Source: a phage
Sequence record: PZ347775.1
Reading direction: 5' to 3' (one strand)
Length of the DNA stretch: 64,000 nucleotides
Below are positions 1-64,000 of the stretch, piece after piece (the stretch's first letter is position 1; each line of letters begins with the position of its first letter). The notes beneath the pieces are model-generated. The model was given only the letters and a program-made list of their open reading frames with translations. It did no database searches and was not told the origin of the DNA. Made by a program: the position numbers and the translations under genes.

Positions 1-329
1 TGGACAGTACGAGAACCAAAGTTTCCTTGACCATCTAACAAAGGAAAGTTATTATTCCAAGTATTAGCCATCAAAGCCCCCGCGTCTTGCGCAGAGTTTT
101 CACCATGATGATATCCAAGGTCAGCTACACCACCTGCAATAGAAGCGAGTTTGTGAAACTTATCTTTATTTCCTCGCGCCAAATCAAGAGCTCGAGCAAT
201 AACAAATCGTTGGACTGGCTTAAATCCATCAATCATATTTGGAATAGCACGATTTTCAACCGTGTACATAGCATAAGCCAATGCTTCATTATCAATGATA
301 CTTTTTAAATCGCGATTATTCAGTTGCAT
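1..329 (-). CDS. 52: DNA topoisomerase II medium subunit gp52, N-terminal part (gene continues beyond window start)
   Basis: Minus-strand ATG at 327-329; translation MQLNNRDLKSIIDNEALAYAMYTVENRAIPNMIDGFKPVQRF matches the GyrA-like N-terminus of T4 gp52. Confidence 0.85.
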   Translation of the reverse strand, partial: MQLNNRDLKSIIDNEALAYAMYTVENRAIPNMIDGFKPVQRFVIARALDLARGNKDKFHKLASIAGGVADLGYHHGENSAQDAGALMANTWNNNFPLLDGQGNFGSRTV

Positions 330-466
330 AAATTTACCATACTAGTGAATGTAGTGCCATAATAACATCAGAAATGAAAAGCACGACTTGAATTAATCCG
401 AACATTACTCCATAATATAGTGCTACCAATAAAGCAGCAAGGGCTACTGAGTAGCCCAAGATTTTC

Positions 467-625
467 TTAATCATTAGTAGATAACAACACAAATGTTAAA
501 TATGCACACATACCCTGAGCTAAAGCTTGCGAAAACACACTGCTGGCATCAATACAGATAGTTAAAACGCATGCTACTATCCAACAAATAAATGAAATAA
601 CTCCTAATAATTTTGCAATATTCAT
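467..625 (-). CDS. 52-aa hydrophobic membrane protein at the ac position
   Basis: ORF below the 60-aa track cutoff (MNIAKLLGVISFICWIVACVLTICID...); GAGGA SD 5 nt upstream; lies between stp and gene 52. Confidence 0.5.
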   Translation of the reverse strand: MNIAKLLGVISFICWIVACVLTICIDASSVFSQALAQGMCAYLTFVLLSTND

Positions 626-632
626 ATTTTCC

Positions 633-713
633 TCACTGGCGTCCGAAGACGCCTTTAGTTTTAAGATTGTTACGATAGAACTGCATCACGTGTTCGTTAT
701 GGAAATTACTCAT
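633..713 (-). CDS. stp: Stp peptide (26 aa), modulator of host PrrC anticodon nuclease / restriction
   Basis: Translation [26 protein letters not shown] matches T4 Stp as I recall it; start overlaps ndd stop (TAATG); absent from ORF track. Confidence 0.8.
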
Positions 714-1168
714 TAATATGCCTGCAAAACAAATTTAAAGTTATCAGCCAACATACGGTTCATTTCTTCAAGTGTTTGATACTCAGAATGATGATTACGA
801 GTAAACGCCAAAGCTAACTGACCCTTTCCAAATCCCGTCGTCAGAGGTTTCATCTTAGAAGCAGGCAAATAAAATACTGTATATGGAACATTGTTATTTG
901 CAATAGTACGCGCAAGCTGAGATCGACGCTGGCGAATATGACTTAGAACTGCACTGAATCCTTGCTTAGAACGCTGATTACCTACATAAAATCGTGCAGA
1001 TACACACGGATTATCAAATGGACCGCCAAATTTGCTCACTAAAAAGTAAAATCCAGGTTTAGATAAAATATCTTTATGTGGAACTCCCAAAAACCATTCA
1101 CCGTTCTTGATTGTACCAATAACGGTAGCGCCTGCATTGTTCAGATCAGTAACAGTCATATATTTCAT
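713..1168 (-). CDS. ndd: Ndd nucleoid disruption protein (151 aa)
   Basis: Starts at [25 protein letters not shown] with GAGGA SD; track ORF is extended upstream by a non-ATG start. Confidence 0.85.
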
Positions 1169-1228
1169 ATTAATTTCCTCTAAATTATTTTCTACTCCAA
1201 GGCCGCATGAATACACACGGCCATTAAA

Positions 1229-1444
1229 TTAATCATCGCAGTCGACGCTTAATTCCCAGAACTCTTCTACAGTATAAGTTTCAGTATCATTTTCAATACA
1301 GAAACGTTCATTGCTGTTATTTGCTAAAGTAGCGTTAACTGTCATTTTCTCGCTAGTGCTTTTAAGAGGCGAAATACGAATTAACTGATCACCATTATCT
1401 AAGCAAAAAATTTCACCAACTTTTACATCTTTAAAGATTTTCAT
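1229..1444 (-). CDS. hypothetical protein (ndd.1 position)
   Basis: 71-aa ORF with ATG and GAGGTGA SD; synteny. Confidence 0.5.
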   Translation of the reverse strand: MKIFKDVKVGEIFCLDNGDQLIRISPLKSTSEKMTVNATLANNSNERFCIENDTETYTVEEFWELSVDCDD

Positions 1445-1559
1445 AATTCACCTCAAGGAGTATAAAATCCAAATGCAGTTGTTGACCATCCCATCCAATA
1501 TGGGAAATTTGCACCAATGTAAAACATAAGAATATAAAACCAAATGCTTAGTAAATTCA

Positions 1560-1757
1560 TTATTTTACACCATTCCAAATTGTTTCAACCACAGATTTTA
1601 AGCCATTTTGGTGAATATCCATTCCGACAACTGCCATCAAATAGATTCCAACTACAACTGAACCTAAGGCAAAAATCAGCATGAAAATGAATAAAGCTGG
1701 AAAAATATTATCGAAAAACCATTCAATAAATGTAAAAGCACTGCGTTTACGCTTCAT
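1560..1757 (-). CDS. small membrane protein (65 aa)
   Basis: ATG MKRKRSAF preceded by GAGGAAA SD; strongly hydrophobic core; track start is an upstream TTG. Confidence 0.5.
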   Translation of the reverse strand: MKRKRSAFTFIEWFFDNIFPALFIFMLIFALGSVVVGIYLMAVVGMDIHQNGLKSVVETIWNGVK

Positions 1758-1764
1758 ATTTTCC

Positions 1765-1878
1765 TCACATAAATCCAAAGTAAGCGTTTAATACATCAAT
1801 CATTAAAACGATTGGGAATATACTCAAAACTACTAGTATTATAACTACATTCCATATAGCTTTAACAATATTTTTCAT
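1765..1878 (-). CDS. small membrane protein (37 aa)
   Basis: ATG at 1876-1878 (MKNIVKAIWNVVIILVVLSIF...) directly downstream of early promoter and GGAGGAACAG SD; track ORF extends through the promoter. Confidence 0.4.
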   Translation of the reverse strand: MKNIVKAIWNVVIILVVLSIFPIVLMIDVLNAYFGFM

Positions 1879-1906
1879 TTTCTGTTCCTCCGTAGTTGAT
1901 AAGATA

Positions 1907-1936
1907 ATAATACCACAGAGGAACAGTCTTGTAAAC
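1907..1936 (-). promoter_or_regulatory. T4-type early promoter (GTTTAC, 18 nt, TATTAT)
   Basis: Minus-strand -35 GTTTAC at 1931-1936 and -10 TATTAT at 1907-1912; flanked by inverted repeat ctgttcctc/gaggaacag. Confidence 0.5.
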
Positions 1937-2121
1937 AACTTTTTTAAAAATATTCGTAATAAATGTGAATGCCAATCACTACTGCCGAAACTTGCGCAAC
2001 CCACCACGCACACGCAATAAGTACAGAATTCAAAATTTTCATAATAACCTCATCACAAAAGTAAATGTTAAACAAATTAATGGAATACTAATTAACCAAA
2101 TAAAACACCACCATAATGAAC

Positions 2122-2385
2122 TCATAGTTCAATCTCAGCGATTTTCATTTCATTACTACTAATAGACGCTTTAAGACTATCTGAAAGAATTACATTCCAG
2201 TGGTCATTCATATGACCATTAACTAAGCGTGTAATTTCTTCGGGAGTTGAAAAATAAGGCGTATCAGACTCCCAGTGCGATAGTCCCAAGCGAGTATAAA
2301 TCATACCTTCATCATCGCTAGAATATTCAACTGACACAAACTCATCAGTTATTTTATGCTTAGCGTAATAAAATTTAAATTTCAT
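2122..2385 (-). CDS. hypothetical protein
   Basis: ORF with ATG MKFKFYYAK; synteny in ndd-denB interval. Confidence 0.45.
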   Translation of the reverse strand: MKFKFYYAKHKITDEFVSVEYSSDDEGMIYTRLGLSHWESDTPYFSTPEEITRLVNGHMNDHWNVILSDSLKASISSNEMKIAEIEL

Positions 2386-2390
2386 TTTAC

Positions 2391-2597
2391 TCAATAATCC
2401 GCTAAAAGATCGACGATTGCATCACGAAGACACTTATTCGCAATACGCTTAAGAGCAATTTCAGTTTCTGGAGCATTTTGAATAATCATTGAATTCAATT
2501 CAGCCTCAGCAAACTGAAGTTCTTTGACTAATTCAGCTTTATATTTTCCTTGCCCTTTCTTAGCTTTTGCTCGTTTTAATTCAGCTGTAGTAAACAT
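2391..2597 (-). CDS. hypothetical protein (68 aa)
   Basis: ATG at 2595-2597 preceded by conserved GGAGAATAAA cassette and early promoter; track ORF runs through the promoter. Confidence 0.5.
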   Translation of the reverse strand: MFTTAELKRAKAKKGQGKYKAELVKELQFAEAELNSMIIQNAPETEIALKRIANKCLRDAIVDLLADY

Positions 2598-2631
2598 TTT
2601 ATTCTCCAAATCCGCATCAGTTGATAGTTGT

Positions 2632-2661
2632 ATAGTACCACAGTCCTTGTGGTTTGTAAAC
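2632..2661 (-). promoter_or_regulatory. T4-type early promoter
   Basis: -35 GTTTAC (2656-2661), 18-nt spacer containing palindrome ccacaaggactgtgg, -10 TACTAT (2632-2637). Confidence 0.5.
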
Positions 2662-2677
2662 CGTTTTGTGAAAATTT

Positions 2678-3235
2678 TTAAATGGAAAGATACCATCCGT
2701 TGTAGTTGCTTTTTCTTACAACTTTACGAAGGTCTTCTCTATCACCGATGAACTTCGGAGTGTACTGGATGACACCTGGATGAATTTCTTTAGTGTTGAA
2801 TATAATTATACAGTCAGCGACTTGGTGATTCAGAATGGGCCCTAGATTTATTCCAGAACCGTATGGATACTCTCCGCTGCATCCGGTTGTTACCGAAATC
2901 CAACGTGAGTCAGTTTGGTGTGTCTTAACTTCTACACGAAGCCCGCAATATCTTGGATGCGCCAATACATCCCATGCGTATGTATACGGGTCATTAACAT
3001 CCTCTTGGCCTTTGTTAACATACCCGCTCAGCCAATCTGCTACAAAAAACTCTGCATACACAGCGATACGGCATCTTTCGATAACTTCTGCTTTATCCTG
3101 ATTAGGATTTTGTTTTAAAGAGTATCTTGCTGTATCAGCAATTTTGACCTTCATTTCACTAGTCAAATCATTGTTCGATAGGGTAAATGTTGGAATCTGA
3201 AATAGTCTCTGTAAACCCGGATTCGTTTTCTGCAT
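2678..3235 (-). CDS. denB: DenB, endonuclease IV (dC-specific ssDNA endonuclease)
   Basis: 185-aa ORF, T4 DenB length; synteny immediately upstream of rIIB region. Confidence 0.8.
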   Translation of the reverse strand: MQKTNPGLQRLFQIPTFTLSNNDLTSEMKVKIADTARYSLKQNPNQDKAEVIERCRIAVYAEFFVADWLSGYVNKGQEDVNDPYTYAWDVLAHPRYCGLRVEVKTHQTDSRWISVTTGCSGEYPYGSGINLGPILNHQVADCIIIFNTKEIHPGVIQYTPKFIGDREDLRKVVRKSNYNGWYLSI

Positions 3236-3300
3236 TAAACTTTCCTTTTACGTCGGAATCACTGATATTCATATAATAAATCATAGTTTCTCTTAAAACA

Positions 3301-3318
3301 AAAGGGCCGAAGCCCTTT
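3301..3318 (-). terminator. UUCG-tetraloop hairpin / intrinsic terminator
   Basis: aaagggccgaagcccttt; on the minus-strand RNA reads GGGC-UUCG-GCCC followed by U-rich tract. Confidence 0.5.
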
Positions 3319-3321
3319 ATT

Positions 3322-3516
3322 TTATTTGAATTGTGCAATTCTTTTCTCTAAACAATCTGCATAAGATTTCATTGAGATAAACTGCGAAAGCAGTAATTCT
3401 TGCTCGACTTCATTAATCGTTAGAAACTTTGTGCTTTCTAAAAATTTGCTTAGTGCATTAATTTTGAGCATTAATTGATCGTATTCTTCTTTTACTCGTG
3501 CTTGATAACCTAACAT
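3322..3516 (-). CDS. hypothetical protein (denB.1 position)
   Basis: 64-aa ORF with ATG and AAGGAAA SD. Confidence 0.5.
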   Translation of the reverse strand: MLGYQARVKEEYDQLMLKINALSKFLESTKFLTINEVEQELLLSQFISMKSYADCLEKRIAQFK

Positions 3517-3530
3517 AATTTTCCTTAGTT

Positions 3531-3546
3531 AAGGGCCGAAGCCCTT
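3531..3546 (-). terminator. UUCG-tetraloop hairpin at rIIB 3-prime end
   Basis: aagggccgaagccctt overlapping rIIB stop codon. Confidence 0.5.
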
Positions 3547-4483
3547 ATTTAAATTGTTCAGTAACGTCTTCAACTACTTCGTATTGGCAGGTACGCATTT
3601 TAGCATCGTTGTAATCAATCGGAATTGATACTACATCGCGAGGATGTACTTTAACTTTTACAACTCGGCTGGTTGAACTGCCAAAGTGACGAATATAAGA
3701 TTTAGAACACACATGCAGACCACGAGAACAAGTTTGTGTATCATCGTCATTCACACGAGTACGTGGCATTTTAACTACTTTACCAGGACTGTTATCAAAA
3801 GTATTTGAATGACAGTCAAAGTAATTACTGCGAACTACTTTCCAAGCATAGAAGTAACCGTCTTCTGTAATTTCAATATCGTTTGCTACCAAGAAATCAA
3901 AGAGTCGAGATACCGCTTTTTGGCTCGGGTTTTCTAACAGATTTTCCAAGAACGGAAAATAAAATTCAAAGTTTTCGCCTTTTTCCATCGAATCGAGAAT
4001 ACGATCAACTAAACCAGACCGCAATTCAATATTTTGATAGAACAAGCTTCCACCTTCAATTCGAACATCACCGGAAATATATTTTTCAACAGCGCGACGA
4101 ACGTTAATTTTTTGCGCCGCTTCTTCCAATTTATCTGCAACAAGCAGATTAAGAATTTCCTGGAAGTTTGAATGAGTATTAGGAGTTGCGTTATAAGTTA
4201 CACCGTCAACAGTAATTGAAATGAATTTTTTAGATGCATTCCAAATAATGTCAGATTTAGCAACTGGAGCAATAGCTGCATCGCTCTTAACTGTAACTGT
4301 AATGTCACCGCTAATGGTAACTTTGGAGCGCTCAGCTTCTTCAGCATTTTTCAAAACACGACGGATTGTGTCCACCGATACACCTTGCCAATCAGCCAAT
4401 TCCTGTTGGGTGTAATTACCACTTGAATACAGTTTGACAATTTCAGCTTGTTCGTTTTTGGTCAGGCATTTAATATTGTACAT
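3545..4483 (-). CDS. rIIB: rIIB membrane-associated protein
   Basis: 312-aa ORF, MYNIKCLTKNEQAEIVKLYSSGNYTQQELADWQGVSVDTIRRVL; T4 rIIB length and sequence. Confidence 0.92.
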   Translation of the reverse strand: MYNIKCLTKNEQAEIVKLYSSGNYTQQELADWQGVSVDTIRRVLKNAEEAERSKVTISGDITVTVKSDAAIAPVAKSDIIWNASKKFISITVDGVTYNATPNTHSNFQEILNLLVADKLEEAAQKINVRRAVEKYISGDVRIEGGSLFYQNIELRSGLVDRILDSMEKGENFEFYFPFLENLLENPSQKAVSRLFDFLVANDIEITEDGYFYAWKVVRSNYFDCHSNTFDNSPGKVVKMPRTRVNDDDTQTCSRGLHVCSKSYIRHFGSSTSRVVKVKVHPRDVVSIPIDYNDAKMRTCQYEVVEDVTEQFK

Positions 4484-4494
4484 AATTTTCCTTA

Positions 4495-6672
4495 TTAGGC
4501 CGCAAGGGCCTTCATAGTTTTAGCGATTTGGGAAACTTCATCATCACTTAAAGAATTGCGATAACCGATGAAGTCGGAAACAATACGGAATTTCTTGGTA
4601 AACTCAGCAACCATTTTATCACTGTTTTTTAAAGCATTACGTGATAATTCATCAAAAAGATTAGTTACGGTCCAGATGTCATGACCGATGGTATCTTTTC
4701 CACCATTGAAATATACACCCCGCAATGAACTAACCATATTACCAAGGCGAGTATATTCTTCGGAAACTTCATCTGTACTGAAATATTTCATCATAAAATT
4801 AAGTTCAGGATACTTAATAATTTTATCAATATATCGCTGAGCTGAACTTGAATAACCTACATACTTATCATAATCTACATCGTCAAAAGCATCTACATAT
4901 AAATCACGCAGAGTTTCAAAAATACATTGGCACTGACCAAGTTCTTTTACCTTTTTCTGCAAAAGTGGACGAATAACATAAAATTCATTAATGCCAATAA
5001 GATTAGCCATACGGGTCAAAATACTCGTAGATGGATTACAAAGCGATGTAGTACCATCCATAGAGAAAATATCAGAACGATGCATATATGCTACATAACC
5101 AGTAATTTCATCTGCTTCTGATGTGAGCGTAAACAGTTCCTCTTTTTCCCAGCGCCCGTCTTTAATTTCAAACTTAAATGCAGTAGCAGTTTTAGGACGA
5201 GGAGCTGCGCTTTTTACTACCTTTGGAATATAACTTTTAACTAAAGCTTCGATTTCTGACAAATAATGAATGTTAACTTCATCACTTTCAAACATTGCCA
5301 TAATGTCAGGAAGCAAATCAATCTGCGATTCTACTTCTGGATTAATAAACAGAAGCCGCTCATTGTGATGAATATTTAAGGTGTTATTAAATTCGCTATC
5401 ATCTAATGCACGTGCTAATCCACGGACAATATTAACACGATTTTTAGTATTATCAATAACAATATTAATTTTTGACGTATTAATACCAAACAGACGATAG
5501 CTTGACGCAACGGCTGAAGTTTCATGGCTTTGCTTAATGCGTTTCAGTCGAGGGTCAAGATTTACTTCATACACAACCCCTGCATTGCATAACTTACTGT
5601 CAGGTTCAAACATACTCTGCATCTTTTTATATGACAGATTTTTAGTCGTGAATTTGACTGAATTGCTAATCATATAATCTCGGGCAGAATATCCCATCTT
5701 CATCAATTCACGGTATGTATGACGAGGAGATGTAGATTCTTTAAATCGTTTTACATCTTCATTAAACGCCTGCTCACTGAGCTCTTTAACACGCTCAATA
5801 ATATTTTTACGAGTACGATCATCTAGTGAAAGAGCCTCACGCGATGGGGCAATATCAAGTGAACCCATTGGAAACTTAATGTAATTCACTTCATTGCGGA
5901 TGCTTAACCAGTTACGATCTCTAATAACACCTTCGATAGGATAAACAATGCCGCCATAGATAGCATACAATCCACCGCGATCTGGCCAGTATCTTTCTGG
6001 ATTTACGCCGTAATAATCATCAAAATCCGGAAAATAATCAATTTCGCGGTCAAGACCGTTAATGATAGCCAAATCTTTGAATGGTCGCATAATATAAGAA
6101 ACTTCATAAGCAAAGTTTCTAAAGTCTTTTTCTTCAACTGGAACTACGATTTCAATACCAGTTTTATCATCTGGACCCATTTCTTTTACGAATGTAGGTT
6201 TAATCTGTGGACCATCACCATCCATGTAAGCTACATAACCACGAATTTCACCTTTATGATATGAAGTAATACTAAATGTATCAGTATAACTAAACGGAGA
6301 TTTAGAACCTAAACCAAATCCACCAATGAAATCATTAGATTCAGCCTTAGATGAACTAAAGTATGAATTATACAACCCAGGAGAATTATCATCACCCTGA
6401 ATATCAAAATCGCTCATACCTGGACCAAAATCTCGGCAAACAAATCGCGGATCTAATCGTCCTGGAACTTGAATGATAAATTTTTCAGGATTTCCATTAA
6501 GAGCATGGGCATCAATCATGTTGGTAATCAATTCACGGACTACTGCGCGAATCTTGTTTGTATACAAATCAGATGACAGAATTTTAAATACTTTAGGAGA
6601 CGCTGTGATGCTAAATGCTTTTGATTTAGAACCATTACCAAGAATTGTTTCTTTTTCAGTGGTGATAATCAT
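4495..6672 (-). CDS. rIIA: rIIA membrane-associated protein (GHKL-type ATPase-like N-terminus)
   Basis: 725-aa [54 protein letters not shown]; T4 rIIA length and sequence. Confidence 0.95.
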
Positions 6673-6682
6673 AATTTCCTCA

Positions 6683-6886
6683 TTAATTCATATTGCGTTT
6701 AATAACTTCAGCAACTTCTAGTAGTTCATCTTTAGTTGCGGTGTCGGATTGAATTTTATCTCTAATATCCTTAAAGCGGTTTTTAAACTCTTCGGCTTCT
6801 CCCATATCGAAAAAGCGTTGAATGATTCTATATTCTCGATGAACTGCTTTATCAAAAAGTTCTAAATTTACTTTATATGATTTCAT
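6683..6886 (-). CDS. hypothetical protein (rIIA.1 position)
   Basis: 67-aa ORF directly upstream of rIIA. Confidence 0.55.
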
Positions 6887-6911
6887 TTCAATATCCTCAT
6901 TTGCCCAATTA

Positions 6912-6941
6912 ATTATACCACATCCTTGTGGTAAAGTAAAC
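6912..6941 (-). promoter_or_regulatory. T4-type early promoter upstream of rIIA.1/rIIA
   Basis: -35 GTTTAC (6936-6941), 18-nt spacer with ccacaaggatgtgg palindrome, -10 TATAAT (6912-6917). Confidence 0.5.
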
Positions 6942-8758
6942 TATTGGCTCATCCATTCTTTACGAAGGTCAGCATTATCTCCCATAAGCATTTCAAAAAG
7001 CTCTTTCCAGTTCTCAGGAAGTTTAACAACATCATATACTGGATTTTGAATCATCTCACGATATTCAGATTTTTCCAAAGAGCCAAGTCCTTTAATATAA
7101 CGGATGCTATGTTTAGGTAGAGCATCTTTGGCACTCTCATATTCAGCGACTGTATAAAACCATTCTTGTTTTTTACCGACCTGAGCGATGATTACAGGAG
7201 TTTTGACAAAGCGAATTCTTCCTTGTTCAAACAGTTCTGGCCAATTACTAAAAAATCCGAGCAGAGAAGGATAAATGCTTCCTAGACCATCATGGTCAGC
7301 GTCAGTCATAATGGCAATATTGTGATAATTCAAGTTTTCGGCTTTTTCACCAAGAACTAATCCAGTGATTGCGCAAATATCAAACAGTTCTTTGTTTTTA
7401 AGCATATCAGCATAAGACATACCCCAACTGTTGAGAACTTTACCACGCAATGGATAACCACCATGAAGTTCTTTATCACGAACATCAATAAGATATCCGA
7501 TAGCAGAATCACCCTCAGTCAAGAAAAGAGTAGTATCAGCATCTTTACCGCAAAGATTCGCTTTAATATGTTTATGAACCTTAGCTTTAGAAGCCTTTTT
7601 AGCTGCTTTAGTTTCTGCTGCTTTTTCTGCCGCCAATTTACGAGCCAAAGCAGCTTCAATAATTGGCATTAAAATTGCTTCATTATTTAAAATAGCACGT
7701 GAAATCTTTTTAGCATCAAGCTGAATATGACTACGAATTTCACCAAATGGAGAAGTCAAACGCTCTTTAGTTTGAGAATCAAATCGCATGTTTTTCATAT
7801 CACGAACAAACATAACGATAGTCAAACATTCTTTAACACGTGCTTTAGTTACATCAATTTTGAACTTACGTTTGATTTGTGGAATAAGGTCTTCACAAAT
7901 ATCATCCATAACACAGTCAATGTGATGGCCACCATTCTTAGTATGAATGTTATTAACGTATGTTAATTGACGAAAACCGTCGGGTGAACGACCGACCGCA
8001 ATAGAACAGTTTTCCTGTTCTTGAACGATAGCATGCTCATCATATTGGCGTGCATATTTCTTAAAATTACCCTGAACCTTTTTACCGTTAAAGGTAAATT
8101 GAATATCAGGATAAACTACTGCAAGTGTCTGGAGACGATCTAGTGTAATGTCAAGATAAACTTGAGATAGCTCATTAGTTTCAAATGACATAAAATCAGG
8201 AATGAAAGTAACGCGAGTTCCTTTCCATTTTCCAGGAATATCTTCCCATGATTTATTTTCCATGCCATTTGAACAACGAACTACAATATTATTTTGACCA
8301 TCGCCAGTTTCACCGACAAACATCACAGAAAAAATGTTAGTTAAACTAGAACCAACACCGTTCATACCGCCAGTGACGCGTTCTTTGTCATCACCGAAGT
8401 TACCACCTGCTTTTGGAATAGTCCAGGCAGCAACAGGACCAGGAATTTCTTCACCAGTAGGTGTTTTAACCATCGCTTGTGGAATACCACGACCGTTATC
8501 TTCAACTGTTACTTGATTGTTTTTAATAGTAACATTAATTTTATTCGCGAATTTAAACTTAGTACGAATACCTTCATCTACTGAGTTATCGATAATTTCA
8601 TCAATAAGCTTAACAAGACCAGGTACATACTGAACACTTTCCCATTTACCAAACAGAAAGCGCTCATGCATTTCATTAGCAGAAGAACCAATGTACATGC
8701 CGCTACGCTTTTTGATATGTTCAATATCGCTCAGAATTTTAATTTCATTCTTAATCAT
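6941..8758 (-). CDS. 39: DNA topoisomerase II large subunit, single fused polypeptide covering T4 gp39 plus gp60
   Basis: 605 aa from ATG at 8756-8758; GyrB-like ATPase N-terminus and Toprim-like region (LTEGDSA) in one uninterrupted frame. Confidence 0.9.
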   Translation of the reverse strand: MIKNEIKILSDIEHIKKRSGMYIGSSANEMHERFLFGKWESVQYVPGLVKLIDEIIDNSVDEGIRTKFKFANKINVTIKNNQVTVEDNGRGIPQAMVKTPTGEEIPGPVAAWTIPKAGGNFGDDKERVTGGMNGVGSSLTNIFSVMFVGETGDGQNNIVVRCSNGMENKSWEDIPGKWKGTRVTFIPDFMSFETNELSQVYLDITLDRLQTLAVVYPDIQFTFNGKKVQGNFKKYARQYDEHAIVQEQENCSIAVGRSPDGFRQLTYVNNIHTKNGGHHIDCVMDDICEDLIPQIKRKFKIDVTKARVKECLTIVMFVRDMKNMRFDSQTKERLTSPFGEIRSHIQLDAKKISRAILNNEAILMPIIEAALARKLAAEKAAETKAAKKASKAKVHKHIKANLCGKDADTTLFLTEGDSAIGYLIDVRDKELHGGYPLRGKVLNSWGMSYADMLKNKELFDICAITGLVLGEKAENLNYHNIAIMTDADHDGLGSIYPSLLGFFSNWPELFEQGRIRFVKTPVIIAQVGKKQEWFYTVAEYESAKDALPKHSIRYIKGLGSLEKSEYREMIQNPVYDVVKLPENWKELFEMLMGDNADLRKEWMSQ

Positions 8759-8810
8759 CACTTATCCTCGTTTGATTTCGGGAATATTATACTCCGGTAA
8801 TCATAAAGCT

Positions 8811-8829
8811 AAAGGCCCGAAGGCCTTTT
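8811..8829 (-). terminator. UUCG-tetraloop hairpin
   Basis: aaaggcccgaaggccttt just upstream of topoisomerase gene start region. Confidence 0.4.
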
Positions 8830-9088
8830 ATTTAAAACGGATAGTCGAATCCTTGAAGAATAGACCAGAACATACGGTTCCTTCTACTTTCTGCCCTGTA
8901 GGTCCAATAGCACGAAATCCAGTATGCTGGAAATCATTTTCAGAGCAACCGAACCAATTATATCCAGTGATTTCAATATTAGTAAAACCACTTGAAGACA
9001 AAACTTTGGTTGCATTATCAGCATCAGTACATCCTACTAAAGATACTGCTAATACTAATGCCGCGATAGAACGATTAACATATTTCAT
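8828..9088 (-). CDS. small lipoprotein / exported protein
   Basis: ATG MKYVNRSIAALVLAVSLVGC: signal peptide with lipobox LVGC. Confidence 0.5.
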   Translation of the reverse strand: MKYVNRSIAALVLAVSLVGCTDADNATKVLSSSGFTNIEITGYNWFGCSENDFQHTGFRAIGPTGQKVEGTVCSGLFFKDSTIRFK

Positions 9089-9092
9089 AATT

Positions 9093-9470
9093 TCACTCAA
9101 ATTTAATGGCTTGAAGGAGACTAATAATTCTTAAGCGACTTCTTTCATCTTTAACTGTAAAAGAAAGAGGGTCACCAGATTTCATAGTGATGGTGCATCC
9201 AAAATCAAAATCTTCTGTAACTTCTTCGAAGAAGTCAAATTCTTCATCATAAATTAGAACATTACTCTGAAAACTGTGAAGAATTTTTCCATCATTTCCA
9301 GATGCTGTACTAATCATTGTAACATTATGGCCTTTCATATCTTCAACGATAAATTCGCTTGTAGATATTACGGCATTAATAGAACCATTCCTATAAATAG
9401 AAGAAAGCAGATATTTCTTTTCTTCACCTTCGCGAACACGATATTTCTTACCGATTTTAAACATAATCAC
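9093..9470 (-). CDS. hypothetical protein
   Basis: 125-aa ORF; synteny between gene 39 and dexA. Confidence 0.5.
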   Translation of the reverse strand: MIMFKIGKKYRVREGEEKKYLLSSIYRNGSINAVISTSEFIVEDMKGHNVTMISTASGNDGKILHSFQSNVLIYDEEFDFFEEVTEDFDFGCTITMKSGDPLSFTVKDERSRLRIISLLQAIKFE

Positions 9471-9645
9471 CCTTTAAGTAAGTCGTAAAATCCACCATTC
9501 ACATGCTTAGGAGCAGAAGGCAGACGAGTAGACAAACGATGACATTTAGGGCAAACATCATTTTCTCGTTCAGAAATCTTTTTAATTTTTTCATATTCAT
9601 GCCCACAATCTTCGGATTGGCATTTATAATCATACAATGGCATAA

Positions 9646-10065
9646 TTATTCCTTAAAGTGTGCTTTCAACATCTGATACAAGGACCATGCCTGTTCATTA
9701 TTTTCAATAGTAACTTTCATGACTGGGAATTCTGTGAAATCTTCTATTTGTTCTTGCTCTTCCTGCTCTTGTTCTTCAGATGCCTGGTATGGATTTTCCA
9801 CTTCATCAAAGAACCCAGCTTCGTTAGTAGAAAGCCAGATAAAGTTTTCGTCAAGGATATCACCATGTGTTGCATATCCAACTGTGCCAGTAGATGTCAC
9901 AATTTTAGTAGGACGCCCGTAATAGTCCACATCTAAAATTTTAAAAGGTTCCATACCTAAACGTCGTGCATAGATTCCGTTATCAGTATGGTCTTTAATA
10001 AAATTTTCTTGAGCTTGTTTATTTTTAAATTGATACCATTTATTAACTTCAAATCTAATAGCCAT
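9646..10065 (-). CDS. hypothetical protein with acidic EQ-repeat segment
   Basis: 139-aa ORF; internal [14 protein letters not shown] tract. Confidence 0.5.
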
Positions 10066-10280
10066 TAATAAATTTCCTTCCAGTAAGTTGTGCCATCTTC
10101 AGTAATTTCACGGAATACACCGTAAATTGGTTGTTTATCGCCGACTTTCTCATACACATAAACCGAAGTCAAGTGAGTAAACTTAACAGTATGTTCCTTT
10201 TGAACCACTACCAAATCTGGATCAAATAATACATCTTCAAATTCGTCATTAGTGCAGTTCTGAACAATTTTACGTTTCAT
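10065..10280 (-). CDS. hypothetical protein (71 aa)
   Basis: ORF abutting upstream gene stop. Confidence 0.5.
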
Positions 10281-10293
10281 TACAATTTCCTCA

Positions 10294-10563
10294 TTAATTG
10301 AACAGTGGAGCGATGCGTTTCAGAAGAGTAGCAGCACCTTTGGCAAATTTTACATCATGAAAAACAGTTTCTTCTTCCGTTACAACACGAACTTTAATGT
10401 TTTCACAATCCCAATTTTTACGAACAATCTTCAAAAGCTGCAGTAAATCTTTACATTCAGCAATATCGATAACACATCCACGAGAATCTTCCATTATCGC
10501 ACGATAACCATAAGCCATACCATAATCGTTGAAAGATTGTTCGATGATAATTAAGTTTTCCAT
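10294..10563 (-). CDS. hypothetical protein (89 aa)
   Basis: ATG preceded by conserved GGAGAATAAA cassette; track start lies in the SD. Confidence 0.5.
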   Translation of the reverse strand: MENLIIIEQSFNDYGMAYGYRAIMEDSRGCVIDIAECKDLLQLLKIVRKNWDCENIKVRVVTEEETVFHDVKFAKGAATLLKRIAPLFN

Positions 10564-10670
10564 TTTATTCTCCAAGTTGTTTTCTGTATCAGTAGTTGAT
10601 ATTGATATAGTACCATAATCAACTACTGATGTATATAGTTTTATGAAAAAATTTTAAACTTTATGCAAAT

Positions 10671-11090
10671 TTATGCTAAAGCTGCTTCGCACCATTTTTT
10701 AATTTGGAATTCAGGAACTACCATGAACTGGCCTGCAAAAACAATATTGTAGAGCTTGACGCCATCTTCTACCCAACGGTCCGAAATAAAACCAGCGACT
10801 TGATTCGTTGTCCACGGAGTTCCATCTGTTGCCGCCGCAATTGTGAATTTATGGTCTTTTACAACTAAAACTGAAGAACAAAGTTTCCATTTAAATGCGC
10901 TTTCTTCTGGCTCAATGAATTGGCTTGAGACATAACCAATGTTACCATCAGCGTCACGAACTTTAACCTCGTTACGACCAAAAACTGGATCACTTACAGA
11001 AAGAACTTCAACCAGCTTTCCTGCAACTTTAGAACGAGAAGCAACGGATACATATACGTAATCACCAGTAGAGAGATTTACAATATTCAT
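10671..11090 (-). CDS. hypothetical protein, paralog of adjacent 162-aa protein
   Basis: Shares RSK-AGKLVE and WVEDGVKLYN-VF motifs with 11107..11595. Confidence 0.55.
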   Translation of the reverse strand: MNIVNLSTGDYVYVSVASRSKVAGKLVEVLSVSDPVFGRNEVKVRDADGNIGYVSSQFIEPEESAFKWKLCSSVLVVKDHKFTIAAATDGTPWTTNQVAGFISDRWVEDGVKLYNIVFAGQFMVVPEFQIKKWCEAALA

Positions 11091-11106
11091 AATAATTCCT
11101 TAAACT

Positions 11107-11595
11107 TTATGCATAGAGAGCTTTGCTATAGTGTTTAATCCAGCTTTCAGGAATGACTTTGTATGTTCCTAAAAATACCACATTATACAGCTTAACACCG
11201 TCTTCTACCCACTGATCGGTAATGTATGCGCACATAGCACGAGTATAAACAGCCACACCATCATCTTTGATAAATTTAAATTCACAAGGAGCAATGAACT
11301 TAATAGCCTGACCGAGTTTCCACTTAAAGTCTACACCTACATGCGAAGTATCAATCGTTTCAATTCCTTTAGCAGGAACAGCTTTCAAAAACGCAGACTC
11401 AAGAAATTTCGCACGAACATAGCCAAACTGAGGTTTAGACTTTCCATCTTTAGGAATGATACGCACTTTTACTTCAGAATCTTCATCTTTAACACCATGT
11501 TTAAGCTGAATGCTTACAATTTCGACCAATTTTCCTGCTGCTTTAGAACGTGATTTATCAGATACACGAGCAATTTCACCAATATTAATAATCAT
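11107..11595 (-). CDS. hypothetical protein (162 aa), paralog of adjacent gene; possibly MotB-like by size and position
   Basis: Shares conserved blocks with 10671..11090; own early promoter upstream. Confidence 0.55.
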   Translation of the reverse strand: MIINIGEIARVSDKSRSKAAGKLVEIVSIQLKHGVKDEDSEVKVRIIPKDGKSKPQFGYVRAKFLESAFLKAVPAKGIETIDTSHVGVDFKWKLGQAIKFIAPCEFKFIKDDGVAVYTRAMCAYITDQWVEDGVKLYNVVFLGTYKVIPESWIKHYSKALYA

Positions 11596-11639
11596 AGTTA
11601 TCTCTCACTTGTTAAAAAGATTTTATACTCCACAGGACC

Positions 11640-11669
11640 ATTATACTCTGGTCCCAAGAGTTTGTAAAC
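11640..11669 (-). promoter_or_regulatory. T4-type early promoter
   Basis: -35 GTTTAC (11664-11669), 18-nt spacer, -10 TATAAT (11640-11645) embedded in inverted repeat gggacc/ggtcc. Confidence 0.5.
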
Positions 11670-11671
11670 TA

Positions 11672-11764
11672 TTAATTCAAAATAGCTACCACTGCACTAC
11701 GAGGTACTACGCTAAAATCACCTGCATGAACAACGTTCAGAAGTTCAACACGATAAATTTTCAT
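11672..11764 (-). CDS. 30-aa micro-ORF
   Basis: ATG with GAGGA SD and own GTTTAC/TATTAT promoter (11792-11821); MKIYRVELLNVVHAGDFSVVPRSAVVAILN. Confidence 0.3.
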   Translation of the reverse strand: MKIYRVELLNVVHAGDFSVVPRSAVVAILN

Positions 11765-11791
11765 TTTATTATCCTCAGTAGCTATGGTGTT

Positions 11792-11821
11792 ATAATACCA
11801 TAACTAACCGAGGAAGTAAAC
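11792..11821 (-). promoter_or_regulatory. T4-type early promoter
   Basis: -35 GTTTAC (11816-11821), 18-nt spacer, -10 TATTAT (11792-11797). Confidence 0.45.
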
Positions 11822-11827
11822 AACTTT

Positions 11828-12511
11828 TTATCGTTTTGTTGGAAGGGATAGAGGATCGCAATCTTCCTCTGACGGAGCATCTTCAAGACCCATAGCATAT
11901 CGCAAAGCATACTTCATCATCAGGATGTCTTTCGCACAGTCATGAATAGAATCATGTGCAACGAATCCATCTAAAGTTCCCTTTGGAAGAGGACATGTGG
12001 TCATATCACGAACAAGCAAAAGTGCTTCAATTCTAGTACGAATATCACGTTGATTCCAGAATTTACATGGTTCTAACTTAAATGTATCAAGCTCATTCTC
12101 AGAAACGCCATTAAGACGTTGAATATCGCGAATGAGATCGACTAAAATTGGAAAATCAAACGACATTCCACGGCACCAGCCTTGAGATTTCCAAGGATCG
12201 ATGTTATGTGCATTGATGTAATCATTAAATTTTGCAATACCATCGATAGTGCTTACATCTTCATCTGATGGCGCAATATTTTTTCGAGCTTCAGGAGACT
12301 GATTTTTCCACCATTCGATAGTGCTTTTAGTAAAAAGACGATGTCCTTTTTGGCTTTTTAAATCAAACTTGATTTTAATGCCGCGTGAAACTAATTCATC
12401 AAAGGATTCAACTACTTCTGGGTTAGGGTCAAAGGCAATAACAGCTAAGTCAATAACAGCTGCTTTTTCACCGCTTCCCATTGTTTCAAAATCTATAATA
12501 AAATCAAACAT
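11828..12511 (-). CDS. dexA: DexA exonuclease A
   Basis: 227-aa ORF MFDFIIDFETMGSGEKAAVIDLAVIAF; T4 DexA length and DEDD-type exonuclease N-terminus. Confidence 0.9.
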   Translation of the reverse strand: MFDFIIDFETMGSGEKAAVIDLAVIAFDPNPEVVESFDELVSRGIKIKFDLKSQKGHRLFTKSTIEWWKNQSPEARKNIAPSDEDVSTIDGIAKFNDYINAHNIDPWKSQGWCRGMSFDFPILVDLIRDIQRLNGVSENELDTFKLEPCKFWNQRDIRTRIEALLLVRDMTTCPLPKGTLDGFVAHDSIHDCAKDILMMKYALRYAMGLEDAPSEEDCDPLSLPTKR

Positions 12512-12786
12512 TAAATTTTCCTCGCTAAATCGCGAATTTGACCTACAGTATAATCTTGGATATAAACTTTATTAATGGGCTCATCAATAAATTTTGCCAT
12601 AGATTCAATATCTTTTTGTATCTCTTCAAGACTGTATACTATCTTTAAAGCTTTTTCGCGAATAGTAACATTATCAGGTCCTGAATTTTCTTGAATGACA
12701 GCTTTAACATTTGTCATAAGAGATTTAAACTGCTGCAAACTTAATTCAATCATTAATAACCGCCTTATAAAGATGGCTAATTTCAC
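12511..12786 (-). CDS. hypothetical protein
   Basis: 91-aa ORF between dda and dexA. Confidence 0.5.
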   Translation of the reverse strand: MKLAIFIRRLLMIELSLQQFKSLMTNVKAVIQENSGPDNVTIREKALKIVYSLEEIQKDIESMAKFIDEPINKVYIQDYTVGQIRDLARKI

Positions 12787-13006
12787 CTAAAACATAATCA
12801 CTGATTGTAACAGTTTTCACTTCACCACAAAAGAATTCTAACGCAATCAAATCTCGTTCAATTTCTTCCAATTGAAGCATTAACTTGCCTGATTCAATTT
12901 TCACGTTTTTGCGATTTTTACTATAAGCTATTTCATATATTTCGCTCACTTTATCTTGAAGTAGATAAAACTGGTCTTTAGTTATTTCCACGAATAGCTT
13001 CCTCAA
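12746..13006 (-). CDS. hypothetical protein
   Basis: 86-aa ORF between dda and dexA. Confidence 0.5.
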   Translation of the reverse strand: MRKLFVEITKDQFYLLQDKVSEIYEIAYSKNRKNVKIESGKLMLQLEEIERDLIALEFFCGEVKTVTISDYVLGEISHLYKAVIND

Positions 13007-13012
13007 ATTTAA

Positions 13013-14332
13013 TCATACATAAAACACATCATAACGACCACGTGTTACACCAACATAAAGAAGCTGCTGAGCCAATTCAGCATCTGCATAATGGATACAA
13101 GGCGTATAGATAAAAGCACGGTCTACAGACATGCCCTGAGCTTTGTGGAATGTTGATGCAGGAAGTGCTTTCACTTTACTAAACTGTGATTTAGCATCCC
13201 AAAAATCACTCCATGGAGCTTTTCCACCTTTATTCCAATTTTTATAAGTTTCTGCCGTTTTACCTAAAAATAAGTTAAACTTATACAGCTCTTCATCAGA
13301 TGAAATTATTTTAATCTTTTCACGATAATATTCATCATCGCCGTAAGTTTCTACTGTTAAATCCCAATGACGAATTAGATATTCTCCAGGAACACCACGA
13401 GCTTTAACAAATGTTGATGTATACTCTGCTTCTATAATACGAACTAATTGTCCGTTATTAAAAATAATTTCTGACACAGGCTTTCCATCAATTTTATATG
13501 TTTTAATTAGTGGTTCCTGCATTACAATAATTTCACCAACGATAAAATCTTTATCAGTTTCAAAAATCTTTTTACGAATAATGCTATTTAACTTGTCAAC
13601 AGATTTATTCGTAAATGCCATTACACGATTTTCAAACAAATCATCTAGTGATTTTACGATTGAAAAATAATTTACCATAAAATCGCGTAAAGCGGTATCA
13701 CCAGTAAATCCACGTACTCCATGTCCGTCAACAATTTTATCATAAATCCACTTACCATTACGAACATCAGTAGCTACATCAATAATAGGAGCATTACTGC
13801 GTTTAACTTCAGTGAGTTCACACTGATAAAAATCTTTATGTGTAAAGAATGGACTGATATAAGCAGTGTTTTCTCCTGGGTCAACAGGTCTAATTTGCTT
13901 ATTATCGCCTATTCCAATTATAGTACACCATGGCGGGATAGTTGAAAGCAAAATTTTAAATAGCTTTCTATCATACATTGACACTTCGTCGCAGATTAAT
14001 ACCCTGCATTTAGCCAAATCCGGTACTTCTTTTTGCTCAAAAAGAACGTTTTCTTCGTATGTTACTGGGTTAATTTTGAGAATACTGTGAATAGTACTCG
14101 CTTCTTTCCCTGACAGTTTTGAAAGAATCTTTTTAGCTGCATGAGTAGGAGCTGCTAAAATAATGCCAGTTTCGCCTGTAGATATTAAGGCTTCAATGAT
14201 GAACTTAGTAAGAGTAGTCTTACCAGTACCAGCAGGTCCATTAATAGTTACATGATGTTTCTTTTCTTTAATAGCCCTCATAACGATGTTAAAGGCATTT
14301 TTCTGGCCTTCTGTCAAATCATCAAATGTCAT
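13013..14332 (-). CDS. dda: Dda DNA helicase (SF1)
   Basis: 439-aa ORF; Walker A GPAGTGKT; T4 Dda length and sequence. Confidence 0.93.
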   Translation of the reverse strand: MTFDDLTEGQKNAFNIVMRAIKEKKHHVTINGPAGTGKTTLTKFIIEALISTGETGIILAAPTHAAKKILSKLSGKEASTIHSILKINPVTYEENVLFEQKEVPDLAKCRVLICDEVSMYDRKLFKILLSTIPPWCTIIGIGDNKQIRPVDPGENTAYISPFFTHKDFYQCELTEVKRSNAPIIDVATDVRNGKWIYDKIVDGHGVRGFTGDTALRDFMVNYFSIVKSLDDLFENRVMAFTNKSVDKLNSIIRKKIFETDKDFIVGEIIVMQEPLIKTYKIDGKPVSEIIFNNGQLVRIIEAEYTSTFVKARGVPGEYLIRHWDLTVETYGDDEYYREKIKIISSDEELYKFNLFLGKTAETYKNWNKGGKAPWSDFWDAKSQFSKVKALPASTFHKAQGMSVDRAFIYTPCIHYADAELAQQLLYVGVTRGRYDVFYV

Positions 14333-14640
14333 CGTAAATTCCCTGCAATTGGTATACTAACAATACGCCCAGTATCTAAAATTCGCCGATATAATCTTTG
14401 TGTGTCTACATCAGGCTTAACATGTTTAACTTCTATTTTATTAAACCAAAACTTGCGTGGAGTCTCAACTAATCTCGGAATTCCCATACCTAAAGCTAGT
14501 CGATACTGCTCTTTAAGAGTTGTAAAAACTTTATCGGCAATCTCCCTTTCAAAAAATACAGCAGGACGATGTTCATCAAGAGGAACAGGCACCGCAAATC
14601 CATCTTTATCTCTATACACTATCGCATATACATAAAACAT
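14329..14640 (-). CDS. hypothetical protein (dda.1 position)
   Basis: 103-aa ORF overlapping dda start by 4 nt. Confidence 0.6.
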   Translation of the reverse strand: MFYVYAIVYRDKDGFAVPVPLDEHRPAVFFEREIADKVFTTLKEQYRLALGMGIPRLVETPRKFWFNKIEVKHVKPDVDTQRLYRRILDTGRIVSIPIAGNLR

Positions 14641-14641
14641 A

Positions 14642-15388
14642 TTATCCTCGGATAAGTTTAAAAATTGAACAATTTAGCGGGTATCCTCTTTTCAGTTTAA
14701 GTTTATCAATAAAAGACAAGTTTTGATACCGCTCTACACCTTGAATAATTTTATCACACATATCATATTGCATTTCTGCTTCTGACAACTTTTTCACAGT
14801 TTTCCAATCCGAGCCTTTAAGAAGAACGTTCAATTTAACAACTTCAGCGCCTTCTGCTATACGAGAACCATCAATACGAGCTTTGAGTGCTACAATCGTT
14901 AGCTTAATGTCAGAGGTTTGTTTTGATTTAGAAAGCTGAGAAATGTGTTCAATTCGGTTTTCGCGTTTTTTCTGTATAGCTTTAATTTGATTATAAGTCT
15001 TTTTGATTTTAGCCCATTTCTTTTCATCTAAATTTAGTTTATGAACTTTTTTCGCAGATGAACGACCAATTCGTAAAGCAAACAAATCACGCTTTTCAAT
15101 CAACTCTTCTAAAGTATAATCAGAACGAAATGTATTGTACTTTTTCTTTACTGCAATAACATTCCCTTTAATGTATCCAACGTTATTATCAAAACGTTCT
15201 AATGATAATTTCTCTCCTTCAATACGATTATCAAAAGGTTCTCCCGAGTAAGCGCAAACTTTCTGATCTAAAATGTTCTTAATGTAATTGAAGTCTAAGT
15301 TAAAATCTTTAGAACGTCTTTTGGCAGATGCCTGAGTATGCTCTAAACGACGTGTAATTTTACGAATTTGATTTTTAGACAGTTTCAT
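14642..15388 (-). CDS. srd: Srd-position protein (248 aa)
   Basis: Location between dda.1 and modA as T4 srd; identity by synteny and size only. Confidence 0.5.
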   Translation of the reverse strand: MKLSKNQIRKITRRLEHTQASAKRRSKDFNLDFNYIKNILDQKVCAYSGEPFDNRIEGEKLSLERFDNNVGYIKGNVIAVKKKYNTFRSDYTLEELIEKRDLFALRIGRSSAKKVHKLNLDEKKWAKIKKTYNQIKAIQKKRENRIEHISQLSKSKQTSDIKLTIVALKARIDGSRIAEGAEVVKLNVLLKGSDWKTVKKLSEAEMQYDMCDKIIQGVERYQNLSFIDKLKLKRGYPLNCSIFKLIRG

Positions 15389-15418
15389 ATTTTTCTCACG
15401 GACGGGTTAACTACTTAT

Positions 15419-15448
15419 ACTATAACATTTTTACTTCAGCTTGTAAAC
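15419..15448 (-). promoter_or_regulatory. T4-type early promoter upstream of srd-position gene
   Basis: -35 GTTTAC (15443-15448), 18-nt spacer, -10 TATAGT (15419-15424). Confidence 0.5.
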
Positions 15449-15504
15449 AACTTTATGAAAAATGCTTTAAAACTTTCATGGTATAATGAATCTAAGTCCT
15501 TCCA

Positions 15505-16107
15505 TTATAGATTAAATCCTTCAAAATCAAGAGTATAGATAGTGTATGTTGAATACTTTTTATACTCGTATCTATCCGCAATTCTAAATACACTTCCAGC
15601 TGGTATCATTACTTCCTGTTCATCTGAAACTAATTCCATATTACGATAACGATGGCTATCCGGAAATTTAAAACTCGGACTATATTCTTTACAACGTAGA
15701 GCTTTTATAGCATACTCCTGAAAATTAAATACCATAGGAGCTTTGAATTCAAAAATAACTTGTGTGTTGTATTCTAATCCAGAAGCAAAATGCAGAGCTA
15801 TATTTTTATCATATGAAGCTGATACTACTTTATCGAATGTAATAATATCAATTCCTTGATTTAACACCTGTTTAGTCTCAACTGGAACACCTCTCCAAAG
15901 AGGTTTATCGTTTGGAACCAAACGAGATTTGATTATTTCATTTAACCAAGAATGATCGTCTGGCTTATTAGTAATACAATGAATTAAAAGTTCAATTTCA
16001 GATAAATTAAATCCTTCAGAAAGTAATTCTTCACGAATAGAAGCACGCACCGATGCATCCATTGATTTTATTTTAAAATCTTTTAATTGCATTGCTGAAT
16101 ATTTCAT
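15505..16107 (-). CDS. modA: ModA ADP-ribosyltransferase
   Basis: 200-aa ORF; R-S-E motifs LWRG / SASYD / DEQEVMIP; T4 ModA length. Confidence 0.9.
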   Translation of the reverse strand: MKYSAMQLKDFKIKSMDASVRASIREELLSEGFNLSEIELLIHCITNKPDDHSWLNEIIKSRLVPNDKPLWRGVPVETKQVLNQGIDIITFDKVVSASYDKNIALHFASGLEYNTQVIFEFKAPMVFNFQEYAIKALRCKEYSPSFKFPDSHRYRNMELVSDEQEVMIPAGSVFRIADRYEYKKYSTYTIYTLDFEGFNL

Positions 16108-16727
16108 TCAACTACCTCAATATCATACACTTTAAATGTTCCAAACGAATCATGTAATTTTTCTTTTGAAATAGAAGTTATTTTATACTTTCCAATTGGA
16201 ATCATCCATTCTTGTTCACGTACAATCATCATTAAGTTATCAGTACGTTCTGAATCTAATCCATCAGTATCTTCATATGTATACTTAAACTCAGTATTAG
16301 GAGAAGAAAGTATAATATCGCTGATATGGTCAGAGTAATTAAAAGCTTTATCAGTTTTTAAGCGAAGTACTATTTCAGTGAAATATTCAGCATAGGAAAA
16401 AGAACACGCTGTATGCAAACTAGTAGTAAATGAATCTACTCTGTTCGTTGAAAACACTTCTCCAACTTGTAAATCTTTAATGAGTTCTTTTGTCGATTTT
16501 GATATACCACGATATAACTGATAAGGTGATTCAGTTAAATGCTTTTTAATGATTTTATTCAACTGCCGATGAAGAGCTTCATTCTTTTTGGCTTCCATAC
16601 ATTGCCAAAGAATTGACTGTTCAAAGTCAGTAAATTTTTCACAGACCTTTTTATACATATCATATTGAAAATCGACACTTTCAGCTTTTATAGATAACTG
16701 TTCAACATCTGCGAGATTAATAATCAT
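16104..16727 (-). CDS. modB: ModB ADP-ribosyltransferase
   Basis: 207 aa from second ATG after GGAGG SD; motifs LYRG / SFTTS / REQEWMIP. Confidence 0.88.
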   Translation of the reverse strand: MIINLADVEQLSIKAESVDFQYDMYKKVCEKFTDFEQSILWQCMEAKKNEALHRQLNKIIKKHLTESPYQLYRGISKSTKELIKDLQVGEVFSTNRVDSFTTSLHTACSFSYAEYFTEIVLRLKTDKAFNYSDHISDIILSSPNTEFKYTYEDTDGLDSERTDNLMMIVREQEWMIPIGKYKITSISKEKLHDSFGTFKVYDIEVVE

Positions 16728-16753
16728 GATAGCCTCCATATACTTCAGAAGCT

Positions 16754-16783
16754 ATCATATCATTGTTAGGAAGGAAAGTAAAC
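16754..16783 (-). promoter_or_regulatory. T4-type early promoter upstream of modB
   Basis: -35 GTTTAC (16778-16783), 18-nt spacer, -10 TATGAT (16754-16759). Confidence 0.45.
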
Positions 16784-16794
16784 AACTTTTTGAA

Positions 16795-16977
16795 TTATTT
16801 TGCCCAGGGAGCCCAGGGCGGAGGGTCAAGATGGTATGAAGCTAGTTCTTCTAGAAGAGCATCTGGGGCTTCAATTCCATAATTCTGTAATACTATACGG
16901 TACTCTTTCTTATAATCACTAGAATCATTCTGGATATTCGTAGAATGATTATCTTCTAACATCTCAAATAAATCCAT
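16795..16977 (-). CDS. hypothetical protein (modA.2 position)
   Basis: 60-aa ORF. Confidence 0.5.
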   Translation of the reverse strand: MDLFEMLEDNHSTNIQNDSSDYKKEYRIVLQNYGIEAPDALLEELASYHLDPPPWAPWAK

Positions 16978-16985
16978 ATTAATTC

Positions 16986-17456
16986 CTAGCGATAAAAACC
17001 AAAATAACGATTAGTTTCAATAATCTTTCTTTCTTCTTCGGACATTCTCCAGCGTAGTCCAACATCAAAATGAGCCCAGACCATCTTAACAAATGCATTT
17101 ATATCTTTAATATCTTCAATAATGAATGTTTTACTTTTAGAAGGTTGACTCGCTAATTTAACTTTATCGTCTTCAAACAGGTCAAAAAGACCATATTCAT
17201 GAGCTCTTTTATAGCCTTTAATAGTTAAAGCTTCAGAAGAAGAAAATGGTGAATCAGTATTCTGCAAAATATCTTCAGTATGCTTTATAATTAGAATAAC
17301 ATTTTCTGGATATTTTCTTTCTTTTATATCTTTAATTAAAAGATCCGGATTTTCTGCTAAAGGAATAATTAATGAGCACTTTTTATCAAGTGTATTTACT
17401 GATTTACCTTCTTTGGACATAAATTCTATTGAATAATGTTTTGCTACTTCAATCAT
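16986..17456 (-). CDS. hypothetical protein (156 aa)
   Basis: ORF with ATG; synteny. Confidence 0.55.
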
Positions 17457-17601
17457 GTGATTTCCTCTTGCCTACTAATGGGCCGTCAGGAATTTTGTTT
17501 TCCTGGATATATTTCTCATTTTCTTCCATCATTTTACTGCCAATTTTAAGAAGCAAATCCAATGCTTCATTTGCTTTAGCCTTGGCCTCTTCTAGCGTCA
17601 T
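17449..17601 (-). CDS. 50-aa ORF
   Basis: ATG at 17599-17601; stop overlaps start of downstream gene (ATGATTGA); weak SD. Confidence 0.3.
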
Positions 17602-17609
17602 ATCTCTGT

Positions 17610-17813
17610 TCACGATTTATCCCCATAGATGTCTCTCATCAATTTAAGCGCTGAGCGTTCTAATTTCTTTTCTTTCTCAACGCTAATCATTGATTTCATC
17701 CATTCTTCTGATTCGTTCTGCATTTCTTTATTTGCTTGTTCAACCCAACCATCATCAATGTACATTGAGTTTGGTCTATTGAACCATTCAAACATTTTCT
17801 TCAGAACTTTCAT
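17610..17813 (-). CDS. hypothetical protein (67 aa)
   Basis: ORF; synteny. Confidence 0.5.
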
Positions 17814-18285
17814 TTGTTTTACCTAAAACAACAGTAGGAGCATCATCAAATTCATGAATTTTTAGCAAATTTGGATGTAAACTATTCCACACAGAAGAAA
17901 TAAAGTATGATAAAGCATCTTCGTCCACAATTATAAATTTATTTCCTTTATCTATTTTCCAACTATATACTGAATCGTACGAATAAAAAGATAAAGGTTC
18001 ATCATTATATTTTTCTGTGTTAACATTAATGTATTCTGATTTAGTAAATGCTTCAATTGCTCTAAACGGAATATTTGGTACAGTTTCAATAATACCAATC
18101 TTTTTAAGTTTTATTTCAGCATCTTCTGGAACTGGCATTGAAACAAAATTTTCTACGAGATACATTGGGTCACAATAACCCTTATCAATCATTACTGCTA
18201 CTGTAATTGGAATATCTTTAGCAAACGCCATGCTATCACTGCTAATATACATTTCAAACAAAATCGCTTCCATAATTTTCCTCAA
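17788..18285 (-). CDS. hypothetical protein (165 aa)
   Basis: ORF; synteny. Confidence 0.55.
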
Positions 18286-18623
18286 TCACAAGATGTAGAT
18301 GAACAACTAGAATCACAAGAACTTCCACACGAATCGCCCGTCCATACATGAACAGGAACATTAGTGTCATATGAATCAGAACTAGACTGCGTATTCTGCG
18401 TATTAGATGATGTAGTAGGTGTTGACCAGCGCCAAGGATTTTTATAATATTCTTGGGCTTCTTCATAAGTCATAGTAACTGCTTCTACTGTTCCATCTCC
18501 CATATAAACATATTCAACTACAGTTAAAGGAAGGTAGTCATTTGAAATAGGAACTACACCTTCCCCAGGAGTCGTAGAGAAAAAATCCGTAAAGAAGCTT
18601 TTAAACCAATTAAAGATAAACAT
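18282..18623 (-). CDS. hypothetical protein with Cys/Ser-rich C-terminal tail
   Basis: 113-aa ORF ending [18 protein letters not shown]. Confidence 0.5.
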
Positions 18624-18829
18624 TACAAAAAGCCTCTCTTGAATTCGACTTGCTTCTCGCCATAATCATATCGAATCTCTGCATTAAATTCGACAGAACC
18701 ATCTGCGTACATCATAAATGAATGCACAACAACTTCTGTAGACCATGGCTGTAGTTCATATTTCTTCATTACATGCCGTGAAATGATAATATCTAAATCT
18801 TCATTTGGTTTAATCCAGCGATTTAACAT
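18623..18829 (-). CDS. hypothetical protein (68 aa)
   Basis: ORF with GAGGAG SD and early promoter upstream. Confidence 0.5.
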   Translation of the reverse strand: MLNRWIKPNEDLDIIISRHVMKKYELQPWSTEVVVHSFMMYADGSVEFNAEIRYDYGEKQVEFKRGFL

Positions 18830-18855
18830 AGTGCTCTCCTCTATAAGATAATTTT

Positions 18856-18885
18856 ATTATACCATACTCATTTTGGAAAGTAAAC
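18856..18885 (-). promoter_or_regulatory. T4-type early promoter
   Basis: -35 GTTTAC (18880-18885), 18-nt spacer, -10 TATAAT (18856-18861). Confidence 0.5.
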
Positions 18886-18900
18886 CGGTAAAATGAAAAA

Positions 18901-18920
18901 AGGACTCCCGGAGGAGTCCT
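18901..18920 (-). terminator. intrinsic terminator downstream of soc
   Basis: aggactcc-cgga-ggagtcct hairpin followed on minus strand by U-run. Confidence 0.55.
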
Positions 18921-18925
18921 TGAAA

Positions 18926-19171
18926 TTATTCACCAGTTACTTTCCACAAATCTTCGTTTGCAGTAATCCATTCAGTACGTTGATTTTCTTCATATACTGT
19001 AGAATATGCTGCTTTTTCTGAAGGGAATGTCTGGTAATGAGAGCCAGAAATTTTGTGAACGTCAGAATAAAGAGGGAAAGCTACAGAAATTTCCTTTCCT
19101 TCAATTTTCTTATTTCCATCTAATTTTTGCTCAAATGTTTTGATATTAACATAACCGCGAGTACTAGCCAT
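18926..19171 (-). CDS. soc: Soc small outer capsid protein
   Basis: 81-aa ORF MASTRGYVNIKTFEQKLDGNKKIEGKEISVAF matching T4 Soc; late promoter TATAAATA upstream. Confidence 0.92.
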   Translation of the reverse strand: MASTRGYVNIKTFEQKLDGNKKIEGKEISVAFPLYSDVHKISGSHYQTFPSEKAAYSTVYEENQRTEWITANEDLWKVTGE

Positions 19172-19187
19172 GTAATTCTCCTTTTAT

Positions 19188-19397
19188 TTAAATTACATGA
19201 CTATTTATAATAAATTCTTGCGGAACGCTAAAATATCCAATTTTAGTTAATATAACAACATCACCGTTAATAACTACCGGAGAATAATCGGCTGGAGCAT
19301 TAAACTTCCAATGAGCTCTAATATTATATCCATCAGAACCAAATGCTCGACTAGCCGGTCTCCCGGCTTTTTGCCATGCATAAAAATCAAATTTCAT
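19188..19397 (-). CDS. hypothetical protein (69 aa)
   Basis: ORF between soc and gene 56. Confidence 0.5.
   Translation of the reverse strand: MKFDFYAWQKAGRPASRAFGSDGYNIRAHWKFNAPADYSPVVINGDVVILTKIGYFSVPQEFIINSHVI
19202..19209 (-). promoter_or_regulatory. T4 late promoter TATAAATA for soc
   Basis: Plus-strand tatttata at 19202-19209, about 30 nt upstream of soc ATG. Confidence 0.55.
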
Positions 19398-19594
19398 TTT
19401 GAATGCTCTATAATTAATTTTAAGGCTTCTTCATGCACCTTACCTAATTGTATATGTCCAGTTTTAATTGTGTAAGCTTTGTGGAGCTGATTAGATAAGA
19501 GCTCACATACGAGCTCCTTGTCATAATTTTTAAATAGCTGGTCAATACGTTTCTTGTGGGCTTTCTTAAGCTGGCGTTTATTTAAACGAGCCAT
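19394..19594 (-). CDS. hypothetical protein (66 aa, basic)
   Basis: ORF between soc and gene 56. Confidence 0.5.
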   Translation of the reverse strand: MARLNKRQLKKAHKKRIDQLFKNYDKELVCELLSNQLHKAYTIKTGHIQLGKVHEEALKLIIEHSK

Positions 19595-20112
19595 TAATAA
19601 CCTCGGTCTTGACGAGCGAAGTTTTCAGCATTTTTCAGATAATAAAGTTTAAAGATTTCTTCAGCCGTAAGACCAAGACCTTGGAACATGTTCAGAACGA
19701 AATGAAGAATATCAATCATTTCGAATTTAATTTCCAACTGGTCTTGTGGAGACAAATCAGTAATTAGAGTTTCACGGCGTTCACCATGTTGAGCTTTCCA
19801 AGGCTTCCATACAGCAGATGCATCTTTTTCGCCATTGCTCATACCGCCAAGAGATGTCAGAAGTTCACGGAATTCATCGTCAATATAATCTTTCTGATTA
19901 CGTAGCCAATCAACAACTTCACCAGCAGTAGCCAAATCATCAGGATGACGATTATATTCAGGTTTATCTTTAGCTAAACGAACTTGCAGAGATTTCTGCA
20001 TATCAAGCATAACCTGCAGCGGGTCTTTTTCATCACAGAGAATATCCCAGTATTCATTTTGAGCTTTATCAGCGCCTTCGATCAGATGACTACATTCGTT
20101 GAAATGTGGCAT
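19594..20112 (-). CDS. 56: gp56 dCTPase/dUTPase (MazG-like dCTP pyrophosphatase)
   Basis: 172-aa ORF; T4 gp56 length; synteny. Confidence 0.88.
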   Translation of the reverse strand: MPHFNECSHLIEGADKAQNEYWDILCDEKDPLQVMLDMQKSLQVRLAKDKPEYNRHPDDLATAGEVVDWLRNQKDYIDDEFRELLTSLGGMSNGEKDASAVWKPWKAQHGERRETLITDLSPQDQLEIKFEMIDILHFVLNMFQGLGLTAEEIFKLYYLKNAENFARQDRGY

Positions 20113-20113
20113 G

Positions 20114-20764
20114 TTATTTTTCCTTTCTTATGAAGTTTTCTATCATATGTCTATAGCAGATATTAGGATAACCTGCCTTGACAGCTATTTTATTAAATTT
20201 TGTGCGCTTAGGTCTATTATTATAAACCCATAATTCATAAAGCGCATCATAACTATTCCATATTTCTCCTCGCCTAGGATTTGGTAAACCGTATCGAGGC
20301 GAATTTTTACCGCTAAATCTTCCTTTTCGGGCTTTACTCATATTAGCCTTGGCTTCATCGGATATAATTTTACCTTTATGAGCTAGACGCATTTTGGCTT
20401 TAGTTTCTTCTGGGGTCTTTTTGCCTTTAATCCATGACGGCTTGCCATATCTAGGATTATTTTCACCCGAGAAAAGAACAGAGTTTTGGATTTTAAGAGT
20501 TTCTATTAATCTACTTGTTAATTTAACACCTTTATTATATCGCATTAAATTTACAGCATAATGCAATCCTCTCACATCTGGATATATTTTAGTTAATAAT
20601 CTATGAGCTATAAAATGCTCACGCGCAGTTAACTCAACAAGATTGTTTTTGTCATCTGCTCCTCCTATACATCTAGGAATTATATGATGGCGTTCTTTAT
20701 ATCCGCCAAGATGCCGGCATTTAGCTTTTGTAATTAAAGCCGAGTAAATTTTTTGGTAATTCAC
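20114..20764 (-). CDS. free-standing HNH homing endonuclease with NUMOD-like DNA-binding repeats
   Basis: N-terminal His-Me finger ERHHIIPRCIGGADDKNNLVELTAREHFIAH; repeated basic K-G-K modules; GTG or nearby start with AAGGA SD. Confidence 0.8.
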   Translation of the reverse strand: MNYQKIYSALITKAKCRHLGGYKERHHIIPRCIGGADDKNNLVELTAREHFIAHRLLTKIYPDVRGLHYAVNLMRYNKGVKLTSRLIETLKIQNSVLFSGENNPRYGKPSWIKGKKTPEETKAKMRLAHKGKIISDEAKANMSKARKGRFSGKNSPRYGLPNPRRGEIWNSYDALYELWVYNNRPKRTKFNKIAVKAGYPNICYRHMIENFIRKEK

Positions 20765-20834
20765 ATATATCCTTTCAATTCATTGGTTAGTAGATTAATT
20801 ATACAATAAATATATAAAGCAATAAGGAGGATAT

Positions 20835-21035
20835 ATGGTACAAAAATTAATGGCACTTGTTAATGCCATCAAAGGTAATAAAAAACGTATAGCTTTTACT
20901 ATTTCTGCTATGATAGGAATTTTACTTTGGAATTTTGTTTTATCGCCAGTTGCTATTGCTCATGGCGTTAGTATTCCAGTAATTACTCTTGATACATTCG
21001 TAGATTTAGCATTTGCTTTAGTTGGGTTAATTTAA
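20835..21035 (+). CDS. 66-aa small membrane protein on the opposite strand
   Basis: Strong SD AAGGAGG 4 nt before ATG at 20835; predicted TM helix IAFTISAMIGILLWNFVLSPVAIA; only convincing plus-strand gene in window. Confidence 0.55.
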   Translation: MVQKLMALVNAIKGNKKRIAFTISAMIGILLWNFVLSPVAIAHGVSIPVITLDTFVDLAFALVGLI

Positions 21036-22060
21036 ATCTTAGCATATTTAGATAGCCGCATTTTAGCCATCAACCCTTGGGCAATATTATTTTTCATATA
21101 TTCCATAATTTGTTCAGGGGTTGCACCTTCCTTTCTAATCATATCATTAACATCTTTTGATTTCCAGGGAGATTTGTCCCAAAACATAACCCTTTCTCCT
21201 GCATCAACTAATTTAGTCATTCGTTTAATAGTGTCAGGATGACGAGGTTCATTATCTAAAACCCATACACGTCTATCTTTAAATGGAACAATTTCTAGGT
21301 CTAATTGACCACCCGTAATAGCTATACCATTTTCAATAAAAAGCGAATCTATAGGTCCTTCTAGAACATATACATCACCATCTTTAACCCGTTCAACACC
21401 ATAGATTTTTGTTGCCTCAGGATAAGCTTTGATGGTGATATATTTTTGGGGAGCATCTTTCTTTAATGCACGCCCTTGAAAAGACTCAGCTTTTCCATTA
21501 GCATTATAAATTGGAATAACAAGACGAGGCTCAGGTATTTCCTTTTTGTATGTTCCTGGTGCTATACTATTAACTAATTTAGGCCATTCGGTTGTAAACC
21601 AAAGATATTTCCATTTGTCCTTTGGAATACAACGAGCTTTTACGTATTTTATAATTGGATGGTCTTCCGCCAGTTTATCTAATCTAACACATGACGGAAG
21701 AGATTTAATTATTTTCTTCTCAGGTTGTTTAGGAAGTTCTTTAGGTTTTTCTACTGGACGACTTTTACCTTTTTCTTTTCTTATTTCAAAGATATACTCA
21801 CGATATAAATCGGGTTCAAACTCCTTTAAATATATTCCGATTGGTGCATGATAGTTGCAGTTATAACAATGAATATTTCCTTCATTATTATCGCCATAAT
21901 ACCATCCACGGGCTTTATTTTGGTCGGTTTTTGAATCTCCACAAACAGGGCATCTAAACCGCAATTTAAAAGTTGAACTATTATTTACTTGTGTGAATTT
22001 AGGTAAATGAGCTAATGCACGATATGCAAACTCATTATCAATCCAAGGTATTGATGACAT
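21032..22060 (-). CDS. 61: gp61 DNA primase
   Basis: 342-aa ORF; N-terminal zinc ribbon CPVCGDS...CYNC and Toprim core; T4 gp61 length. Confidence 0.93.
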   Translation of the reverse strand: MSSIPWIDNEFAYRALAHLPKFTQVNNSSTFKLRFRCPVCGDSKTDQNKARGWYYGDNNEGNIHCYNCNYHAPIGIYLKEFEPDLYREYIFEIRKEKGKSRPVEKPKELPKQPEKKIIKSLPSCVRLDKLAEDHPIIKYVKARCIPKDKWKYLWFTTEWPKLVNSIAPGTYKKEIPEPRLVIPIYNANGKAESFQGRALKKDAPQKYITIKAYPEATKIYGVERVKDGDVYVLEGPIDSLFIENGIAITGGQLDLEIVPFKDRRVWVLDNEPRHPDTIKRMTKLVDAGERVMFWDKSPWKSKDVNDMIRKEGATPEQIMEYMKNNIAQGLMAKMRLSKYAKI

Positions 22061-22062
22061 TT

Positions 22063-22227
22063 TTACTCTTCTTTTTCTTTAGATTCCTCTTTTTTCTTTT
22101 TAGGAATCTGTTCAGGACCTTTATTTACTACAGCGCCTGATGTTGTTCCAGTGGAGATATTTTCAGGATTACCACCTGAATCTCCAGCTACCATATCTTC
22201 TTTGATAAATTCTTTATATGTTTTCAT
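22063..22227 (-). CDS. hypothetical protein (54 aa, 61.1 position)
   Basis: ORF below track cutoff: MKTYKEFIKEDMVAGDSGGNPENISTGTTSGAVVNKGPEQIPKKKKEESKEKEE. Confidence 0.5.
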   Translation of the reverse strand: MKTYKEFIKEDMVAGDSGGNPENISTGTTSGAVVNKGPEQIPKKKKEESKEKEE

Positions 22228-22228
22228 A

Positions 22229-22855
22229 TTAACCTCTATTCATAAAAGCATTAAAAATTTGGTCATCAATAGAAACATTCACTTTAGACTGTTTTTCTGA
22301 TGGTAATTCATATCCACATATTACAATTTTGTGATCAATATCAAAATACACAGAAGCAATATGATTAATGATGTTTTCAGTAAAGTCTAAATCAACATCA
22401 ATATCTTTTTGACCACAGCCCAAAGGATAAATAATGCGAGTAATTCGATTATCTTTAACAAAGATTCCACCGACATACTCTGTGCTGCGTTTAAAGTCTA
22501 CACGCCGACGAAATGAAAAATATTCAGGCTCTTTATGAGCTCGGCTCATAGGACACAACGAGTAACTAGAATAAGAAATGTCAAATCCTACGCCTTCAAT
22601 ATGAGCCAAATTATCATGATTAAACCAATTATAATCGTACGCCAAGTCCATTAGATTATAATATGTAAAAGGCACCGGATTAACGTCATTAGTCACAAGC
22701 ATGTAATTAGCAACTGCTATAATTTCATTGTTTTTAACGAATACAAACCGTGATTGATGCGAATGACCTGGACCCGCGTTTTCACGATTAATGATATAAC
22801 ACTGGGCACCTTTATATTTGTATGTATCTTTGCACTTGTGCATTTGGTAAAGCAT
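22229..22855 (-). CDS. hypothetical protein (208 aa), 61.2 position (AdfA-like anti-DarT candidate by synteny)
   Basis: Size and position match T4 61.2; function inferred only from literature on homologous locus. Confidence 0.55.
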   Translation of the reverse strand: MLYQMHKCKDTYKYKGAQCYIINRENAGPGHSHQSRFVFVKNNEIIAVANYMLVTNDVNPVPFTYYNLMDLAYDYNWFNHDNLAHIEGVGFDISYSSYSLCPMSRAHKEPEYFSFRRRVDFKRSTEYVGGIFVKDNRITRIIYPLGCGQKDIDVDLDFTENIINHIASVYFDIDHKIVICGYELPSEKQSKVNVSIDDQIFNAFMNRG

Positions 22856-23148
22856 TATTCACCTACCACTTCAGCGACGATATTTTTATTATTAAAGTTT
22901 TTATCGCAATATAGAACATAATTATACTGCATTACACCACCAGACTTAAGCTGTTTTTGCACTTCAGCTTTCATTTCAGGACGATCACGCTCAACGATAT
23001 TCATAATATCTGCTTCAATTTGAGTTTCAACTTCAGTCTGATCTGCAGTCATAGACCACTCACACAAATCTTTATCATATCCTGCCATAGCAGGCTGAGC
23101 AGCGCAAGAAGATAAAGCAAAAATTGCAGCAAAGATAAATTTTTTCAT
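22855..23148 (-). CDS. sp: Spackle-like periplasmic protein (superinfection exclusion / lysozyme inhibitor)
   Basis: 97-aa ORF with signal peptide MKKFIFAAIFALSSCAAQPAMA; position of T4 sp. Confidence 0.7.
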   Translation of the reverse strand: MKKFIFAAIFALSSCAAQPAMAGYDKDLCEWSMTADQTEVETQIEADIMNIVERDRPEMKAEVQKQLKSGGVMQYNYVLYCDKNFNNKNIVAEVVGE

Positions 23149-23251
23149 GATAATCTCCTCAGTAGTTTATGTTTATAGTATCTCAATTTTCAACAAAAGT
23201 AAACACTAGTAGAAGCAAACAGACAAATTACAATAATTGGTGATTTCAGTT

Positions 23252-23431
23252 TCATTCTTCTCCTCCATGTTGATGAACATATTCTTTTTCAAGTCTAGAG
23301 CACAAGTTTTCATATTCAACTAATAAAAATGAATCAAGTGCGTTATTTCTATGCTGACACCGTTCTTGTAAAGAATCCATCTCTGAACGTTGTTCTTGTG
23401 TTAATAATTGATAACCTGATACTTTAGACAT
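23252..23431 (-). CDS. hypothetical protein (59 aa)
   Basis: ATG after GGAGAACAAA cassette and perfect early promoter. Confidence 0.5.
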   Translation of the reverse strand: MSKVSGYQLLTQEQRSEMDSLQERCQHRNNALDSFLLVEYENLCSRLEKEYVHQHGGEE

Positions 23432-23467
23432 TTTGTTCTCCATTTACTCGTTTGTTTTGATAGGTCT

Positions 23468-23496
23468 ATAATAACATGTTTAAAACAAAAGTAAAC
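23468..23496 (-). promoter_or_regulatory. T4-type early promoter
   Basis: -35 GTTTAC (23491-23496), 17-nt spacer, -10 TATTAT (23468-23473). Confidence 0.5.
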
Positions 23497-23750
23497 TATT
23501 TTATTTCCTCAAGTTCGTTAATCAATAAAAGTTCTCTGACGCTAAAAATAAAGAAAAATGTGTTCCCATCAACCAGAGCATGACCGCTAATAGAACACCC
23601 TCTGCGGAATTTAGAAACTTCACAATCTAGAACTGTAAAGGGTTTTAATCCTATGACTTTAGCTGTGCGTCTATTCAGTTCACAACCACTCGCGAATTTT
23701 TCCAAATCTTCTTCTGATTTAAACTGATATTCTCTATTAACTAGCATCAT
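23496..23750 (-). CDS. hypothetical protein (84 aa)
   Basis: ORF with early promoter upstream. Confidence 0.5.
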   Translation of the reverse strand: MMLVNREYQFKSEEDLEKFASGCELNRRTAKVIGLKPFTVLDCEVSKFRRGCSISGHALVDGNTFFFIFSVRELLLINELEEIK

Positions 23751-23781
23751 TTTCTTTTCTCCGCGATTAGCTGATAGAATT

Positions 23782-23811
23782 ACTATAACACAACTCTATC
23801 AGCTTGTAAAC
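23782..23811 (-). promoter_or_regulatory. T4-type early promoter
   Basis: -35 GTTTAC (23806-23811), 18 nt, -10 TATAGT (23782-23787); inverted repeat agctgatag/ctatcagct flanks -10. Confidence 0.5.
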
Positions 23812-23813
23812 TA

Positions 23814-24113
23814 CTATTTTAAAACTTCTGTATAATCACATGTTACAAACTGTTTCTCTAACTTGACGATTTTACGAAAGTATCTTTTGCATTGGCGAAT
23901 CTGCCGCTTTGTAGGGCGCACAGCAAACTTAATAAATTCCACTCGACCAAATGGAGGGCTTTCTTCTGCTGGAATATCTAATACCAATTCCCACGTATCT
24001 GCGATAAGTGCTTTGAATTGAGTATTTTTCCTGACGTTATACGGAGTAGGTTTAAATAAAACAATATGCATATTATCCTCGGCAATCCACTTCACATACT
24101 TTCTTGTCATCAA
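23814..24113 (-). CDS. hypothetical protein (99 aa)
   Basis: ORF between 61 and 41. Confidence 0.5.
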   Translation of the reverse strand: MMTRKYVKWIAEDNMHIVLFKPTPYNVRKNTQFKALIADTWELVLDIPAEESPPFGRVEFIKFAVRPTKRQIRQCKRYFRKIVKLEKQFVTCDYTEVLK

Positions 24114-24255
24114 TGAAAGCTTTAACTAATGCTTTATTAACTTCAGCATATTGAGTAGTAGCCCATTGAACGTCATCTTTCATCATTGTGATTTCTTTAG
24201 TAAACATGCTTTCATTCTTAAACCACCCCATAAAAACTACTTTTACCAATTCCAT
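24073..24255 (-). CDS. hypothetical protein (60 aa)
   Basis: ORF with early promoter upstream. Confidence 0.45.
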   Translation of the reverse strand: MELVKVVFMGWFKNESMFTKEITMMKDDVQWATTQYAEVNKALVKAFIDDKKVCEVDCRG

Positions 24256-24284
24256 AAAAATCTCCTCATTTAACCAACAAGACT

Positions 24285-24314
24285 ACTATACCATAGTCTT
24301 GTCGGCTTGTAAAC
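24285..24314 (-). promoter_or_regulatory. T4-type early promoter
   Basis: -35 GTTTAC (24309-24314), 18 nt, -10 TATAGT (24285-24290); inverted repeat around -10. Confidence 0.45.
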
Positions 24315-25741
24315 TAAAATTTTAATTCATTTGCCAAAGCATCTAACTGAGCTCGAGCGGATTCGTTTCTTTGATAGCGATTCTGTTCAGCCTGAATCTG
24401 CTGTGAACCTGCTACTTCGTTCACTTCAGTTGGAGTAGAATCTTGTTCAATTTCTACCCATTTCTGATTTCCTTTTTGAACACCCATCAAAAACTTATTC
24501 CATTTATTCTTATCACCGTATCGTGATTTGATTTGCTTAATGAGTTGTTGTTCAGCAGCTGCTAACTCCTCGGTTTCAATGACCGCAAGCATAAAATCGG
24601 CTGTTGCTGGAAGACCGGCAGATTCTGCAATATCGCTCATGTTAACATCAGAAGAATCCCAAGCTTGTTTACCAACCTGTGCTGCAGTCCAAAGAACAGT
24701 TTCGGTTTCAACAGCCAGAGCACGCAATTCCTCTGCGATAGCTTTAACAGTTGTGTAACTATTTTCTGAATAAACTCTAATGCGGCAAGATTTACAAATA
24801 CCTAGATAGTCGACAATAATGATTGTTGGAACAAAATTCTTCTTGAGCTTCAATTCGTTTAAAAGCGATCGAAATGTATTAGCGTCTGCTCCACCAGTAG
24901 GATATTGCTTAACGATTAAACGACCGAGAGTAGATTTCTCACGCCATTTTTCCATCTTTCCTTTATACTCAGCGTAAGAAATATGCCCATCATCAATGTC
25001 ATCAAGAGAAACATCAAGCATATTAGCATCAATACGTTTAGCACAGACTTCTTCAGCCATTTCCATGGAAATGTAAAGAACATTATGTCCGAGCTGCAAA
25101 TAATCTGCTGCCAATGAACACAGACCTAATGACTTACCAACGTTAACACCAGCCATTAAAACGTTCAGTGTTCCAGTTTCAGCTCCGCCTTTAGTAATTT
25201 TATTTAGAATTTTGAGTTTAAATGGAACCTTACGAGCTTTATTCATATAAGATAGCCAACGTGCTTCGTAGTCATCCATCCAATCATGACCAACGTAACT
25301 ATCAAATGAAATTGATAATGCTTGGCGCATGATGTCAGGAATAGCACCTACATCCGGCATTTTCTTATTGCGTTTTTCCGGAGGAAGCTCAGCATTGGTT
25401 TGAATTTCAATTATTTTAGATGTGGCGTTAAACATCGCCCTTTGCTGAACATATTTTTCTGTTTCTTTTACTAACCAGCTGTGGTCTTCCGGAGAATCGG
25501 CCAGTTTTGAAATAAGTGTTTTTATACCAGAATATTCTGTTTCAGTAAATGAACTATTTTCTAACGCAACATTTAACGCATTAATAGATGGAACGCTATG
25601 ATACTCGTTAACATGAGATTTAATTAATTTGAATGTATTTTTAGCTGGACCACTTTCAAAATATTCTGAATCCATATATGGCCAAACTTTTGAAAAATAA
25701 GCTTGATCAAATATGAGATGAGAAAGAATAATTTCTACCAC
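24314..25741 (-). CDS. 41: gp41 replicative DNA helicase (DnaB-like)
   Basis: 475-aa ORF; Walker A GVNVGKS; T4 gp41 length and sequence. Confidence 0.95.
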   Translation of the reverse strand: MVEIILSHLIFDQAYFSKVWPYMDSEYFESGPAKNTFKLIKSHVNEYHSVPSINALNVALENSSFTETEYSGIKTLISKLADSPEDHSWLVKETEKYVQQRAMFNATSKIIEIQTNAELPPEKRNKKMPDVGAIPDIMRQALSISFDSYVGHDWMDDYEARWLSYMNKARKVPFKLKILNKITKGGAETGTLNVLMAGVNVGKSLGLCSLAADYLQLGHNVLYISMEMAEEVCAKRIDANMLDVSLDDIDDGHISYAEYKGKMEKWREKSTLGRLIVKQYPTGGADANTFRSLLNELKLKKNFVPTIIIVDYLGICKSCRIRVYSENSYTTVKAIAEELRALAVETETVLWTAAQVGKQAWDSSDVNMSDIAESAGLPATADFMLAVIETEELAAAEQQLIKQIKSRYGDKNKWNKFLMGVQKGNQKWVEIEQDSTPTEVNEVAGSQQIQAEQNRYQRNESARAQLDALANELKF

Positions 25742-25750
25742 ACTTACTCC

Positions 25751-26113
25751 TTAAAAGAATTTAAATTTTTTCTTTGACCTTTTATTAAATGCATCTTGTA
25801 GTTGCATTGTAATACATTTTTCTACATGAGGAGCTAACTCAGCTTTTCTTTCTTGGTCAAGAACAGCAAAGTCCATTACGACTTTTCCATCAACCCAATC
25901 TAATTTTGTCACATACACAATGTGTGTAGAACCGTCTTCTAGTTTAATGACAATCTCCTGGATAACATTTTCCATGGCAGATTTAATTATCTTAAGAGAT
26001 TCATTAAAAAGACGTTCTTTTCTTTCTTCTTCCCCCTCCGAAGAGGGGGATTCATCGATAATTTCTAGATCTAAATCTAAATCATCTTTATTCATTAAAT
26101 TCTTCCATATCAC
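25751..26113 (-). CDS. 40: gp40-position protein (120 aa)
   Basis: Synteny between uvsX and 41. Confidence 0.5.
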   Translation of the reverse strand: MIWKNLMNKDDLDLDLEIIDESPSSEGEEERKERLFNESLKIIKSAMENVIQEIVIKLEDGSTHIVYVTKLDWVDGKVVMDFAVLDQERKAELAPHVEKCITMQLQDAFNKRSKKKFKFF

Positions 26114-27269
26114 TTAACTGATCTAGGTCAGTTTCTAAATCAGCTGCTGATTTACTTTTACTTTCTGGAGATTTAAATTTTTCAACCTTTGAGTTAATCA
26201 ATTCATCAACTTCAGCTTCAACAATTTCATTACTATCAATAGCACCTAACTGATAAGCGCGTTTAATAGCATCTCGGAATGGTTGATGCTTAAATAAAGG
26301 ACCCCAGAATGTAGTGCAATTGGTATCTTTTGCACGCCAAGATTTTTCTTCGCGAATCATCTCGCCGGTTTCTTCATCAAGAAATTCACGAGCATACCAA
26401 CCATTTTTAGGTTTTACTACAAATCCTAGTTCAAGAGCCATATCTAACAATCCAGAATAAGGATCGATACCACCGTCAAATTTAACATCAATAAAGAATT
26501 TACTTTTTTCTTTGACGGTACGAGATTTTTCTACATTTAGAACAAATTGATACCCCTGAAGATCAGAACCATCTTTAATCTGACGCTTACCGATAATGAA
26601 TACAGTATCAGCTGAATACATTACGCCTGTACCACCTGTCATCACGGTTTTACTAAACATTTCAATTGTTTCAATTGTGTGGTTAACCGCAACACATGGA
26701 ATATTTTTAATGCTAAAATAAGGAGTAACAATACGGAATAATGACTTCAGTGATTTAGCACGAGTCATATCTGCCACAGATTTTTCATTCAAGGCATCTT
26801 CCGTTTCTTTCTTAGAAGCCATATTACCGATTGAGTCGATGAATACAATAACTTTTTCACCGCGCTCAATAGCTTCAAGCTGATTCACCATATCAATTTT
26901 CAGTTGTTCAACTGACTGGATTGGTGTATGAATTACTCGTTCCGGGTCAACTCCCATGGATCGCAAATAAGCTGGAGTAATACCAAATTCACTATCATAA
27001 AATAGACAAACCGCGTCAGGATATTTGTTCAAATACGCCGCAACCATAGTCAAAGACATATTTGATTTAAAGTGTTTAGAAGGACCTGCAAAAATGGTTA
27101 AACCAGACTGCATACCACCATCAATCGCGCCGGAAATAGCGATATTGAGCATTGGGATTTTTGTACGGATTACATCCTTTTCATTAAAGAATTTAGATGT
27201 AGTCAGTTCAGCAGTCATTTTAGAAGTGGAAGCTTTAATCAAACGGGATTTTAAATCTGCAATAGACAT
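26088..27269 (-). CDS. uvsX: UvsX RecA-like recombinase
   Basis: 393-aa ORF MSIADLKSRLIKASTSKMTAELTTSKFFNEKDVIRTKIPMLNIAISG; T4 UvsX. Confidence 0.95.
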   Translation of the reverse strand: MSIADLKSRLIKASTSKMTAELTTSKFFNEKDVIRTKIPMLNIAISGAIDGGMQSGLTIFAGPSKHFKSNMSLTMVAAYLNKYPDAVCLFYDSEFGITPAYLRSMGVDPERVIHTPIQSVEQLKIDMVNQLEAIERGEKVIVFIDSIGNMASKKETEDALNEKSVADMTRAKSLKSLFRIVTPYFSIKNIPCVAVNHTIETIEMFSKTVMTGGTGVMYSADTVFIIGKRQIKDGSDLQGYQFVLNVEKSRTVKEKSKFFIDVKFDGGIDPYSGLLDMALELGFVVKPKNGWYAREFLDEETGEMIREEKSWRAKDTNCTTFWGPLFKHQPFRDAIKRAYQLGAIDSNEIVEAEVDELINSKVEKFKSPESKSKSAADLETDLDQLSDMEEFNE

Positions 27270-27322
27270 TCATTTTTTCCATAGGCATCATTATATTTTC
27301 CTCACTGGTTAAAGATAGAGTA

Positions 27323-27350
27323 ATTATAACACAATAAATTTAGGCATTAA
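27323..27350 (-). promoter_or_regulatory. candidate middle promoter for uvsX (MotA-box-like TGCCTAA plus TATAAT)
   Basis: Minus-strand ttaaTGCCTAAatttattgtgtTATAAT, 11-nt gap; one mismatch to TGCTT core. Confidence 0.35.
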
Positions 27351-28195
27351 TCAACCGCTATTGGATGAATAGCATTAAACTTATGAAACGCTTCTGATTT
27401 TTCTTTGCGTGAAACACACATGCGAAGAACCTTTAATGGCTCGTCTTCTTCACCTAATGATTTTCGTTTTTCAATATTAGAAGTTTTCCAACGAGCTTGC
27501 TCTGGAAACTCTCTATTGATTTGCTCAAGAGCTCTATTATGTTTTGAATTACTACGAATTGAACTACATCCACCGGGGGCTTGTGCTTTTCCAGATACAA
27601 CTAGATATTTGAACAAGGCCAAATGCGGATAACCTTGATTAATTAAATTGAGAAATGCATACATATCTTCGCATAAATCAATTTTTCCATACCCAATTTG
27701 TTCTGTTGTAAGTTTTCCTAAATCATACCAGGTATTCGTGAATCCGTATGAATTTTCACGATAATTACCCCAAGATGAAGTAATTTTAAAAATAGGTAGA
27801 CGAGCATGACCATGATAATACCCGCAATCCATGGCATCTTCAACGTATTGAATCAATTCATAGAACTGTTCACGAGTTAACTGATTAATTTTATCTACGC
27901 AGCGACGATCATCTTTCTTTCGCATTGAACTCATACGAATAGTAGTATCATCATCAATCATCCAAATTCGTTGACCTGCATACATATCAGTAATTGCTTT
28001 ACGAGTTCCAGCAATTCCATTAACATCATCAGGAATAGTTATAATTTTAGCCCTAGACCCGTAAGCGTCATAATAAGCTTTTTCTTCATGTTCACGTACT
28101 ACAATATGAGGTTCATAATCAGTCGGAAACATATCAAGGGCAGAAACTGCCCCTACGCGTTGATAGCTTGGAATTACGAATTGAATCATTTCCAC
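27347..28195 (-). CDS. glycosyltransferase at the beta-gt locus (GT-A-like, DDD motif); candidate HMC-DNA glucosyl/gentiobiosyl transferase
   Basis: 282-aa ORF, IWMIDDDTTI DxD motif; does not resemble T4 beta-gt; occupies position between uvsX and 42. Confidence 0.6.
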   Translation of the reverse strand: MEMIQFVIPSYQRVGAVSALDMFPTDYEPHIVVREHEEKAYYDAYGSRAKIITIPDDVNGIAGTRKAITDMYAGQRIWMIDDDTTIRMSSMRKKDDRRCVDKINQLTREQFYELIQYVEDAMDCGYYHGHARLPIFKITSSWGNYRENSYGFTNTWYDLGKLTTEQIGYGKIDLCEDMYAFLNLINQGYPHLALFKYLVVSGKAQAPGGCSSIRSNSKHNRALEQINREFPEQARWKTSNIEKRKSLGEEDEPLKVLRMCVSRKEKSEAFHKFNAIHPIAVD

Positions 28196-28926
28196 TCACC
28201 GTTATAATCTTTTTTCGCAATATGGGTTTCGCCAGTTTTCCACCAATGGTCAACCAAATAAAAATGACGGGAATACACATGAAGGCTCCCGACATTCCAT
28301 ATAATGGAACCTGCTTTATACTGACGAGTTGAATCACCTGCATTCAAATCAGATACTAATTTATCTAGTACGTATTTTTGCCATGCATAATCATTACGGA
28401 ATCCGAAGACCACGTCATTTGAACGCATGTTAACCACTGCATTAATTTTCTTATCACGAATCAGGTACTGTACTGTATTAGTACACATGAAATCTGACAT
28501 GCCATCTTTATTGTAGTCAAATTGCATGGATGGACGAGTATAAATCATGATACCACGTCGAGAATCAGGATTTTGACCAAGTTCAGCTAAACACATATCA
28601 TATTGGGCATAGTTATCTTCTGACCAGATGGCCCAACCATAATTCGAGTTAATTTCGCCTTTAGAAGATGCTACCTGCTGCCAAATCTTTGGTGTTTCAC
28701 CTGGAATATCTTTAACAAACAGACTTTGAGACTTATACCATTCAAGTTCACGCTGAATGTATTCATCATTAAGAGCGCCAAAAATAAAAGGTTCATCTGC
28801 TACAAATGATGCACCAATAATTTCAATAGTTTTAACCCCGGTTTTATCAATTACGAAATCTTTTTCCTTTAATGCAAGACCCAAATCAAGACGGATTTCT
28901 TCAACTGTCATATAATCGTTAATCAT
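28186..28926 (-). CDS. 42: gp42 dCMP hydroxymethylase
   Basis: 246-aa ORF MINDYMTVEEIRLDLGLALKEKDFVIDKTGVKTIEIIGASF; T4 gp42. Confidence 0.93.
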   Translation of the reverse strand: MINDYMTVEEIRLDLGLALKEKDFVIDKTGVKTIEIIGASFVADEPFIFGALNDEYIQRELEWYKSQSLFVKDIPGETPKIWQQVASSKGEINSNYGWAIWSEDNYAQYDMCLAELGQNPDSRRGIMIYTRPSMQFDYNKDGMSDFMCTNTVQYLIRDKKINAVVNMRSNDVVFGFRNDYAWQKYVLDKLVSDLNAGDSTRQYKAGSIIWNVGSLHVYSRHFYLVDHWWKTGETHIAKKDYNGEWK

Positions 28927-29079
28927 TTAAACCTCAATTGATGCATTCATATTTAATTTGTAACAGTAATAAACTCCAACCTATAATAAGTGGCGGAATC
29001 ATAAGAGGAACTGTTACGCTATAGTATATACTTATTATAATCATTAAGATTAAAAGCAATACTGCTAAAATTTTGCTTT

Positions 29080-29331
29080 TCATTCCTTCTCTCTGATGAT
29101 AATTACTTGATTTGGCTGTGTTGACTTTTTAGTTTCACCGGCAATTGACCAAATAAATGTAATAAACCAACCAATGATTGACCAGTTAAACAGTAAAGAT
29201 GTGAAAAAGATTCCTACTGTCGATTTTGACCCACGCATCAAGGCGATGAACCAAGGAAGCATGTATATAATAATAGCCAACACGCCTGAAACTAAAACCA
29301 TAAAAATTGAACCTGCTACTAAAGTTTCCAT
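29080..29331 (-). CDS. imm: Imm immunity (superinfection exclusion) membrane protein
   Basis: 83-aa ORF with two TM helices; T4 Imm size and position. Confidence 0.85.
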   Translation of the reverse strand: METLVAGSIFMVLVSGVLAIIIYMLPWFIALMRGSKSTVGIFFTSLLFNWSIIGWFITFIWSIAGETKKSTQPNQVIIIREKE

Positions 29332-29338
29332 GTTTTCC

Positions 29339-29719
29339 TTACTTAGTCAAATTTTTTACACATGAATTATAAGAATTTACTACATACTCCATCGGAGCAT
29401 TTTTACCGGTACGCCATTGGTAATTATTAGCCCAATTTGCCCAAAGTTCAGCACAGTAGTTTTCAATTTTTTCTTCACGCGTAATCACATCTGAATTACG
29501 ATATGCTTGTGCAGATTCATCTGGACGAATAGCTTCGTCAAAATTCGCCTGCATTTGTTCTACTGTCTGTTTTGGAGCCTCTTTATAACACTTGACGTTA
29601 GGATTATAAAATTTGCTTGAACAGTTTACAATTTTTCCTACATCAGACTGATTTACTACTGGTCCTTGAGCTACACATCCAGTAAGACCCAATGCAATAA
29701 CCAAAATAGCGATTTTCAT
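29339..29719 (-). CDS. lipoprotein (imm.1 position)
   Basis: 126-aa ORF; signal peptide with lipobox LTGC. Confidence 0.6.
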   Translation of the reverse strand: MKIAILVIALGLTGCVAQGPVVNQSDVGKIVNCSSKFYNPNVKCYKEAPKQTVEQMQANFDEAIRPDESAQAYRNSDVITREEKIENYCAELWANWANNYQWRTGKNAPMEYVVNSYNSCVKNLTK

Positions 29720-29729
29720 AATAATTTCC

Positions 29730-29966
29730 TCAAATACAAGTAGTAATTACTCCAGTAGTGCTTACACAGGTATTACCTAATTGAACACCCAGCGTTCCAT
29801 TAGTATTCATATGAAGATTATCATCAATTTTTGTTGATACTTTACCATTCATGTGAATAATAGTATTAGATTCAATCACATTCTGAGTGTCATTTTCAAT
29901 ATCAATAAATGGAACAGTTGCTAATGCAACTAAACACACTGCTAAACAACCATAAACAATTTTCAT
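29730..29966 (-). CDS. small exported protein (78 aa)
   Basis: ATG at 29964-29966 after GGAGAATAAA cassette; N-terminal signal-like hydrophobic segment; track ORF runs through promoter. Confidence 0.5.
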   Translation of the reverse strand: MKIVYGCLAVCLVALATVPFIDIENDTQNVIESNTIIHMNGKVSTKIDDNLHMNTNGTLGVQLGNTCVSTTGVITTCI

Positions 29967-30000
29967 TTTATTCTCCAAATCCGTATCAGTTGATAGTTGT

Positions 30001-30030
30001 ATAGTATCATGGAAGAACGGGAATGTAAAC
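30001..30030 (-). promoter_or_regulatory. T4-type early promoter
   Basis: -35 GTTTAC (30025-30030), 18 nt, -10 TACTAT (30001-30006). Confidence 0.5.
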
Positions 30031-30118
30031 AGTTTTGTGAAAAAATTTTTAATGAATTTACAGGACCTAGAATCATCTATTTTTCCTAAGTATAGATTTA
30101 TATTACTTGTATGAAAAA

Positions 30119-30134
30119 GGGACCCGGAGGTCCC
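30119..30134 (-). terminator. hairpin downstream of gene 43
   Basis: gggacc-cgga-ggtccc followed on minus strand by U-rich sequence. Confidence 0.5.
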
Positions 30135-30147
30135 TAGATTTATTCTA

Positions 30148-32844
30148 TCAGCCAAACAGGAAGTCTAACGAAGCTTTTTCCTCATAGTCCATACCTGCCG
30201 ATTCACACATACCCGCAAGCGGTTTAACAAACGATTTTTGGAACAAAGTTGAGTAGTCAATCCAAGACAGCACGTCAGAACGAATTTCTTTTGGAAGTTC
30301 CGTACCCGATGGCCAAGCAATGCACTTGTCACCAAATGGATTTCCTTCACGTAATGGAAGAACCATTACCTTATTTCCATCCAAAATTGGAGCTACACCT
30401 AAACCGCTAACAGCTCGACGATAAGTTAGCACACCACGAATATGGAACGGACATTTAAATCCTGGCCAACCTTTATCATCATATTTCGCTATATCGTTCG
30501 CAGTTTTTACTTCAGCAATAACTTTATAGTCAAGTTGACGATATTCTTTCTCAAAGTTCTTGTAGTATTCTTGGACAGACTCTTCGCCTTCCTGAAGAAT
30601 ACGACGAATACTTTCTTCGAGAGCTTCTTGTACTGCTTTTGGTGTTGAGCTCTGCTGAGTTTCCATACCCATGATTTTTAGATGCGGTTCGGCAAATCGC
30701 TTATCTTCCATATCATAAACGTTCAGAGCATAACGTTTTTTCGCTTTCCAAAATCCACCAACGCCCTTTGAACCAAGCGGAGGGCAAGAAATAGCTTCAC
30801 GGTCCATATGCATCAGATGCTCGCGGTTATTCATATAATCACATAACTCACGATATGCAACATCAATCATAGGTTCCATCTTTTTCTTACCAAACTGATT
30901 CATGAATTCAACTAAATCATTTTGTTCTTTAAAGCGATCAAGACCTACTTTTTCAATAACTTTATCTACACAAACATATACCGAATCAGTATCACCTGCT
31001 GCGATGAAATCTTCACCATTAGTTCCACATACTTTATTCAGATATTCATTAATTTTGCGAGCAATCCACTGAATACCAACTTGTCCAAAAATCGTGATAG
31101 CAGTAGCATTTCGCAAATCATAGTAGCGGAAATGAATATTACCAAGAGCACCATAAAGACTGTTGATAAGAATTTTACGGTTCAGCTGATTTGTGTTAGC
31201 AAGTGTAGCTGCTTTTTCACATTCTTCAATCAAACTATTGAGAACAGATTCAGTATAATTCGATAGTTCATTTAAGAAATCATCACTGAACTTAACATAT
31301 CGTTCAACTTCAGGTTTAGTTGAACAGGACCCTGCACCTTTCATAATAATCTTTTTAATAGCTTCGGCATTCATTTCTTCGGCGAACATTTTCTTTTTCC
31401 AATCTTTACGCTGGAAAAATACTTTAGCGATTTCCTTTGGAATGATACCTTCTTGATGCTTATCATACATCCATCCATTCGGAGAACATGAATACTCATC
31501 ACTTGGCTTAGGAGCTGTTCCTGCGATATATTCATGAATTGGATGAACTTTAAACTGTCCACGAATAGTCTCAGGACTAATGTTAACCTGACGAATAATG
31601 CTAGGATACAGAGACGTCAAGTCAAAACTCATAATGTATCGACGAGCAATTGGTTTAGGTTCAAACACAAATGCACCCGGAAAACTCTGTTTAACGTGTG
31701 AACCTTGTTGAGGAATAACCTTATGTTCACTTTTCAACGAGTTAAAAATAATAGCATCCCAAGTTTTAATAGGACTCATTACACCAGAAAAAGGCATTTT
31801 AGCATAATAAGACATACTTAAAACTAGATCGATAAACCCACGAATTTTATCAATTGCTTGAACTGATTCTACGTCAATAATGTTATAACTAATGTATCGT
31901 TGATGATTAGTCTCACGAAGTTTATTAATAGGACCATCGTACGGCAATTTACCTTTTTTGGTTTCATGTTGAGCAACTGATTCCAAAGAGAATGATGGCA
32001 AATTAGTAAATGCGAATTTCTTGTACAAATCTAAATAATCAAGAATAGATACGCCATCAATAGAATAAATTTCTTTGCTACCGTACATATTTTGAATTAG
32101 TTTAGATTTTACTCGACCGATTGGAGAGAAGCGTTTCATACTGCGTTCGCCCAGAACCATTTTAACACGATTCATGATATACGGAACGTCAAATCCCTCA
32201 ATATTCCAACCAGTAAAAATAGCAGGTCGTTTCTGTTCCCAGAGATTAATATATTCCATGAGCATATCACGCTCATTATCAAATGGCATATAAATTACTC
32301 GGTCAAGAATTTCTTGAGGAACTTCATCACCACCTTCACAGTCAAGTTTAGCAGCTAACTTTGCATCCCATTTTGATACTGAACCGTACATTGAATTCAA
32401 CAAATCAAAGACGTAAAAACGGTCGTCAATTGAATCATAATGAGTGATAGCATCAATTTCATATTCTGCTTTCATTGGGTCAGGAAATTTATCGCCAGTA
32501 ACCTCAATGTCACAGTTAGCTACACGAACAAATTTTCGGTCATAAACAATTTCTGAACCATATGTATCACTGATATAAGCGAGTTTAAAATCGTTCATAC
32601 CGAGAGCTTCGAGACCGATGTCTTCCATTCGTTTCATCCAATCTCGGGCATCTTTCATTGATGGAAATTTTTGAGGAGCACAGTTTTTACCATAAATGTC
32701 TTTGTATTTTGACTCTTCCTTACAATGCCTAAACATAGTCGGAAGATATTCTACTTCGCGAGTACGTTCCTTTCCGTTTTCATCAATATAACGTTCAACA
32801 ATGCTATTTCCGACTGTTTCAATAGAGATATAAAATTCTTTCAT
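30148..32844 (-). CDS. 43: gp43 DNA polymerase (family B)
   Basis: 898-aa ORF MKEFYISIETVGNSIVERYIDENGKERTREVEYLPTMF; exo and pol motifs (DTDS); T4 gp43. Confidence 0.97.
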   Translation of the reverse strand: MKEFYISIETVGNSIVERYIDENGKERTREVEYLPTMFRHCKEESKYKDIYGKNCAPQKFPSMKDARDWMKRMEDIGLEALGMNDFKLAYISDTYGSEIVYDRKFVRVANCDIEVTGDKFPDPMKAEYEIDAITHYDSIDDRFYVFDLLNSMYGSVSKWDAKLAAKLDCEGGDEVPQEILDRVIYMPFDNERDMLMEYINLWEQKRPAIFTGWNIEGFDVPYIMNRVKMVLGERSMKRFSPIGRVKSKLIQNMYGSKEIYSIDGVSILDYLDLYKKFAFTNLPSFSLESVAQHETKKGKLPYDGPINKLRETNHQRYISYNIIDVESVQAIDKIRGFIDLVLSMSYYAKMPFSGVMSPIKTWDAIIFNSLKSEHKVIPQQGSHVKQSFPGAFVFEPKPIARRYIMSFDLTSLYPSIIRQVNISPETIRGQFKVHPIHEYIAGTAPKPSDEYSCSPNGWMYDKHQEGIIPKEIAKVFFQRKDWKKKMFAEEMNAEAIKKIIMKGAGSCSTKPEVERYVKFSDDFLNELSNYTESVLNSLIEECEKAATLANTNQLNRKILINSLYGALGNIHFRYYDLRNATAITIFGQVGIQWIARKINEYLNKVCGTNGEDFIAAGDTDSVYVCVDKVIEKVGLDRFKEQNDLVEFMNQFGKKKMEPMIDVAYRELCDYMNNREHLMHMDREAISCPPLGSKGVGGFWKAKKRYALNVYDMEDKRFAEPHLKIMGMETQQSSTPKAVQEALEESIRRILQEGEESVQEYYKNFEKEYRQLDYKVIAEVKTANDIAKYDDKGWPGFKCPFHIRGVLTYRRAVSGLGVAPILDGNKVMVLPLREGNPFGDKCIAWPSGTELPKEIRSDVLSWIDYSTLFQKSFVKPLAGMCESAGMDYEEKASLDFLFG

Positions 32845-32862
32845 AGATATTCCTTAGTTTAT

Positions 32863-32881
32863 AGCCCGAGTTATTAGGCTC
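32863..32881 (-). promoter_or_regulatory. gene 43 translational operator hairpin (autogenous repression site)
   Basis: Minus-strand RNA AGCC-UAAUAACUCG-GGCU hairpin immediately 5-prime of gp43 SD, as described for T4 gene 43. Confidence 0.45.
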
Positions 32882-32902
32882 TTGATATATTATACTCCAA
32901 AT

Positions 32903-32920
32903 AAGGGGCCGAAGCCCCTT
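32903..32920 (-). terminator. UUCG-tetraloop hairpin
   Basis: aaggggccgaagcccctt between regA-proximal ORF and gene 43. Confidence 0.45.
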
Positions 32921-32922
32921 GC

Positions 32923-33186
32923 TTAAATTAATACCATTTGTCGGTGAAAAATTGTCAATCCATCTGCATTAATTGACTTAACCACTGCGGTAAAGTGTTT
33001 TTGTTCTGGGTGAACTAATTTTTGAAATTCTACCTGAAATTTTAGTTGGAGATTTTCTGGTAAATCAAAAAGTGTTTCTGTTGCAGAAAGATTATATTTT
33101 TCTTTAAGAGACGCCATGTATTCTTGCGGGGTTATAGCAGTCATATTAATTACCAATCGTATATTTTGGAACGAGTTTCCATTCAT
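32923..33186 (-). CDS. hypothetical protein (up to 87 aa)
   Basis: ORF between regA and 43; start uncertain, overlaps regA end. Confidence 0.35.
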   Translation of the reverse strand: MNGNSFQNIRLVINMTAITPQEYMASLKEKYNLSATETLFDLPENLQLKFQVEFQKLVHPEQKHFTAVVKSINADGLTIFHRQMVLI

Positions 33187-33514
33187 GTTTTTGTTTAAAA
33201 GAAATAACTCGGAAGTTATTGGTTAAATCTTTCATAAAAGTTCTTTGACCAGGAACGATTTCAATCAGCCCCCAATCTTCTAACAGCCATGCAATCGAAT
33301 CACGACGAACTTCATCTTCTTCTGTCATTTCAACCTGGCGACCATCCATACGAAGCATTTCTTTAAAATGAACGATATAGTATAGTCCTTTTTTCTGAAG
33401 AATATGACAGGACTGATACAGAACTTTATCTTTATTATTAGCAATTCCCATACGAGTCAGAGTTTCTTTAACTTTCAGAAAATCTTCAGGTTTTTTAAGA
33501 GTAATTTCAATCAT
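33146..33514 (-). CDS. regA: RegA translational repressor
   Basis: 122-aa ORF MIEITLKKPEDFLKVKETLTRMGIANNKDKVLYQSCHILQKKGLYYIVHFKEM; T4 RegA. Confidence 0.92.
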   Translation of the reverse strand: MIEITLKKPEDFLKVKETLTRMGIANNKDKVLYQSCHILQKKGLYYIVHFKEMLRMDGRQVEMTEEDEVRRDSIAWLLEDWGLIEIVPGQRTFMKDLTNNFRVISFKQKHEWKLVPKYTIGN

Positions 33515-33515
33515 T

Positions 33516-34079
33516 TTACCATTCCAATGCTAGTTTTTTGAGTTGTTTCTGTTCTTTTACGTTCTTAGTCACTTCTTTCAAAAAATCATCCGTGACTAAA
33601 CCTTTTAGTTCTTTTAATACTAAAGGAAGTTTTCCATTTTTAGTAAGAATTGATTTATAGTTAATTGCATCATTTGTATTAACTTGATACCGCTTAGCAA
33701 GTAACTTAATAATCAATACTTCAGTAGAATCTTCGACCAGTTTTGCCCATTTACCATATCTTTTACCCCGAGGAACAGCAGCCATCAGGTAATTAAAATG
33801 GGCTTCATCGCTTAAACCTGATCCAATTAAATTCATAGCATATACAGCTGGCATGCATTCAGGAAATTGTGATAATGCATTCTCAACCATGTATTTTGAA
33901 TAATCTTTTTGAGCAATAGAGCATTTAGTTTTATTATTAATAGCTCCAATTATTTCAAAAAATTCATTTTCAGCTTTTTCTTTAAAAGAATCAGCAGCAG
34001 ATTGGACAGCTGTCCAATCTTTTGAATACCAAGCAACTTGATGCTCGTTTAATTGAATATCATCTTCAAATAAGCTCAT
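33516..34079 (-). CDS. 62: gp62 clamp loader small subunit
   Basis: 187-aa ORF; T4 gp62 size; synteny. Confidence 0.9.
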
Positions 34080-34080
34080 A

Positions 34081-35040
34081 TCACTTCCACTGCATTTCGC
34101 ATGCTAATTGAATGAAAAGATATGCTAAATGTAATTCCGTATTAGCCGCAATTCCATGATACTGGTTATTTTCACCAACAATTTCATACATACGAATAAT
34201 ACTTTGCGGAGTTACGCGTGTATAGATTTCTTCGGCAAGTTTACCTACGAACCACGAATAATCAGCTGCATATTTTGGTGCTAAAGCTCTGAGTTGTTTA
34301 ACATCTTTATTTTTGAGAGACTCAAGAACATCATCAATAGCACCACGATCGTTAGTAACCAGTGATAAAATACCAGCATCCAAAACACCTTTAGATGAAT
34401 AACTATCGAGCTCACCAATAGTTTTACGAAAATCAGGAAAATTCTTTTTAACCAAAGCTGCTACAACTTTCATATCAGCTATAGCAATTCCTTCATGCTT
34501 ACAGATTTCAGTCAATCGACGAATCATCTGCTTCATCATTTCAATTTTATCTTCATCGGTCGGTTGACCGAACGTAATAACTCGGCAGCGTGACTGAAGC
34601 GGTTTAATAATACCATCAATATTGTTAGCAGTAATAATAATACTACAGTTTGAACTATAAGCTTCCATAAAGGAACGAAGATGTCGCTGAGACTCTGCTA
34701 ATCCTGAACGGTCAAATTCATCAATAACAATTACTTTTTGACGACCATCAAATGAAGCTGCACTAGCAAAATTAGTCAAAGGACCGCGAACGAAATCAAT
34801 TTTACAATCTGACCCATTCACAAACATCATATCAGCATTTACGTCATGACACAATGCTTTCGCTACGGTTGTTTTACCTGTTCCCGGAGAAGGAGAATGA
34901 AGAATAATATGTGGAATCTTACCTTTACTTGTAATAGATTTAAAGGTTTCTTTATCAAAGGCGGGAAGAATACATTCATCGATAGTAGATGGACGATATT
35001 TCTGTTCAAGAATGTGTTCTTTTTCATTTACAGTAATCAT
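34081..35040 (-). CDS. 44: gp44 clamp loader ATPase subunit
   Basis: 319 aa from [25 protein letters not shown]; Walker [11 protein letters not shown]; T4 gp44. Confidence 0.93.
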
Positions 35041-35071
35041 AATTTCCTCATTCAAGTTTAGTGTAAATTAT

Positions 35072-35089
35072 AAAGGGCCGAAGCCCTTT
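35072..35089 (-). terminator. UUCG-tetraloop hairpin
   Basis: aaagggccgaagcccttt between genes 45 and 44. Confidence 0.45.
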
Positions 35090-35090
35090 A

Positions 35091-35777
35091 TTAAAAGTCG
35101 TGGGTAGAATCAGCTTCAAGAGCTACTACATAATTCGCATGTTCACCTTCAAATTTAGCAGCGCCTTGTTTACCTTTTGCCCAGAGAAGAAGTTTATAAT
35201 TTCCTGGTTGCATTTTCATATTTGCCATATTGATAATGAAATTAAATGTATTTTCACCATCATAATCACCAAGAGTCAAAGAATATTTAACACGGGTCAA
35301 AGCAGAATCTTCTACTTTGTTAAAACCGTTAATTACAATTTTACCTTCTTTTACTGTGATAGCAATTGTATCAATCTGCAGACCGCGAGATACACGCAAC
35401 AGCTGTTGAAGGTCTTCAGCTTTAATTTCAGTAACAACAGATGCTACCGGGAATGGAATTGGTTTATTAGGAGCAACTACTGTACTCGGATCGGCTGCTG
35501 GCCAAAAAATTGTTGAACGAGCATCAGCAATTTTAATATTACCATCTTCTGACTGGGAAATTTCTGCATCATCATTAACTAGAGACAGAATACCGAGAAA
35601 ACCGTTCAAATCGTAAATCGCTACATCAAAATCAATAGTGTCAGAAATATTTGCTTCTGCATAAGTTGTACCATTAACCGCGCGAGTCATAATAAATTGA
35701 CCGGATTTAAGCATAATACCAGAGTTAATAGTAGCGAAATTTTTAAGCAGAGCAGTAGTATCTTTAGACAGTTTCAT
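35091..35777 (-). CDS. 45: gp45 sliding clamp
   Basis: 228-aa ORF MKLSKDTTALLKNFATINSGIMLKSGQFIMTRAVNGTTY; T4 gp45. Confidence 0.95.
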   Translation of the reverse strand: MKLSKDTTALLKNFATINSGIMLKSGQFIMTRAVNGTTYAEANISDTIDFDVAIYDLNGFLGILSLVNDDAEISQSEDGNIKIADARSTIFWPAADPSTVVAPNKPIPFPVASVVTEIKAEDLQQLLRVSRGLQIDTIAITVKEGKIVINGFNKVEDSALTRVKYSLTLGDYDGENTFNFIINMANMKMQPGNYKLLLWAKGKQGAAKFEGEHANYVVALEADSTHDF

Positions 35778-35832
35778 GTAATTTCCTTCAATTCAAATGA
35801 GATTTAATTTTATAACTAATTTAATAAAGCAA

Positions 35833-36222
35833 TTAACGATTAAAATCAGCAGCAATTGTTTCCGCAACAATTTGAGCAGCAACAATTAGACGTTCATCTG
35901 CATTACCACAATAATCGTCTTCAAGGCGTTCACCACATGAAGTCATAATAAATTTGGCACCAGCGTTTAGAGATTCTGCCGTATGTTTGCGCATCAGTTC
36001 AATCCATTTATCACTCACTTCACGATCGATAGCTTCATAATACGCATGACGAGCAGGTGCAGATTTAATTTTATTCTGAATAACTTCCATTGCGTTATCA
36101 GAAAGAGACAAAACCCATGCTCGACGAATTTTATTTTGGTTTTGCGGATTTGATTCAGAACGCACGTGTTTTGGCTGAATATCTTTTACATCAACAGTAT
36201 AATTCACAGTAATTTTAGTCAT
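35833..36222 (-). CDS. rpbA: RpbA RNA polymerase-binding protein
   Basis: 129-aa ORF at rpbA position upstream of gene 45. Confidence 0.7.
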
Positions 36223-36231
36223 AATACACCT

Positions 36232-36420
36232 TTAGTCATAATAATCAGTAACAGTCCAAGCTTCATTTCTGTTGGACATTATTTTCGTATATTCTGATTT
36301 AAATGCATTCTTAAGCATAGATTCAGTAACTATATGCTCTTCATTAGAAAAATTATTTCTCAGAATATATCGTTTTATTTCAGGAATAGTTAATAGATGC
36401 TGTCCAGTTGAATATTCCAT
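36232..36420 (-). CDS. hypothetical protein (45.2 position)
   Basis: 62-aa ORF. Confidence 0.5.
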   Translation of the reverse strand: MEYSTGQHLLTIPEIKRYILRNNFSNEEHIVTESMLKNAFKSEYTKIMSNRNEAWTVTDYYD

Positions 36421-36475
36421 GTTTTTCCTCCATAGAGATTATACTCTAATAAATTAAAGCATAATCTCTTATAAA

Positions 36476-38158
36476 TTAAACCATTACAGTAAACCGACCA
36501 ACTTTCTTCATTTGAAGATGCTGACCATATTCTTGCGGGTCGTGGTCTTTATGCGAAATTATAAAAACATTAGTATTTTTCATTGAATTTATAATATTAG
36601 CTACACCTTTAATACCTTCAGCATCAAATGACCCATCAAACACTTCATCAAGAATTAATGTACTAATACTAACACCAGATACGATAGAAGCAATATCACG
36701 CCAAGTAAATAAAAGAGCAATATCGATTCGTGCTTTTTCACCTTCACTAAATGAAGCATAACTAAAATCTTCACGACCACGGGATTTAATTGTCTCATTA
36801 AATTCTTCATCTAATGTAAACACATAATCCGCTTCCATTATTTTAAGATAATGGTTAATTTGCTTATTAAATAATGGAATGTACTTTTTAATAATAGCAC
36901 CTTTAATACCAGAATCTTTGAGCATGTCAGTCAAAATTCCTCTGTGGTATTTTTCCATTACTAAATTAGTTTTTGTCTTAACAATTTTATCAAGTTCTTC
37001 TTGAAGCAGTGCTATTTCATCAGCATGGTCAATAAACTCGGATGATGCTTTTTCTATAGCTGCTTTAACTTTTTTAGCTTTATCTACAGTCGTGATTAGA
37101 GATTGCTTTTTATTGCGAATATCATTTGCCAACGTCTGCTGGGTTTTAATATTATCTCGGTATTCATCAACAAGAACTTTTAAATTATCACGATGTGTTG
37201 AAAGCTGTTCAAACGAATGCGTGCATTCAGAAACTTTATCTTTAATTTTAGAAACAACTTTATCACCGGAACTTAATTGTGACAAACAGGTTGGACATAA
37301 TCCACCTTCGTGATACATATTAATGACTTTATTATACGAGTCAATTTTTGATTTAATTAAAAATGCTTCTTGACCGATTTTATTAAATGCATCAGTCGGG
37401 TCTTCATCCAAAACAATATTAACTAATCTTTCATTAGCTTCTTCTATTTCCGATTTTAACGTTCTAGCTTCTTTTGCCAAATCATCATACATGTTCTGCA
37501 GACGAGTAAGGTTATCACCAGTTAATTTTTTCTGGCGTTCAACGTTATCATTATATATTTTAATTTGTTGGATAATACTATCTTTTTTAACATCAAGCAC
37601 TTGGTTTTGTGAATTTAATTCACGTATTAGTGCTTTATTAAGCTTATCCATTTCAGCTAATGTTCCTACCTCGAGCAGGTCTTCCACAAGCTTTCTTCGC
37701 GCAGGGGTCGACAAACCCATGAAAGGGGTATACCCTGCTGTACCAAGGACAACAATCTGCTTGAAACTGGCATATGACATTCCGATAAGCTGTTCAAATT
37801 CTGCTTGGAAATCTTTACTGCTGGCAGATTCATTAAGACGTGTACCGTTAACGGTGATTTCGAAAACGTTTGGTTTTTGTCCTCTTTTGATATAGTACTT
37901 TTTCTCATCATATTCCATCCACAGTTCAACTAAAAGTTCTTTCTTATTTGTGCTGTTTATTAATTGACCTTTCTTTACATCACGAAATGGCTTGCCAAAA
38001 AGCCCAAATGTGATGGCTTCTAACATAGTAGACTTACCGCCGCCATTTCGCCCAGTAATAAGAGTTTTTTGAACCTTATCTAGTTGAATGTCAATAGGAT
38101 TTCCACCTACTGACATTATATTTTGATACCTAACTCGGTTTAGTTTAAAATTCTTCAC
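36476..38158 (-). CDS. 46: gp46 recombination endonuclease subunit (SbcC/Rad50-like)
   Basis: 560-aa ORF; Walker A GRNGGGKST; long coiled coil; T4 gp46 length. Confidence 0.93.
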   Translation of the reverse strand: MKNFKLNRVRYQNIMSVGGNPIDIQLDKVQKTLITGRNGGGKSTMLEAITFGLFGKPFRDVKKGQLINSTNKKELLVELWMEYDEKKYYIKRGQKPNVFEITVNGTRLNESASSKDFQAEFEQLIGMSYASFKQIVVLGTAGYTPFMGLSTPARRKLVEDLLEVGTLAEMDKLNKALIRELNSQNQVLDVKKDSIIQQIKIYNDNVERQKKLTGDNLTRLQNMYDDLAKEARTLKSEIEEANERLVNIVLDEDPTDAFNKIGQEAFLIKSKIDSYNKVINMYHEGGLCPTCLSQLSSGDKVVSKIKDKVSECTHSFEQLSTHRDNLKVLVDEYRDNIKTQQTLANDIRNKKQSLITTVDKAKKVKAAIEKASSEFIDHADEIALLQEELDKIVKTKTNLVMEKYHRGILTDMLKDSGIKGAIIKKYIPLFNKQINHYLKIMEADYVFTLDEEFNETIKSRGREDFSYASFSEGEKARIDIALLFTWRDIASIVSGVSISTLILDEVFDGSFDAEGIKGVANIINSMKNTNVFIISHKDHDPQEYGQHLQMKKVGRFTVMV

Positions 38159-38418
38159 AAAAGATTCCTTTTAATGTATCTTTTAGACCATTCTATCATA
38201 TCATCATAATCTAAAAAGTATTCATCAAATTCAGCCATGCAAACAACACCTTGTGCTGCTTTTGATGTGATATAAATTATTCCAACATATCTAGAATCTT
38301 CTTCGGTGTATTCAATATTTGCTATGAATTCATCGTTAATGTCAAATGTCGAAAACTTCACAGTATGCATCCTTAATACAAGATACAGCCATATCTTGTA
38401 ATGATTTAGGTGTGTCAT
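38155..38418 (-). CDS. hypothetical protein (46.1 position)
   Basis: ORF between 47 and 46; start uncertain. Confidence 0.4.
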   Translation of the reverse strand: MTHLNHYKIWLYLVLRMHTVKFSTFDINDEFIANIEYTEEDSRYVGIIYITSKAAQGVVCMAEFDEYFLDYDDMIEWSKRYIKRNLL

Positions 38419-38605
38419 TATCTAAAATGTTGAAGTTAAAAGATACTGCCCAGTCAGTGCAGACCGTGACCTTTTTAATACAATTATCTTCAACCTCTAG
38501 TGGTTCAAACCAATATTCAATAATTTCTTTATGCCCAATATCATCTTTTACTTCGCATTCAAAATGCTGACTCATCATAACATTTTTAAATTCATCAAAA
38601 GTCAT
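38342..38605 (-). CDS. hypothetical protein (46.2 position)
   Basis: 87-aa ORF overlapping gene 47 stop. Confidence 0.45.
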   Translation of the reverse strand: MTFDEFKNVMMSQHFECEVKDDIGHKEIIEYWFEPLEVEDNCIKKVTVCTDWAVSFNFNILDNDTPKSLQDMAVSCIKDAYCEVFDI

Positions 38606-39621
38606 TGTGTTGCCTCTACATATAACTGATTTGCATATTGAATAAGTGCTTCGCGGTCAGAATCAGTGATGTCTGGAATTGCATTAATGTATTCTTCCAT
38701 CAACGTCTGAAGAGATTGAACTTCAACTTCTTCACTATCATCTGACTCGACAGAGTTATCAATCTTTGACACAACTCGTAATGAATGCACAACTTTTTCT
38801 AGTTCAGATTCGAACTTCGTCAGATTTTTGTCTACCTCAGTTACTATAACACGTACTGATAGATTTGTAAAATCTTTATAGTCAATTTTTCCCTTAAATG
38901 GATATTGAATTCGACGATGCCAGGTAGTGTTGTTTGGAATAAATTCCATTCGTTCTGTTTCTGTATCAAACACCCAGAACCCACGAGGGTCATTCTCGTC
39001 ACCTGCAGTTAGTGTCCATGGTGTCCCAATATATCTGACGTTAGCAGCCTCAGAGATAGTATGGAAGTGACCAGACCACACTTCTTTATAAGTCTTAAGG
39101 AAATCAGGTTCAAGACCGTGAGATTTCATTCCTTTATAAAAATAAAATCCATTCAGTTCCCAGTGACCAACACAAAAAGAAGCAGATGAAGTTTTGATAT
39201 GTTCAAGAATTTCACCAGTATTTTCTTCGCACATCCAAGGAATTAAATCAATCAAACATCCGTCAAAATCTACTGTAGTAGGCTTATCATATACTTTAAC
39301 ATTAGGATATTTAGCCAAAAGCTCAGTAGAAGCATTTGGAGTTAAAGTATTTTTAAAGTGCATATCATGGTTTCCTACAACAGTATGCAGGGTAATACCA
39401 GCATCATCAAGCATTTGAACTATTTCACGAGCGAACTCCATAGTTTTATGCGTGATTGCTTTTCGCACATCAAAAATATCGCCGTATTGAATCCATGTAG
39501 TAATTCCATTTTTCTTAGAATATTCTATTGCTTGTTTAATTCCATCCAACTGAATGGATTGAATCCACTCATCATCGGCTTTAACACCTAAATGCCAATC
39601 ACCTAAATTTAAAATTTTCAT
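38602..39621 (-). CDS. 47: gp47 recombination endonuclease subunit (SbcD/Mre11-like)
   Basis: 339-aa ORF; metallophosphatase motifs (GDWH, GNHD); T4 gp47 length. Confidence 0.93.
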   Translation of the reverse strand: MKILNLGDWHLGVKADDEWIQSIQLDGIKQAIEYSKKNGITTWIQYGDIFDVRKAITHKTMEFAREIVQMLDDAGITLHTVVGNHDMHFKNTLTPNASTELLAKYPNVKVYDKPTTVDFDGCLIDLIPWMCEENTGEILEHIKTSSASFCVGHWELNGFYFYKGMKSHGLEPDFLKTYKEVWSGHFHTISEAANVRYIGTPWTLTAGDENDPRGFWVFDTETERMEFIPNNTTWHRRIQYPFKGKIDYKDFTNLSVRVIVTEVDKNLTKFESELEKVVHSLRVVSKIDNSVESDDSEEVEVQSLQTLMEEYINAIPDITDSDREALIQYANQLYVEATQ

Positions 39622-39781
39622 ATATCAAGAACCGTCATTGAAATGCAAAATAAAATTATTGAAATAAATCCATCTGGAGTGCTAAAGAACCCAATCCAAC
39701 ACGCTCTAGTGAATAGATAAAACGCTAGAAAAAGTATCACATATCCAAGAAATATCATTATATCAAACTCCGTATAAAGCT

Positions 39782-39799
39782 AAAGGGCCGAAGCCCTTT
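39782..39799 (-). terminator. UUCG-tetraloop hairpin
   Basis: aaagggccgaagcccttt overlapping alpha-gt stop. Confidence 0.45.
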
Positions 39800-41000
39800 A
39801 TTTTGTAATAATGTCAAACTGTTCTTTAAAGCAGAAGCTTGAATCTTGATGCTGATACAAAAATTCATAAGCTTTTTCGCGTTCACGGTCATAAAGAGCT
39901 CGGTCAGATGACAGTTCTTTAATACGCTCAAATGTTGATTCCATGTCATTTTCATCAAACCAAACGATACCGCTATCATGAGAAATTAACGGAGTATTAT
40001 CAACACGGAATTTTAAATTTTCACCAGTAGATTTCCAAAATACTGGAATTGTTCCGCATGCACCAAGCTCGAGATGAGTGTATTCTAAAGAACGTTGTAG
40101 ATATTTTTTATCTAATTTACTCAGCTGATAACCAAATCCGGATTTACTCATACGTTCAAGCATTTCGCTATTTACATAACGGTCGAGAATTTGCGTTGGC
40201 AAATTAGGAGCAATTTTAATTTGGTCTACCTGATGAAGACGATAATACTCATATGGAATTCCTTTTTCTTTAATAGGAATGAACGCTGGAGAACGTTCCA
40301 GACCTTCCATAATAGTACTCAATCCCGCAGGTTTAAGATGTTTTTCATGAAAATCAAACATCTGATAAAAGCCTTTCCATGTAGTAGTACGACCAATCCA
40401 ACGGTTGATATTCATGTTAATTTCAGAAACATCTTTCCAGTAGGTTGATCGAACCTTCGCAATATCCATAGGAGGCTGAAAGTTATATACGGTCGGTGCT
40501 TCTTCAATATCATCAAACAGAGAAACTGTTTCTGGATACCATTCTTTCATCAGAACTTTATTAAAATCACCATTATCAGAATGACTAAAAATAACATCAG
40601 CTCGACGAACAGTTTCTTCTAATCCCAAATTTCGGCGCAAAGAAAGAGAAGAATGGTCATGTTGATAAACTACAACACGAACCGAAGGTTTAATGTTATC
40701 AATAATTTTTTTATAGTTATTAATAGTGTCTTCTTCGACTGAAGTAGCAGGAACTGAATTGATAACTAGAATATCACAATCATTTACCAGCTTAAGTGTT
40801 TTATCGTATTCTTTTGCCAATAAAACCGGAATTGAAAATGATTTATAATCATGCGCGCAATTACGGGTAAATGATTTATCTTTAGCATAAACCAAAGTTA
40901 CTTCATGACCATTTTTAATAAACCAATCACGCTGCTCAAGAGAAAATTTAGTTACACCACAACCTTCAAGACCTCGAGCCATAAAAATGCATACTTTCAT
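39798..41000 (-). CDS. a-gt: alpha-glucosyltransferase (HMC-DNA)
   Basis: 400-aa ORF CIFMARGLEGCGVTKFSLEQRDWFIKNGHEVTLVYAKDKSF; T4 alpha-gt. Confidence 0.92.
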   Translation of the reverse strand: MKVCIFMARGLEGCGVTKFSLEQRDWFIKNGHEVTLVYAKDKSFTRNCAHDYKSFSIPVLLAKEYDKTLKLVNDCDILVINSVPATSVEEDTINNYKKIIDNIKPSVRVVVYQHDHSSLSLRRNLGLEETVRRADVIFSHSDNGDFNKVLMKEWYPETVSLFDDIEEAPTVYNFQPPMDIAKVRSTYWKDVSEINMNINRWIGRTTTWKGFYQMFDFHEKHLKPAGLSTIMEGLERSPAFIPIKEKGIPYEYYRLHQVDQIKIAPNLPTQILDRYVNSEMLERMSKSGFGYQLSKLDKKYLQRSLEYTHLELGACGTIPVFWKSTGENLKFRVDNTPLISHDSGIVWFDENDMESTFERIKELSSDRALYDREREKAYEFLYQHQDSSFCFKEQFDIITK

Positions 41001-41050
41001 TTAATATCCTCATTGTTTTGGTTTATTTTACCAAAAATTTATAAAGCAAT

Positions 41051-41070
41051 ATAGGAGCCGAAGCTCCTAT
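41051..41070 (-). terminator. UUCG-type hairpin
   Basis: ataggagccgaagctcctat upstream of alpha-gt. Confidence 0.4.
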
Positions 41071-41243
41071 CCGCATAATACACCATACAGAGGCTCATTA
41101 GAGCTTCTAAATTTTATACGTTTATGTGTTATAGTTCCTTCTGCTTTAGCTTTATCATGAGACTCTTTAAAGCGCCTCATCATTTCTACTTTAGAGGAAC
41201 GAATTTTATTATAATCTATTTCAGAAGTCTGGGTGTTCATCTT

Positions 41244-41450
41244 TCACAGTTGCCACCATTTTTTGACTTGATAAGAATCAACCCACACTTTCATATTAGG
41301 GTCTGCTCTTACAATAGGAGGATTAACTTCTTTAATTGAACTATCATGGTATTCTTTTTCAGAAATTTTCACACAAAGATGACCATTCAAAGATTCAGTA
41401 AATCCTGCATTAATTTTAAGACGCTTGAATTTTACGCGTGTAAGCATCAA
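41244..41450 (-). CDS. hypothetical protein (68 aa)
   Basis: ORF between 55 and alpha-gt. Confidence 0.45.
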   Translation of the reverse strand: MMLTRVKFKRLKINAGFTESLNGHLCVKISEKEYHDSSIKEVNPPIVRADPNMKVWVDSYQVKKWWQL

Positions 41451-41733
41451 TCATATCCTCAATCTGCGATCTAGTAGTCTTCCAAAGAATACTAATGAGT
41501 TCATCGTTATATGGCTGTTTTAGAATATCCCGACTTTTCTTGATAGCATATTCGTATTGAGCAAAATTATTGTTTTCAGCTGCAATCTGAGCGTGCTTAT
41601 AAAGACGGTTCAGTTCGCGTTTGTTTTTAGACAATAACTTATTTGCTTTTCTTTCTGCTTCAAGACGGTTCTTTTCTTCAATAGAAGAAATAAGCTTTTC
41701 CACTTCATCATTAATTTCGGGTTTATCAGTCAT
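41416..41733 (-). CDS. hypothetical protein (105 aa)
   Basis: ORF between 55 and alpha-gt. Confidence 0.5.
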   Translation of the reverse strand: MTDKPEINDEVEKLISSIEEKNRLEAERKANKLLSKNKRELNRLYKHAQIAAENNNFAQYEYAIKKSRDILKQPYNDELISILWKTTRSQIEDMIDAYTRKIQAS

Positions 41734-41734
41734 A

Positions 41735-41953
41735 TTATTTCTCTAATATAAAATAAAAATCATCATCTGTTAAATGATACCGATAGTTTAATTCTACACC
41801 ATTAGATTTAAAAGCGGTATCATACGGATTTTCTGGATCAATATCAATGTCAAGAGCTAAAACTTCCCTGAGATACATTTTAAGTAAATAGGGAATAGCT
41901 TCAACTTCAGGTATTTCTTCCAAGAATCCGGAGAGGTTAATCGTTAGCCTCAT
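41735..41953 (-). CDS. hypothetical protein (72 aa)
   Basis: ORF abutting gene 55. Confidence 0.5.
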
Positions 41954-42494
41954 ATAAAAAATCCAAACTAGGAGAATCGTCTACAACACTTTTCTTTTCA
42001 GCCCCCGGTGTTCTATAGGTTGATTCTTCGTAATGCGTCATTTTATCGTAGATGTCTTGAATAAAAGTTTCATCTACTAACGCAACCATATCGTCGTCAC
42101 GACTGTCATAGACATTGTGAACGAAGTAACTGTATTTCTTTGCAACTTCCTTACGTTCTTTTTTAATACGTTGGACGAATGCATTAAAACAAGCTTGAGT
42201 TATATATGCATGTGGGTTTTTATATTTCGTTTCATCAAAATTATGAAGCCCCTTAATAGAAGCTTCTATACCATCTGCAATCATTTCTTGTTTCCAGGAT
42301 TGGGTGTATCCTGAAAAGTTGAAACGTTTAGATAAGCCTTCTGCGATAAGCATAATGGCTAATCCGATAGTATCATTCTGACGAACTACTTTATTTGGGT
42401 CTTTATTATTTGCTAATTCTGTTTTCCAATCAATAATAGCTTGTAAAAGCTCTTTATTGTTTACGTAATTATATTTAGGCTTAGTTTCTGACAT
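41937..42494 (-). CDS. 55: gp55 late-transcription sigma factor
   Basis: 185 aa from [32 protein letters not shown]; T4 gp55. Confidence 0.93.
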
Positions 42495-42572
42495 TTTCAC
42501 CTCTTAGCTCAATTCATAGATCTATTATATCATAATATTTGAAGATCTATCTTAAAGCATAGAGGATATCAG

Positions 42573-42842
42573 TTATCTAAGTAAGCAGTATGCTTGGAAC
42601 ACTTTTTCCATCATCTTTTTAAATTCATGAATATCTATATAATGACTAGTTAAATCAGCATGATATAAAAAGTCTAAAAACTTTTCATGTGTGCTAGCAT
42701 ATTCACTTTCATTTAATTCAGAAACATGGCTTTCCCAATATCCAACACCAGTCTTATTTGGGAAAAATGAAATTTTCATGTATTGATCAACATAGAAAAT
42801 GCCATAATTTTCAATAGTGATAGAAATATTAATAAATTTCAT
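42573..42842 (-). CDS. hypothetical protein (55.x region)
   Basis: 89-aa ORF. Confidence 0.5.
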   Translation of the reverse strand: MKFINISITIENYGIFYVDQYMKISFFPNKTGVGYWESHVSELNESEYASTHEKFLDFLYHADLTSHYIDIHEFKKMMEKVFQAYCLLR

Positions 42843-43060
42843 GCATTCATCAACTTAGCCGCTTCAAGAGCTGCATCTAGTGAATCAAACTGGTCAACGT
42901 ATTCAATCAATTCGCCATAATTAGCGTATAACCACCATTGGCTAAATTCATACTCAAGGATGAATCCATTTCCTTCAATTTGAGTTAAACCAATGCCATT
43001 TGTATTTACTTCATATCCGGCAAGACGCAAATCGTTAATAAGAGCTTCGTTCATATTCAT
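42839..43060 (-). CDS. hypothetical protein (55.x region)
   Basis: 73-aa ORF. Confidence 0.5.
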   Translation of the reverse strand: MNMNEALINDLRLAGYEVNTNGIGLTQIEGNGFILEYEFSQWWLYANYGELIEYVDQFDSLDAALEAAKLMNA

Positions 43061-43383
43061 ACCTTAGCAATTTTCAGGTCAGCAAATTTTTTCTTGCGTT
43101 GATTTTTCATACGACGAATAGTTTTATCAGAAATTTCATGCTTTTGATAAGCTTTAGATTCTACACCAAAAGCTTTAACATCAAATTCTGACAAGATATA
43201 TTGAACCAACAATTCACGGATAGTATTTCGTCCAATTTTTTGATCATTCTGTTTCATCGTCTGATGAAGCTCTTTTTCCCATTTATCCAAAATTTGAGGA
43301 GTAACAATATCGCCTTTTTCTAGCAGAGAAACTACTTTATCATATGCGTAAGAATTGATGGCGTTTTTAATTTGAATAGTCAT
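43057..43383 (-). CDS. hypothetical protein (55.x region)
   Basis: 108-aa ORF. Confidence 0.5.
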   Translation of the reverse strand: MTIQIKNAINSYAYDKVVSLLEKGDIVTPQILDKWEKELHQTMKQNDQKIGRNTIRELLVQYILSEFDVKAFGVESKAYQKHEISDKTIRRMKNQRKKKFADLKIAKV

Positions 43384-43421
43384 ACATTATCCTCAATTAC
43401 ATTAAAATTTTATTATCCAAA

Positions 43422-43437
43422 AAGGGCCGAAGCCCTT
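43422..43437 (-). terminator. UUCG-tetraloop hairpin
   Basis: aagggccgaagccctt. Confidence 0.45.
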
Positions 43438-43636
43438 AGCTAAACTGTTTGGCACCCTTCCAGCCTTCGTACATCATTGCAGCTGATATTAATATTGCTC
43501 CTGAGCAACTTGAATATTTGTGATTCCAAAACCAGTTTAGAAAAACTTCGTCATCAATACCTTGAGCTATCATATTTTCAAAGAACTGACGACGAGCTTC
43601 GGCAATTCGTTGTGATAATTTAGATTCAGGATTCAT
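43436..43636 (-). CDS. hypothetical protein (66 aa)
   Basis: ORF. Confidence 0.45.
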   Translation of the reverse strand: MNPESKLSQRIAEARRQFFENMIAQGIDDEVFLNWFWNHKYSSCSGAILISAAMMYEGWKGAKQFS

Positions 43637-43768
43637 TTAAATTTTCCAGTTACCGTTTTCATCAATGAATTTAATCCAGTCATTTACTGACCACTTGGTC
43701 GTATCGCCTTTTGGAGCAATATTTAAAGTGTATAATCCTTGTTTAAAAAGCATGCGTTTGATATTCAT
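43637..43768 (-). CDS. hypothetical protein (43 aa)
   Basis: ATG MNIKRMLFKQ with GAGGA SD; track ORF extended upstream. Confidence 0.4.
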   Translation of the reverse strand: MNIKRMLFKQGLYTLNIAPKGDTTKWSVNDWIKFIDENGNWKI

Positions 43769-43775
43769 ATTTTCC

Positions 43776-44069
43776 TCAGCTGTAACGATAGCACTCGTTT
43801 GATTTGCGCTTAGCAACTCGTTGAGAAGTATTATAATCAAAATCATCATCAATGTAAACTGATTTTTTCAACTTTCTTACTTCACCACGTAATTGGCGAT
43901 TTAGCTCATCTTTAACTTCTGAGTCAATGCCTTTCATTCTACGCCATTTATCTGAGCGAAAAATGTTTTCAACCATATCTTTATGACTTACACCATCAGG
44001 AGCTTTACGCTTTCCGAAATAGTCATAATCACGAACTTTTAAGTCTTTACGACGATACGTTTTACCCAT
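43776..44069 (-). CDS. hypothetical basic protein (97 aa)
   Basis: ATG MGKTYRRKDLK with AAGGAAA SD. Confidence 0.45.
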   Translation of the reverse strand: MGKTYRRKDLKVRDYDYFGKRKAPDGVSHKDMVENIFRSDKWRRMKGIDSEVKDELNRQLRGEVRKLKKSVYIDDDFDYNTSQRVAKRKSNECYRYS

Positions 44070-44244
44070 TGAGTTTAATTTCCTTAGCAACTGAACTAAA
44101 TACAGCACGATCACAAATCATCTGTTTATGTAACTTGAGTATAAGATAATAAACTTCAAAACCGTTTACATAAGTAACACGAACAACATTACCATTAATA
44201 AAATAATATTGTCCCTTTTTAATTTCTTTATCAACCACAATCAT
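44062..44244 (-). CDS. hypothetical protein (60 aa)
   Basis: ORF with early promoter upstream. Confidence 0.45.
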   Translation of the reverse strand: MIVVDKEIKKGQYYFINGNVVRVTYVNGFEVYYLILKLHKQMICDRAVFSSVAKEIKLNG

Positions 44245-44274
44245 ATCAAATCCTCAAAGGCAATTCATATGTTA

Positions 44275-44304
44275 ATAATACCACAGTTTGAACTTCTTGT
44301 AAAC
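44275..44304 (-). promoter_or_regulatory. T4-type early promoter
   Basis: -35 GTTTAC (44299-44304), 18 nt, -10 TATTAT (44275-44280). Confidence 0.5.
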
Positions 44305-44384
44305 AACTTTGTGAAATTATTTTAGGGAATGATAAGAAGGGAACGATAGCTTAGAATGGTAATATACAGAATGTGTGAAAGAAA

Positions 44385-44398
44385 GGCCCAGAGGGCCC
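44385..44398 (-). terminator. hairpin downstream of nrdH
   Basis: ggccc-aga-gggcc followed on minus strand by UUUCUUUC. Confidence 0.45.
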
Positions 44399-44401
44399 GT
44401 C

Positions 44402-44710
44402 TTAGTCTTCTATGATATCTCTATCATATCCAAGTGAAATGAGAGTTTCTTTGAAGTGTTTAATGTTCTTTTGTCTAGAATCATTGATGAAAATGACTGG
44501 ATAACGAATGTTAAGAGATGTGAATCCAGCGCGTTTAGCAAGAGATACAATCAGTGGACGATCATACTCAATCTTACCATTATTTGTAAGAACTTTATAG
44601 AAAGTAAAAGGAGCATTGAGCTCCTTTAGAAGTTTTGTAACTGATTGACATCCAGGACAACGACCTACTTCATCTGGAATTCCATAGACTTCAATCTTGT
44701 TTTGTTTCAC
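44402..44710 (-). CDS. nrdH: NrdH glutaredoxin-like protein
   Basis: 102-aa ORF with CPGC redox motif; position next to nrdG. Confidence 0.8.
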   Translation of the reverse strand: MKQNKIEVYGIPDEVGRCPGCQSVTKLLKELNAPFTFYKVLTNNGKIEYDRPLIVSLAKRAGFTSLNIRYPVIFINDSRQKNIKHFKETLISLGYDRDIIED

Positions 44711-44712
44711 AA

Positions 44713-44949
44713 CTATTCCTTACTAAGAGCAGCATTCAGCTTATTAGTAATTTTATCCAGACGCTCATTGAACTCACTAGAAGATAGTCCTTTTTCTGGA
44801 GAAATCAAACTAATCACGAAAAATATAGCAATAAAAGGAATAAGGAAAATAGCTCCAACTGCCATAAACAAAAAGAATGTTACGGTTGTAAGAAAATCAG
44901 CTAAACCTTTACGAAATTTATACATATTTACCCTTAATTGATTAACCAA
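44713..44949 (-). CDS. small membrane protein (78 aa)
   Basis: Hydrophobic TM segment; between nrdG and nrdH. Confidence 0.5.
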   Translation of the reverse strand: MVNQLRVNMYKFRKGLADFLTTVTFFLFMAVGAIFLIPFIAIFFVISLISPEKGLSSSEFNERLDKITNKLNAALSKE

Positions 44950-45039
44950 GCATTGATAAGCACTAAACTATATTGCGAATAAAATTCTGGACCAAAATGA
45001 AAAATCATATCATTTATAGTGTCCATAATATAATTCAAT

Positions 45040-45510
45040 TTAATCATGTTTCCACACCCCATCGGTATTTGACCAAAGTCGCTGATTATCTGAACCTCGC
45101 CACAGCTTTTTGGTCGGAAGATTTTTCTCATACTTCCCATCAATAATAACATCAACATATTTAAGCATTTCTAGTTGTTTAATATCTTCAAACTTATATC
45201 CTGTCCACAACCAAATGCTTTTATTCGGATAAAGATTTTTTACTGTTTGAACAATGCAATGAACAACATCTCGGTTATCTGGATAGAGAGGGTCTCCTCC
45301 AGTTATAGTTAATCCTTCTATATAATCATTATTCAAACATTTAATTAATTGTTCTAGTGTTTCACCAGTGAATGGAACGCCATTTCTAGCATTCCATGTT
45401 GATTTATTATAACACCCTTCACATTTATGCAAACAACCTGTAACGAAAAGAACGACCCTGCATCCAGGGCCATTCACAAAATCACAGGGATAAAATCTAT
45501 CGTAATTCAT
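45040..45510 (-). CDS. nrdG: NrdG anaerobic ribonucleotide reductase activase (radical SAM)
   Basis: 156-aa ORF with CxxxCxxC cluster motif. Confidence 0.9.
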   Translation of the reverse strand: MNYDRFYPCDFVNGPGCRVVLFVTGCLHKCEGCYNKSTWNARNGVPFTGETLEQLIKCLNNDYIEGLTITGGDPLYPDNRDVVHCIVQTVKNLYPNKSIWLWTGYKFEDIKQLEMLKYVDVIIDGKYEKNLPTKKLWRGSDNQRLWSNTDGVWKHD

Positions 45511-47324
45511 TGGTGTTTAACCCTATGCATGATTTCTTTATTTTTGCCGAGATTAAATCCGCGTTCATTCGGATTTCCCAAATAACCACAAGTTCTTCTT
45601 ATTGTGTTCATCTTTTTAGGATCAGTTTCTCCACAAATAGAACAAACAAATCCGTTTTCAGTAGGAGTCATTTCATGGGTACTTCCACACGTAAAACATT
45701 TATCTACTGGCATGTTAACACCAAAATAATCTAAATGTTGTGCAGCATAATCCCATACAGCCTCAAGACCTTTTAGGTTATTTTTCATATCAGGAAGTTC
45801 AACATAAGAAATGTGACCGCCTGTCGCAATGAAATGATATGGGGCTTCGCGAGAAATCTTTTCAAACGGAGTAATATTTTCTTCTACTGAAACGTGGAAA
45901 CTATTAGTGTACCAGCCTTTATCAGTAACATCTTTTACACTTCCATATTTCTCAGTATCAAGTTTACAGAAGCGATAGCACAGGTTTTCAGCAGGAGTAG
46001 AATACAAGCTAAAAGCAAAACCAGTTCTTTCAGTCCACTGCTTAAGACGAGCATTCATTTTAGTTAAAATTTCCTGTCCAATATCACGCCCGACAAGAAT
46101 ATTCAATTCGTGAATACCAATGTATCCTAAGGACACTGAACTTCTACCGTTTTTAAATAACTCAATTATATCGTCATCAGGTTTAAGACGAACCCCGAAT
46201 GCACCTTCTTGGTAAAGAATAGGAGCAACAGTAGCTTTAACTCCTTTTAAGGAACTAATTCTACACATCAATGCTTCAAAACATAAATCCATTCTCTCAT
46301 TGAACAATTCGGCAAATTTCTGTTCATTGAACTGTGTTCCAATATAAGAATCTAGTGCAATGCGAGGAAGATTCAGTGTTACAACACCAAGATTATTACG
46401 TCCATCAAGAATTTCATTACCAGTCGAATCTTTCCATACACCCAAGAAACTACGACAACCCATTGGAGAAACAGGAATAGATGAACCGGTGATAGCTTTA
46501 TTGTTCTTAGCCGAAATGATGTCAGGATACATTCTTTTACTTGCACACTCTAGAGCAAGCTGCTTAATATCATAGTTCGGATCGTCTTTATAAAGATTAA
46601 CACCTTCTTCAACGAACATAACAAGTTTAGGGAAAATAGGAGTTATCCCATCACGACCAAGGCCTTTAATACGATTTTTCAGAATTGCTTTCTGAATCAT
46701 TCGTTCAGTCCAGTCAGTTCCCGTACCAAATGTAATTGTTACAAAAGGCGTTTGTCCGTTTGAACTAAAGAGAGTATTTACTTCATATTCATAAGCTTGG
46801 AATGCATCGTATACGTCTTTTTCTGTTTTAGATTGGGCATAATTCAACGCATCAGCGATTTGCCATTTTTCTGCATCCTCAATATGTTTTGCATAGGTGC
46901 GTTTAACATAAGGAGAAAGGACTTTATCTACATTCGCAAAAGTCGTTCCACCATATTGATGGGAAGCAACCTGTGCAGTAATTTGTGCCATAATTGCAGT
47001 AGCAACACCGATTGATTTAGGAGTTTCAATCTGTGCATTACCGAGCTTAAATCCGTTCTCAAGCATTCCTTTTAAATCTACTAAACAGCAATTAGTAAAT
47101 GGAAGAGCAGGGGAATAATCAATATCATGGAAATGAATAATTCCGCTTTCATGCGCTTTCATAATAAAAGACGGGACCATATTTTTGGCAATGTGTTTAG
47201 ACACAATACCAGCCATAAGGTCCCGTTGAGTTGGAAAAACACGAGAATCTTTATTAGCATTCTCGTTTAAAAGGTCTTTATTAGTTTTATGAATCAATCC
47301 TTCAATTTCTTTTTCAATTGTCAT
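45507..47324 (-). CDS. nrdD: NrdD anaerobic ribonucleoside-triphosphate reductase (uninterrupted)
   Basis: 605-aa continuous ORF; C-terminal glycyl-radical region RRTCGYLG; no intron. Confidence 0.95.
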   Translation of the reverse strand: MTIEKEIEGLIHKTNKDLLNENANKDSRVFPTQRDLMAGIVSKHIAKNMVPSFIMKAHESGIIHFHDIDYSPALPFTNCCLVDLKGMLENGFKLGNAQIETPKSIGVATAIMAQITAQVASHQYGGTTFANVDKVLSPYVKRTYAKHIEDAEKWQIADALNYAQSKTEKDVYDAFQAYEYEVNTLFSSNGQTPFVTITFGTGTDWTERMIQKAILKNRIKGLGRDGITPIFPKLVMFVEEGVNLYKDDPNYDIKQLALECASKRMYPDIISAKNNKAITGSSIPVSPMGCRSFLGVWKDSTGNEILDGRNNLGVVTLNLPRIALDSYIGTQFNEQKFAELFNERMDLCFEALMCRISSLKGVKATVAPILYQEGAFGVRLKPDDDIIELFKNGRSSVSLGYIGIHELNILVGRDIGQEILTKMNARLKQWTERTGFAFSLYSTPAENLCYRFCKLDTEKYGSVKDVTDKGWYTNSFHVSVEENITPFEKISREAPYHFIATGGHISYVELPDMKNNLKGLEAVWDYAAQHLDYFGVNMPVDKCFTCGSTHEMTPTENGFVCSICGETDPKKMNTIRRTCGYLGNPNERGFNLGKNKEIMHRVKHQ

Positions 47325-47794
47325 TTTAAACTCTTTCTAAGCTGCTTCTTAAATGAAGCTATTAATTGTGTTTTAGTGTCAGATTCATTATATTCAAATC
47401 CTCTTTGAAGCATCTCAGCCATCATTTCCTCTTTTCCTAAACGAGAAAATTCCTTTGATTTATCTCCAACGAAGTTAGGGTGAATATTATTTTGGGTGTA
47501 ATCGGATTTTAAATAAGTAAGTAAATTTTCTAGCCATTCAAGATAATCAACACCTTGTCCCTTTAAGCCAGAACGATTGAATTTATGCTTCATTTGACCT
47601 TCTGCAGCATTACAGAGATTACATAGCAACCCACGTACCTTTCCTGCTTTTGGTCCATTTAATTCATGGTCATGGTCAAGGTGATTAGCTTGAACATCAG
47701 GATTTAGTTCTCGTTGGCAAATTAAGCATTTACCGTTTTGTGCATCATAAAATTTTTGTTTTTCTTCTTTGTATAATTTGCCAGTCAATAACAT
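47321..47794 (-). CDS. 49: gp49 endonuclease VII (Holliday junction resolvase)
   Basis: 157-aa ORF; zinc motif CLICQ and HLDHDHELNGPKAGKVRGLLCNLCN; T4 EndoVII. Confidence 0.92.
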   Translation of the reverse strand: MLLTGKLYKEEKQKFYDAQNGKCLICQRELNPDVQANHLDHDHELNGPKAGKVRGLLCNLCNAAEGQMKHKFNRSGLKGQGVDYLEWLENLLTYLKSDYTQNNIHPNFVGDKSKEFSRLGKEEMMAEMLQRGFEYNESDTKTQLIASFKKQLRKSLK

Positions 47795-47843
47795 AATAAA
47801 ACCCTTACCTTGAATAGATAAGGGTATTTATTATTTTCAAGTA

Positions 47844-48308
47844 TTAAAACGCTCGGTCAGAAAAAGAAATTTGAGTTTCAAGCCATTCAATATATTCTGC
47901 CGCAGCTTGCATCAAATTTCCTTCGTAATCATCAATTTCTTTTTTCAACGCCGATTTAGATAATGCATATGAAATGCGTTCACCTTGAAAAGCGGCTTTA
48001 GGTTTATGAATAGCTTGATCAACTCGTTCTACGACTTCTTCAATTTCGCCGTTTTCTGCGGATTCAGTATTCCACAAGCACCAATATGTAATTGGCTTAT
48101 CGTAAATGTTAATAATCTTTCCATCAGAAAGTTCAATTTCAATAATTCCAGTATCAGGTTCTATATCATCTTCGCATTCTTTTGTAAGTTCACGAACTTT
48201 AAAGACAGTACCTGCACTAAGTTCCGGCCAGTAATTACACAGCCCTGTATCAGCACGATTAATTCTAAACCACTTATCTACTGTAATCATGTCCCATCTC
48301 CATATCAA
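47844..48308 (-). CDS. hypothetical protein (154 aa, pin position)
   Basis: ORF upstream of gene 49. Confidence 0.5.
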   Translation of the reverse strand: MIWRWDMITVDKWFRINRADTGLCNYWPELSAGTVFKVRELTKECEDDIEPDTGIIEIELSDGKIINIYDKPITYWCLWNTESAENGEIEEVVERVDQAIHKPKAAFQGERISYALSKSALKKEIDDYEGNLMQAAAEYIEWLETQISFSDRAF

Positions 48309-48413
48309 TTAAGTCATTTATCGTTGGTTCATTATATACTGTTTCTTCATCAGTGTAAACCGGTTCTTCCGGCTCTGGCTCTACTGTTTCCCATCTAGCC
48401 GCCCACCAAGGTT

Positions 48414-48734
48414 TTATAGCGTAATCCATTCTCGTATTGTCTGAGTTACTACACGTTCATGGGGCTCGACTAGTTCAACAGTTGGAACTGCATAATACCA
48501 GTCAGAATGGTAAGAACCTGAGCGAGATTCATTTACGGAAACATGTACATTATGTTTTGGACTAAAATAAACGCACTGCCGATATTGGCATTTGCCATCT
48601 TGTACCCAATCTTCTATTTCGACAGGTTTAAGATAATCCGAAAAATCGAAATCATAATTTTCTGAAAATGCATCATGGTCTTCGATGATTTCACTCAGAA
48701 CTGCATCAACATCTAATTTATTTTCAATAGTCAT
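48414..48734 (-). CDS. hypothetical protein (106 aa)
   Basis: ORF. Confidence 0.5.
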   Translation of the reverse strand: MTIENKLDVDAVLSEIIEDHDAFSENYDFDFSDYLKPVEIEDWVQDGKCQYRQCVYFSPKHNVHVSVNESRSGSYHSDWYYAVPTVELVEPHERVVTQTIREWITL

Positions 48735-48744
48735 TTGTCACCAA

Positions 48745-48954
48745 TTAATTTCGCAATTTATTAAGTTCTTCATAATCAATCCAGGATTCTAATCCTGATG
48801 GCAAATCAGATTCAATTTCCCAAAGAAGCTCTTCAATTTTCTGAAGACGATCTAATTCTTCGGCTGGAATAGTAACCATTGACGGAGTTCTTGATACACT
48901 AATATCGTAAATCATATTTACCCCAGTTTGACCATGCAATCGCCATATTTCCAT
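48745..48954 (-). CDS. hypothetical protein (69 aa)
   Basis: ORF. Confidence 0.45.
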   Translation of the reverse strand: MEIWRLHGQTGVNMIYDISVSRTPSMVTIPAEELDRLQKIEELLWEIESDLPSGLESWIDYEELNKLRN

Positions 48955-49133
48955 TTAGAAATAGACTTTTCACCGTTAGAATAATAAACTTCGAGTTTAG
49001 CACGATTATTTTTAATTTGAATAACCTTTGCTGTCATCAAAGTTCCATACCCGTAATAAACTGCAACCTCATCACCTACATATACCGCGCTTCCGCGGTA
49101 GTCATGGATATAATCAGTTCCTTCGAGCATCAT
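48918..49133 (-). CDS. hypothetical protein (71 aa)
   Basis: ORF. Confidence 0.45.
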   Translation of the reverse strand: MMLEGTDYIHDYRGSAVYVGDEVAVYYGYGTLMTAKVIQIKNNRAKLEVYYSNGEKSISKWKYGDCMVKLG

Positions 49134-49393
49134 TTAAAGTATTCCCGCAATTGGTCAAATCCACCAATATGACTTCCATCAGGAGCAAATACTTGTGGCA
49201 TTGTCAAACCAATTTGAGTATCACGACCCAGTTTAGTTAGAAGCTCAGCGATTTTCTCATCATCAAAAACACCTTTTTCCGGCATAATATTGATAAATTC
49301 AAACGGCTGTTTCTTCACAGTCAAAAGACGTTTTGCATTATCGCAATACACACATTTATGGATGCTGCTATCATAACCATATACTTTAAACAT
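49130..49393 (-). CDS. nrdC: NrdC thioredoxin/glutaredoxin
   Basis: 87-aa ORF MFKVYGYDSSIHKCVYCDNAKRLL; CVYC redox motif; T4 NrdC. Confidence 0.92.
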   Translation of the reverse strand: MFKVYGYDSSIHKCVYCDNAKRLLTVKKQPFEFINIMPEKGVFDDEKIAELLTKLGRDTQIGLTMPQVFAPDGSHIGGFDQLREYFK

Positions 49394-49394
49394 A

Positions 49395-49637
49395 TTATTC
49401 CTTAATTCCTAGTACTTGTTTAAAAGTCTCGTCGTAATCAAGACTTTGACCTGTTTGTTCTTTATGTTTGTATATAATATCACTTACTTCTGATAGCATA
49501 TTTTTATATGAACGAGTTAAAGCAGATTTAAGCACGCTGTATCTATCAGGAAATTTACCATGTTCATTATAATACGCTATTGCTAATTCACGGACTGCCT
49601 TTTCAGCAATCTCCATATATTCTTTACGCTTTGTCAT
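49395..49637 (-). CDS. hypothetical protein (80 aa, nrdC.1 position)
   Basis: ATG MTKRKEY immediately after upstream stop (TAAAATG); track ORF extended. Confidence 0.5.
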
Positions 49638-49638
49638 T

Positions 49639-50028
49639 TTAATCCAAAATATTATTAGGCATTGGTTGAACACTCGCAAGTTCTTTAAAGAACTCAGTAG
49701 AGTCAGGTAATTTAACCATTTCCGGAGCATGCTTGCTAAATTTGTGTTTACAATGACGGCATTTATATTCAAGTTCCGGTTTACGCCAGTTAATCAATTG
49801 AACCTGTTCAGTACCGCATTCAGGACAATTAGGAACGTTTTTAGAAGCCCTTTCGCGACGTTCAACCATAGCCATAATAGCATCCCAGGCTGGAGGTTTA
49901 AAATCTAAATCGTCACAACCATGAATCTTTCCACGCATTTCTAAATCGTCTTCTTCACCAGCCATAATAATTTTAATTAGACTGGAATTACTTGAAGCTG
50001 CAATATCTTCTAATAGACGCTTTTTCAT
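49639..50028 (-). CDS. zinc-ribbon protein (129 aa)
   Basis: CPECGTE ... CRHCKH four-cysteine motif. Confidence 0.55.
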
Positions 50029-50954
50029 TTCAGTACCTCAATAGCATTACGTAAACCATTTGCTTTTGCATTAAGAGCTTTTAACAATTTAGTGTGTTCG
50101 GCAATTTGGGCTTCAACTTCAATCAAACGAGCATTGAGATATTCGCGTTCTTCGCTCAAGCTATCAACCTTTTCTACTTTAGGTTCTTTTACAACTGGCT
50201 TATATGTATTAGGGTTCTTCAGTTTAATTAGAATACGTGAACTGTATAACATTGAACCATTATTTTCGATTTCGTCATACATTTCTACTACGTCCATGAT
50301 TTTTAACATCATGCGGAGTTTATAAGATAACGAACGAATAGTTTTGTTGTGCTTATTAATTTCTCTAGCTGTCATGGTGCCGAGATTACGTGAGTAATAA
50401 TAAGGAACCTGGATATTAATTAATACTGATGAACCACCTGGCTTGTGTGTTACTTCATCAGCAATAACCCAGTCCTTAACATGAACTGTATTTGTACGGT
50501 CATCGCCCGCGGTAAATAGTTTACGAGCATGCTTAAAAAGCATATTCACTTGGTCATTGAAATGACAAGCAAATTTATCAGCAAATTTAGTTTCAGGAAT
50601 GGTAGATAACCAATCAGCCAAATGGGTCTTTTTAACATCGTTAACAATAGTAAATTCAACCAAATCAGTTATAGATGTCTCAGATTTAATAAAGCTCGGC
50701 TTCATAAAGTTTTTAATGTTATCGCGAGCTACAGTAGAAGATAACATACGAGAACGTTTAAACCATTCAAGCAAATTGCCTAACGAATAAGAATAAGCGT
50801 TTTGAGTATCTTTACAGATATGATTTTCCTGGCCAACATATTGAAGGAAATCACGAAGAATATTATTAATTACTGCTCTGTGTCCGATCTGATAATTACG
50901 GTGTTTAGTAATAAGACTGTCAAAATAATCAATATAATGTTTACGAGTTTTCAT
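50025..50954 (-). CDS. paralog family member 1 (309 aa) with C-terminal coiled coil
   Basis: Shares MTARE/YMDVV blocks and C-terminal heptad region with next three genes. Confidence 0.6.
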   Translation of the reverse strand: MKTRKHYIDYFDSLITKHRNYQIGHRAVINNILRDFLQYVGQENHICKDTQNAYSYSLGNLLEWFKRSRMLSSTVARDNIKNFMKPSFIKSETSITDLVEFTIVNDVKKTHLADWLSTIPETKFADKFACHFNDQVNMLFKHARKLFTAGDDRTNTVHVKDWVIADEVTHKPGGSSVLINIQVPYYYSRNLGTMTAREINKHNKTIRSLSYKLRMMLKIMDVVEMYDEIENNGSMLYSSRILIKLKNPNTYKPVVKEPKVEKVDSLSEEREYLNARLIEVEAQIAEHTKLLKALNAKANGLRNAIEVLK

Positions 50955-51006
50955 GTTCTTCTCACTTGGTTAATGATTTATACTCCGAGCCATCCTTGGC
51001 TTTAAA

Positions 51007-52008
51007 TTACTTAATTAACTGTAAAGCTTGTTCAAGACGATTCAGGCGATTAACAGATTCTTCCCAAATACTTTTAGCCTGCTCATATTCTTTCTGCGCT
51101 TTATTAGAAATTTCTAGAACTTCTTTATAAGCTTTTTCTAGTGCAATAACTTCTGGACGAATTTCTACCGGTTCAGGCGAATCGTCAAGATTATCCATTA
51201 GTTCCTCAAGGGTAGTTTCTTCTTTAGGAGTATTCACAATTTCTTCACATTTTTGTTGGTAAATTTCTTTATCAGTCGGTAAATAAGCACATTTCACTTC
51301 ACGAAGACTAACTACAATTTTATATCCTTCCCAACCGCATATATTCTTAAAAGGATACGTATGAATATTTTCTACTGTTTCCATACAAAGTAATGCGGTT
51401 TCTAATTGACGAGTTATAGTGCTAGCAATTGAGAAAAATTTATTAATGTTCTTTTGGTTAGTTTCTGGTGTAAAAAATCCATAATTCACAAAAATAGATA
51501 CTTTATTTTTATCAAGTTCATATTCTTTTACGATAATCATATCAGAAGCCAAAGGATGAATTTGACGATAATCGCCATAACATAATTTAGAAGCTGATTT
51601 TAGAATTTGCTTTTTGAAAAGTCTGAAATTACTAATCCAACGACGAGTAAAAATATTCTCAGGGTCTTCTTTATTATTAAGATGATAAGAATTAACATCA
51701 CCGAACCAATTATATCCTACTACATCTTTGGTTCGTTTAATTTCTTTCCCAAAATTACCAAGAATATCCCGATTAACCAAATATGAAAGAAGACGAGACT
51801 CTTTAAAGGTTTTCTTGATAACATCTTTATCTACACGACTAGAAATTTTACGAATTTCATGAATAAATTTAGTAGAAGAAACAATACCTGCATCAACACT
51901 ATTGAGCCATTGATTGATAATAGAAATAACGCTATTTTGACCAAACATCGGTATAGCTTTATCATCAATAACACTATTGAATGATTTGATATATTCGTTA
52001 CGAGTCAT
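51007..52008 (-). CDS. paralog family member 2 (333 aa) with C-terminal coiled coil
   Basis: ATG MTRNEY after GAGGAG SD; RRW...FKKQILKSASKL block shared with member 3. Confidence 0.6.
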   Translation of the reverse strand: MTRNEYIKSFNSVIDDKAIPMFGQNSVISIINQWLNSVDAGIVSSTKFIHEIRKISSRVDKDVIKKTFKESRLLSYLVNRDILGNFGKEIKRTKDVVGYNWFGDVNSYHLNNKEDPENIFTRRWISNFRLFKKQILKSASKLCYGDYRQIHPLASDMIIVKEYELDKNKVSIFVNYGFFTPETNQKNINKFFSIASTITRQLETALLCMETVENIHTYPFKNICGWEGYKIVVSLREVKCAYLPTDKEIYQQKCEEIVNTPKEETTLEELMDNLDDSPEPVEIRPEVIALEKAYKEVLEISNKAQKEYEQAKSIWEESVNRLNRLEQALQLIK

Positions 52009-52065
52009 ATTAATCTCCTCAGTAGAAAGTAAGAACATTATACCACATCCTTGTGGCAAAGTAAA

Positions 52066-53094
52066 CTAGTTCAGTGCATTTAGTGCATTGTTCAGTTTAG
52101 AACGTTGCTTCGTAAGATTTTTGACTTTTTCTTGAGCTTTTTCTAGTATCTTTTCAGCTTCTAGCACTTCATTAGTTGCTTTAACGAGTTCATCATCTAC
52201 TGCCTTGATAGACTTCTCAATCGCATCGGCATGCCATTTTTCAACAGGTTTAAGACTCGGATTTTCAACAGGAAGAAAATTCACTTTATTGAATTTCCAT
52301 GCATCCTTATTACCTGAACTATACATCCAAAATTTAGGATCGTTTGATGAGTAATTGGATAAATTTAAATTTAAGTTATCTTGTACTTCTTGCTTTTTCT
52401 CTTGTGGGACTTCGTCCTTTCTCAAAAAATCGTATTTAAATGAAACGATCATATCAAGTTCATATGTTGTTGTGTCTAATTTAAATCGCTCAAAACGAGG
52501 TAAAATCTTAGACTGAACTGCAGCAACAACGTCCATATACTTAAATGCTTCTGTCAACTGCGATTTAAGGCATTCGCAAATTGAAAGAGAATTTTTTGTA
52601 TTAGGTTTAAAGCTAATTCGTGCAGTTCTGTTATTTTCTTTTAATGGTCTTACTTCCATCTGAAGAGTATAACCATCAAATTTCAGGTTCTTTAAGTTAA
52701 TATCAGAACCTTTTAATCGACTCGCAGTTGATAAAATTTGCTTTAATTGTCTACGGAACAGAGCAATAAATCTCCATTCAATACGATAATGATTTGGATT
52801 GAAAAATCCAGATGATAAATCGACCTTACTTTGACCAACGCCTTGAACAAATAAAGGATTTTTATAATCAATAGTTTTACAGAAATCGGTGAGTTGCTCA
52901 CGAGCAGTCATTTGTGTAATATAACCCGCTTTACTAAAATTACGCACCCATTCACTGCTATTCGTATACTTAAAGTGATGAATAACACGATTAACTTTAT
53001 CAGGGTCTAAATTATTTTCACACAAAAATGTCATAACATCACGAGTATAGCTGGCGTTACGAACCATATCTTCAATTTGAGAACGAGTTTTCAT
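52066..53094 (-). CDS. paralog family member 3 (342 aa) with C-terminal coiled coil
   Basis: RIEWRFIALFRRQLKQILSTASRL and KYMDVV blocks; C-terminal coiled coil. Confidence 0.6.
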   Translation of the reverse strand: MKTRSQIEDMVRNASYTRDVMTFLCENNLDPDKVNRVIHHFKYTNSSEWVRNFSKAGYITQMTAREQLTDFCKTIDYKNPLFVQGVGQSKVDLSSGFFNPNHYRIEWRFIALFRRQLKQILSTASRLKGSDINLKNLKFDGYTLQMEVRPLKENNRTARISFKPNTKNSLSICECLKSQLTEAFKYMDVVAAVQSKILPRFERFKLDTTTYELDMIVSFKYDFLRKDEVPQEKKQEVQDNLNLNLSNYSSNDPKFWMYSSGNKDAWKFNKVNFLPVENPSLKPVEKWHADAIEKSIKAVDDELVKATNEVLEAEKILEKAQEKVKNLTKQRSKLNNALNALN

Positions 53095-53102
53095 GGTGTT
53101 CC

Positions 53103-54014
53103 TTAAGATTTAAGTAAATCGACAATTTTAATTAACTTTTCACGCTCAGATTTAGCTTTACTACTCAGTCCAGATAGTCTGAAAATTTCATCATCATATT
53201 GTTGAATAGAAATATTCAGCTCTTCAATCTGCTTATTAAAATAATCAATTTGTTCAGAATGTTTTTCGTTACTACGAACTGGTACAGGTTTTGTAGGCAA
53301 TGTAGTTGAACTGGATTCATCCGGGCGATAAATTAAAATACAACTTGAACCAATAGGGCATTTTGCACCAGATGAATATTCTAATGTTCCAGCTTCTTTT
53401 AAAACTTCAAAAGCTAAACAGAGATGATGTCCCATATTAACATAATCTGTAGAGTGAGCTCTGATGTAATAATCATCTCCACGAATACTAAATTTAAAGC
53501 ATTTAAGGTCTTCTGTATTATTGGTCTTAAAAATCATTTGTTTATCTAGACCTTTAGCTAATCGAGCGCCCAATGCTAATAATCGTCGTTGATTTTCCCA
53601 CAAATCCGCAATCATTTGATCGAATGATAATTTCGGCATTAGTCGACCATAAAGGTCATATCCTTTATTATAATTACGAAGAATTTCACTCGCATTAATA
53701 CGAGACAACGCTCCAATTTTATTAAGGGCTTTCATAATGCGATTAGATAAACTCATTCCAGACCCATTTGTTCGCTGTAAATGTTTTTCTAATCCAAAGC
53801 CAATATCAACTTTAAACTTATCTAAAATTTCGGCATGAACATCTCTGTCAATAACATTCAAATCCAAAGTTGGGTTAAATCTATGAAAAAATTTATCTGG
53901 CTCTCCACGACGAAATACAGTCCATTCATTCATCATTTTTTTATTAACTAAAGATTTAATTACTGCATTGACATTATTAATTGCTACTGACATATTTTCC
54001 TCACTCAATTTCAA
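53103..54014 (-). CDS. paralog family member 4 (303 aa) with C-terminal coiled coil
   Basis: Divergent member; ADLWENQRRLLALGARLAKGL block and C-terminal coiled coil. Confidence 0.55.
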   Translation of the reverse strand: MKLSEENMSVAINNVNAVIKSLVNKKMMNEWTVFRRGEPDKFFHRFNPTLDLNVIDRDVHAEILDKFKVDIGFGLEKHLQRTNGSGMSLSNRIMKALNKIGALSRINASEILRNYNKGYDLYGRLMPKLSFDQMIADLWENQRRLLALGARLAKGLDKQMIFKTNNTEDLKCFKFSIRGDDYYIRAHSTDYVNMGHHLCLAFEVLKEAGTLEYSSGAKCPIGSSCILIYRPDESSSTTLPTKPVPVRSNEKHSEQIDYFNKQIEELNISIQQYDDEIFRLSGLSSKAKSEREKLIKIVDLLKS

Positions 54015-54408
54015 TTTTACTAAATATACAGAATAAGATGGAACAGACTACATAAGCACCACACACAGATTGAACTAATACCATCCCAAAGAACCAAACA
54101 ATATTATCAAACAGTGTCTGTTTTACGTCGAAAGGACGTAAACTTACAGTAATATTATCACCTTTTTCTATTGAAGAATACATCTCTGGGGAAATATATT
54201 CACTAAATCTATAACCGTCTTTGAGTTCATATACGGCAATAAACGATAAACTAGACCCTTTTCCTTGTGTTCCTGTAATGGTATTAACTACAGTAACATC
54301 ATAATCTTTATAATGCATATAATCATTAATTGCGTAATAACCGTATGCAACTACTACACATAAACAGCATATCAATAAATTCAATCTTTTAATTATCAAC
54401 CGTTTCAT
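54001..54408 (-). CDS. membrane protein (135 aa)
   Basis: N- and C-terminal hydrophobic helices. Confidence 0.5.
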   Translation of the reverse strand: MKRLIIKRLNLLICCLCVVVAYGYYAINDYMHYKDYDVTVVNTITGTQGKGSSLSFIAVYELKDGYRFSEYISPEMYSSIEKGDNITVSLRPFDVKQTLFDNIVWFFGMVLVQSVCGAYVVCSILFCIFSKIEIE

Positions 54409-54463
54409 AATAATCTCAATTAAAATGGCTTAGAACCATTATACCATCCTTGGTATAAAGCGG

Positions 54464-54991
54464 TTATGCGAGTACCGTCTTTAACCGTTCTTCAAACTTC
54501 CGAAGAGTATTTTGGCGTTCAGCTCTTTGCTTTTTGTAAGTTTCAATACGCTCTGAAATGAGAGTGTATCGTTCATTTACTGATTCTTTCATAAAATCAG
54601 GAATTTCACGAGAAGCTTTAATCTCGTCAAATTTATCAATAACAGCTTGCTCTTCAGCAATTAAGTTATCATACATTAAAATATCTTTCTTGATAAACTC
54701 AATATCTTCTTGAGTTACACGAGATAACTTAGATGCTTTATCCTTTTTGTACTGTTCATTAGTATCACGAGACCAATGTAATGTACGATTTTTATTCGTA
54801 TTTTTGTAAATTTCGACAATACCAATCTCATCAATAATAACGATCCAATTCCAACGGGATTTGTAAATTTGTCCTCCATCAACAGTGATTTCACCTCCGA
54901 TTGAGATGTCGTTAAAGAACTTGCTTTGTGCTTCAGATTTAAATTTACCATCATTGTAATTTACCAAGTTGAAAATATCTTTAGCGTTCAT
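54464..54991 (-). CDS. hypothetical protein (175 aa)
   Basis: ATG after early promoter/SD module. Confidence 0.55.
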   Translation of the reverse strand: MNAKDIFNLVNYNDGKFKSEAQSKFFNDISIGGEITVDGGQIYKSRWNWIVIIDEIGIVEIYKNTNKNRTLHWSRDTNEQYKKDKASKLSRVTQEDIEFIKKDILMYDNLIAEEQAVIDKFDEIKASREIPDFMKESVNERYTLISERIETYKKQRAERQNTLRKFEERLKTVLA

Positions 54992-55019
54992 TTTCTGTTC
55001 CTCCGTAGTTGATAGTTGT

Positions 55020-55049
55020 ATAGTACCACAGAGGAACAGTCTTGTAAAC
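55020..55049 (-). promoter_or_regulatory. T4-type early promoter
   Basis: -35 GTTTAC (55044-55049), 18 nt, -10 TACTAT (55020-55025); same module as at 1907-1936. Confidence 0.5.
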
Positions 55050-55051
55050 CA

Positions 55052-55366
55052 CTAAAAGAAACTTCTTTCGCAATTTTTTCCACTGAACCATGCGCTCACT
55101 GCTTTCTTAGTCTCAGGAGCAGTGTTATCCATAAACCATTCAAAGGCAGCCTTTTTATGATTCTGGAGGGCTTCTCGGGCTTTAATCTGCTCACGGTCTA
55201 TTAACACTAACATATGAGCCTTTCTTGTCACCATGGGCTTCTTATGATTTTTTGAATACTCCCAGTCATTTGTCCATCGCATTGTCGTTGCGAACTGAAA
55301 TACAGCTTCTTTAATCTTAGTTTCGTAAATTTCACGAGCCTTTGAGTATAACATCACTACCTCCAT
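55052..55366 (-). CDS. hypothetical protein (104 aa)
   Basis: ORF. Confidence 0.5.
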   Translation of the reverse strand: MEVVMLYSKAREIYETKIKEAVFQFATTMRWTNDWEYSKNHKKPMVTRKAHMLVLIDREQIKAREALQNHKKAAFEWFMDNTAPETKKAVSAWFSGKNCERSFF

Positions 55367-55436
55367 TCACCAGTTTAATTCTAGTCATCTTTTTGATGGC
55401 AGTCCATATAATCTATTTCTGAACTGTCTTTTTGTC

Positions 55437-56156
55437 TTAGGATTCTTCTAAATGTCTTTTCTGAAAAGTTGATACCATACTACGATACGGTTCATTTGGA
55501 TACCCGTGTTTTATAGCTTCCTTTGTAAATTTTCTCCATCCATATTTAGTTTCTTTCCAAAGCTCGAATAATTCATCTTCATATTGCCATATAGTTAAAT
55601 GAGAACGCTTTGCAGCTTTAATTCCATTAATATGCTTTTCTTTTACTACAGGATTACTTAGTTTCTTTTTAATAATATTACTAACTTTTCTAACAAAAAC
55701 TGGGTCCTTATATCGTTGCGAAGTTTTTATTGAAGTGTTTAATTTAGCTTCCGGTGTGGATGTGACCTCTTTCATCTTTTTCTTCATATGCTGTATATGA
55801 TTAGGATTTTTCCATAAATTTATAGAATGCTTTTTGCATTTTATCCTAGTTTCATCTGCAACCTTTCCTCCTTCACCTCCGTATGACAGGTTAACACAGT
55901 TTTTTCCATATTTCAATTTACCTGCCATGATATATAATATTTCAGCTTGTACCATTTTATCATAATTATCAAAAACTTCTAAAACCGTTTTTGTTAATAT
56001 GTGGTCATTTGACACTTTTACACGTTCTATATAATTTCCACTACCAACATACGAATCATTGATGTTATTAGTTATATGTCGACCATAATAGTATTTCTTA
56101 ATACCTGTCTTTAAATTTAATATTTCAGTTTTATAGATAGTAAAATATTTTTTCAT
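55437..56156 (-). CDS. free-standing GIY-YIG (Seg-like) homing endonuclease
   Basis: N-terminal TIYKTEILNLKTGIKKYYYGRH ... SYVGSG; NUMOD-like repeats; C-terminal ELW...GYPN...YR module shared with the HNH endonuclease. Confidence 0.8.
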   Translation of the reverse strand: MKKYFTIYKTEILNLKTGIKKYYYGRHITNNINDSYVGSGNYIERVKVSNDHILTKTVLEVFDNYDKMVQAEILYIMAGKLKYGKNCVNLSYGGEGGKVADETRIKCKKHSINLWKNPNHIQHMKKKMKEVTSTPEAKLNTSIKTSQRYKDPVFVRKVSNIIKKKLSNPVVKEKHINGIKAAKRSHLTIWQYEDELFELWKETKYGWRKFTKEAIKHGYPNEPYRSMVSTFQKRHLEES

Positions 56157-57121
56157 TTTAATAATACCGTTTCAGCAATTTCTTCCCAACCGTTTTTGTC
56201 GGTCATAATAAAGTCAGCAAGATAAAGAGCAGTACGCAGTGAAACATTGCGTAAACGATTAACATTAACTTTCATCCATGATAATGCTTTATAAGTTTCT
56301 TCATCAGAAAGACCGCGCTTTTGCATCATGTCAGTTGAAAGAATAACATCTTCAACCCTGACCATAATTTCTTCATTAGTGTGAACACCCAAATCCAAAT
56401 AAACTGAGCGGGACACCAATGCTTGTAAGTGTGGAGCAAGTTTAGTACCACGGTCTAATTCGCGGTCAATGTCAACGTTTGTGATAAAAACAATCGTTCC
56501 TTTAAATTCAAACTCACGGTCAATGCCTTTTTCTTCTAAGTAAGAAGATGCAGTGCTCCAGCAGACTTTACGGGTCTCTCCAGTGTCCAGAGCAGCTTTT
56601 AGAAGATTAAGAATGTCCATATCAGAGAAAACATCCACATCATCAATCAAAAGGACAGAATTCTCTTCACGATTATTCCAAAGCTGTTCATAAAGACCAA
56701 TACCAGAGATTTTACCATTAATGCTTTTATATTCAATGTATCCATTATCATTTGCTTTATTTAAAGCTTTATCTAAAGAATACGTTTTACCAATACCTGC
56801 TGCGCCAGAGATAATTAATGAACGAATATTTCCATTAATAATACCATTCGTCATCATTCCCATAACATTAAATCTTTTATTAATGCGGGTTTTCATATCT
56901 TCATATGATTCTTTAACTTCTTCAACTTTTACACCATCATATGAAATATCTGATTTGTAAACCCAAACACCGCGACGTTTACCGTCAATTTCAACAAAAA
57001 CTTTACCATCTCCTTGTGCATCTACCGGAGCATTATCTGGGAACCATTCGCCTAAGAGCTCAAAAGTTCCAGAGATTTCTTTACCGAAGTAGATACCCTT
57101 ATTGATAGTTACAGTTTTCAT
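56153..57121 (-). CDS. AAA+/P-loop ATPase (322 aa)
   Basis: Walker A GAAGIGKT, Walker B LLIDDVD, sensor-1-like FITN; ATG after GGAGAATAAA cassette. Confidence 0.7.
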   Translation of the reverse strand: MKTVTINKGIYFGKEISGTFELLGEWFPDNAPVDAQGDGKVFVEIDGKRRGVWVYKSDISYDGVKVEEVKESYEDMKTRINKRFNVMGMMTNGIINGNIRSLIISGAAGIGKTYSLDKALNKANDNGYIEYKSINGKISGIGLYEQLWNNREENSVLLIDDVDVFSDMDILNLLKAALDTGETRKVCWSTASSYLEEKGIDREFEFKGTIVFITNVDIDRELDRGTKLAPHLQALVSRSVYLDLGVHTNEEIMVRVEDVILSTDMMQKRGLSDEETYKALSWMKVNVNRLRNVSLRTALYLADFIMTDKNGWEEIAETVLLK

Positions 57122-57182
57122 TTTATTCTCCAAATCCGTATCAGTTGATAGTTGTATAGTACCATACCCCCTTTGTGTTGAT

Positions 57183-57668
57183 TTATTCCATTTCTACTAT
57201 ATGCATGTTCTTTTTGCTATCAAAATATATGTTTTTAACTATTAACTCAGAATTAATTGGCAGTAAAAACTCTCTTTCATAATCTACCATACAAAGATTA
57301 TCATAAAGCTTGTTAAGCTTATCATCGTCAGTTTGGCCAGATTCTTCAATTGCGATTAAATTTTCTAAAATGTCAATCATAGCAGTCGAATAGTCAAAAA
57401 CGTTTGCATTTTTTAACACTACTAAAACATTAGTCATATAGCGTTCTGCCGCAAACGTTTCAGCTATATGAGACTCACTGCTAAAGGAAGTTATTCTTTT
57501 AAATTTGATTCTCCTATTAACTTCAAACTTATAAGATAACACTTCCTCTATTGTAAGTCCTCTAAAAAGTGTGTCTTTAATCTCAAGTTTGTCTTTAATG
57601 TAATCATTAACACGCTTATGATTAAAATCATTAATTTTGTTGCCAAGGCATTGCATTAAAATATGCAT
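57183..57668 (-). CDS. ModA/ModB-like R-S-E ADP-ribosyltransferase candidate (161 aa)
   Basis: LFRG / SFSSES / YEREFLLP in ModA-like order and spacing; GAGGAG SD; own early promoter. Confidence 0.6.
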   Translation of the reverse strand: MHILMQCLGNKINDFNHKRVNDYIKDKLEIKDTLFRGLTIEEVLSYKFEVNRRIKFKRITSFSSESHIAETFAAERYMTNVLVVLKNANVFDYSTAMIDILENLIAIEESGQTDDDKLNKLYDNLCMVDYEREFLLPINSELIVKNIYFDSKKNMHIVEME

Positions 57669-57714
57669 TGTATTCTCCTCAATTTTTAAAGAGCAATTAA
57701 TTAACTACACATAT

Positions 57715-57744
57715 ATTATAATATGCTTTGCGATAGAAGTAAAC
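57715..57744 (-). promoter_or_regulatory. T4-type early promoter
   Basis: -35 GTTTAC (57739-57744), 18 nt, -10 TATAAT (57715-57720). Confidence 0.5.
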
Positions 57745-57772
57745 AACTTTGTGACGTCATTTTAAACAAAAA

Positions 57773-57790
57773 AGGGAGCCCGAAGGCTCC
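57773..57790 (-). terminator. UUCG-tetraloop hairpin / terminator after nucleotidyltransferase operon
   Basis: gggagcc-cgaa-ggctccc immediately 3-prime of the 57794 ORF. Confidence 0.5.
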
Positions 57791-57793
57791 CTA

Positions 57794-58807
57794 TCATTTA
57801 TAATAACTTCGGTGGTTTTCAAGATAAACCCTCTCAAGGAAGTCATCCCAGAAACCCATGTCTACTTTTTGCTGCATACCGTTCTTAGAAGCTTCAATGG
57901 ATGCTGCTTCTACTTGATCGACCACATCTTCCAAAAACTCTTGAACAGTTTTAAATGGATGCTTACCCAACTTCACGTCGAGAATAAACGGAGCATCTTG
58001 GAGTGGATAAACCAAGTCACCAGTTTTGTAAATTTCCAATAGTTGGAGTCCACCACGACAAGCATGGCTCAAAGCTTTCCAGTCAATGCCCTCATTCGCT
58101 TCAGCTTTACGAGCGCGTTCACCGTATTCGGCATCAAGTTTATTCAAAGACTGCTTAAGCTCAATAAGAGAAAGTGTTGTCTGATATTTACGACCCAACA
58201 CGGTATAGAACGTTTGAGGGCCTGTTTTCTCATGATTATGGAATACCCATTCGCAGAATTCGTTCTCTGGAAGACGATGCTTAATATCTTCAACTTTAGT
58301 GCGACGTTGCTTAATAGAACCATCTTCTTGGTAATCAACCCACTGGTCAGGGATTTGATTAACTACTTTCAATACATCACGTAATGCGGCCAAACGAGAA
58401 CCCTTAACACCATATTTAGAAGCTTGCTTGCGAACATATCCTAAATAGGATTTCATGTTAGTTGTATAAAACCGTGAACGATTGTCTTGAATAAACTTCC
58501 ATACATCAGGCAAATCAGATTTAACTACCAGTTCAGGTGGAGTGTGGAGCATATCCAATGCTACGGTTTCACCATCTGCTGCTAATTTAAAGAAATACTT
58601 AAGACTGTATAGTTCATGGTCAATATCATTTTTAGTGTTTTTAGATGATGTGTTGTTAGTGTTTTTACTCATATGCTCTTTAACATTTCCGATAAGAATA
58701 TCGCGAGCAGGAGGAACAAAGATTTCTTTAAAATCTACATCAGATTCTGGTGTAGAAGTTCCATAAAGATGACTACCAAAATAGCTTTTCATTACTGTTT
58801 TCATCAT
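57794..58807 (-). CDS. Pol-beta superfamily nucleotidyltransferase (337 aa)
   Basis: N-terminal hG[GS]x10DhDh motif: YFGSHLYGTSTPESDVDF; remainder helical; overlaps upstream gene by ATGA. Confidence 0.65.
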   Translation of the reverse strand: MMKTVMKSYFGSHLYGTSTPESDVDFKEIFVPPARDILIGNVKEHMSKNTNNTSSKNTKNDIDHELYSLKYFFKLAADGETVALDMLHTPPELVVKSDLPDVWKFIQDNRSRFYTTNMKSYLGYVRKQASKYGVKGSRLAALRDVLKVVNQIPDQWVDYQEDGSIKQRRTKVEDIKHRLPENEFCEWVFHNHEKTGPQTFYTVLGRKYQTTLSLIELKQSLNKLDAEYGERARKAEANEGIDWKALSHACRGGLQLLEIYKTGDLVYPLQDAPFILDVKLGKHPFKTVQEFLEDVVDQVEAASIEASKNGMQQKVDMGFWDDFLERVYLENHRSYYK

Positions 58808-59265
58808 TCAGCCTTATATTCAATAACAGGACATACTTTAGCTTTACGCGCTTTTAAAAATTCGACGATAATAGATTTCTTTGGTTGAATAGGAGGTAAA
58901 CCTTTATACGCCCTATCAATATTTTCTACATGTAAAGCATAATCCTTTTTCCATTTATAATCTTTATATTTTTCATGCAGTTGTGCAGGAATAACAAATG
59001 AACCGATAATAAGTAAAACAAGCAAAATGGCAAGTATAAATGCCGATGGAATAAGAGTCCATAAACTACCAAAAATAAGCCATTTCTGCATGATTTCTGC
59101 GCAGATGATAGTTAGACCTGCGAGTATAGTACATCCGAAAAAAGAAACAAAAAATGTAGGAATAACAATAGACCAAAAGTATGCACACAGTGTCTTAGGT
59201 CGTTTCCATTCATCATTAAACATTTTGAATAATTTATAGTGCCAAGAGCTTTCATTAATAATCAT
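58804..59265 (-). CDS. membrane protein (153 aa, about three TM helices)
   Basis: Hydrophobic segments; translationally coupled to nucleotidyltransferase. Confidence 0.6.
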   Translation of the reverse strand: MIINESSWHYKLFKMFNDEWKRPKTLCAYFWSIVIPTFFVSFFGCTILAGLTIICAEIMQKWLIFGSLWTLIPSAFILAILLVLLIIGSFVIPAQLHEKYKDYKWKKDYALHVENIDRAYKGLPPIQPKKSIIVEFLKARKAKVCPVIEYKAE

Positions 59266-59267
59266 AA

Positions 59268-59789
59268 TTATCCTTTCATTGAAGGTGTAACGGTTGTTAA
59301 ATACTTAATCATGGCTTCAGCTTCTGATTTTGATAATGAAATTTCTCCATTGTTTTGACGAATAGAAATAAAATCCGGATGACGGTCACCACCAGCTTTT
59401 AAAACACACATATAAGTATCAGTTTCATCTTCAATATTTGAAATGATTGAAGCAGTTCCGCATGAATGTGGTTTTTGATAAATCAATACAGCTTTTCTTC
59501 CACCGTTTGACTGTTCATAAACTTTTAACACATCAAACAAATCGCTTCTTTTATCAATAGCTAAGATGTTGTTTTCATCTTCAATGTTAAATCCTTCGGA
59601 TACTTCATAAAGTGTCACCCATAAATCGCCAATATCGATAGTAGTATTTTCCTTTCCATGACTTTCAAGAGCGTGACAAATTTTCTTAATTTCGTCATAA
59701 CTCATTTTAACAATATCATCTCCTTGAATAAGGAAGATGTCATTTTTAAATTCAACACGAATTAAACCGCTTTCACTTGAAATAAACAT
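59268..59789 (-). CDS. hypothetical protein (173 aa), paralog of next gene
   Basis: Shares GFNIE and C-terminal EAEAMIKYLTTVTPSM block with 59796..60338. Confidence 0.55.
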   Translation of the reverse strand: MFISSESGLIRVEFKNDIFLIQGDDIVKMSYDEIKKICHALESHGKENTTIDIGDLWVTLYEVSEGFNIEDENNILAIDKRSDLFDVLKVYEQSNGGRKAVLIYQKPHSCGTASIISNIEDETDTYMCVLKAGGDRHPDFISIRQNNGEISLSKSEAEAMIKYLTTVTPSMKG

Positions 59790-59795
59790 ATTTCC

Positions 59796-60338
59796 TCACT
59801 TTGAAATCATAGTTGGAATGACAGAATCAAGATAAGTCTTTAGCGCAATAGCTTCATCTTTGGTAAATGTGACAATATGCGCTCGAAAATCATCAATTTG
59901 ACGAATAGTTAAGACATCTCCTTCTTCATAACATTTTGATACATTTAAAACAGTTTCATCATTCTGATCGCACTGATCGCAAGCGTTAGTAATAATAGCA
60001 TTGCAATTTTTAAGCCATTTTAAACTATGTTTTCTTTCATTAGAATAATAAAAATATTTAATGTAAGTTATAAAATTATCCCAATTATTAATTGATAAGC
60101 ATATTGACTCGCTTTCAATATTAAATCCTGGGCATAAAGAATAAAAATGAATTTTATGCTCATCATTAATGCTTACAATTTTATCGGTGTAAGGTTTTTC
60201 AATTTGGGTTAAATGAATAATTTCGCTAGGCGTAAAATATAGCATATCGTCTTCTTGCGTCAAACGATACATATTATTTACTTTTTCTATAGCCAATTCA
60301 CCAAAAAGTGAACTAACTTCTAGTACTAATCGTTTCAT
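59796..60338 (-). CDS. hypothetical protein (about 180 aa), paralog of previous gene
   Basis: C-terminal DEAIALKTYLDSVIPTM; start either ATG 60338 or GTG 60362. Confidence 0.55.
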   Translation of the reverse strand: MKRLVLEVSSLFGELAIEKVNNMYRLTQEDDMLYFTPSEIIHLTQIEKPYTDKIVSINDEHKIHFYSLCPGFNIESESICLSINNWDNFITYIKYFYYSNERKHSLKWLKNCNAIITNACDQCDQNDETVLNVSKCYEEGDVLTIRQIDDFRAHIVTFTKDEAIALKTYLDSVIPTMISK

Positions 60339-60364
60339 ATTGATTCTCTTCGACTCACTCACAA

Positions 60365-60469
60365 TTACATACTCCTTTGAATAATATCAATAATATTGTT
60401 CACCAGATTATAAGTAAACATCGGGTGATTATATTGAATCATCACATACACAACAAACAAAACTTTCAT
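60365..60469 (-). CDS. 34-aa hydrophobic micro-ORF
   Basis: AGGAG SD 6 nt before ATG; own GTTTAC/TATAGT promoter; MKVLFVVYVMIQYNHPMFTYNLVNNIIDIIQRSM. Confidence 0.35.
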   Translation of the reverse strand: MKVLFVVYVMIQYNHPMFTYNLVNNIIDIIQRSM

Positions 60470-60497
60470 TCTCTTCTCCTTGGCAGTTGACAAGATT

Positions 60498-60527
60498 ACT
60501 ATACCATAACCTTGCCAACTTGTAAAC
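60498..60527 (-). promoter_or_regulatory. T4-type early promoter
   Basis: -35 GTTTAC (60522-60527), 18 nt, -10 TATAGT (60498-60503). Confidence 0.5.
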
Positions 60528-60692
60528 TGTTAAATGACGTTTTCAATAAAATTCTGGAGTTTTGTGTGAGCATCAACCATGATTTTCATTTCTTCCTTTG
60601 CGAAAGCTATACCTCTTTCCCGAGAAGAACACTCATAGTCAGAAACTGCATTAGCATATTCTTCAATTAGCTTCATTAAAAACATCTGCTTT

Positions 60693-60923
60693 TCAGTTTT
60701 CATTATTCCACCTAATCATTTCAAGATATTGAACTAACTTAGCTTTGGATTTATCTAAATCCTTTTTAGCTGCTTCTATACCGTCGTATGAATATCCTTC
60801 ACAATGCTCAACTGCTAATTGATATGAATCTATTTCAATATCACGTGCTAATTTAATGATTTTTTCAAACTGTTCGCCTGTCAGCATACTAAACTCTCGT
60901 ATTGTGATCGATAATTTCATCAA
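60693..60923 (-). CDS. hypothetical protein (76 aa)
   Basis: ORF. Confidence 0.5.
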   Translation of the reverse strand: MMKLSITIREFSMLTGEQFEKIIKLARDIEIDSYQLAVEHCEGYSYDGIEAAKKDLDKSKAKLVQYLEMIRWNNEN

Positions 60924-61107
60924 GAAACATATCTAAAGCTTCTAAAGCATTATCAACTTTAGCTTCAAATTCTTCAATACCTGATAAGGCAAAGTTAATG
61001 CGTTCCTCATCTGCTTTGCGAATTAAAGCTACCAATTCTTTAATTTTATCTGCTTGTTCGATACTAATCATTATTCCACCACATATGAAAGAGAGAATAT
61101 TGCACAC
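60889..61107 (-). CDS. hypothetical protein (72 aa)
   Basis: ORF. Confidence 0.45.
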
Positions 61108-61259
61108 GCCATATGAGTTGCAGCTTCATCACACATACTATAGCGTTTCTTAAGAAGTTCTACAAGTTCTTCACTAGTAACTTCATCCATGTCGACGAAA
61201 AAATCACCATTAATGATGACGTAGATATTTCCTTCTTGATTAAGTGCTTCAATTTTCAT
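61071..61259 (-). CDS. hypothetical protein (62 aa)
   Basis: [13 protein letters not shown] after GAGGAGAA SD and early promoter. Confidence 0.5.
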
Positions 61260-61277
61260 GATGTTCTCCTCTTTATC

Positions 61278-61307
61278 CGATGGTTGTATAGTATCACAGC
61301 TCAAATG
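61278..61307 (-). promoter_or_regulatory. T4-type early promoter
   Basis: -35 GTTTAC (61302-61307), 18 nt, -10 TACTAT (61278-61283). Confidence 0.5.
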
Positions 61308-61333
61308 GAAAGTAAACCGGTAAAATGAAAAAA

Positions 61334-61349
61334 GTCTCCCGAAGGAGAC
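61334..61349 (-). terminator. UUCG-tetraloop hairpin
   Basis: gtctcc-cgaa-ggagac directly 3-prime of rI.-1-position gene. Confidence 0.5.
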
Positions 61350-61354
61350 TAATG

Positions 61355-61741
61355 TTATTCGAGGGAAAGAAGATACTTACTCTGGTAAAACATTCCAGTA
61401 ATATCATCTATCGTGCTTTGAATGGCTGGAGGCATTTCTTTATAAATGCTGTTAGATTGGTCTAGTATACGATCAATCATTTTAATTGTGTCGGTAGGAA
61501 GTTTACTAGCATCTGGAATTGAAGGCGTGTATTTTCTACCAGAATACCCCAAATACTGCTCACCAAATTTGTCAATCAAATCTGGCAACTCAGAGAAAAT
61601 AAAATCGTATGCTTTGTGTCTAGCATAACTTTTAGTTTCAAAATGCGCAGAATGAAAATAAGCTTGTGCAGCCATTAATAAACCTAAGTATTCATCTGCC
61701 TTTGAAGGTTTTCCACTTTGTGAAAAGTCGCTGAATTTCAT
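61355..61741 (-). CDS. hypothetical protein (128 aa, rI.-1 position)
   Basis: ORF immediately downstream of rI. Confidence 0.6.
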
Positions 61742-62031
61742 TCAGTCTCCAATTTAATGTTCATAATTCTAGCGTATGATTGTGCCATCTCCGCGCCTCG
61801 CTCTATACATTCAAAATCAGAAGAGCACGGGTCATTTTTATAGGTCGTTCTCATAAAACTATAAAATCGTTCAGACGATTCTACGCTTTTATTTTCAAAA
61901 AGTGTATAAACGTGCCTAATACCAGATTCCATAAATTTATCAAAATGAGGATCGACGTTCGCTTCAATCGGCGGAGATAAAACAAACGCTAATCCTAGCA
62001 TGGCGAATAATGCCGCTGCTTTTAAGGCCAT
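61738..62031 (-). CDS. rI: rI lysis-inhibition regulator (antiholin)
   Basis: 97-aa ORF MALKAAALFAMLGLAFVLSPPIEANVDPHFDKFMESGIRHVY; closely matches T4 RI. Confidence 0.93.
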   Translation of the reverse strand: MALKAAALFAMLGLAFVLSPPIEANVDPHFDKFMESGIRHVYTLFENKSVESSERFYSFMRTTYKNDPCSSDFECIERGAEMAQSYARIMNIKLETE

Positions 62032-62043
62032 AAAGGCCTCCTA

Positions 62044-62256
62044 TCATTTTTGTCCTGTATTTACTTTATGCCGATGCACGGCCTTAACTTTATCAAGGTA
62101 TTTTTCAAAATTTCGCAATCTAGTATAGTCTGCCGGAGATTGGTTGAGTGATACTTCTCGACGCAAAGCTGAAATGATATTTCCAACTTCCCTACGAATT
62201 TCATCTAATTGAAGAACAGTAAGATTGCGAAGTTGCTTTTCAGTTAATTGTAGCAT
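62044..62256 (-). CDS. hypothetical protein (70 aa, rI.1 position)
   Basis: ORF with late promoter upstream. Confidence 0.55.
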
Positions 62257-62281
62257 ATATACCCCTTTAGTTAGATAAACC

Positions 62282-62289
62282 TATTTATA
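62282..62289 (-). promoter_or_regulatory. T4 late promoter TATAAATA upstream of rI.1/rI
   Basis: Plus-strand tatttata at 62282-62289, 26 nt upstream of ATG. Confidence 0.5.
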
Positions 62290-62298
62290 ACTTTTGTA

Positions 62299-62880
62299 CT
62301 AACCAAGCTTTTTAGTTAATTCATTCCAATGTTTTCTACACAAAGAAACATAAATTTCATCACCAATACAGATTTGATTACCTTCTTTAACTGGTGTTCC
62401 ATCTTCCATTAATCGAGCTGTCATAATCGCTTTTTTACCACAATGACAAACTGCTTTTAGTTCAATAAGTTTATCTGCAATCGCCAAAAGTTCTTTAGAA
62501 CCTTCAAATAATTTTCCAGCGAAATCAGTCCTTAGACCATAAGCCATAACAGGAACATTATATGTATCGACAATTCGGCTTAATTGATGTACCTGTTCAG
62601 TTTTTAAAAACTGGGCTTCATCTACAAATACGCAATGAATATCTTTTTGTGCTTCAGCCCATTTATAGAACTCAAAAATATCCATATCATCCGTAATAAT
62701 ATTCGCTTCCTGCTTAATTCCAATGCGAGAAACGACTTCACAGACAGAATCGCGAGTATCAATAGCAGGCTTAAGAACTAATACACTCATTCCACGTTCT
62801 TTATAATTATGTGCAGCAGTCAAAAGAGAAGCAGATTTTCCAGCATTCATTGCTGCATAAGTAAAAATTAAACTCGCCAT
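62299..62880 (-). CDS. tk: thymidine kinase
   Basis: 193-aa ORF MASLIFTYAAMNAGKSASLL; P-loop and zinc-binding Cys pairs; T4 Tk. Confidence 0.93.
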   Translation of the reverse strand: MASLIFTYAAMNAGKSASLLTAAHNYKERGMSVLVLKPAIDTRDSVCEVVSRIGIKQEANIITDDMDIFEFYKWAEAQKDIHCVFVDEAQFLKTEQVHQLSRIVDTYNVPVMAYGLRTDFAGKLFEGSKELLAIADKLIELKAVCHCGKKAIMTARLMEDGTPVKEGNQICIGDEIYVSLCRKHWNELTKKLG

Positions 62881-62881
62881 C

Positions 62882-63070
62882 TTAGTCCTTAGTTAAATTT
62901 TCTAAATATGTTTCTAAATCATTTTCAGCTTTATCGATAGATTTTACTAATTCGTAGTATGTTTCAGCATCTCCATAATCCGAAGCCAATTCAAAAGATA
63001 AATCTCGTTCTAAACTAATAATTTCGCTGATTAAAAATCGTATTTCATTCTTTTGTTCGCGAGTAATCAT
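62882..63070 (-). CDS. hypothetical protein (tk.1 position)
   Basis: 62-aa ORF. Confidence 0.5.
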   Translation of the reverse strand: MITREQKNEIRFLISEIISLERDLSFELASDYGDAETYYELVKSIDKAENDLETYLENLTKD

Positions 63071-63273
63071 AAGGAATTTATATAATCAATAAGTTCTTGT
63101 TCTTTATCGTCGAAATCTTTACACAGTTCTTCGTATTCGTCGGTATTAAAAGGACCGCATTCATCGCAAACTTTTTCCAATTCACTATTTTTATCAATAA
63201 CTTCGTGAATAAGAGAAAACAGTCTGTCTTTTTGTTCTTTACTTAAACTCATAACCATGTAACCTTTAAGCAA
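63067..63273 (-). CDS. hypothetical protein (tk.2 position)
   Basis: 68-aa ORF. Confidence 0.5.
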   Translation of the reverse strand: MLKGYMVMSLSKEQKDRLFSLIHEVIDKNSELEKVCDECGPFNTDEYEELCKDFDDKEQELIDYINSL

Positions 63274-63461
63274 TATTCTTCTACATGTTGTTTACGACCT
63301 TTCTTATCAATAAAGGTATATTCAACGAATGTTCCGATGTAGTCTTTATCTACATCATGTAGACTATTAATTGGGCATTTAGTACGGCAAATGCGTTCCC
63401 ATTGACGAATAATTTCCACTTTATTTTTAGGGTCAAACGGATGTGGGTAATGTGCTTTCAT
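63249..63461 (-). CDS. hypothetical protein (tk.3 position)
   Basis: 70-aa ORF. Confidence 0.5.
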   Translation of the reverse strand: MKAHYPHPFDPKNKVEIIRQWERICRTKCPINSLHDVDKDYIGTFVEYTFIDKKGRKQHVEEYCLKVTWL

Positions 63462-63912
63462 AATCCACCACTATTAAATCAATATCAGGAGTAAACATGT
63501 CGATTAATTTAGAAACCTTATCCCAATCACCGCCAGCAATACCACAACCTATGCGTGGAATGTAAATTACTGGTTTAAACAAAAGGGTTTCTGCCTGTAG
63601 ATTTAATTCTATCATGCAATTTACTAAAGCACCATAATCAAGATTAGGACCCGGTTCGTATTGCGTATACAGGTTATAGCATATACCAAATCCCGTAGGA
63701 CTATGCTTAAAAACAATAGACATATCGCCTAATTTATCACGAGAACCGTATTCGGTAGTGGTTTTATCTATTTCTAAAATTTTGGGATAGGCTCTTGCTA
63801 ATTGACCCGCTACGCCAGAGCCCATTGTGTGGAAGCAATTGCATCCGTGCGCAATAATATTACCTTGAAGAAATAGGGCGACAATATCGCCCTTGATATA
63901 TTTTACAATCAT
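63433..63912 (-). CDS. macrodomain-like protein (ADP-ribose binding/hydrolase candidate)
   Basis: 159-aa ORF; N-terminal GDIVALFLQGNIIAHGCNCFHTMGSGVAG resembles macrodomain signature; tk.4 position. Confidence 0.6.
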   Translation of the reverse strand: MIVKYIKGDIVALFLQGNIIAHGCNCFHTMGSGVAGQLARAYPKILEIDKTTTEYGSRDKLGDMSIVFKHSPTGFGICYNLYTQYEPGPNLDYGALVNCMIELNLQAETLLFKPVIYIPRIGCGIAGGDWDKVSKLIDMFTPDIDLIVVDYESTLPTSV

Positions 63913-64000
63913 CTAGTACTCAATCCTCGATTATAAGAATCTACCAAACGGTCAACCATTGAATGACAAGCGGCTTTATCTTTCTCCTCCGCAACTGAAC

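Follow-up and report, generated by a model that had tools for sequence, protein, structure and literature searches.

The ndd-stp-ac-52.1 block of a T4-like phage genome and Stp homologues in siphoviruses

The closest described system is that of phage T4, in which stp and ac are long-known, annotated genes (T4p267 and T4p266, respectively). Activation of PrrC, the latent tRNA-Lys anticodon nuclease, has T4 Stp as its necessary and sufficient factor (PMC3014915). It acts via the PrrC-associated type IC restriction enzyme EcoprrI and also inhibits EcoR124I, but not type IA enzymes, and the cut tRNA is repaired by T4 Pnk and RNA ligase 1 (PMC1484252 and PMC3014915). PMC3014915 reports that the Stp peptide alone activates the nuclease, that loss-of-function missense mutations cluster in residues 4–14, and that deleting the last 8 codons lowers activity only moderately; the N-terminal 18 residues are implicated in activity by the T4 literature.

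Ac is described as a non-essential, 51-aa predicted membrane protein whose loss makes T4 acriflavine resistant, and ac expression sensitizes E. coli (bioRxiv 10.1101/2025.06.30.662393). From phenotype and structure prediction, the same 2025 preprint proposes that Ac blocks AcrAB-TolC, a proposal that is not established and that a 2026 PNAS paper restates as an assumption (PMC13250531). The mRNAs of T4 are also where the UUCG tetraloop was first discovered, as recounted in PMC4371310.

We analyzed a stretch of phage DNA of 64,000 nucleotides (sequence record PZ347775.1), hereafter the window, for the genes lying upstream of gene 52. Positions 334..1168 on the minus strand are almost certainly an ordinary T4-like ndd-stp-ac-52.1 block, with stp and ac in their usual place and nothing new in either gene.

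Genome context and gene order of the ndd-52 block

The first 2.5 kb of the window matched 565 phage records, nearly all of them T4-like, with Escherichia phage vB_EcoM_G50 as the best match (97.6% identity), and the best match for the first 25 kb had 97.5% identity across 96% of the query. Judged from these matches over 2.5 kb and 25 kb, the window belongs to a Tequatrovirus (T4-like) genome that is identical to no record in the searched collection. No tRNA or tmRNA was detected in a scan for these genes, and a search of the whole window against Rfam at gathering thresholds gave no match.

ORFs were listed down to a length of 20 aa over positions 1..2500 of the window, and the minus strand was also read directly. 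Five tightly packed minus-strand frames were identified in this way, corresponding to ndd, stp, ac, 52.1, and gene 52. The first of these, ndd (713..1168), encodes the nucleoid disruption protein, with 151 aa counted from an ATG (MKYMTV...) and a mechanical ORF that extends to a GTG at 1216 on the same strand; its product matched Pfam PF06591 (Phage_T4_Ndd) with 302.7 bits as well as PHROG 1102, and the gene differs from T4 ndd at about 5% of nucleotides, as judged by eye in an alignment. It is followed on the same strand by stp (633..713, 26 aa), ac (467..625, 52 aa, translation MNIAKLLGVISFICWIVACVLTICIDASSVFSQALAQGMCAYLTFVLLSTND), 52.1 (334..474, 46 aa), and the 5' part of gene 52 (1..329), which encodes the medium subunit of topoisomerase II and runs off the left end of the window. 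Two plus-strand ORFs of 21–22 aa (493..561 and 613..678) were set aside as probable chance frames.

The junctions between these genes are tight throughout. The ndd stop codon TAA (715..713) and the stp start codon ATG (713..711) have base 713 in common (TAATG), and the stp stop codon TGA (635..633) overlaps the ac Shine-Dalgarno (SD) sequence GAGGA (634..630), which precedes the ac ATG (625..623) by 4 nt. Further, ac and 52.1 overlap by 8 nt, with the 52.1 ATG lying within the last ac codons (ATGATTAA), and the gene 52 ATG (329..327) is found 4 nt past the 52.1 stop, opening a frame (MQLNNRDLKS...) that matches gp52 of related loci. In the region of the stp stop and the ac SD, the sequence TGAGGAAAATATG was invariant across every hairpin-type relative. 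Because of the 1-nt ndd/stp overlap, the position of the stp stop within the ac SD, and the 8-nt ac/52.1 overlap, the ndd-stp-ac-52.1 cistrons, upstream of gene 52, are probably translationally coupled, as far as geometry only can indicate.

The RefSeq genome of T4 (NC_000866) carries annotations for 52, 52.1, ac, stp, and ndd with the same order, strand, and overlaps as in the window, and the synteny of T-even phages, in which ndd is followed by an ORF of about 26 codons and then by ac, 52.1, and 52, was identified here as well as in related loci. An earlier sequence-only reading of this DNA had described the TAATG overlap and the TGA lying inside the ac GAGGA exactly as found by direct reading, along with 2 micro-genes of under 60 aa that were hidden from its ORF track; at 26 and 52 aa, both do fall below the default 60-aa ORF threshold. 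That account holds for the 2 genes, to which we add the strand, left unstated there and found to be minus, and it missed a third, overlapping micro-gene, 52.1, as well as a C(UUCG)G hairpin inside stp.

More micro-genes were observed upstream of ndd, at 1229..2400 on the minus strand (the ndd.1-ndd.6 region), where ORFs of about 71, 65, 37, 32, and 87 aa, mostly hydrophobic, were delimited by coordinate correspondence with PP216085. This cluster is arranged as in PP216085, and its arrangement differs from that of T4. Its 37-aa peptide carries the label "naphthalene 1,2-dioxygenase" in several records, which looks like a propagated mis-annotation.

Across the Tevenvirinae, the gap between ndd and gene 52 is a variable micro-gene cassette, with Stp present or absent depending on genus or lineage. 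The ac slot of other Tevenvirinae holds divergent hydrophobic peptides of 43–55 aa, some of which share a W...T...S-V-x-S-Q-x-x-A-Q core with Ac, and some loci have extra membrane ORFs of 57–61 aa between ndd and stp.

The stp gene and the hairpin within it

The 26-aa ORF had been matched to T4 Stp in the sequence-only reading, which named a mismatch on direct alignment as its own test. Direct alignment with stp of T4 NC_000866 gave identity at 81/81 nt and 26/26 aa, and no mismatch was found; the relevance to host restriction and the anticodon nuclease that had been suggested for the gene agrees with the literature on T4 Stp (PMC1484252 and PMC3014915). Residues 1–26 aligned to positions 1–26 of the Pfam profile PF08133 (Nuclease_act), over its full length and above the gathering threshold (75.3 bits vs. 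a cut-off of 25, E = 2e-21), and the peptide also matched PHROG 6763, "activator of host PrrC lysyl-tRNA endonuclease" (E = 4.4e-21). A search of NCBIfam with Stp found nothing, and no match was obtained among the sequences of solved structures. T4 Stp (T4p267, NP_049878) likewise lies between ndd and ac, starts at a TAATG, and stops in the ac SD, so that the gene itself shows no difference, whereas the surrounding genome is that of a different Tequatrovirus.

The peptide is hydrophilic and basic (pI 10.3), and its N-proximal 18 residues, including residues 4–14, are intact relative to T4. Among the Straboviridae variants, 11 of the 15 variable sites in stp codons 1–18 were third positions. 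Further, the homologue in Raoultella phage RP180, which is identical to T4 Stp at 24 of 25 aa, has synonymous changes relative to the window gene in 9 of 25 codons and a conservative change (R to K) in 1 more, which argues that the peptide, and not the DNA, is what stays conserved in stp.

By its identity with the T4 peptide, the window Stp would inhibit type IC restriction and activate PrrC. It would be produced early in infection as a basic peptide of 26 residues that, as in T4, attaches to type IC restriction endonucleases (EcoprrI and EcoR124I) and blocks them. In hosts with a prr locus, such inhibition would free latent PrrC, leading to cleavage of tRNA-Lys in the anticodon loop, and phage polynucleotide kinase and RNA ligase 1 would then mend the tRNA. 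Stp would matter only in hosts carrying a type IC restriction system and/or prrC.

Codons 21–26 of stp (GVFGRQ) also form a C(UUCG)G hairpin (638..653, minus strand), GGCGUC-UUCG-GACGCC, with the same 6-bp G+C-rich stem, UUCG loop, and C:G closing pair as the C(UUCG)G hairpins of T4 mRNAs. A distance of 12 nt separates the hairpin from the ac start codon, and the ac SD is located 3 nt downstream of the hairpin. We considered whether T-even stp codons 21–26 are, in addition to encoding the end of Stp, also constrained at the RNA level, in which case the hairpin would influence the polycistronic mRNA, for example by hindering 3'-5' decay, by halting part of the transcription, or by keeping the ac SD exposed. 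This dual use, an addition to the reading of stp as the T4 gene and not a replacement for it, is possible but rather doubtful. The hairpin was present in both the minimum free energy (MFE) and the centroid fold, in favor of dual use, while the 131-nt stp region as a whole folded no better than shuffled sequences (z = -0.8), the local hairpin being its only notable element, and matched no Rfam family.

The comparison among variants is similarly divided. All hairpin-type Stp variants (T4-type, Mosigvirus-type, and 25-aa) retained the stem, with changes limited to G-U wobble (GGU or terminal U) or to the loop (UUUG), which suggests a constraint on the RNA; no fully compensatory double change was seen in the stem among these variants, and therefore they provide no covariation proof. 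Also in favor of dual use, removal of the last 8 codons reduces the activity of T4 Stp only moderately (PMC3014915), and a 28-aa Tequatrovirus variant (fHoEco02 and SHFML-26; 601–687 in the extracted loci), in which the N-terminal 18 residues are unchanged, has neither the hairpin nor the GVFGR tail. It ends instead in a wholly different C-terminus (…LKNFGILGSKNS), and even there the stop codon TGA and the ac SD overlap (TGAGGAG). However, the Kagunavirus-related siphovirus copies preserve ...KTKGVFGK in the protein with synonymous codons (GGA GUG UUU GGA) that abolish the hairpin, which argues that the Stp C-terminus is itself under selection. The stronger proposal that GVFGR is conserved only owing to the RNA hairpin was rejected, as it is weakened by these siphovirus copies, in which GVFG persists although its synonymous codons break the stem.

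The hairpin at 638..653 has no U tract behind it on the gene strand, where its tail is AGUGAGGAAAAU, and the pattern of an intrinsic terminator was not found there. A terminator scan reported 638..653 on the plus strand only, where TTTAGTTTTA comes after the hairpin. Two hairpins of the locus, 441..457 and 638..653, are terminator-like on this plus (antisense) strand, with T-rich tails, and 6 terminator-like sites were counted in positions 1..3000, compared with 1.4 ± 1.3 in shuffled sequences. A scan of the window for the T4 late-promoter motif TATAAATA gave 3 sites, a lower count than in shuffled sequences; none of them is close to the locus, and the scan provided no evidence for a late plus-strand transcript ending at either hairpin. 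An antisense role of these terminator-like hairpins is unsupported.

The hairpin class as a whole was enriched in the window, with 33 occurrences of CTTCGG (11.6 ± 3.4 in shuffles) and 23 TTCG stem-loops (9.7 ± 2.9 in shuffles). Twelve minus-strand C(UUCG)G hairpins, including the one in stp, had stems of at least 6 bp. Of the other 11, 7 are outside all listed ORFs and begin at most 4 nt from the stop codon of an ORF that is 40 aa or longer, in contrast to the stp hairpin, which sits in known coding sequence. Other minus-strand C(UUCG)G sites were located, for example, at 3301..3318, 3530..3547, 8811..8828, 35070..35091, and 57773..57792.

The ac and 52.1 genes

The product of ac has all 51 residues of T4 Ac along with 1 inserted Thr (..LLSTND vs. 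..LLSND) near the C-terminus, which the alignment with T4 traces to an in-frame insertion of 3 nt. T4 Ac (T4p266, NP_049877) occupies the same slot between stp and 52.1, with an identical SD, and likewise overlaps 52.1 by 8 nt. The sequence-only reading had called this frame a hydrophobic, ac-like ORF with a GAGGA SD; the 51 shared residues, the synteny, and a match to PHROG 2501 (E = 3.7e-25) now identify it as the ortholog of T4 ac. No Pfam model was found for Ac, and NCBIfam returned only a sub-threshold chance match (Bac51, 14.8 bits vs. a cut-off of 150). Given the complete nucleotide identity of stp, its PF08133 score, and an Ac that differs from that of T4 only by the one Thr, the match of the 2 genes to T4 is far beyond chance.

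Ac has a GRAVY of 1.42, and its 15-residue Kyte-Doolittle window reaches 2.8 over residues ~6–25, with a second, weaker hydrophobic segment in the same profile; the peptide is thus predicted to insert in the membrane. By orthology with T4, ac of the window would be an acridine-sensitivity determinant, encoding a small membrane peptide whose presence would render infection acridine sensitive, which in the model of 1 preprint would come about through a block of the AcrAB-TolC efflux pump. For ac, as for stp, the case that the gene is functional is made by its identity to the T4 gene and by its substitution pattern, and the biochemical activities are those expected from the T4 literature.

Among the relatives sampled, 11 distinct DNA forms of ac encode only 4 proteins, of which the 52-aa Ac is the commonest. 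It is encoded by 7 of the 8 distinct forms of 159 nt (7 of all 11 sampled forms), and 1 of the encoding records is annotated "ac." The 159-nt forms vary at 9 sites, 8 of which are third positions. With a length of 52 aa against 51 aa in T4, the ORF might be taken for an ac that has decayed or been functionally altered by the 3-nt insertion, which places the extra Thr before the C-terminal ND. We consider this very improbable, as the insertion keeps the frame, the identical 52-aa protein is maintained by so many distinct DNA forms, including that of the annotated record, and nearly all differences between the 159-nt forms are synonymous. The preferred reading remains that of an intact ac orthologous to that of T4.

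The next gene, 52.1, encodes a hydrophobic peptide of 46 aa (GRAVY 1.74), which aligned with residues 1–46 on positions 1–46 of the Pfam profile DUF7396 (PF24129; 79.8 bits vs. a cut-off of 27) and matched PHROG 3595, while a search of NCBIfam with gp52.1 found nothing. T4 gp52.1 (T4p265) has the same length and position and differs by a single substitution (S-V-A in the window, S-L-A in T4). Of the small ORFs in the ndd-52 gap, this gene is the best conserved, and the majority of the examined Tevenvirinae loci carry it.

Annotation of stp and its homologues in siphoviruses

Thirty T4-like records were sampled at even spacing from those with a Stp match; the gene is named in only 6 of them, and a CDS is missing at its position in at least 20. 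PP216085 and KX130862 are also without an stp CDS, and in MK327937, the hairpin is annotated as "terminator, -10.30" with no stp CDS. The ndd-ac gap resembles an ordinary intercistronic spacer because of its C(UUCG)G hairpin, which belongs to a class often located at ORF stops in the window. Prodigal has a minimum of 90 nt, and stp, with 81 nt, falls under it. Small size and a terminator-like hairpin together account for the omission of stp from at least two-thirds of the 30 sampled records.

The view implicit in most deposited T4-like annotations, that the 79-nt ndd-ac stretch is a non-coding spacer with a stabilizer or terminator hairpin and a 26-codon ORF arising by chance, can draw on the enrichment of the hairpin class in the window, the 7 long-stem hairpins just past ORF stops, the terminator label in MK327937, and the missing CDS in the sampled records, but it has next to no chance of being right and is effectively refuted by the identity of the sequence to T4 stp, a gene defined by both genetics and biochemistry (PMC3014915). 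The third-position bias of stp variation, the occurrence of the same peptide in siphoviruses whose DNA and flanks differ and which lack the hairpin, and the missing gene-strand U tract also stand against it.

Predicted-protein sets mostly lack proteins of 26 aa, and a tblastn search of phage genomes identified homologues of Stp, of 24–27 aa and largely unannotated, in phage records of ~40–52 kb. In roughly 200 phage records, the match extended over 80% or more of a Tunavirus-type Stp query, siphovirus identity being confirmed only for SA30RD, Pocis76, RP180, YX3973, and IMG/VR contigs of ~43–48 kb. The checked Stp-bearing siphoviruses (n = 5) belong to Tunavirus, to Tempevirinae, and to a Kagunavirus-related group, with 1 unclassified. 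The homologues were located at 1501–1581 of the locus in Tunavirus SA30RD, at 1501–1581 of the locus in Klebsiella phage YX3973 (an unclassified siphovirus), and from 12484 in RP180, a siphovirus of ~45 kb whose matches include Kagunavirus records. Two homologues that were tested pass the PF08133 cut-off over residues 1–18 only. In the inspected records, the siphovirus copies of Stp are unannotated, with the exception of that in Pocis76.

In Hafnia phage Pocis76 (Drexlerviridae), the Stp-like ORF (1720–1875) is annotated as "putative anticodon nuclease activator," and it overlaps by 1 nt the start of the polynucleotide kinase/phosphatase gene (1875–2633), so that an anticodon-nuclease trigger and a tRNA-repair enzyme are adjacent. 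In T4, the tRNA repair pair (Pnk and Rnl1), which lets a phage afford Stp, is encoded far from stp. On a 4-kb IMG/VR contig (from 226), the Stp frame is fused to the downstream gene in a 74-aa ORF, apparently because, in comparison with the RP180-type arrangement, the stop was lost or the frame shifted. A search of a literature collection for Stp or PrrC together with these siphovirus taxa found no paper.

A joint reading of these observations would have the 3' third of T-even stp dual-coded, for the Stp C-terminus and for an RNA hairpin, and Stp itself as a horizontally spread, largely unannotated family that is not special to T-even phages but present in several siphovirus lineages, whose copies conserve the N-terminal 18 residues implicated in T4 Stp activity. 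We put this forward tentatively, at somewhat less than an even chance. In its dual-coding half, the hairpin may act on the ndd-stp-ac-52.1-52 mRNA through stability, partial termination, or exposure of the ac ribosome-binding site.

By themselves, stp and ac of the window mean little, as they are textbook T4 genes in their textbook position. The omission of stp from records means that a known gene of counter-defense and defense triggering is being overlooked. With homologues of Stp present and mostly unannotated in many siphoviruses, surveys of anti-restriction genes and of abortive-infection triggers will undercount Stp unless six-frame translations are searched. If Stp has indeed spread in this way, the arms race of Stp, PrrC, and Pnk would operate well beyond T4.

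Follow-up and report, generated by a model that had tools for sequence, protein, structure and literature searches.

The window analysed here is a 64-kb stretch of phage DNA (1..64000). It belongs to a Tequatrovirus (T4-like) genome in which the early genes lie on the minus strand, and it covers the part of the T4 map that runs from the ac/stp/ndd region through rIIB and rIIA to the mobD/rI region. A preliminary description had drawn attention to three very short ORFs, each said to possess its own early promoter and a strong SD sequence and to encode a hydrophobic peptide. All three were found exactly where they had been placed, on the minus strand, i.e. ORF1 at 1765..1878 (37 aa), ORF2 at 11672..11764 (30 aa), and ORF3 at 60365..60469 (34 aa), with the stop codon included in each interval. 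The DNA surrounding each of them shares 96–99% identity with hundreds of Tequatrovirus genomes. The signals in front of the ORFs were likewise confirmed. T4 early promoters follow the pattern GTTTAC-N15-TGnTAnnnT, and a strict match to it, GTTTAC-N15-TGGTAT(T/A)(A/G)T, is located on the minus strand upstream of ORF1, ORF2, and ORF3 (1907..1936, 11792..11821, and 60498..60527, respectively), followed by the SD sequences GGAGG, GAGGA, and AAGGAG, respectively, 6–8 nt before the ATG.

In the 64-kb window the strict promoter pattern has 16 matches, none of them on the plus strand. The SD-led ORFs that come first after these 16 sites range from 30 to 333 aa and the majority are shorter than 90 aa, indicating that short first cistrons are the rule in this genome. 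In a generic sigma-70 scan covering the first 4.6 kb on the minus strand, the promoter of ORF1 tied for the best score (10/12 matches) and was the only one among the joint-best sites to contain a TG-extended −10 box. An Rfam scan of the whole window (1..64000) identified no family that reached the gathering score. By our own estimate, an ORF of 30–37 codons follows a given ATG by chance in about 7–11% of cases in this AT-rich DNA. Because chance ORFs of this length are not rare, the evidence for coding must come from conservation and not from the presence of the ORFs themselves.

ORF1, encoding the peptide MKNIVKAIWNVVIILVVLSIFPIVLMIDVLNAYFGFM, is identified by sequence comparison as T4 gene ndd.4. 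It shares 33 of 37 residues with residues 6–42 of T4 Ndd.4 (NP_049884, annotated as 'predicted inner membrane') and matches phrog_3098 over its full length (E = 1.5e-20; residues 1–37 on profile positions 1–37 of 37); PF26889 is the precomputed Pfam assignment of homologues. The early promoter and SD sequence are those of the T4 gene as well. The T4 reference product is 42 aa long, but its ATG overlaps the SD sequence (1879..1893 on the minus strand of the window; T4 166750..166764). In all eight other Tequatrovirus sequences compared, this upstream ATG is replaced by ACG, and two of the eight encode a peptide identical to that of T4. These features, together with the 37-position PHROG profile, favour the shorter form, and the true ndd.4 product is thus probably 37 aa, with the T4 reference start lying five codons too far upstream. 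A protein homologue search with the extended 42-aa query recovered just eight close relatives.

Homologues of ndd.4 were detected by tblastn in 603 phage records, each with at least 80% coverage. As a search based on DenB gave only eight IMG/VR loci, diversity was instead sampled from annotated phage records. In these, ndd.4 lies on the early strand between denB and ndd in five genera of the Tevenvirinae: Tequatrovirus, Dhakavirus (JS10 and dhabil), Gaprivervirus (VR25), Mosugukvirus (PM2), and Kanagawavirus (PEi26). Among the small genes of the denB–ndd cluster, only ndd.4 is present in all five genera sampled, and in PM2 it is the sole small gene remaining between denB and ndd. A promoter-like site and a GGAG SD sequence directly precede every syntenic homologue. 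An exhaustive HMMER search of 1.84 billion protein representatives returned only five, all from T4-like phages, which means that there are no distant homologues from which a function could be borrowed; the Ndd.4 family is restricted to T4-like phages.

The ndd.4 frame remains open at 50–60% amino acid identity across genera. Inter-genus pN values are 0.06–0.29 compared with pS values of 0.5–0.9, and dN/dS, where computable, is about 0.07–0.2. The variable columns are distributed over the three codon positions as 18/10/28. In the other two frames, which served as shifted-frame controls, the ratios are about 1–2 and stop codons are present. Within Tequatrovirus, the few differences are all non-synonymous (four non-synonymous and no synonymous between the window and T4), so that the selection signal rests on the inter-genus comparisons, in which synonymous sites are saturated. 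As judged from this substitution pattern, ndd.4 is under strong purifying selection.

In terms of its predicted properties, Ndd.4 is a single-pass inner-membrane micro-protein with a cytoplasmic N-terminus. Its best 19-aa Kyte–Doolittle window scores 3.05 (the usual transmembrane threshold for this test is 1.6), and it has a 17-residue apolar core as well as K2 and K6 at the N-terminus. AlphaFold models it as one helix (pLDDT 92), a result of little weight given how short the peptide is. Of the aligned columns, 14 are invariant (M1, K2, K6, I8, W9, N10, V17, L18, I20, F21, P22, V24, I27, and D28), and on a helical wheel a 120-degree arc takes in 10 of the 13 that remain when Met1 is set aside. 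This arc may represent a helix packing face, a statistic that is no more than suggestive. AcrZ, MgrB, and T4 Ac are small single-pass membrane regulators of about 30–50 aa with one transmembrane helix; Ndd.4 resembles them in size, in its one helix, and in a conserved face suggesting helix–helix packing, but shares no sequence similarity with them.

The ndd.4 promoter heads a multi-gene early unit in the order ndd.4 > ndd.3/2a > ndd.2 > ndd.1, all on the minus strand. The second cistron (1560..1757) encodes a 65-aa membrane protein of the DUF7248 type (PF23906, E = 4.4e-20; phrog_2401), the third (1453..1560) is the 35-aa ndd.2 homologue (phrog_4135, E = 2.8e-23; T4 annotation), and the fourth (1229..1444) is the 71-aa ndd.1 homologue, a soluble protein. 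The unit is tightly packed, and the ndd.4 stop codon lies within the SD sequence of the DUF7248 cistron, 9 nt before the ATG of the latter. The 65-aa frame, intact in the window, corresponds to two T4 entries, 'ndd.3' (26 aa) and 'ndd.2a' (40 aa). The T4 reference is one base short right after codon 2 of this gene (ATGAAGCGT reads ATGAA-CGT in T4; T4 locus L003, 4433..4629), which indicates, at the level of sequence, that the two T4 entries are the halves of one frameshifted DUF7248 gene. In Shigella phage Sf25 (protein P0007), the first 31 residues of Ndd.4 are continued by the C-terminal portion of the DUF7248 sequence. This fusion represents a further deletion in the ndd.4 cluster, where the tiny membrane genes seem prone to in-frame deletions.

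ORF3 encodes the 34-aa peptide MKVLFVVYVMIQYNHPMFTYNLVNNIIDIIQRSM and is assigned, again from its similarity and position, to T4 gene mobD.2, as a real conserved early peptide. Thirty of its 34 residues are identical to T4 MobD.2 (NP_049712), and it matches phrog_3515 over its full length (E = 4.3e-22; residues 1–34 on profile positions 2–35 of 35). As in T4, it is located upstream of mobD.1 (unit order, mobD.2 > mobD.1) with the same promoter and hairpin, but the two genes are separated by 26 nt in the window, whereas they overlap in T4. Matches were obtained by tblastn in 844 records, and homologues are present in four genera, i.e. Tequatrovirus (the window and T4), Mosigvirus (JS09), Karamvirus (CC31), and Jiaodavirus (Klebsiella phages), which share the core (V/I)QYxxP(M/L)FTYN(L/M/F)V. 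Uncorrected pN/pS is 0.23–0.47, with pS near saturation. Both ndd.4 and mobD.2 were already annotated in T4 under the accessions given above and have PHROG families of their own, which contradicts the suggestion that such ORFs are missed by length cutoffs.

The description of all three products as hydrophobic peptides holds for ORF1 but not for the other two. ORF3, whose best Kyte–Doolittle window is 0.92, possesses only nine consecutive apolar residues, forming a short hydrophobic N-terminus that is followed by a strongly amphipathic C-terminal half (hydrophobic moment, 0.49), predicted to be helical. AlphaFold also gives a helix (pLDDT 91), to which little weight can be attached at this length. 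The best Kyte–Doolittle window of ORF2 is 1.42. ORF2 and ORF3 both fall under the threshold of 1.6, and neither was accepted as a membrane peptide on this hydropathy criterion.

ORF2 is of a different nature. Its residues 1–7 are the start of motB.2, and its residues 6–30 correspond, with 100% identity to T6, to the C-terminal end of a MotB paralogue of 180 aa that is annotated in T6 and most relatives. Compared with T6, the window lacks 955 bp, and the BLAST flanks overlap at GTGTTGAA (11744..11751 on the minus strand; position 541 joined to 1496 in T6 locus L018), an 8-bp microhomology that is present at both ends of the segment kept in T6. Profile matches are confined to the tail of the MotB family, i.e. 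to positions 186–210 of the 210-position phrog_2333, which corresponds to the T6-type motB.1 paralogue, and to the end (last 24–25 positions) of the MotB-like phrog_1671; no Pfam match to the MotB domain (PF17613) was obtained for ORF2. Since more than 85% of that domain is absent and only the last approximately 23–25 residues are represented, ORF2 counts as a fragment, not as a member of the family. As read from this junction, ORF2 does not constitute a separate gene but is a chimeric remnant (codons 1–7 of motB.2 and the last approximately 23 codons of the T6-type motB.1), the scar of a 955-bp microhomology-mediated deletion. The deletion kept the motB.2 promoter, SD sequence, and first seven codons and fused them in frame to the tail of the paralogue.

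The contiguous junction occurs in five records, representing four phages (CrRp10, KMB39, KFS-EC3, and F13076), among approximately 598 records with a match. Different deletions at the same locus are present in BYEP01 and in two T4 laboratory variants. That ORF2 is a newly born functional micro-gene retained by selection, as its intact promoter, SD sequence, and ATG, its in-frame fusion, and its identity in four phages from different hosts might suggest, is barely credible given its rarity, a one-in-three chance of an in-frame fusion, its make-up of a seven-codon head and a fragment of a 160–210-residue domain, and the independent deletions just mentioned. Conservation of the reading frame in relatives, the check that the preliminary description had put forward, is thus found for ORF1 (603 records, five genera) and ORF3 (844 records, four genera) but not for ORF2.

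Some further observations were made on the MotB-family genes. T4 motB.1 appears to be frameshifted at its C-terminus relative to the 180-aa paralogue of T6 (T4 locus L004, 876..950 on the minus strand; T6 locus L018, 1036..1578), and the conserved tail VELLNVVHAGEYSVVPRSAVVAILN lies in T4 just past the motB.1 stop codon in a different frame. In the window, two tandem MotB-family genes are located on the minus strand at 10671..11090 and 11107..11595. The first contains the full PF17613 domain, and the second, a 139-aa paralogue, aligns with no more than the C-terminal half of that domain.

The 'own promoters' of the three ORFs are PeSL-type cassettes, a kind of element described previously in T4-like phages, and the units transcribed from them contain several genes. 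PeSLs are defined by an early promoter combined with a stem-loop, in most cases positioned between −35 and −10 or covering the −10 box, with the SD sequence and ATG of the next gene at the end (Arbiol et al. 2010; PMC2839356). The cassettes of the window contain a sigma-70-like early promoter, an AT-rich upstream region, and an SD sequence and start codon at the 3' end. In read-through RNA, hairpins of 15–17 bp are predicted at all three promoters, with the promoter spacer forming the 5' arm and the −10 box lying in the loop, whereas leaders beginning at the predicted transcription start are unstructured. The promoter of the ndd.4 unit (GTTTAC-N15-TGGTATTAT), the homologous site of which carries an early-promoter annotation in phage SA20RB, overlaps a stem-loop at 1882..1926 on the minus strand (15-bp stem, −23.2 kcal/mol, z = −5.3). 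This stem-loop can form only on read-through RNA; its loop also includes the predicted start site, and its 3' arm holds the SD sequence GGAGG (1887..1891). At the motB.2 promoter, the hairpin at 11772..11814 on the minus strand (−23.7 kcal/mol, z = −5.1) pairs the SD sequence GAGGA in its 3' arm, and at the mobD.2 promoter, the hairpin at 60485..60520 on the minus strand (z = −3.65) leaves the SD sequence just outside the stem. Hairpins are maintained with different stem sequences in other phages, at ndd.4 in Dhakavirus, Gaprivervirus, and PM2 and at mobD.2 in T4 and Mosigvirus JS09; these were folded sequence by sequence, the 5' arms being offset between genera in the MAFFT promoter alignment.

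The wording 'own promoter' is therefore correct in that a promoter lies directly upstream of each ORF, but it is misleading in that these promoters head multi-gene units and that the association is not constant. In Karamvirus CC31 and the Jiaodavirus phages, no promoter was found before mobD.2, whose ATG overlaps the stop codon of the upstream gene (ATGA-coupled), indicating that the promoter is not an attribute of the micro-gene. The exchangeable nature of such segments has been noted in phage PST, in which ndd.4/.5 are replaced by other ORFs relative to T4 and were explicitly treated as an exchangeable cassette (Comeau et al. 2014; PMC4122927). Published PeSLs occur as repeated copies in hyperplastic regions, and the window also contains a repeat of the ndd.4 promoter–leader–SD module, located upstream of the nrdC.8 homologue at 54987..55049 on the minus strand. 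The two copies are identical at 57 of 63 positions (compared with 1874..1936), and the second forms the same hairpin (z = −5.4). Repeated PeSL copies may serve as linkers for recombination; the one rearrangement analysed, that of ORF2, however joined coding sequences at the 8-bp microhomology and not two PeSLs. Two further promoters, at 6912..6941 and 52037..52066, look nearly identical to each other, and the leaders at 2632..2661 and 30001..30030 have GGATTTGGAGAAT in common.

The stems of the window resemble published PeSLs in their early sigma-70-type promoter, their position over the spacer and −10 box, and the SD sequence and ATG at the 3' end. They differ in that the SD sequence is held in the 3' arm in two of the three cases and that no U-tract was found after the stems. 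This location of the SD sequence suggests translational occlusion on read-through RNA, instead of or besides termination. On the basis of the predicted folds, transcripts reading through from upstream promoters would sequester the SD sequences of ORF1 and ORF2 in the hairpins, and translation of these two ORFs would occur only from RNA started at the proximal promoter. ORF3 falls outside this scheme, and the occlusion is weak in phage PEi26 (Kanagawavirus). A comparable arrangement exists in T4 at e, soc, 49, and I-TevI, where read-through RNA folds over the ribosome-binding site and RNA begun at a promoter within the hairpin can be translated. The internal promoters of those genes are late, whereas that of the window is early and its occlusion effect is a prediction. 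The RegB nuclease cuts the motB.2 leader of T4 and moderately cuts the nrdC.8 leader (PMC1702504). The motB.2 leader (GGAU-AAUAAAA) is identical in the window and T4, and the nrdC.8 leader is common with that of ndd.4. Cleavage at GGAG/GGAU may later shut off the messages with ndd.4 and motB.2 leaders.

Published data on T4 were consulted for ndd.4 and mobD.2. Transcripts of both genes were classed as 'early', and neither protein was detected by mass spectrometry (PMC9697503, Table S2). Both scored 'Not Fit' in a CRISPRi-ART knock-down (PMC11879866) and were non-essential in HIDEN-SEQ transposon sequencing, with 18/18 and 15/15 TA sites hit, respectively (10.1101/2025.11.20.689424). In one conditional comparison of the latter study, ndd.4 did not change (log2FC 0.03, q = 1.0). 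The two genes are thus dispensable on laboratory hosts. As the proteins were undetected, which is expected for tiny hydrophobic peptides, the claim that they are translated rests on the evolutionary evidence. A literature search for T4 ribosome profiling and for functions of ndd.4 or mobD.2 found nothing specific.

Taken as a whole, we consider it highly probable (roughly 85%) that ORF1 is ndd.4, that ORF3 is mobD.2, that ORF2 is a deletion scar, and that all three are first cistrons behind PeSL cassettes. Under this reading, host sigma-70 RNA polymerase would transcribe ndd.4, a real coding gene, in the first minutes of infection; the 37-aa product most likely inserts into the inner membrane as one transmembrane helix with its lysine-rich N-terminus in the cytoplasm, and it is followed by two small membrane proteins coupled to it in translation, DUF7248 (from the unbroken ndd.3/2a frame) and Ndd.2. 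It is conceivable, although we propose it only tentatively, that Ndd.4 packs against a conserved inner-membrane partner, of host or phage origin, during host takeover. A more specific version, which we regard as doubtful, is that Ndd.4 serves specifically as a transmembrane effector. It would bind one particular inner-membrane protein conserved among enterobacteria as soon as infection has begun, and the SD-occluding PeSL hairpin would restrict its translation to promoter-proximal transcripts; its purpose would perhaps be the blocking of a defence that acts at the membrane, the exclusion of superinfecting phages, or assistance to Ndd in moving the nucleoid to the membrane. A direct partnership with Ndd, whose gene is adjacent in PM2, was set aside, as Ndd alone is enough to disrupt the nucleoid.

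That the peptides as a group act at the membrane as effectors of superinfection exclusion or of anti-defence, along the lines of the preliminary description, appears unlikely. In its favour, ndd.4 is predicted to encode an immediate-early membrane peptide, it sits in the rIIB–denB–ndd–ac–stp region, which is rich in host-interaction genes, and, like accessory effectors, it can be dispensed with in the laboratory. The hydropathy values of ORF2 and ORF3 are not those of membrane peptides, however, and none of the three peptides is similar to Imm, Sp, or any characterized family. No Pfam family was obtained at E ≤ 1 for ORF1 and ORF2, and ORF3 gave one sub-threshold chance match (PDCD10_N, E = 0.16); in the PHROG search, the three ORFs matched only their own families of unknown function. 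The unchanged value of ndd.4 in the conditional comparison cited above likewise speaks against this idea.

The position of the ndd.4 stop codon inside the next SD sequence, in a tightly packed unit, could be taken to mean that ndd.4 is translated but that its peptide sequence is irrelevant, the ORF merely delivering ribosomes to the coupled membrane-protein gene downstream. This is very improbable, as the peptide has 14 invariant residues and a dN/dS of about 0.1, and in PM2 and dhabil it is retained in front of a different downstream gene (ndd or ndd.1). Still less can be said for the possibility that the micro-ORFs are untranslated leader or spacer DNA of the PeSL cassettes, conserved through constraints on DNA or RNA (promoter, hairpin, or recombination linker), even though Ndd.4 and MobD.2 escape proteomic detection and show no fitness effect, the flanking cassettes are clearly conserved and structured, and random ORFs of this length are not rare, because inter-genus substitutions in ndd.4 concentrate at synonymous sites in the annotated frame only, mobD.2 exhibits the same pattern, the frames stay open at 50–60% amino acid identity in four to five genera, and the hairpins lie upstream of the ORFs with none inside them.

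ORF1 and ORF3 are long-annotated T4 ORFs and the PeSL architecture was known, and in this respect the analysis adds little that is new. The re-analysis does provide clean evolutionary proof for ndd.4 and mobD.2 as protein-coding micro-genes despite their undetected peptides. ORF2 illustrates that the combination of a promoter, an SD sequence, and a short ORF may be a mere deletion scar, which calls for caution in the discovery of phage micro-ORFs. If a membrane partner of Ndd.4 were found, this would add one further piece to the picture of host takeover by T4.

Follow-up and report, generated by a model that had tools for sequence, protein, structure and literature searches.

The DNA topoisomerase of phage T4 is made up of three subunits, its large-subunit gene being split into genes 39 and 60, whereas T2 and T6 have a single gp39 (PMC2988022, PMC11461880, bioRxiv 10.1101/2022.08.31.505936). 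The question raised by the locus studied here, which lies within a 64-kb stretch of phage DNA (record PZ347775.1, referred to below as the window), is which of these two states it represents and what accounts for it. The uninterrupted gene 39 has already been described (Bonocora et al. 2011; Manning & Atkins 2022), and the literature just cited also covers the 64-nt segment of the parental gene and the MobA cassette as the cause of the difference. Coordinates of the features discussed are collected in Table 1.

Table 1. Features of the gene 39 locus and of related loci elsewhere in the window
Feature	Position	Strand	Basis or remark
Gene 39, topoisomerase II large subunit (GyrB/ParE-like)	6941..8758	-	Complete uninterrupted CDS, 605 codons plus stop
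Shine-Dalgarno GAGG	8766..8769	-	7 nt upstream of ATG 8758; direct reading, putative function
Upstream intergenic signals: hairpin and TATAAT	8786..8827	-	By eye
ATPase (GHKL) and transducer region, aa 1-380	7619..8758	-	Motifs, Pfam, match to PDB 9imj_A
Toprim catalytic glutamate motif EGDSA, aa 415-419	7502..7516	-	On the gp39 side in T4
64-nt 'parental' segment, codons 474-494	7277..7340	-	blastn break points; predicted MobA recognition and nick region inside
Toprim acidic cluster DADHDG, aa 486-491	7286..7303	-	On the gp60 side in T4, ending at the take-off codon
Gly491-Leu492 codons GGT CTA, contiguous	7283..7288	-	In T4, a 50-nt gap between GGA and UUA
Gene 52, first 109 codons (GyrA-like medium subunit)	3..329	-	Cut by the window edge
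Free-standing HNH/NUMOD3 homing endonuclease, 216 aa	20114-20764	-	phrog_655, E = 1e-59; 34% identical to T4 MobD
Beta-glucosyl-HMC-alpha-glucosyltransferase, 282 aa	27347-28195	-	phrog_842, E = 2e-89; Pfam TAGT; replaces T4 segA and beta-gt
Seg-like free-standing endonuclease, 239 aa	55437-56156	-	phrog_314, E = 2e-30; weakly similar to T4 SegA and SegF

A single open reading frame occupies positions 6941..8761 of the minus strand (ORF list for 5000-11000), encoding 606 aa if read from a GTG or 605 aa if read from the ATG at 8758. A run of 605 sense codons has a chance probability of P = 4e-22 (stop-codon probability of 0.078 per codon on the minus strand), and the frame can therefore be accepted as real. 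The ATG is the likely start of the gene: it was preferred over the GTG at 8761, which was dropped, because of the spacing of the putative Shine-Dalgarno sequence and because the N-terminus that it yields, MIKNE, is identical to that of gp39 in T2, T6 and T4. Further upstream on the minus strand, a GGCC-TTCG-GGCC hairpin followed by a run of T's (8825-8811) and a TATAAT hexamer (8791-8786) could be discerned; by way of suggestion only, these may be a putative terminator of gene 39.1 and a putative early promoter of gene 39, respectively. A scan for sigma-70 promoters and terminators over positions 6600-9200 returned counts no higher than the shuffled expectation, and the upstream hairpin and hexamer were not listed by this consensus scan.

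The gene is 1818 nt long and free of indels in the window, T2, T6 and KFS-EC3. Its product differs from T2 gp39 (AP018813, CDS 2447..4264) by one substitution (F70L; 604/605 residues identical), from T6 gp39 (AP018814; YP_010067157; PDB 8YLU and related entries) by two (D173T and Q526H; 603/605), and from that of KFS-EC3 by one residue. Both T2 and T6 have the same 605-aa, 1818-nt gene with the same contiguous Toprim domain, flanked by the same neighbours (rIIA, rIIA.1, 39 and 39.1) and containing the same 64-nt segment at the MobA site, which in the window departs from T2 at 3/64 nt and from T6 also at 3/64 nt. At the nucleotide level gene 39 was 95.8% identical to T2 and 96.5% identical to T6, while the closest DNA in the phage collection was that of KFS-EC3 (98.7% over gene 39). 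Codon differences were almost exclusively synonymous (74 synonymous and one non-synonymous versus T2, 60 and two versus T6), which indicates that gene 39 is under strong purifying selection.

Alignment to T4 revealed the same enzyme, with the same flanking genes, distributed over two cistrons. Residues 1-473 correspond to residues 1-473 of T4 gp39 (466/473 identical) and residues 472-605 to residues 27-160 of T4 gp60 (128/134 identical), so that residues 1-473 and 477-605 show 95-99% identity to the conserved parts of the two T4 proteins. In contrast, neither the 43-aa tail of T4 gp39 (FEEKEDGEW...RKNL) nor the ~30-aa head of T4 gp60 (MKFVKIDSS...) has a counterpart in the window. The preliminary description had proposed a single continuous frame of 605 aa at 6941-8758; an ATG-started frame with exactly these coordinates is present on the minus strand (the description gave no strand), and the alignments it suggested, to T2 and T6 gp39 and to T4 gp39 plus gp60, bear the proposal out.

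With blastn, window positions 4484-7276 aligned to T4 1-2793 and window positions 7341-9090 to T4 3911-5661. Homology thus breaks at 7276/7277 and 7340/7341 in the window, and at 2793/2794 and 3910/3911 in T4, with 64 nt in the window (7277-7340) occupying the place of 1117 nt in T4. The latter comprise the gp39 tail, mobA/60.1, the gp60 head, the 50-nt coding gap and 9 more nt, the break in homology lying 9 nt past the T4 landing codon. The point at which T4 splits 39 from 60 falls after Ala473 (window 7340-7342), where the frame of the window is continuous. At the site of the T4 gap the window reads GAT GGT CTA GGA AGC, whereas T4 reads GAT GGA, then the 50-nt gap (beginning with TAG and ending with GGA), then TTA GGT TCT; the matched GGA take-off and landing codons and the UAG of the T4 gap are absent from the window. 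While one frame does span the regions that T4 divides, as had been described, the division itself needs to be placed differently: it is located inside the Toprim domain and not between the ATPase and Toprim parts, leaving the glutamate of EGDSA in T4 gp39 and the acidic cluster DADHDG in T4 gp60. The gp39 of the window carries both motifs within one frame, with the Toprim glutamate and the DxD cluster on a single polypeptide.

A separate discrepancy was noted in the T4 reference (NC_000866), in which codons 326-328 of gene 39, directly before the QTK loop, read LIR as opposed to FDS in the window, T2 and T6. This difference amounts to a compensated -1/+1 frameshift (CGATTGATTCGTCAA versus CGATTTGATTCTCAA) and may stem from an old sequencing error in the reference; the LIR variant has been carried into PDB construct 8yo3.

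Domain searches agreed with the assignment of the product to the GyrB-like subunits. Pfam models matched HATPase_c (PF02518; aa 47-149, E = 2e-9), DNA_gyraseB (PF00204; aa 250-384, E = 1.4e-13), which corresponds to the transducer region, and TOPRIM_C (PF16898; aa 519-604, E = 4e-7); the Toprim model PF01751 produced no score at E ≤ 0.001 on the 605-aa gp39. All three GHKL motifs could be located, namely an N-box (EIIDNSVDE, 54-62), a G1 box (DNGRGIP, 87-93) and a G2 box (GMNGVG, 131-136), followed by the transducer QTK loop at aa 329-331. In a PDB search, aa 406-603 aligned to Toprim-containing chains of topo II, topo IV and gyrase, and aa 1-380 to 9imj_A (a 386-aa chain entitled 'DNA topoisomerase (ATP-hydrolyzing)'), which by our reading is an ATPase-domain construct. 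The best PDB chain by phmmer was 8ylu_C, aligned over aa 1-605 with two substitutions (603/605); this chain is T6 gp39 from the cryo-EM structure 8YLU, an enzyme active in relaxation assays (PMC11461880). The artificial T4 gp39-gp60 fusion 8yo3_C was matched by phmmer in two blocks, 1-473 and 472-605.

Full-length phmmer alignments were also obtained with human topoisomerase II alpha and beta, yeast Topo II, ParE and GyrB. Bacterial GyrB/ParE and the N-terminal half of eukaryotic topo II share the same order of GHKL ATPase, transducer with QTK loop and Toprim (EGDSA, DxDxD), with gp39 being distantly similar to them (E = 1e-59 for human Topo II beta, 2e-47 for ParE and 3e-36 for E. coli GyrB). 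T4 topo II relaxes DNA and does not introduce supercoils, which would be a further point of difference for the present phage enzyme. Gene 52 is cut off by the 5' limit of the window, which retains its first 109 codons, all of them identical in translation to T4 gp52 (109/109 aa, E = 3e-69 in tblastn), position 1 of the window corresponding to T4 164876 in blastn.

Taken as a whole, the gene 39 product is, with high confidence, the GyrB-like subunit, with ATPase and Toprim domains, of a type IIA topoisomerase composed of gp39 and gp52, its enzymatic activity and subunit composition being extrapolated from published work on near-identical proteins. Together with gp52, the DNA-cleavage subunit, gp39 would form a heterotetrameric two-subunit enzyme as in T2 and T6, the structure and activity of which have been reported (PMC11461880). 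In such an enzyme, binding of ATP would dimerise the N-gate, the Glu/Asp cluster of the Toprim domain would coordinate the Mg2+ needed when gp52 cleaves the G-segment, and another duplex would then pass through the break in the G-segment. Translation of gene 39 is fully standard, without a coding gap.

Why the gene is in one piece can be addressed by looking for the parts of the element that divides it in T4. Neither the C-terminal extension (CTE) of T4 gp39, nor the N-terminal extension (NTE) of T4 gp60, nor 60.1 gave a tblastn match in the 64-kb window (E ≥ 0.39), and both halves of the 50-nt gap sequence, allowing up to 3 mismatches, were without a match across the whole window. More generally, none of the T4-type cassette features (mobA ORF, CTE/NTE, 50-nt gap with GGA codons, UAG and take-off stem-loop) was found. 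A T4 mobA fragment matched the window only at 20633-20695; this is a generic HNH motif within the unrelated free-standing endonuclease ORF 20114-20764, and the match was rejected as a mobA remnant. With 64 nt in place of 1117 nt and no component of the cassette in the window, the arrangement is indeed the non-T4 one without the splitting mobile element, and the undivided state of gene 39 is explained by the absence of the MobA homing-endonuclease cassette from this genome. T4 and a minority of its relatives have had 64 nt of gene 39 replaced by ~1.1 kb of this cassette, which adds a tail to gp39 and a head to gp60 and also brings in mobA and the 50-nt bypass gap.

Manning & Atkins described a 64-nt deleted region together with a diverged, element-encoded copy of it, homR, at 67-81% identity, and noted that in the T4 clade homR extends a further 9 nt past the gap (bioRxiv 10.1101/2022.08.31.505936). 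The break points between the window and T4 reproduce these published boundaries (the 64-nt deletion and the 9 nt of homR), and the identity of the 64-nt segment to the homR copy of the T4 cassette (35/48 nt, 73%) falls within the published range. The same preprint places the nick site, approximately, inside the homR-matching region. Relaying Bonocora et al. 2011, it further states that MobA nicks the uninvaded T2 gene in the segment equivalent to window 7277-7340, that repair after the nick copies the cassette in, and that the 50-nt gap, ~20 nt downstream of the nick, shields invaded genomes from being cut again (bioRxiv 10.1101/2022.08.31.505936). Judging by its sequence, the 64-nt segment of the window is probably still a MobA target site; as a MobA substrate, it would allow the cassette to enter this genome when a phage with intact MobA infects the same cell.

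The prevalence of the two states was assessed with a 2.6-kb query around gene 39, which matched 563 phage records. In 508 of them a single uninterrupted match spans at least 80% of the query, with identities of 95-99% in nearly every case, as against 43 records with the T4 cassette (T4 isolates, RB55, RB59, HY01, HY03, vB_EcoM_112 and others). On these counts the contiguous gene 39 is the majority state in Tequatrovirus, found in approximately nine in ten sequenced relatives. The record of phage ime09 labels the gene 'gp60plus39'.

Beyond gene 39, blastn against T4 showed that the window extends from inside gene 52 through rIIB, rIIA, 39, dda, 61, 41, uvsX, 42, 43, 45, 46 and 47, and continues via a-gt, 55, nrdD and the nrdC cluster to about tk.4/vs. 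Six sites without the T4 inserts were found in this alignment (19210-19630, 27258-28203, 40992-41015, 45490-45510, 46786-46789 and 58816-59770), the missing elements being segF, segA with beta-gt, mobB, mobC, the nrdD group I intron with I-TevII, and mobD. Counting mobA, all seven T4 homing-endonuclease genes of the corresponding region are absent, while two others of the phage's own are present. The HNH gene sits between gene 56 and gene 61 in place of T4 dam, a layout seen in ~32 phage records, and no Dam homologue was detectable in the 64-kb window (tblastn E > 0.5). The Seg-like gene, which had no Pfam match, is located between homologues of nrdC.9 and nrdC.10, where T4 has no insert. This difference in endonuclease content fits the known picture in which T-even genomes differ mainly by mobile endonuclease cassettes. 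The presence of a beta-glucosyl-HMC-alpha-glucosyltransferase gene indicates gentiobiosyl DNA modification of the T2/T6 type.

Several further differences from T4 were recorded in the same alignment. Gene 56 (dCTPase; 19594-20112, minus strand), adjoining the T4 segF site, had 76.5% DNA identity to T4, compared with ~95% for its neighbours. Small ORFs on the minus strand occupy segments that do not align to T4: that at 9093-9470 had phrog_622 (unknown function) as its top match (4e-29), with the goF-annotated phrog_13003 at only 9e-7; that at 23496-23750 matched phrog_2980 (goF, 2e-20), showing a similarly weak resemblance to goF; and that at 10671-11090 is a diverged motB-like gene (phrog_1671, 1e-50). 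T4 motB.1 and motB.2 are absent from the window. A 161-aa ORF at 57183-57668 (minus strand), with no T4 counterpart in that place, matched only the last ~150 positions of phrog_832 (RNA-polymerase ADP-ribosylase, E = 7e-24) and had no Pfam match. Families of 40-67-nt intergenic repeats were seen at 1874-1940, 2595-2656, 29964-30040, 44242-44314, 54983-55053, 57119-57180 and other positions; on the minus strand they resemble T4 early promoters (GTTTAC ... TATAAT), and in families D1 and D2 they have an RBS and a start codon just downstream. Over the first 25 kb of the window, no record of the phage collection exceeded 97.5% mean identity, and on this comparison the phage seems to be an unremarkable member of the genus that has not been deposited before.

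We consider it very probable that the window comes from a Tequatrovirus (T-even) phage and that its gene 39, of the T2/T6 type, represents the uninvaded, 'parental' state of the topoisomerase gene. It appears very unlikely that the gene instead reflects either a footprint-free restoration after MobA invasion or a natural MobA-resistant allele, produced by synonymous changes in the target without a bypass gap. As regards resistance, T2 is the only substrate reported to be nicked, and the sensitivity of the window segment to MobA is not certain because of its three synonymous differences from T2, one of which (codon 486, GAC versus GAT in T2) lies close to the approximate nick position. If true, a restoration or a resistant allele would add modestly to what is known of the arms race that pits MobA against the topoisomerase.

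Secondary restoration, by which an ancestor with the MobA cassette would have had its gene re-fused through precise loss or through recombination with an uninvaded relative, is highly improbable when considered separately. It has precedents in the 'hit and run' cases of Aeromonas phages, where the gene has become a single ORF again (Manning & Atkins, bioRxiv 10.1101/2022.08.31.505936), and the high mosaicism of T-even genomes lends it some plausibility, phage LH2 having the T4 cassette yet sharing the window's HNH gene in the place of dam. However, the published re-fused genes retain CTE/NTE sequence, while gp39 of the window is indel-free relative to T2 and T6 and bears no trace of a CTE or NTE; the insert retained at the MobA site of 'hit-and-run' re-fused Topo2L genes was not found here. 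The 64-nt segment is moreover of the T2/T6 type, being only 73% identical to T4 homR. Had recombination with an uninvaded phage replaced the gene without leaving a footprint, the gene seen today and its function would be no different. That an assembly or consensus error masks a frameshift, a stop or the cassette is very unlikely: although the window is a single unverified sequence, nothing specific supports such an artefact, the same 1818-nt frame recurs in T2, T6, KFS-EC3 and hundreds of independently sequenced phages, the differences from relatives are almost all synonymous, unlike random errors, and a collapsed 1.1-kb cassette would not give a perfect T2-type junction.

Under the parental reading, the appropriate annotation for gene 39 is a single CDS for the topoisomerase II large subunit without programmed bypass, and the phage belongs with the majority of Tequatrovirus phages, those of the T2/T6 type. 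The allele described here would provide one more uninvaded example of the gene and a potential recipient in MobA homing.

Follow-up and report, generated by a model that had tools for sequence, protein, structure and literature searches.

Early promoters in the 64,000-nucleotide window analysed here (the whole stretch of DNA, sequence record PZ347775.1) frequently carry a hairpin within the promoter itself. In approximately a quarter to a third of promoter cassettes, the spacer, or the -10 element, is complementary to the sequence 3' of the -10, and it is shown statistically that the resulting helices are maintained as sense-strand RNA. The joint explanation that we consider probable is that the cassettes are early-promoter elements of the promoter/stem-loop (PeSL) type, the stems of which mark read-through RNA, mask the ribosome-binding site in one group of cassettes (class B), and serve as intercistronic elements in another (class A). 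The cassettes are short dispersed units composed of a promoter, a leader of roughly 20-30 nt, a Shine-Dalgarno sequence (SD), and an AUG. As the promoters, the RegB-type SD, and the combination of promoter and stem-loop are known from T4 textbooks or publications, the finding mainly confirms that this T4-like early region was annotated correctly. The new content is the sense-RNA constraint, the two main classes with opposite predicted effects on the SD, the lack of terminator tails, the link to stop-codon junctions, and the prediction that four early genes are translated mainly from their own early-promoter transcripts.

Early promoters, start sites, and the source phage

The 4-kb stretch around the motB promoter at positions 11640-11669 is 99.2% identical to Citrobacter phage CrRp10, a member of Tequatrovirus, and shares 95-99% identity with over 300 T4-like phages. 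The T4 gene order is kept (ndd/rIIB, 39, motB, dexA, dda, modA/B, dmd, 43, 55, nrdC, mobD), and the minus strand carries nearly all the genes. Judged by these similarities, the window belongs to a T4-like phage of the genus Tequatrovirus.

The pattern GTTTAC-N17/18-TANNNT has 23 matches in the window, 22 on the minus strand and one on the plus strand. Shuffled versions of the window contain 1.68 +/- 1.2 matches on both strands, with a maximum of five, and none of 100 shuffles reaches 23. A previous sequence-only reading had proposed at least 15 minus-strand promoters of the form GTTTAC-(17/18 nt)-TAtAaT, and the count of 22 bears this out. Scanning for generic sigma-70 promoters (TTGACA/TATAAT) gave no enrichment, with 72 sites found and 67 expected; only the T4-specific pattern is informative. 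An extended -10 (TGn) is present in 15 of the 22 minus-strand promoters, and the 25 nt 5' of the promoters are A/T-rich and UP-like, for example aaaaagtt directly before GTTTAC. All 22 promoters are followed by an SD and a start codon, located 14-55 nt from the +1, which was taken as 7 nt past the -10. At the orthologues of T4 early genes, the distance from promoter to start codon is 20-40 nt. The GTTTAC at -36 to -31 is the -35 of the T4 early consensus (PMC1524935), and T4 early promoters are of the UP/-35/TGn/-10 type with additional conserved positions outside the hexamers (PMC2988021).

The motB promoter is the best sigma-70 match within 9.5-25 kb of the window (11/12 positions). The ORF 3' of it encodes 162 amino acids (11595-11107), 96% identical to T4 MotB, and the same promoter is found at T4 position 7215. 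The T4 genome (AF158101) has the same promoter sequences at motB, motB.2, modB, dmd, sp, mrh.2, srd, nrdC.4, nrdC.8, ndd.4, mobD.2, and mobD.5; T4 positions of shared sequences include 7215, 8218, 13186, 20612, 53943, 57990, and 166807. The sites are assigned to an already known type, the sigma-70-dependent immediate-early promoters of T4-like phages, because they are orthologous to the T4 promoters 5' of motB, dmd, modB, nrdC.8, ndd.4, mobD.2, and others. Early 5' ends of T4 were reportedly mapped by primer extension in the work of Liebig and Rueger from 1989 and Miller et al. from 2003. A literature search found no T4 Term-seq or dRNA-seq paper.

The ORFs 3' of the promoters include those for MotB, Dmd, ModB, Srd, Sp, Mrh.2, NrdC.4, NrdC.8, Ndd.4, MobD.2, MobD.5, 55.4, and 55.6. 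The Pfam search matched no family for six ORFs downstream of promoters, and a T4 homologue is absent for four of these six; the 84-aa ORFan 3' of promoter 23811-23782 had no Pfam hit. An Rfam search across the entire window matched no family.

Table 1. Predicted early promoters, cassettes, and embedded hairpins in the window. Hairpin arms are given as 5' arm/3' arm; z is the fold z-score.
Feature	Coordinates	Strand	Elements	z	Remarks
motB early promoter	11640..11669	-	GTTTAC-N18-TATAAT		flagged site; reads GTTTACAAACTCTTGGGACCAGAGTATAAT
motB class A hairpin	11627..11661	-	-10 in loop	-3.19	SD 11606-11604 outside
ndd.4 early promoter and class B hairpin	1876..1936	-	15 bp, 1926-1912/1896-1882	-6.43	
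nrdC.8 early promoter and class B hairpin	54989..55049	-	15 bp, 55039-55025/55009-54995	-6.32	
motB.2-type early promoter and hairpin	11762..11821	-	17 bp, 11814-11797/11788-11772	-6.46	
modB early promoter and hairpin	16725..16783	-	13 bp, 16759-16747/16737-16725	-2.98	
Early promoter 23811-23782 and class A hairpin	23769..23811	-	14 bp, 23804-23791/23782-23769	-4.32	
dmd early promoter and class A hairpin	24272..24314	-	15 bp, 24307-24293/24286-24272	-5.47	
mobD.2 early promoter and class A hairpin	60485..60527	-	15 bp, 60520-60506/60499-60485	-4.25	
Degenerate -35 cassette	10561..10635	-	TATACA-N17-TACTAT (10635-10607)	-5.68	
nrdC.4 early promoter	52037..52066	-	class C 7-bp spacer hairpin, GCCACAA-GGAU-GUGGU		pattern match, T4 orthologue
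Early promoter	6912..6941	-	same class C spacer hairpin		T4 counterpart at 2458, 5' of rIIA.1
Early promoter 2661-2632 and 62-nt cassette	2595..2661	-	ends in GGAGAATAAAATG (2607-2595)		pattern match, repeat D2
Early promoter 30030-30001 and 62-nt cassette	29964..30030	-	GGAGAATAAAATG at 29976-29964		repeat D2, 79%
Half cassette	57119..57180	-	-10, leader, and GGAGAATAAAATG kept		87% to 2595-2656; GTTTAC -35 lost
Early promoter 23496-23468	23429..23496	-	N17 spacer; GGAGAACAAAATG at 23441-23429		weak UUUUGUUUU/AAAACAAA pairing
mobD.5 early promoter	61288..61317	-	terminator GUCUCC-UUCG-GGAGAC and U run directly 5'		no embedded hairpin
mrh.2 early promoter	18856..18885	-	canonical terminator directly 5' (18921-18900)		no embedded hairpin
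Early promoter	57715..57744	-	canonical terminator 5'		GGAGAATACAATG (57678-57666) and 161-aa ORF 3'
srd early promoter	15419..15448	-			pattern match, T4 orthologue; no significant hairpin
sp (spackle) early promoter	23175..23204	-			pattern match, T4 orthologue; no significant hairpin
Gene 55.6 early promoter	44275..44304	-			pattern match, T4 orthologue; weak pairing only

The sequence GGAGAATAAAATG has four exact copies (2595-2607, 10561-10573, 29964-29976, and 57119-57131) and three copies with one mismatch (23429-23441, 11762-11774, and 57666-57678), all on the minus strand; 0.28 are expected. The sequence-only reading had located a nearly identical SD-start cassette at 2597, 10563, 23431, 29966, and 57121, positions that correspond to the A of the ATG; the copy at 23431 differs by one mismatch and the other four are exact. 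A dispersed repeat of 62 nt that extends from the -10 to the ATG (family D2), and within which GGAGAAUAAAA lies, has the motif GGAGAATAAAATG at its 3' end; its copies (2595-2656, 29964-30025, and 57119-57180) are 79-87% identical. The direct-repeat families D1-D4, D6, and D8 of the window have lengths of 39-67 nt.

The sequence GGAGAAUAAAA, with four exact copies in the window, is the published optimal 11-nt RegB/S1 cleavage site, the consensus of which is GGA(G/U) followed by an A-rich, C-free tail (PMC1702504). GGAG sites within structures are resistant to RegB/S1; in T4, the GGAU of motB.2 is cut by RegB and nrdC.8 is moderately cut (PMC1702504). A looser RegB rule identifies 15 sites on the minus strand compared to six on the plus strand. 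The predicted accessibility of the exact RegB-type sites at 2607 and 29976 in short transcripts is 0.58-0.91. As an optimal RegB/S1 site, GGAGAAUAAAA would confine the expression of the genes that carry it to the initial minutes of infection. The regB gene is located outside the window. The identity of the RegB/S1 target, the 62-nt dispersed repeat, and the published PeSL type go beyond the sequence-only reading.

Hairpins around the -10 element

The four inverted repeats pointed out in the sequence-only reading (at 11640, 23782, 1882/1917, and 54995/55030) are all present at these positions, and five more were found at 60520-60485, 24307-24272, 11814-11772, 16759-16725, and 10630-10588. When folded from the -35 to the AUG and compared to dinucleotide shuffles, the nine cassettes have z-scores of -3.0 to -6.5. 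An ungapped helix search was abandoned because it returned spurious long-range A/T-rich pairings at stemless promoters, and RNAfold and duplex tests were used instead.

In a control that preserves the consensus, each spacer was paired with either its own downstream region or that of another promoter. The mean duplex energy of the 22 promoters of the window is -11.6 kcal/mol for own pairings and -7.9 kcal/mol for others (permutation p < 5e-5). The same permutation gives p < 5e-5 for 50 non-redundant cassettes from the window, T4, and 30 IMG/VR loci, thinned to more than 20% mutual difference; the IMG/VR loci were found using a pattern that excluded the arms except for the first two bases of the 5' arm. 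Relative to non-cognate pairs, the duplexes of 11 of the 50 cassettes exceed the 1% quantile (0.5 expected), and those of 15 exceed the 5% quantile. In a fixed register (columns 8-20 with 31-43), 48.0% of the cells of 83 unselected cassettes pair, compared to 41.7 +/- 1.1% after shuffling; none of 500 shuffles reaches this value, and all six slid controls are lower. The covariation score of the 83 cassettes is 0.251 vs 0.179.

The constraint on the RNA was tested using helices selected by a strand-symmetric score that penalises G.T and A.C equally, because an earlier comparison of sense and antisense strands (15/15) was biased by choosing the hairpins according to sense-strand energy. Thirteen of the 50 cassettes exceed 95% of the chimeric null, and their helices contain 132 Watson-Crick pairs, 15 G.U pairs, and one A.C pair (p = 0.0005), whereas chance helices contain 201 G.U and 274 A.C pairs. 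The excess of G.U over A.C pairs indicates that the helices are constrained as sense-strand RNA. The sequences of the arms vary between cassettes while their complementarity is kept, and where the stems of ndd.4, dmd, mobD.2, and motB differ between T4 and the window, the changes are all wobble-compatible. Covariation among orthologues was sought with ModB as the query, which returned only six loci of at least 96% identity from the phage collection. The collection is bimodal (at least 94% or less than 40% identity), and intermediate divergence is thus too scarce for this approach; covariation was drawn from paralogous and heterologous cassettes instead.

The predicted +1 appears to lie in the loop or the 3' arm of the hairpins. 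The stem would therefore form only in RNA that started upstream, and would mark it as read-through RNA. Three geometries can be distinguished. In class A, the arms of a 13-15-bp stem are located at approximately -29 to -17 and -6 to +7, the extended -10 is in a loop of 6-10 nt, and the SD is outside. The members are dmd, mobD.2, 23811, and the weaker motB, and the 10635 cassette is similar with a 17-nt loop. The motB hairpin consists of a 7-bp inner stem (11655-11649/11640-11634, GGGACCA/UGGUCCU) and a 5-bp outer stem (11661-11657/11631-11627), and its cognate duplex of -17.2 kcal/mol ranks 1 of 22. The Dmd protein encoded downstream of the 24314 promoter is 100% identical to its T4 homologue, and the T4 dmd cassette differs by wobble-compatible changes only. 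The mobD.2 cassette is 85% identical to that of dmd (family D4). In the 10635 cassette, a 13-bp hairpin (10630-10618/10600-10588) is followed by GGAGAATAAAATG at 10573-10561.

In class B, which comprises ndd.4, nrdC.8, modB, and the motB.2 type (a remnant), the SD or the AUG is within the 3' arm. The 5' arms are at -26 to -13, or are formed by the -10 itself in modB, and the assumed +1 is downstream of them. The stems of ndd.4 and nrdC.8 pair as CUGUUCCUCUGUGG/CUACGGAGGAACAG, and the 3' arms contain the SD GGAGG (1891-1887 in ndd.4, with the ATG at 1878-1876, and 55004-55000 in nrdC.8). The nrdC.8 cassette is a 67-nt, 90%-identical copy of that of ndd.4 (family D1). In modB, the -10 hexamer and discriminator form the 5' arm, and the SD GGAGG and AUG form the 3' arm (GGAGGCUAUCAUG). 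In the motB.2-type hairpin, the -10 is enclosed by the inner part of the stem, and pairing with the SD GAGGA involves the outer part. Its start GGATAATAAAATG opens a remnant ORF of 30 amino acids at a place where T4 has motB.2 and motB.1; the T4 counterpart of the cassette is at position 8218, 5' of motB.2.

Class C has a 7-bp stem within the spacer (CCACA-AGGA-TGTGG) at 52066 and 6941, and a 6-bp variant at 2661 (CCACA-AGGAC-TGTGG). The nrdC.4 promoter has a 97%-identical copy at 6912-6943 (family D8).

Possible roles of the stems

The sequence-only reading had suggested that long read-through transcripts fold the repeat and may sequester the SD, and that transcripts starting inside the repeat are translatable. 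The folding calculations separate the cassettes in both respects. In class B, the predicted unpaired fraction of the segment from the SD to the AUG increases from read-through to promoter-proximal RNA: from 0.05 to 0.54 in modB (16783), from 0.28 to 0.74 in ndd.4 (1936), from 0.27 to 0.80 in nrdC.8 (55049), and from 0.34 to 0.61 in the motB.2 type (11821). Sequestration in read-through RNA and an open site in promoter-proximal RNA (0.54-0.80) are thus predicted for these four. In contrast, the values are almost unchanged in class A, with 0.30 and 0.28 in motB (11669), 0.81 and 0.88 in 23811, 0.46 and 0.46 in dmd (24314), and 0.48 and 0.46 in mobD.2 (60527). Masking is not predicted at these four promoters, where the SD lies outside the repeat, and since the predicted accessibility is the same in read-through and short RNA, the class A stem would not be a translation gate. 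The folding model thereby places the flagged motB site outside the SD-masking subset.

Swaps of leaders among 49 cassettes gave the same average SD occlusion for cognate and foreign leaders (0.50 vs 0.50), and two of the 49 cassettes are below the 5% level, compared to 2.5 expected. On average, the cognate leader is no more occluding than a foreign one; the repeats therefore do not serve SD masking in general, and SD sequestration was rejected as a general explanation on the basis of this overall-negative test. Six of the 15 strong hairpins include the SD, a share close to that obtained by placing the 3' arm at random. Part of the class B effect may be due to spacers that are generically pyrimidine-rich and anti-SD-like. 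In the case of modB, an occlusion as strong as with its own leader is reached by only 2% of foreign leaders.

The position of the stems relative to the upstream genes suggests what they may do in the absence of masking. Strong hairpins are present in eight of the 11 promoters in which the -35 is at most 11 nt from the upstream stop codon and in none of the other 11 (Fisher p = 0.001). Embedded stems are also absent from all three promoters with a canonical terminator directly 5' (61317, 57744, and 18885). The stem appears to be part of the polycistronic RNA, in which it would stand in for a separate intercistronic stem-loop where space is lacking.

These observations would also fit the proposal made for PeSLs that the stem-loops are terminators or attenuators for polymerase arriving from upstream, which prevent the build-up of transcription along tandem strong promoters. 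Both the occurrence of hairpins at junctions too tight for a separate terminator and their lack behind canonical terminators agree with it, and a PeSL stem-loop of RB49 lowered the expression of lacZ by an amount similar to rrnB T1 (PMC2839356). However, no U run follows any of the strong hairpins, the next 8 nt being GCCAAGGA, AAAUGAGG, AAUCGCGG, GUGGAGUA, UAAUAAAA, AAAAUGAA, and ACAGAAAA, and the terminator scan did not flag the class A stems. The genuine terminators of the window look different: they are GGGCC-GAAG-GCCC stems with a T run on the minus strand (families D5/D7). The embedded stems are A/U-rich, unlike the polyG/polyC stems of RB49. As an explanation of the stems, terminator or attenuator function is considered rather unlikely.

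Still less probable is that the stems are elements of RNA stability or processing, which would protect the upstream 3' end or the downstream 5' end once read-through RNA has been cut in the intergenic region, either in the SD by RegB or in the A/U-rich upstream region by RNase E. [quoted passage not shown] In class B, however, the RegB site is part of the stem, where the proposed cleavage would be prevented. Processing by RNase III was set aside, given stems of only 13-17 bp.

A function of the inverted repeats in DNA is very improbable, be it as a cruciform or hairpin that helps promoter melting, a recombination hot spot for cassette shuffling, or an operator for a dimeric repressor over the -10. 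The -10 is bracketed by the repeats, the cassettes, themselves dispersed repeats, are associated with ORFans and with an apparent deletion, and PeSL-mediated recombination has been demonstrated (PMC2839356). However, the 15 G.U pairs, set against one A.C pair, mean that the complementary strand would hold A.C mismatches, the class B loops reach 15-17 nt, and recombination requires direct, not inverted, repeats. The differences in arm sequence between promoters argue against a common protein-binding palindrome. Finally, the probability that the repeats are a product of chance, or a functionless by-product of the promoter and start-region consensus, is close to nil: the T4 early consensus does reach beyond the hexamers (PMC2988021), some pairings are weak and A/T-rich (for example at 23496 and 57744), and the class C stems use the consensus TGTGG, but the permutation of cognate and non-cognate pairs keeps the consensus and still gives p < 5e-5, and the arms vary among cassettes yet remain complementary.

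In the favoured explanation, in which sense-RNA stems mark read-through transcripts, the two main classes would act differently. Class B read-through RNA would be poorly translated and shielded from RegB/S1, and RNA from the cassette's own early promoter would be open, translatable, and RegB-sensitive. It is predicted from the folding that modB (the clearest case), ndd.4, nrdC.8, and the motB.2 type are translated mainly from their own early-promoter transcripts. The class A stem is most likely an intercistronic RNA element that replaces a free-standing stem-loop where the upstream stop abuts the -35. Its candidate roles are attenuation or pausing of read-through, protection of the 3' end of the upstream message, and insulation of the ribosome site.

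It is conceivable, although rather doubtful, that the embedded hairpins form a general transcript-origin code of T4-type phages, in which the origin of a transcript sets, gene by gene, the translation and RegB cutting of read-through (delayed-early or middle) RNA. The promoter's own spacer or -10 would encode the 5' strand of the helix, making read-through RNA structurally distinct; class B genes would be silent and RegB-resistant unless self-transcribed, and class A genes would be insulated, with equal translation whichever the origin. Such a code would provide a sequence-level explanation for the immediate-early versus delayed-early patterns of modB, ndd.4, and nrdC.8. If the class B prediction is true, early proteins that are toxic or dose-sensitive, for example the ADP-ribosyltransferase ModB, would be confined to a brief burst. 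T4 shares the same sequences, and the predictions are therefore directly testable in the model phage.

Comparison with known systems

The promoters of the window and the T4 early promoters have the GTTTAC -35, TAnnnT -10, TGn, and A/T-rich upstream region in common. There is no substantive difference, apart from a degenerate -35 in a few copies of the window (10635 and 57180). The RegB/S1 target GGAGAAUAAAA is identical to the published optimum, and its cleavage in this phage is predicted from sequence. Only two GGAU sites are cut in T4, and the GGAUAAUAAAA of the motB.2 type is among them. The stems resemble Rho-independent terminators in being stable intergenic stem-loops. However, they are A/U-rich and lack a U-tract, and the start site of the next gene's promoter is inside the structure.

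PeSLs were defined in phages RB49 and phi1 as an early promoter with a stem-loop, SD, and ATG (Arbiol et al. 2010, PMC2839356). One PeSL stem was a strong terminator in a reporter, and ORFans are shuffled by recombination between PeSLs (PMC2839356). PeSLs were extended to the phage pair PST/T4, with the pattern TTTACW-N17-TAYWAT and including the ndd.4/ndd.5 locus (Comeau et al. 2014, PMC4122927). The cassettes of the window likewise combine an early promoter, a stem-loop, an SD, and an ATG in one short intergenic element. [quoted passage not shown] Signs of indels or rearrangement are the motB.2 promoter joined to the remnant ORF and the half cassette at 57180-57119. On these features, the cassettes are classified as a further instance of the published T4-type PeSL elements, with a RegB-type ribosome site. 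However, the stems of the window are richer in A/U, without polyG/polyC and without a trailing U run. Whereas the stem-loops of the PST/T4 PeSLs were placed just upstream of the promoter (PMC4122927), the arms in the window are at approximately -29 to -17 and -6 to +7, or on the SD. The published functions of PeSLs, as terminators and recombination sites, appear to fit the sequence features of the window poorly.

Translation of the T4 genes e, soc, 49, and I-TevI is masked in long transcripts by a helix whose 5' strand contains a late promoter (PMC3014915). Class B may represent an early-promoter version of this arrangement; the class A hairpins of the window do not fit it. As in the T4 genes, the SD or AUG of class B is predicted to be in a helix, and transcripts from the internal promoter are predicted to be without the inhibitory strand. 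The promoters of the T4 genes are late promoters (TATAAATA, gp55), whereas those of the window are early GTTTAC/TAnnnT sigma-70 promoters. If the class B prediction holds, early promoters would join the late ones as "inside-the-hairpin" promoters. The arrangement in the T4 genes results in late-only translation, whereas that of class B is predicted to permit translation in an immediate-early burst only.

Small ORFs and promoter-like sequences

Five small ORFs (59–89 aa) are positioned immediately downstream of early-promoter cassettes, which comprise the promoter, leader, SD, and start codon. None of the five matches a Pfam family, and for four the matching region of T4 yielded no homologue either. 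The placement of the small ORFs agrees with the reported association of early-promoter cassettes and ORFans. At 57119-57180 the 62-nt -10/leader/SD cassette recurs, 87% identical to 2595-2656 but lacking the GTTTAC -35 element. This copy is a 'half' cassette of the same kind as described for degraded PeSLs, the promoter-early stem-loops of T4-type phages. Two promoter matches are located inside the homologues of 55.5 and 49.1, upstream of 55.4 and pin. T4 carries the same sequences, and no significant stem was detected at either match.

Positions of promoter matches, small ORFs, and terminator hairpins
Feature	Coordinates	Strand
Intragenic promoter matches	43830-43859, 48331-48360	minus
Small ORFs behind early-promoter cassettes	2391-2597, 10294-10563, 23252-23431, 23496-23750, 29730-29966	minus
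Terminator hairpin family	3294-3323, 3531-3558, 8804-8833, 32896-32925, 35065-35094, 39775-39804, 43414-43443	

Terminator hairpins and nrdD

Near-identical terminator hairpins form a family at seven sites in the window. They are spelled AAAGGGCC-GAAG-GCCCTTT on the plus strand; the minus-strand form is GGGC-UUCG-GCCC with a U run after it. These hairpins are separate from the promoter-embedded stems. The nrdD gene of T4 contains a group I intron carrying I-TevII. In contrast, no Rfam family reached the gathering score in the whole window (1-64000), and therefore nrdD has no recognisable group I intron in this region.

ModB-like and MotB-like ORFs

A 161-aa ORF (57183-57668, minus), which has both an early promoter and, before that, a canonical terminator ahead of it, has 30% identity to T4 ModB (tblastn) and no match in Pfam. 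It may encode a divergent additional ADP-ribosyltransferase.

At 11672-11821, the promoter and GGAUAAUAAAAUG start of T4 motB.2 are fused to a 30-aa ORF, which ends 2 nt short of the motB promoter, and the T4 genes motB.2 and motB.1 are missing at this position. The arrangement suggests that a deletion took place between promoter cassettes. Immediately 3' of motB is a second MotB-like ORF of 139 aa (10671-11090, minus), annotated as a MotB-like regulator in Citrobacter phage CrRp10. T4 has a single motB at this place.
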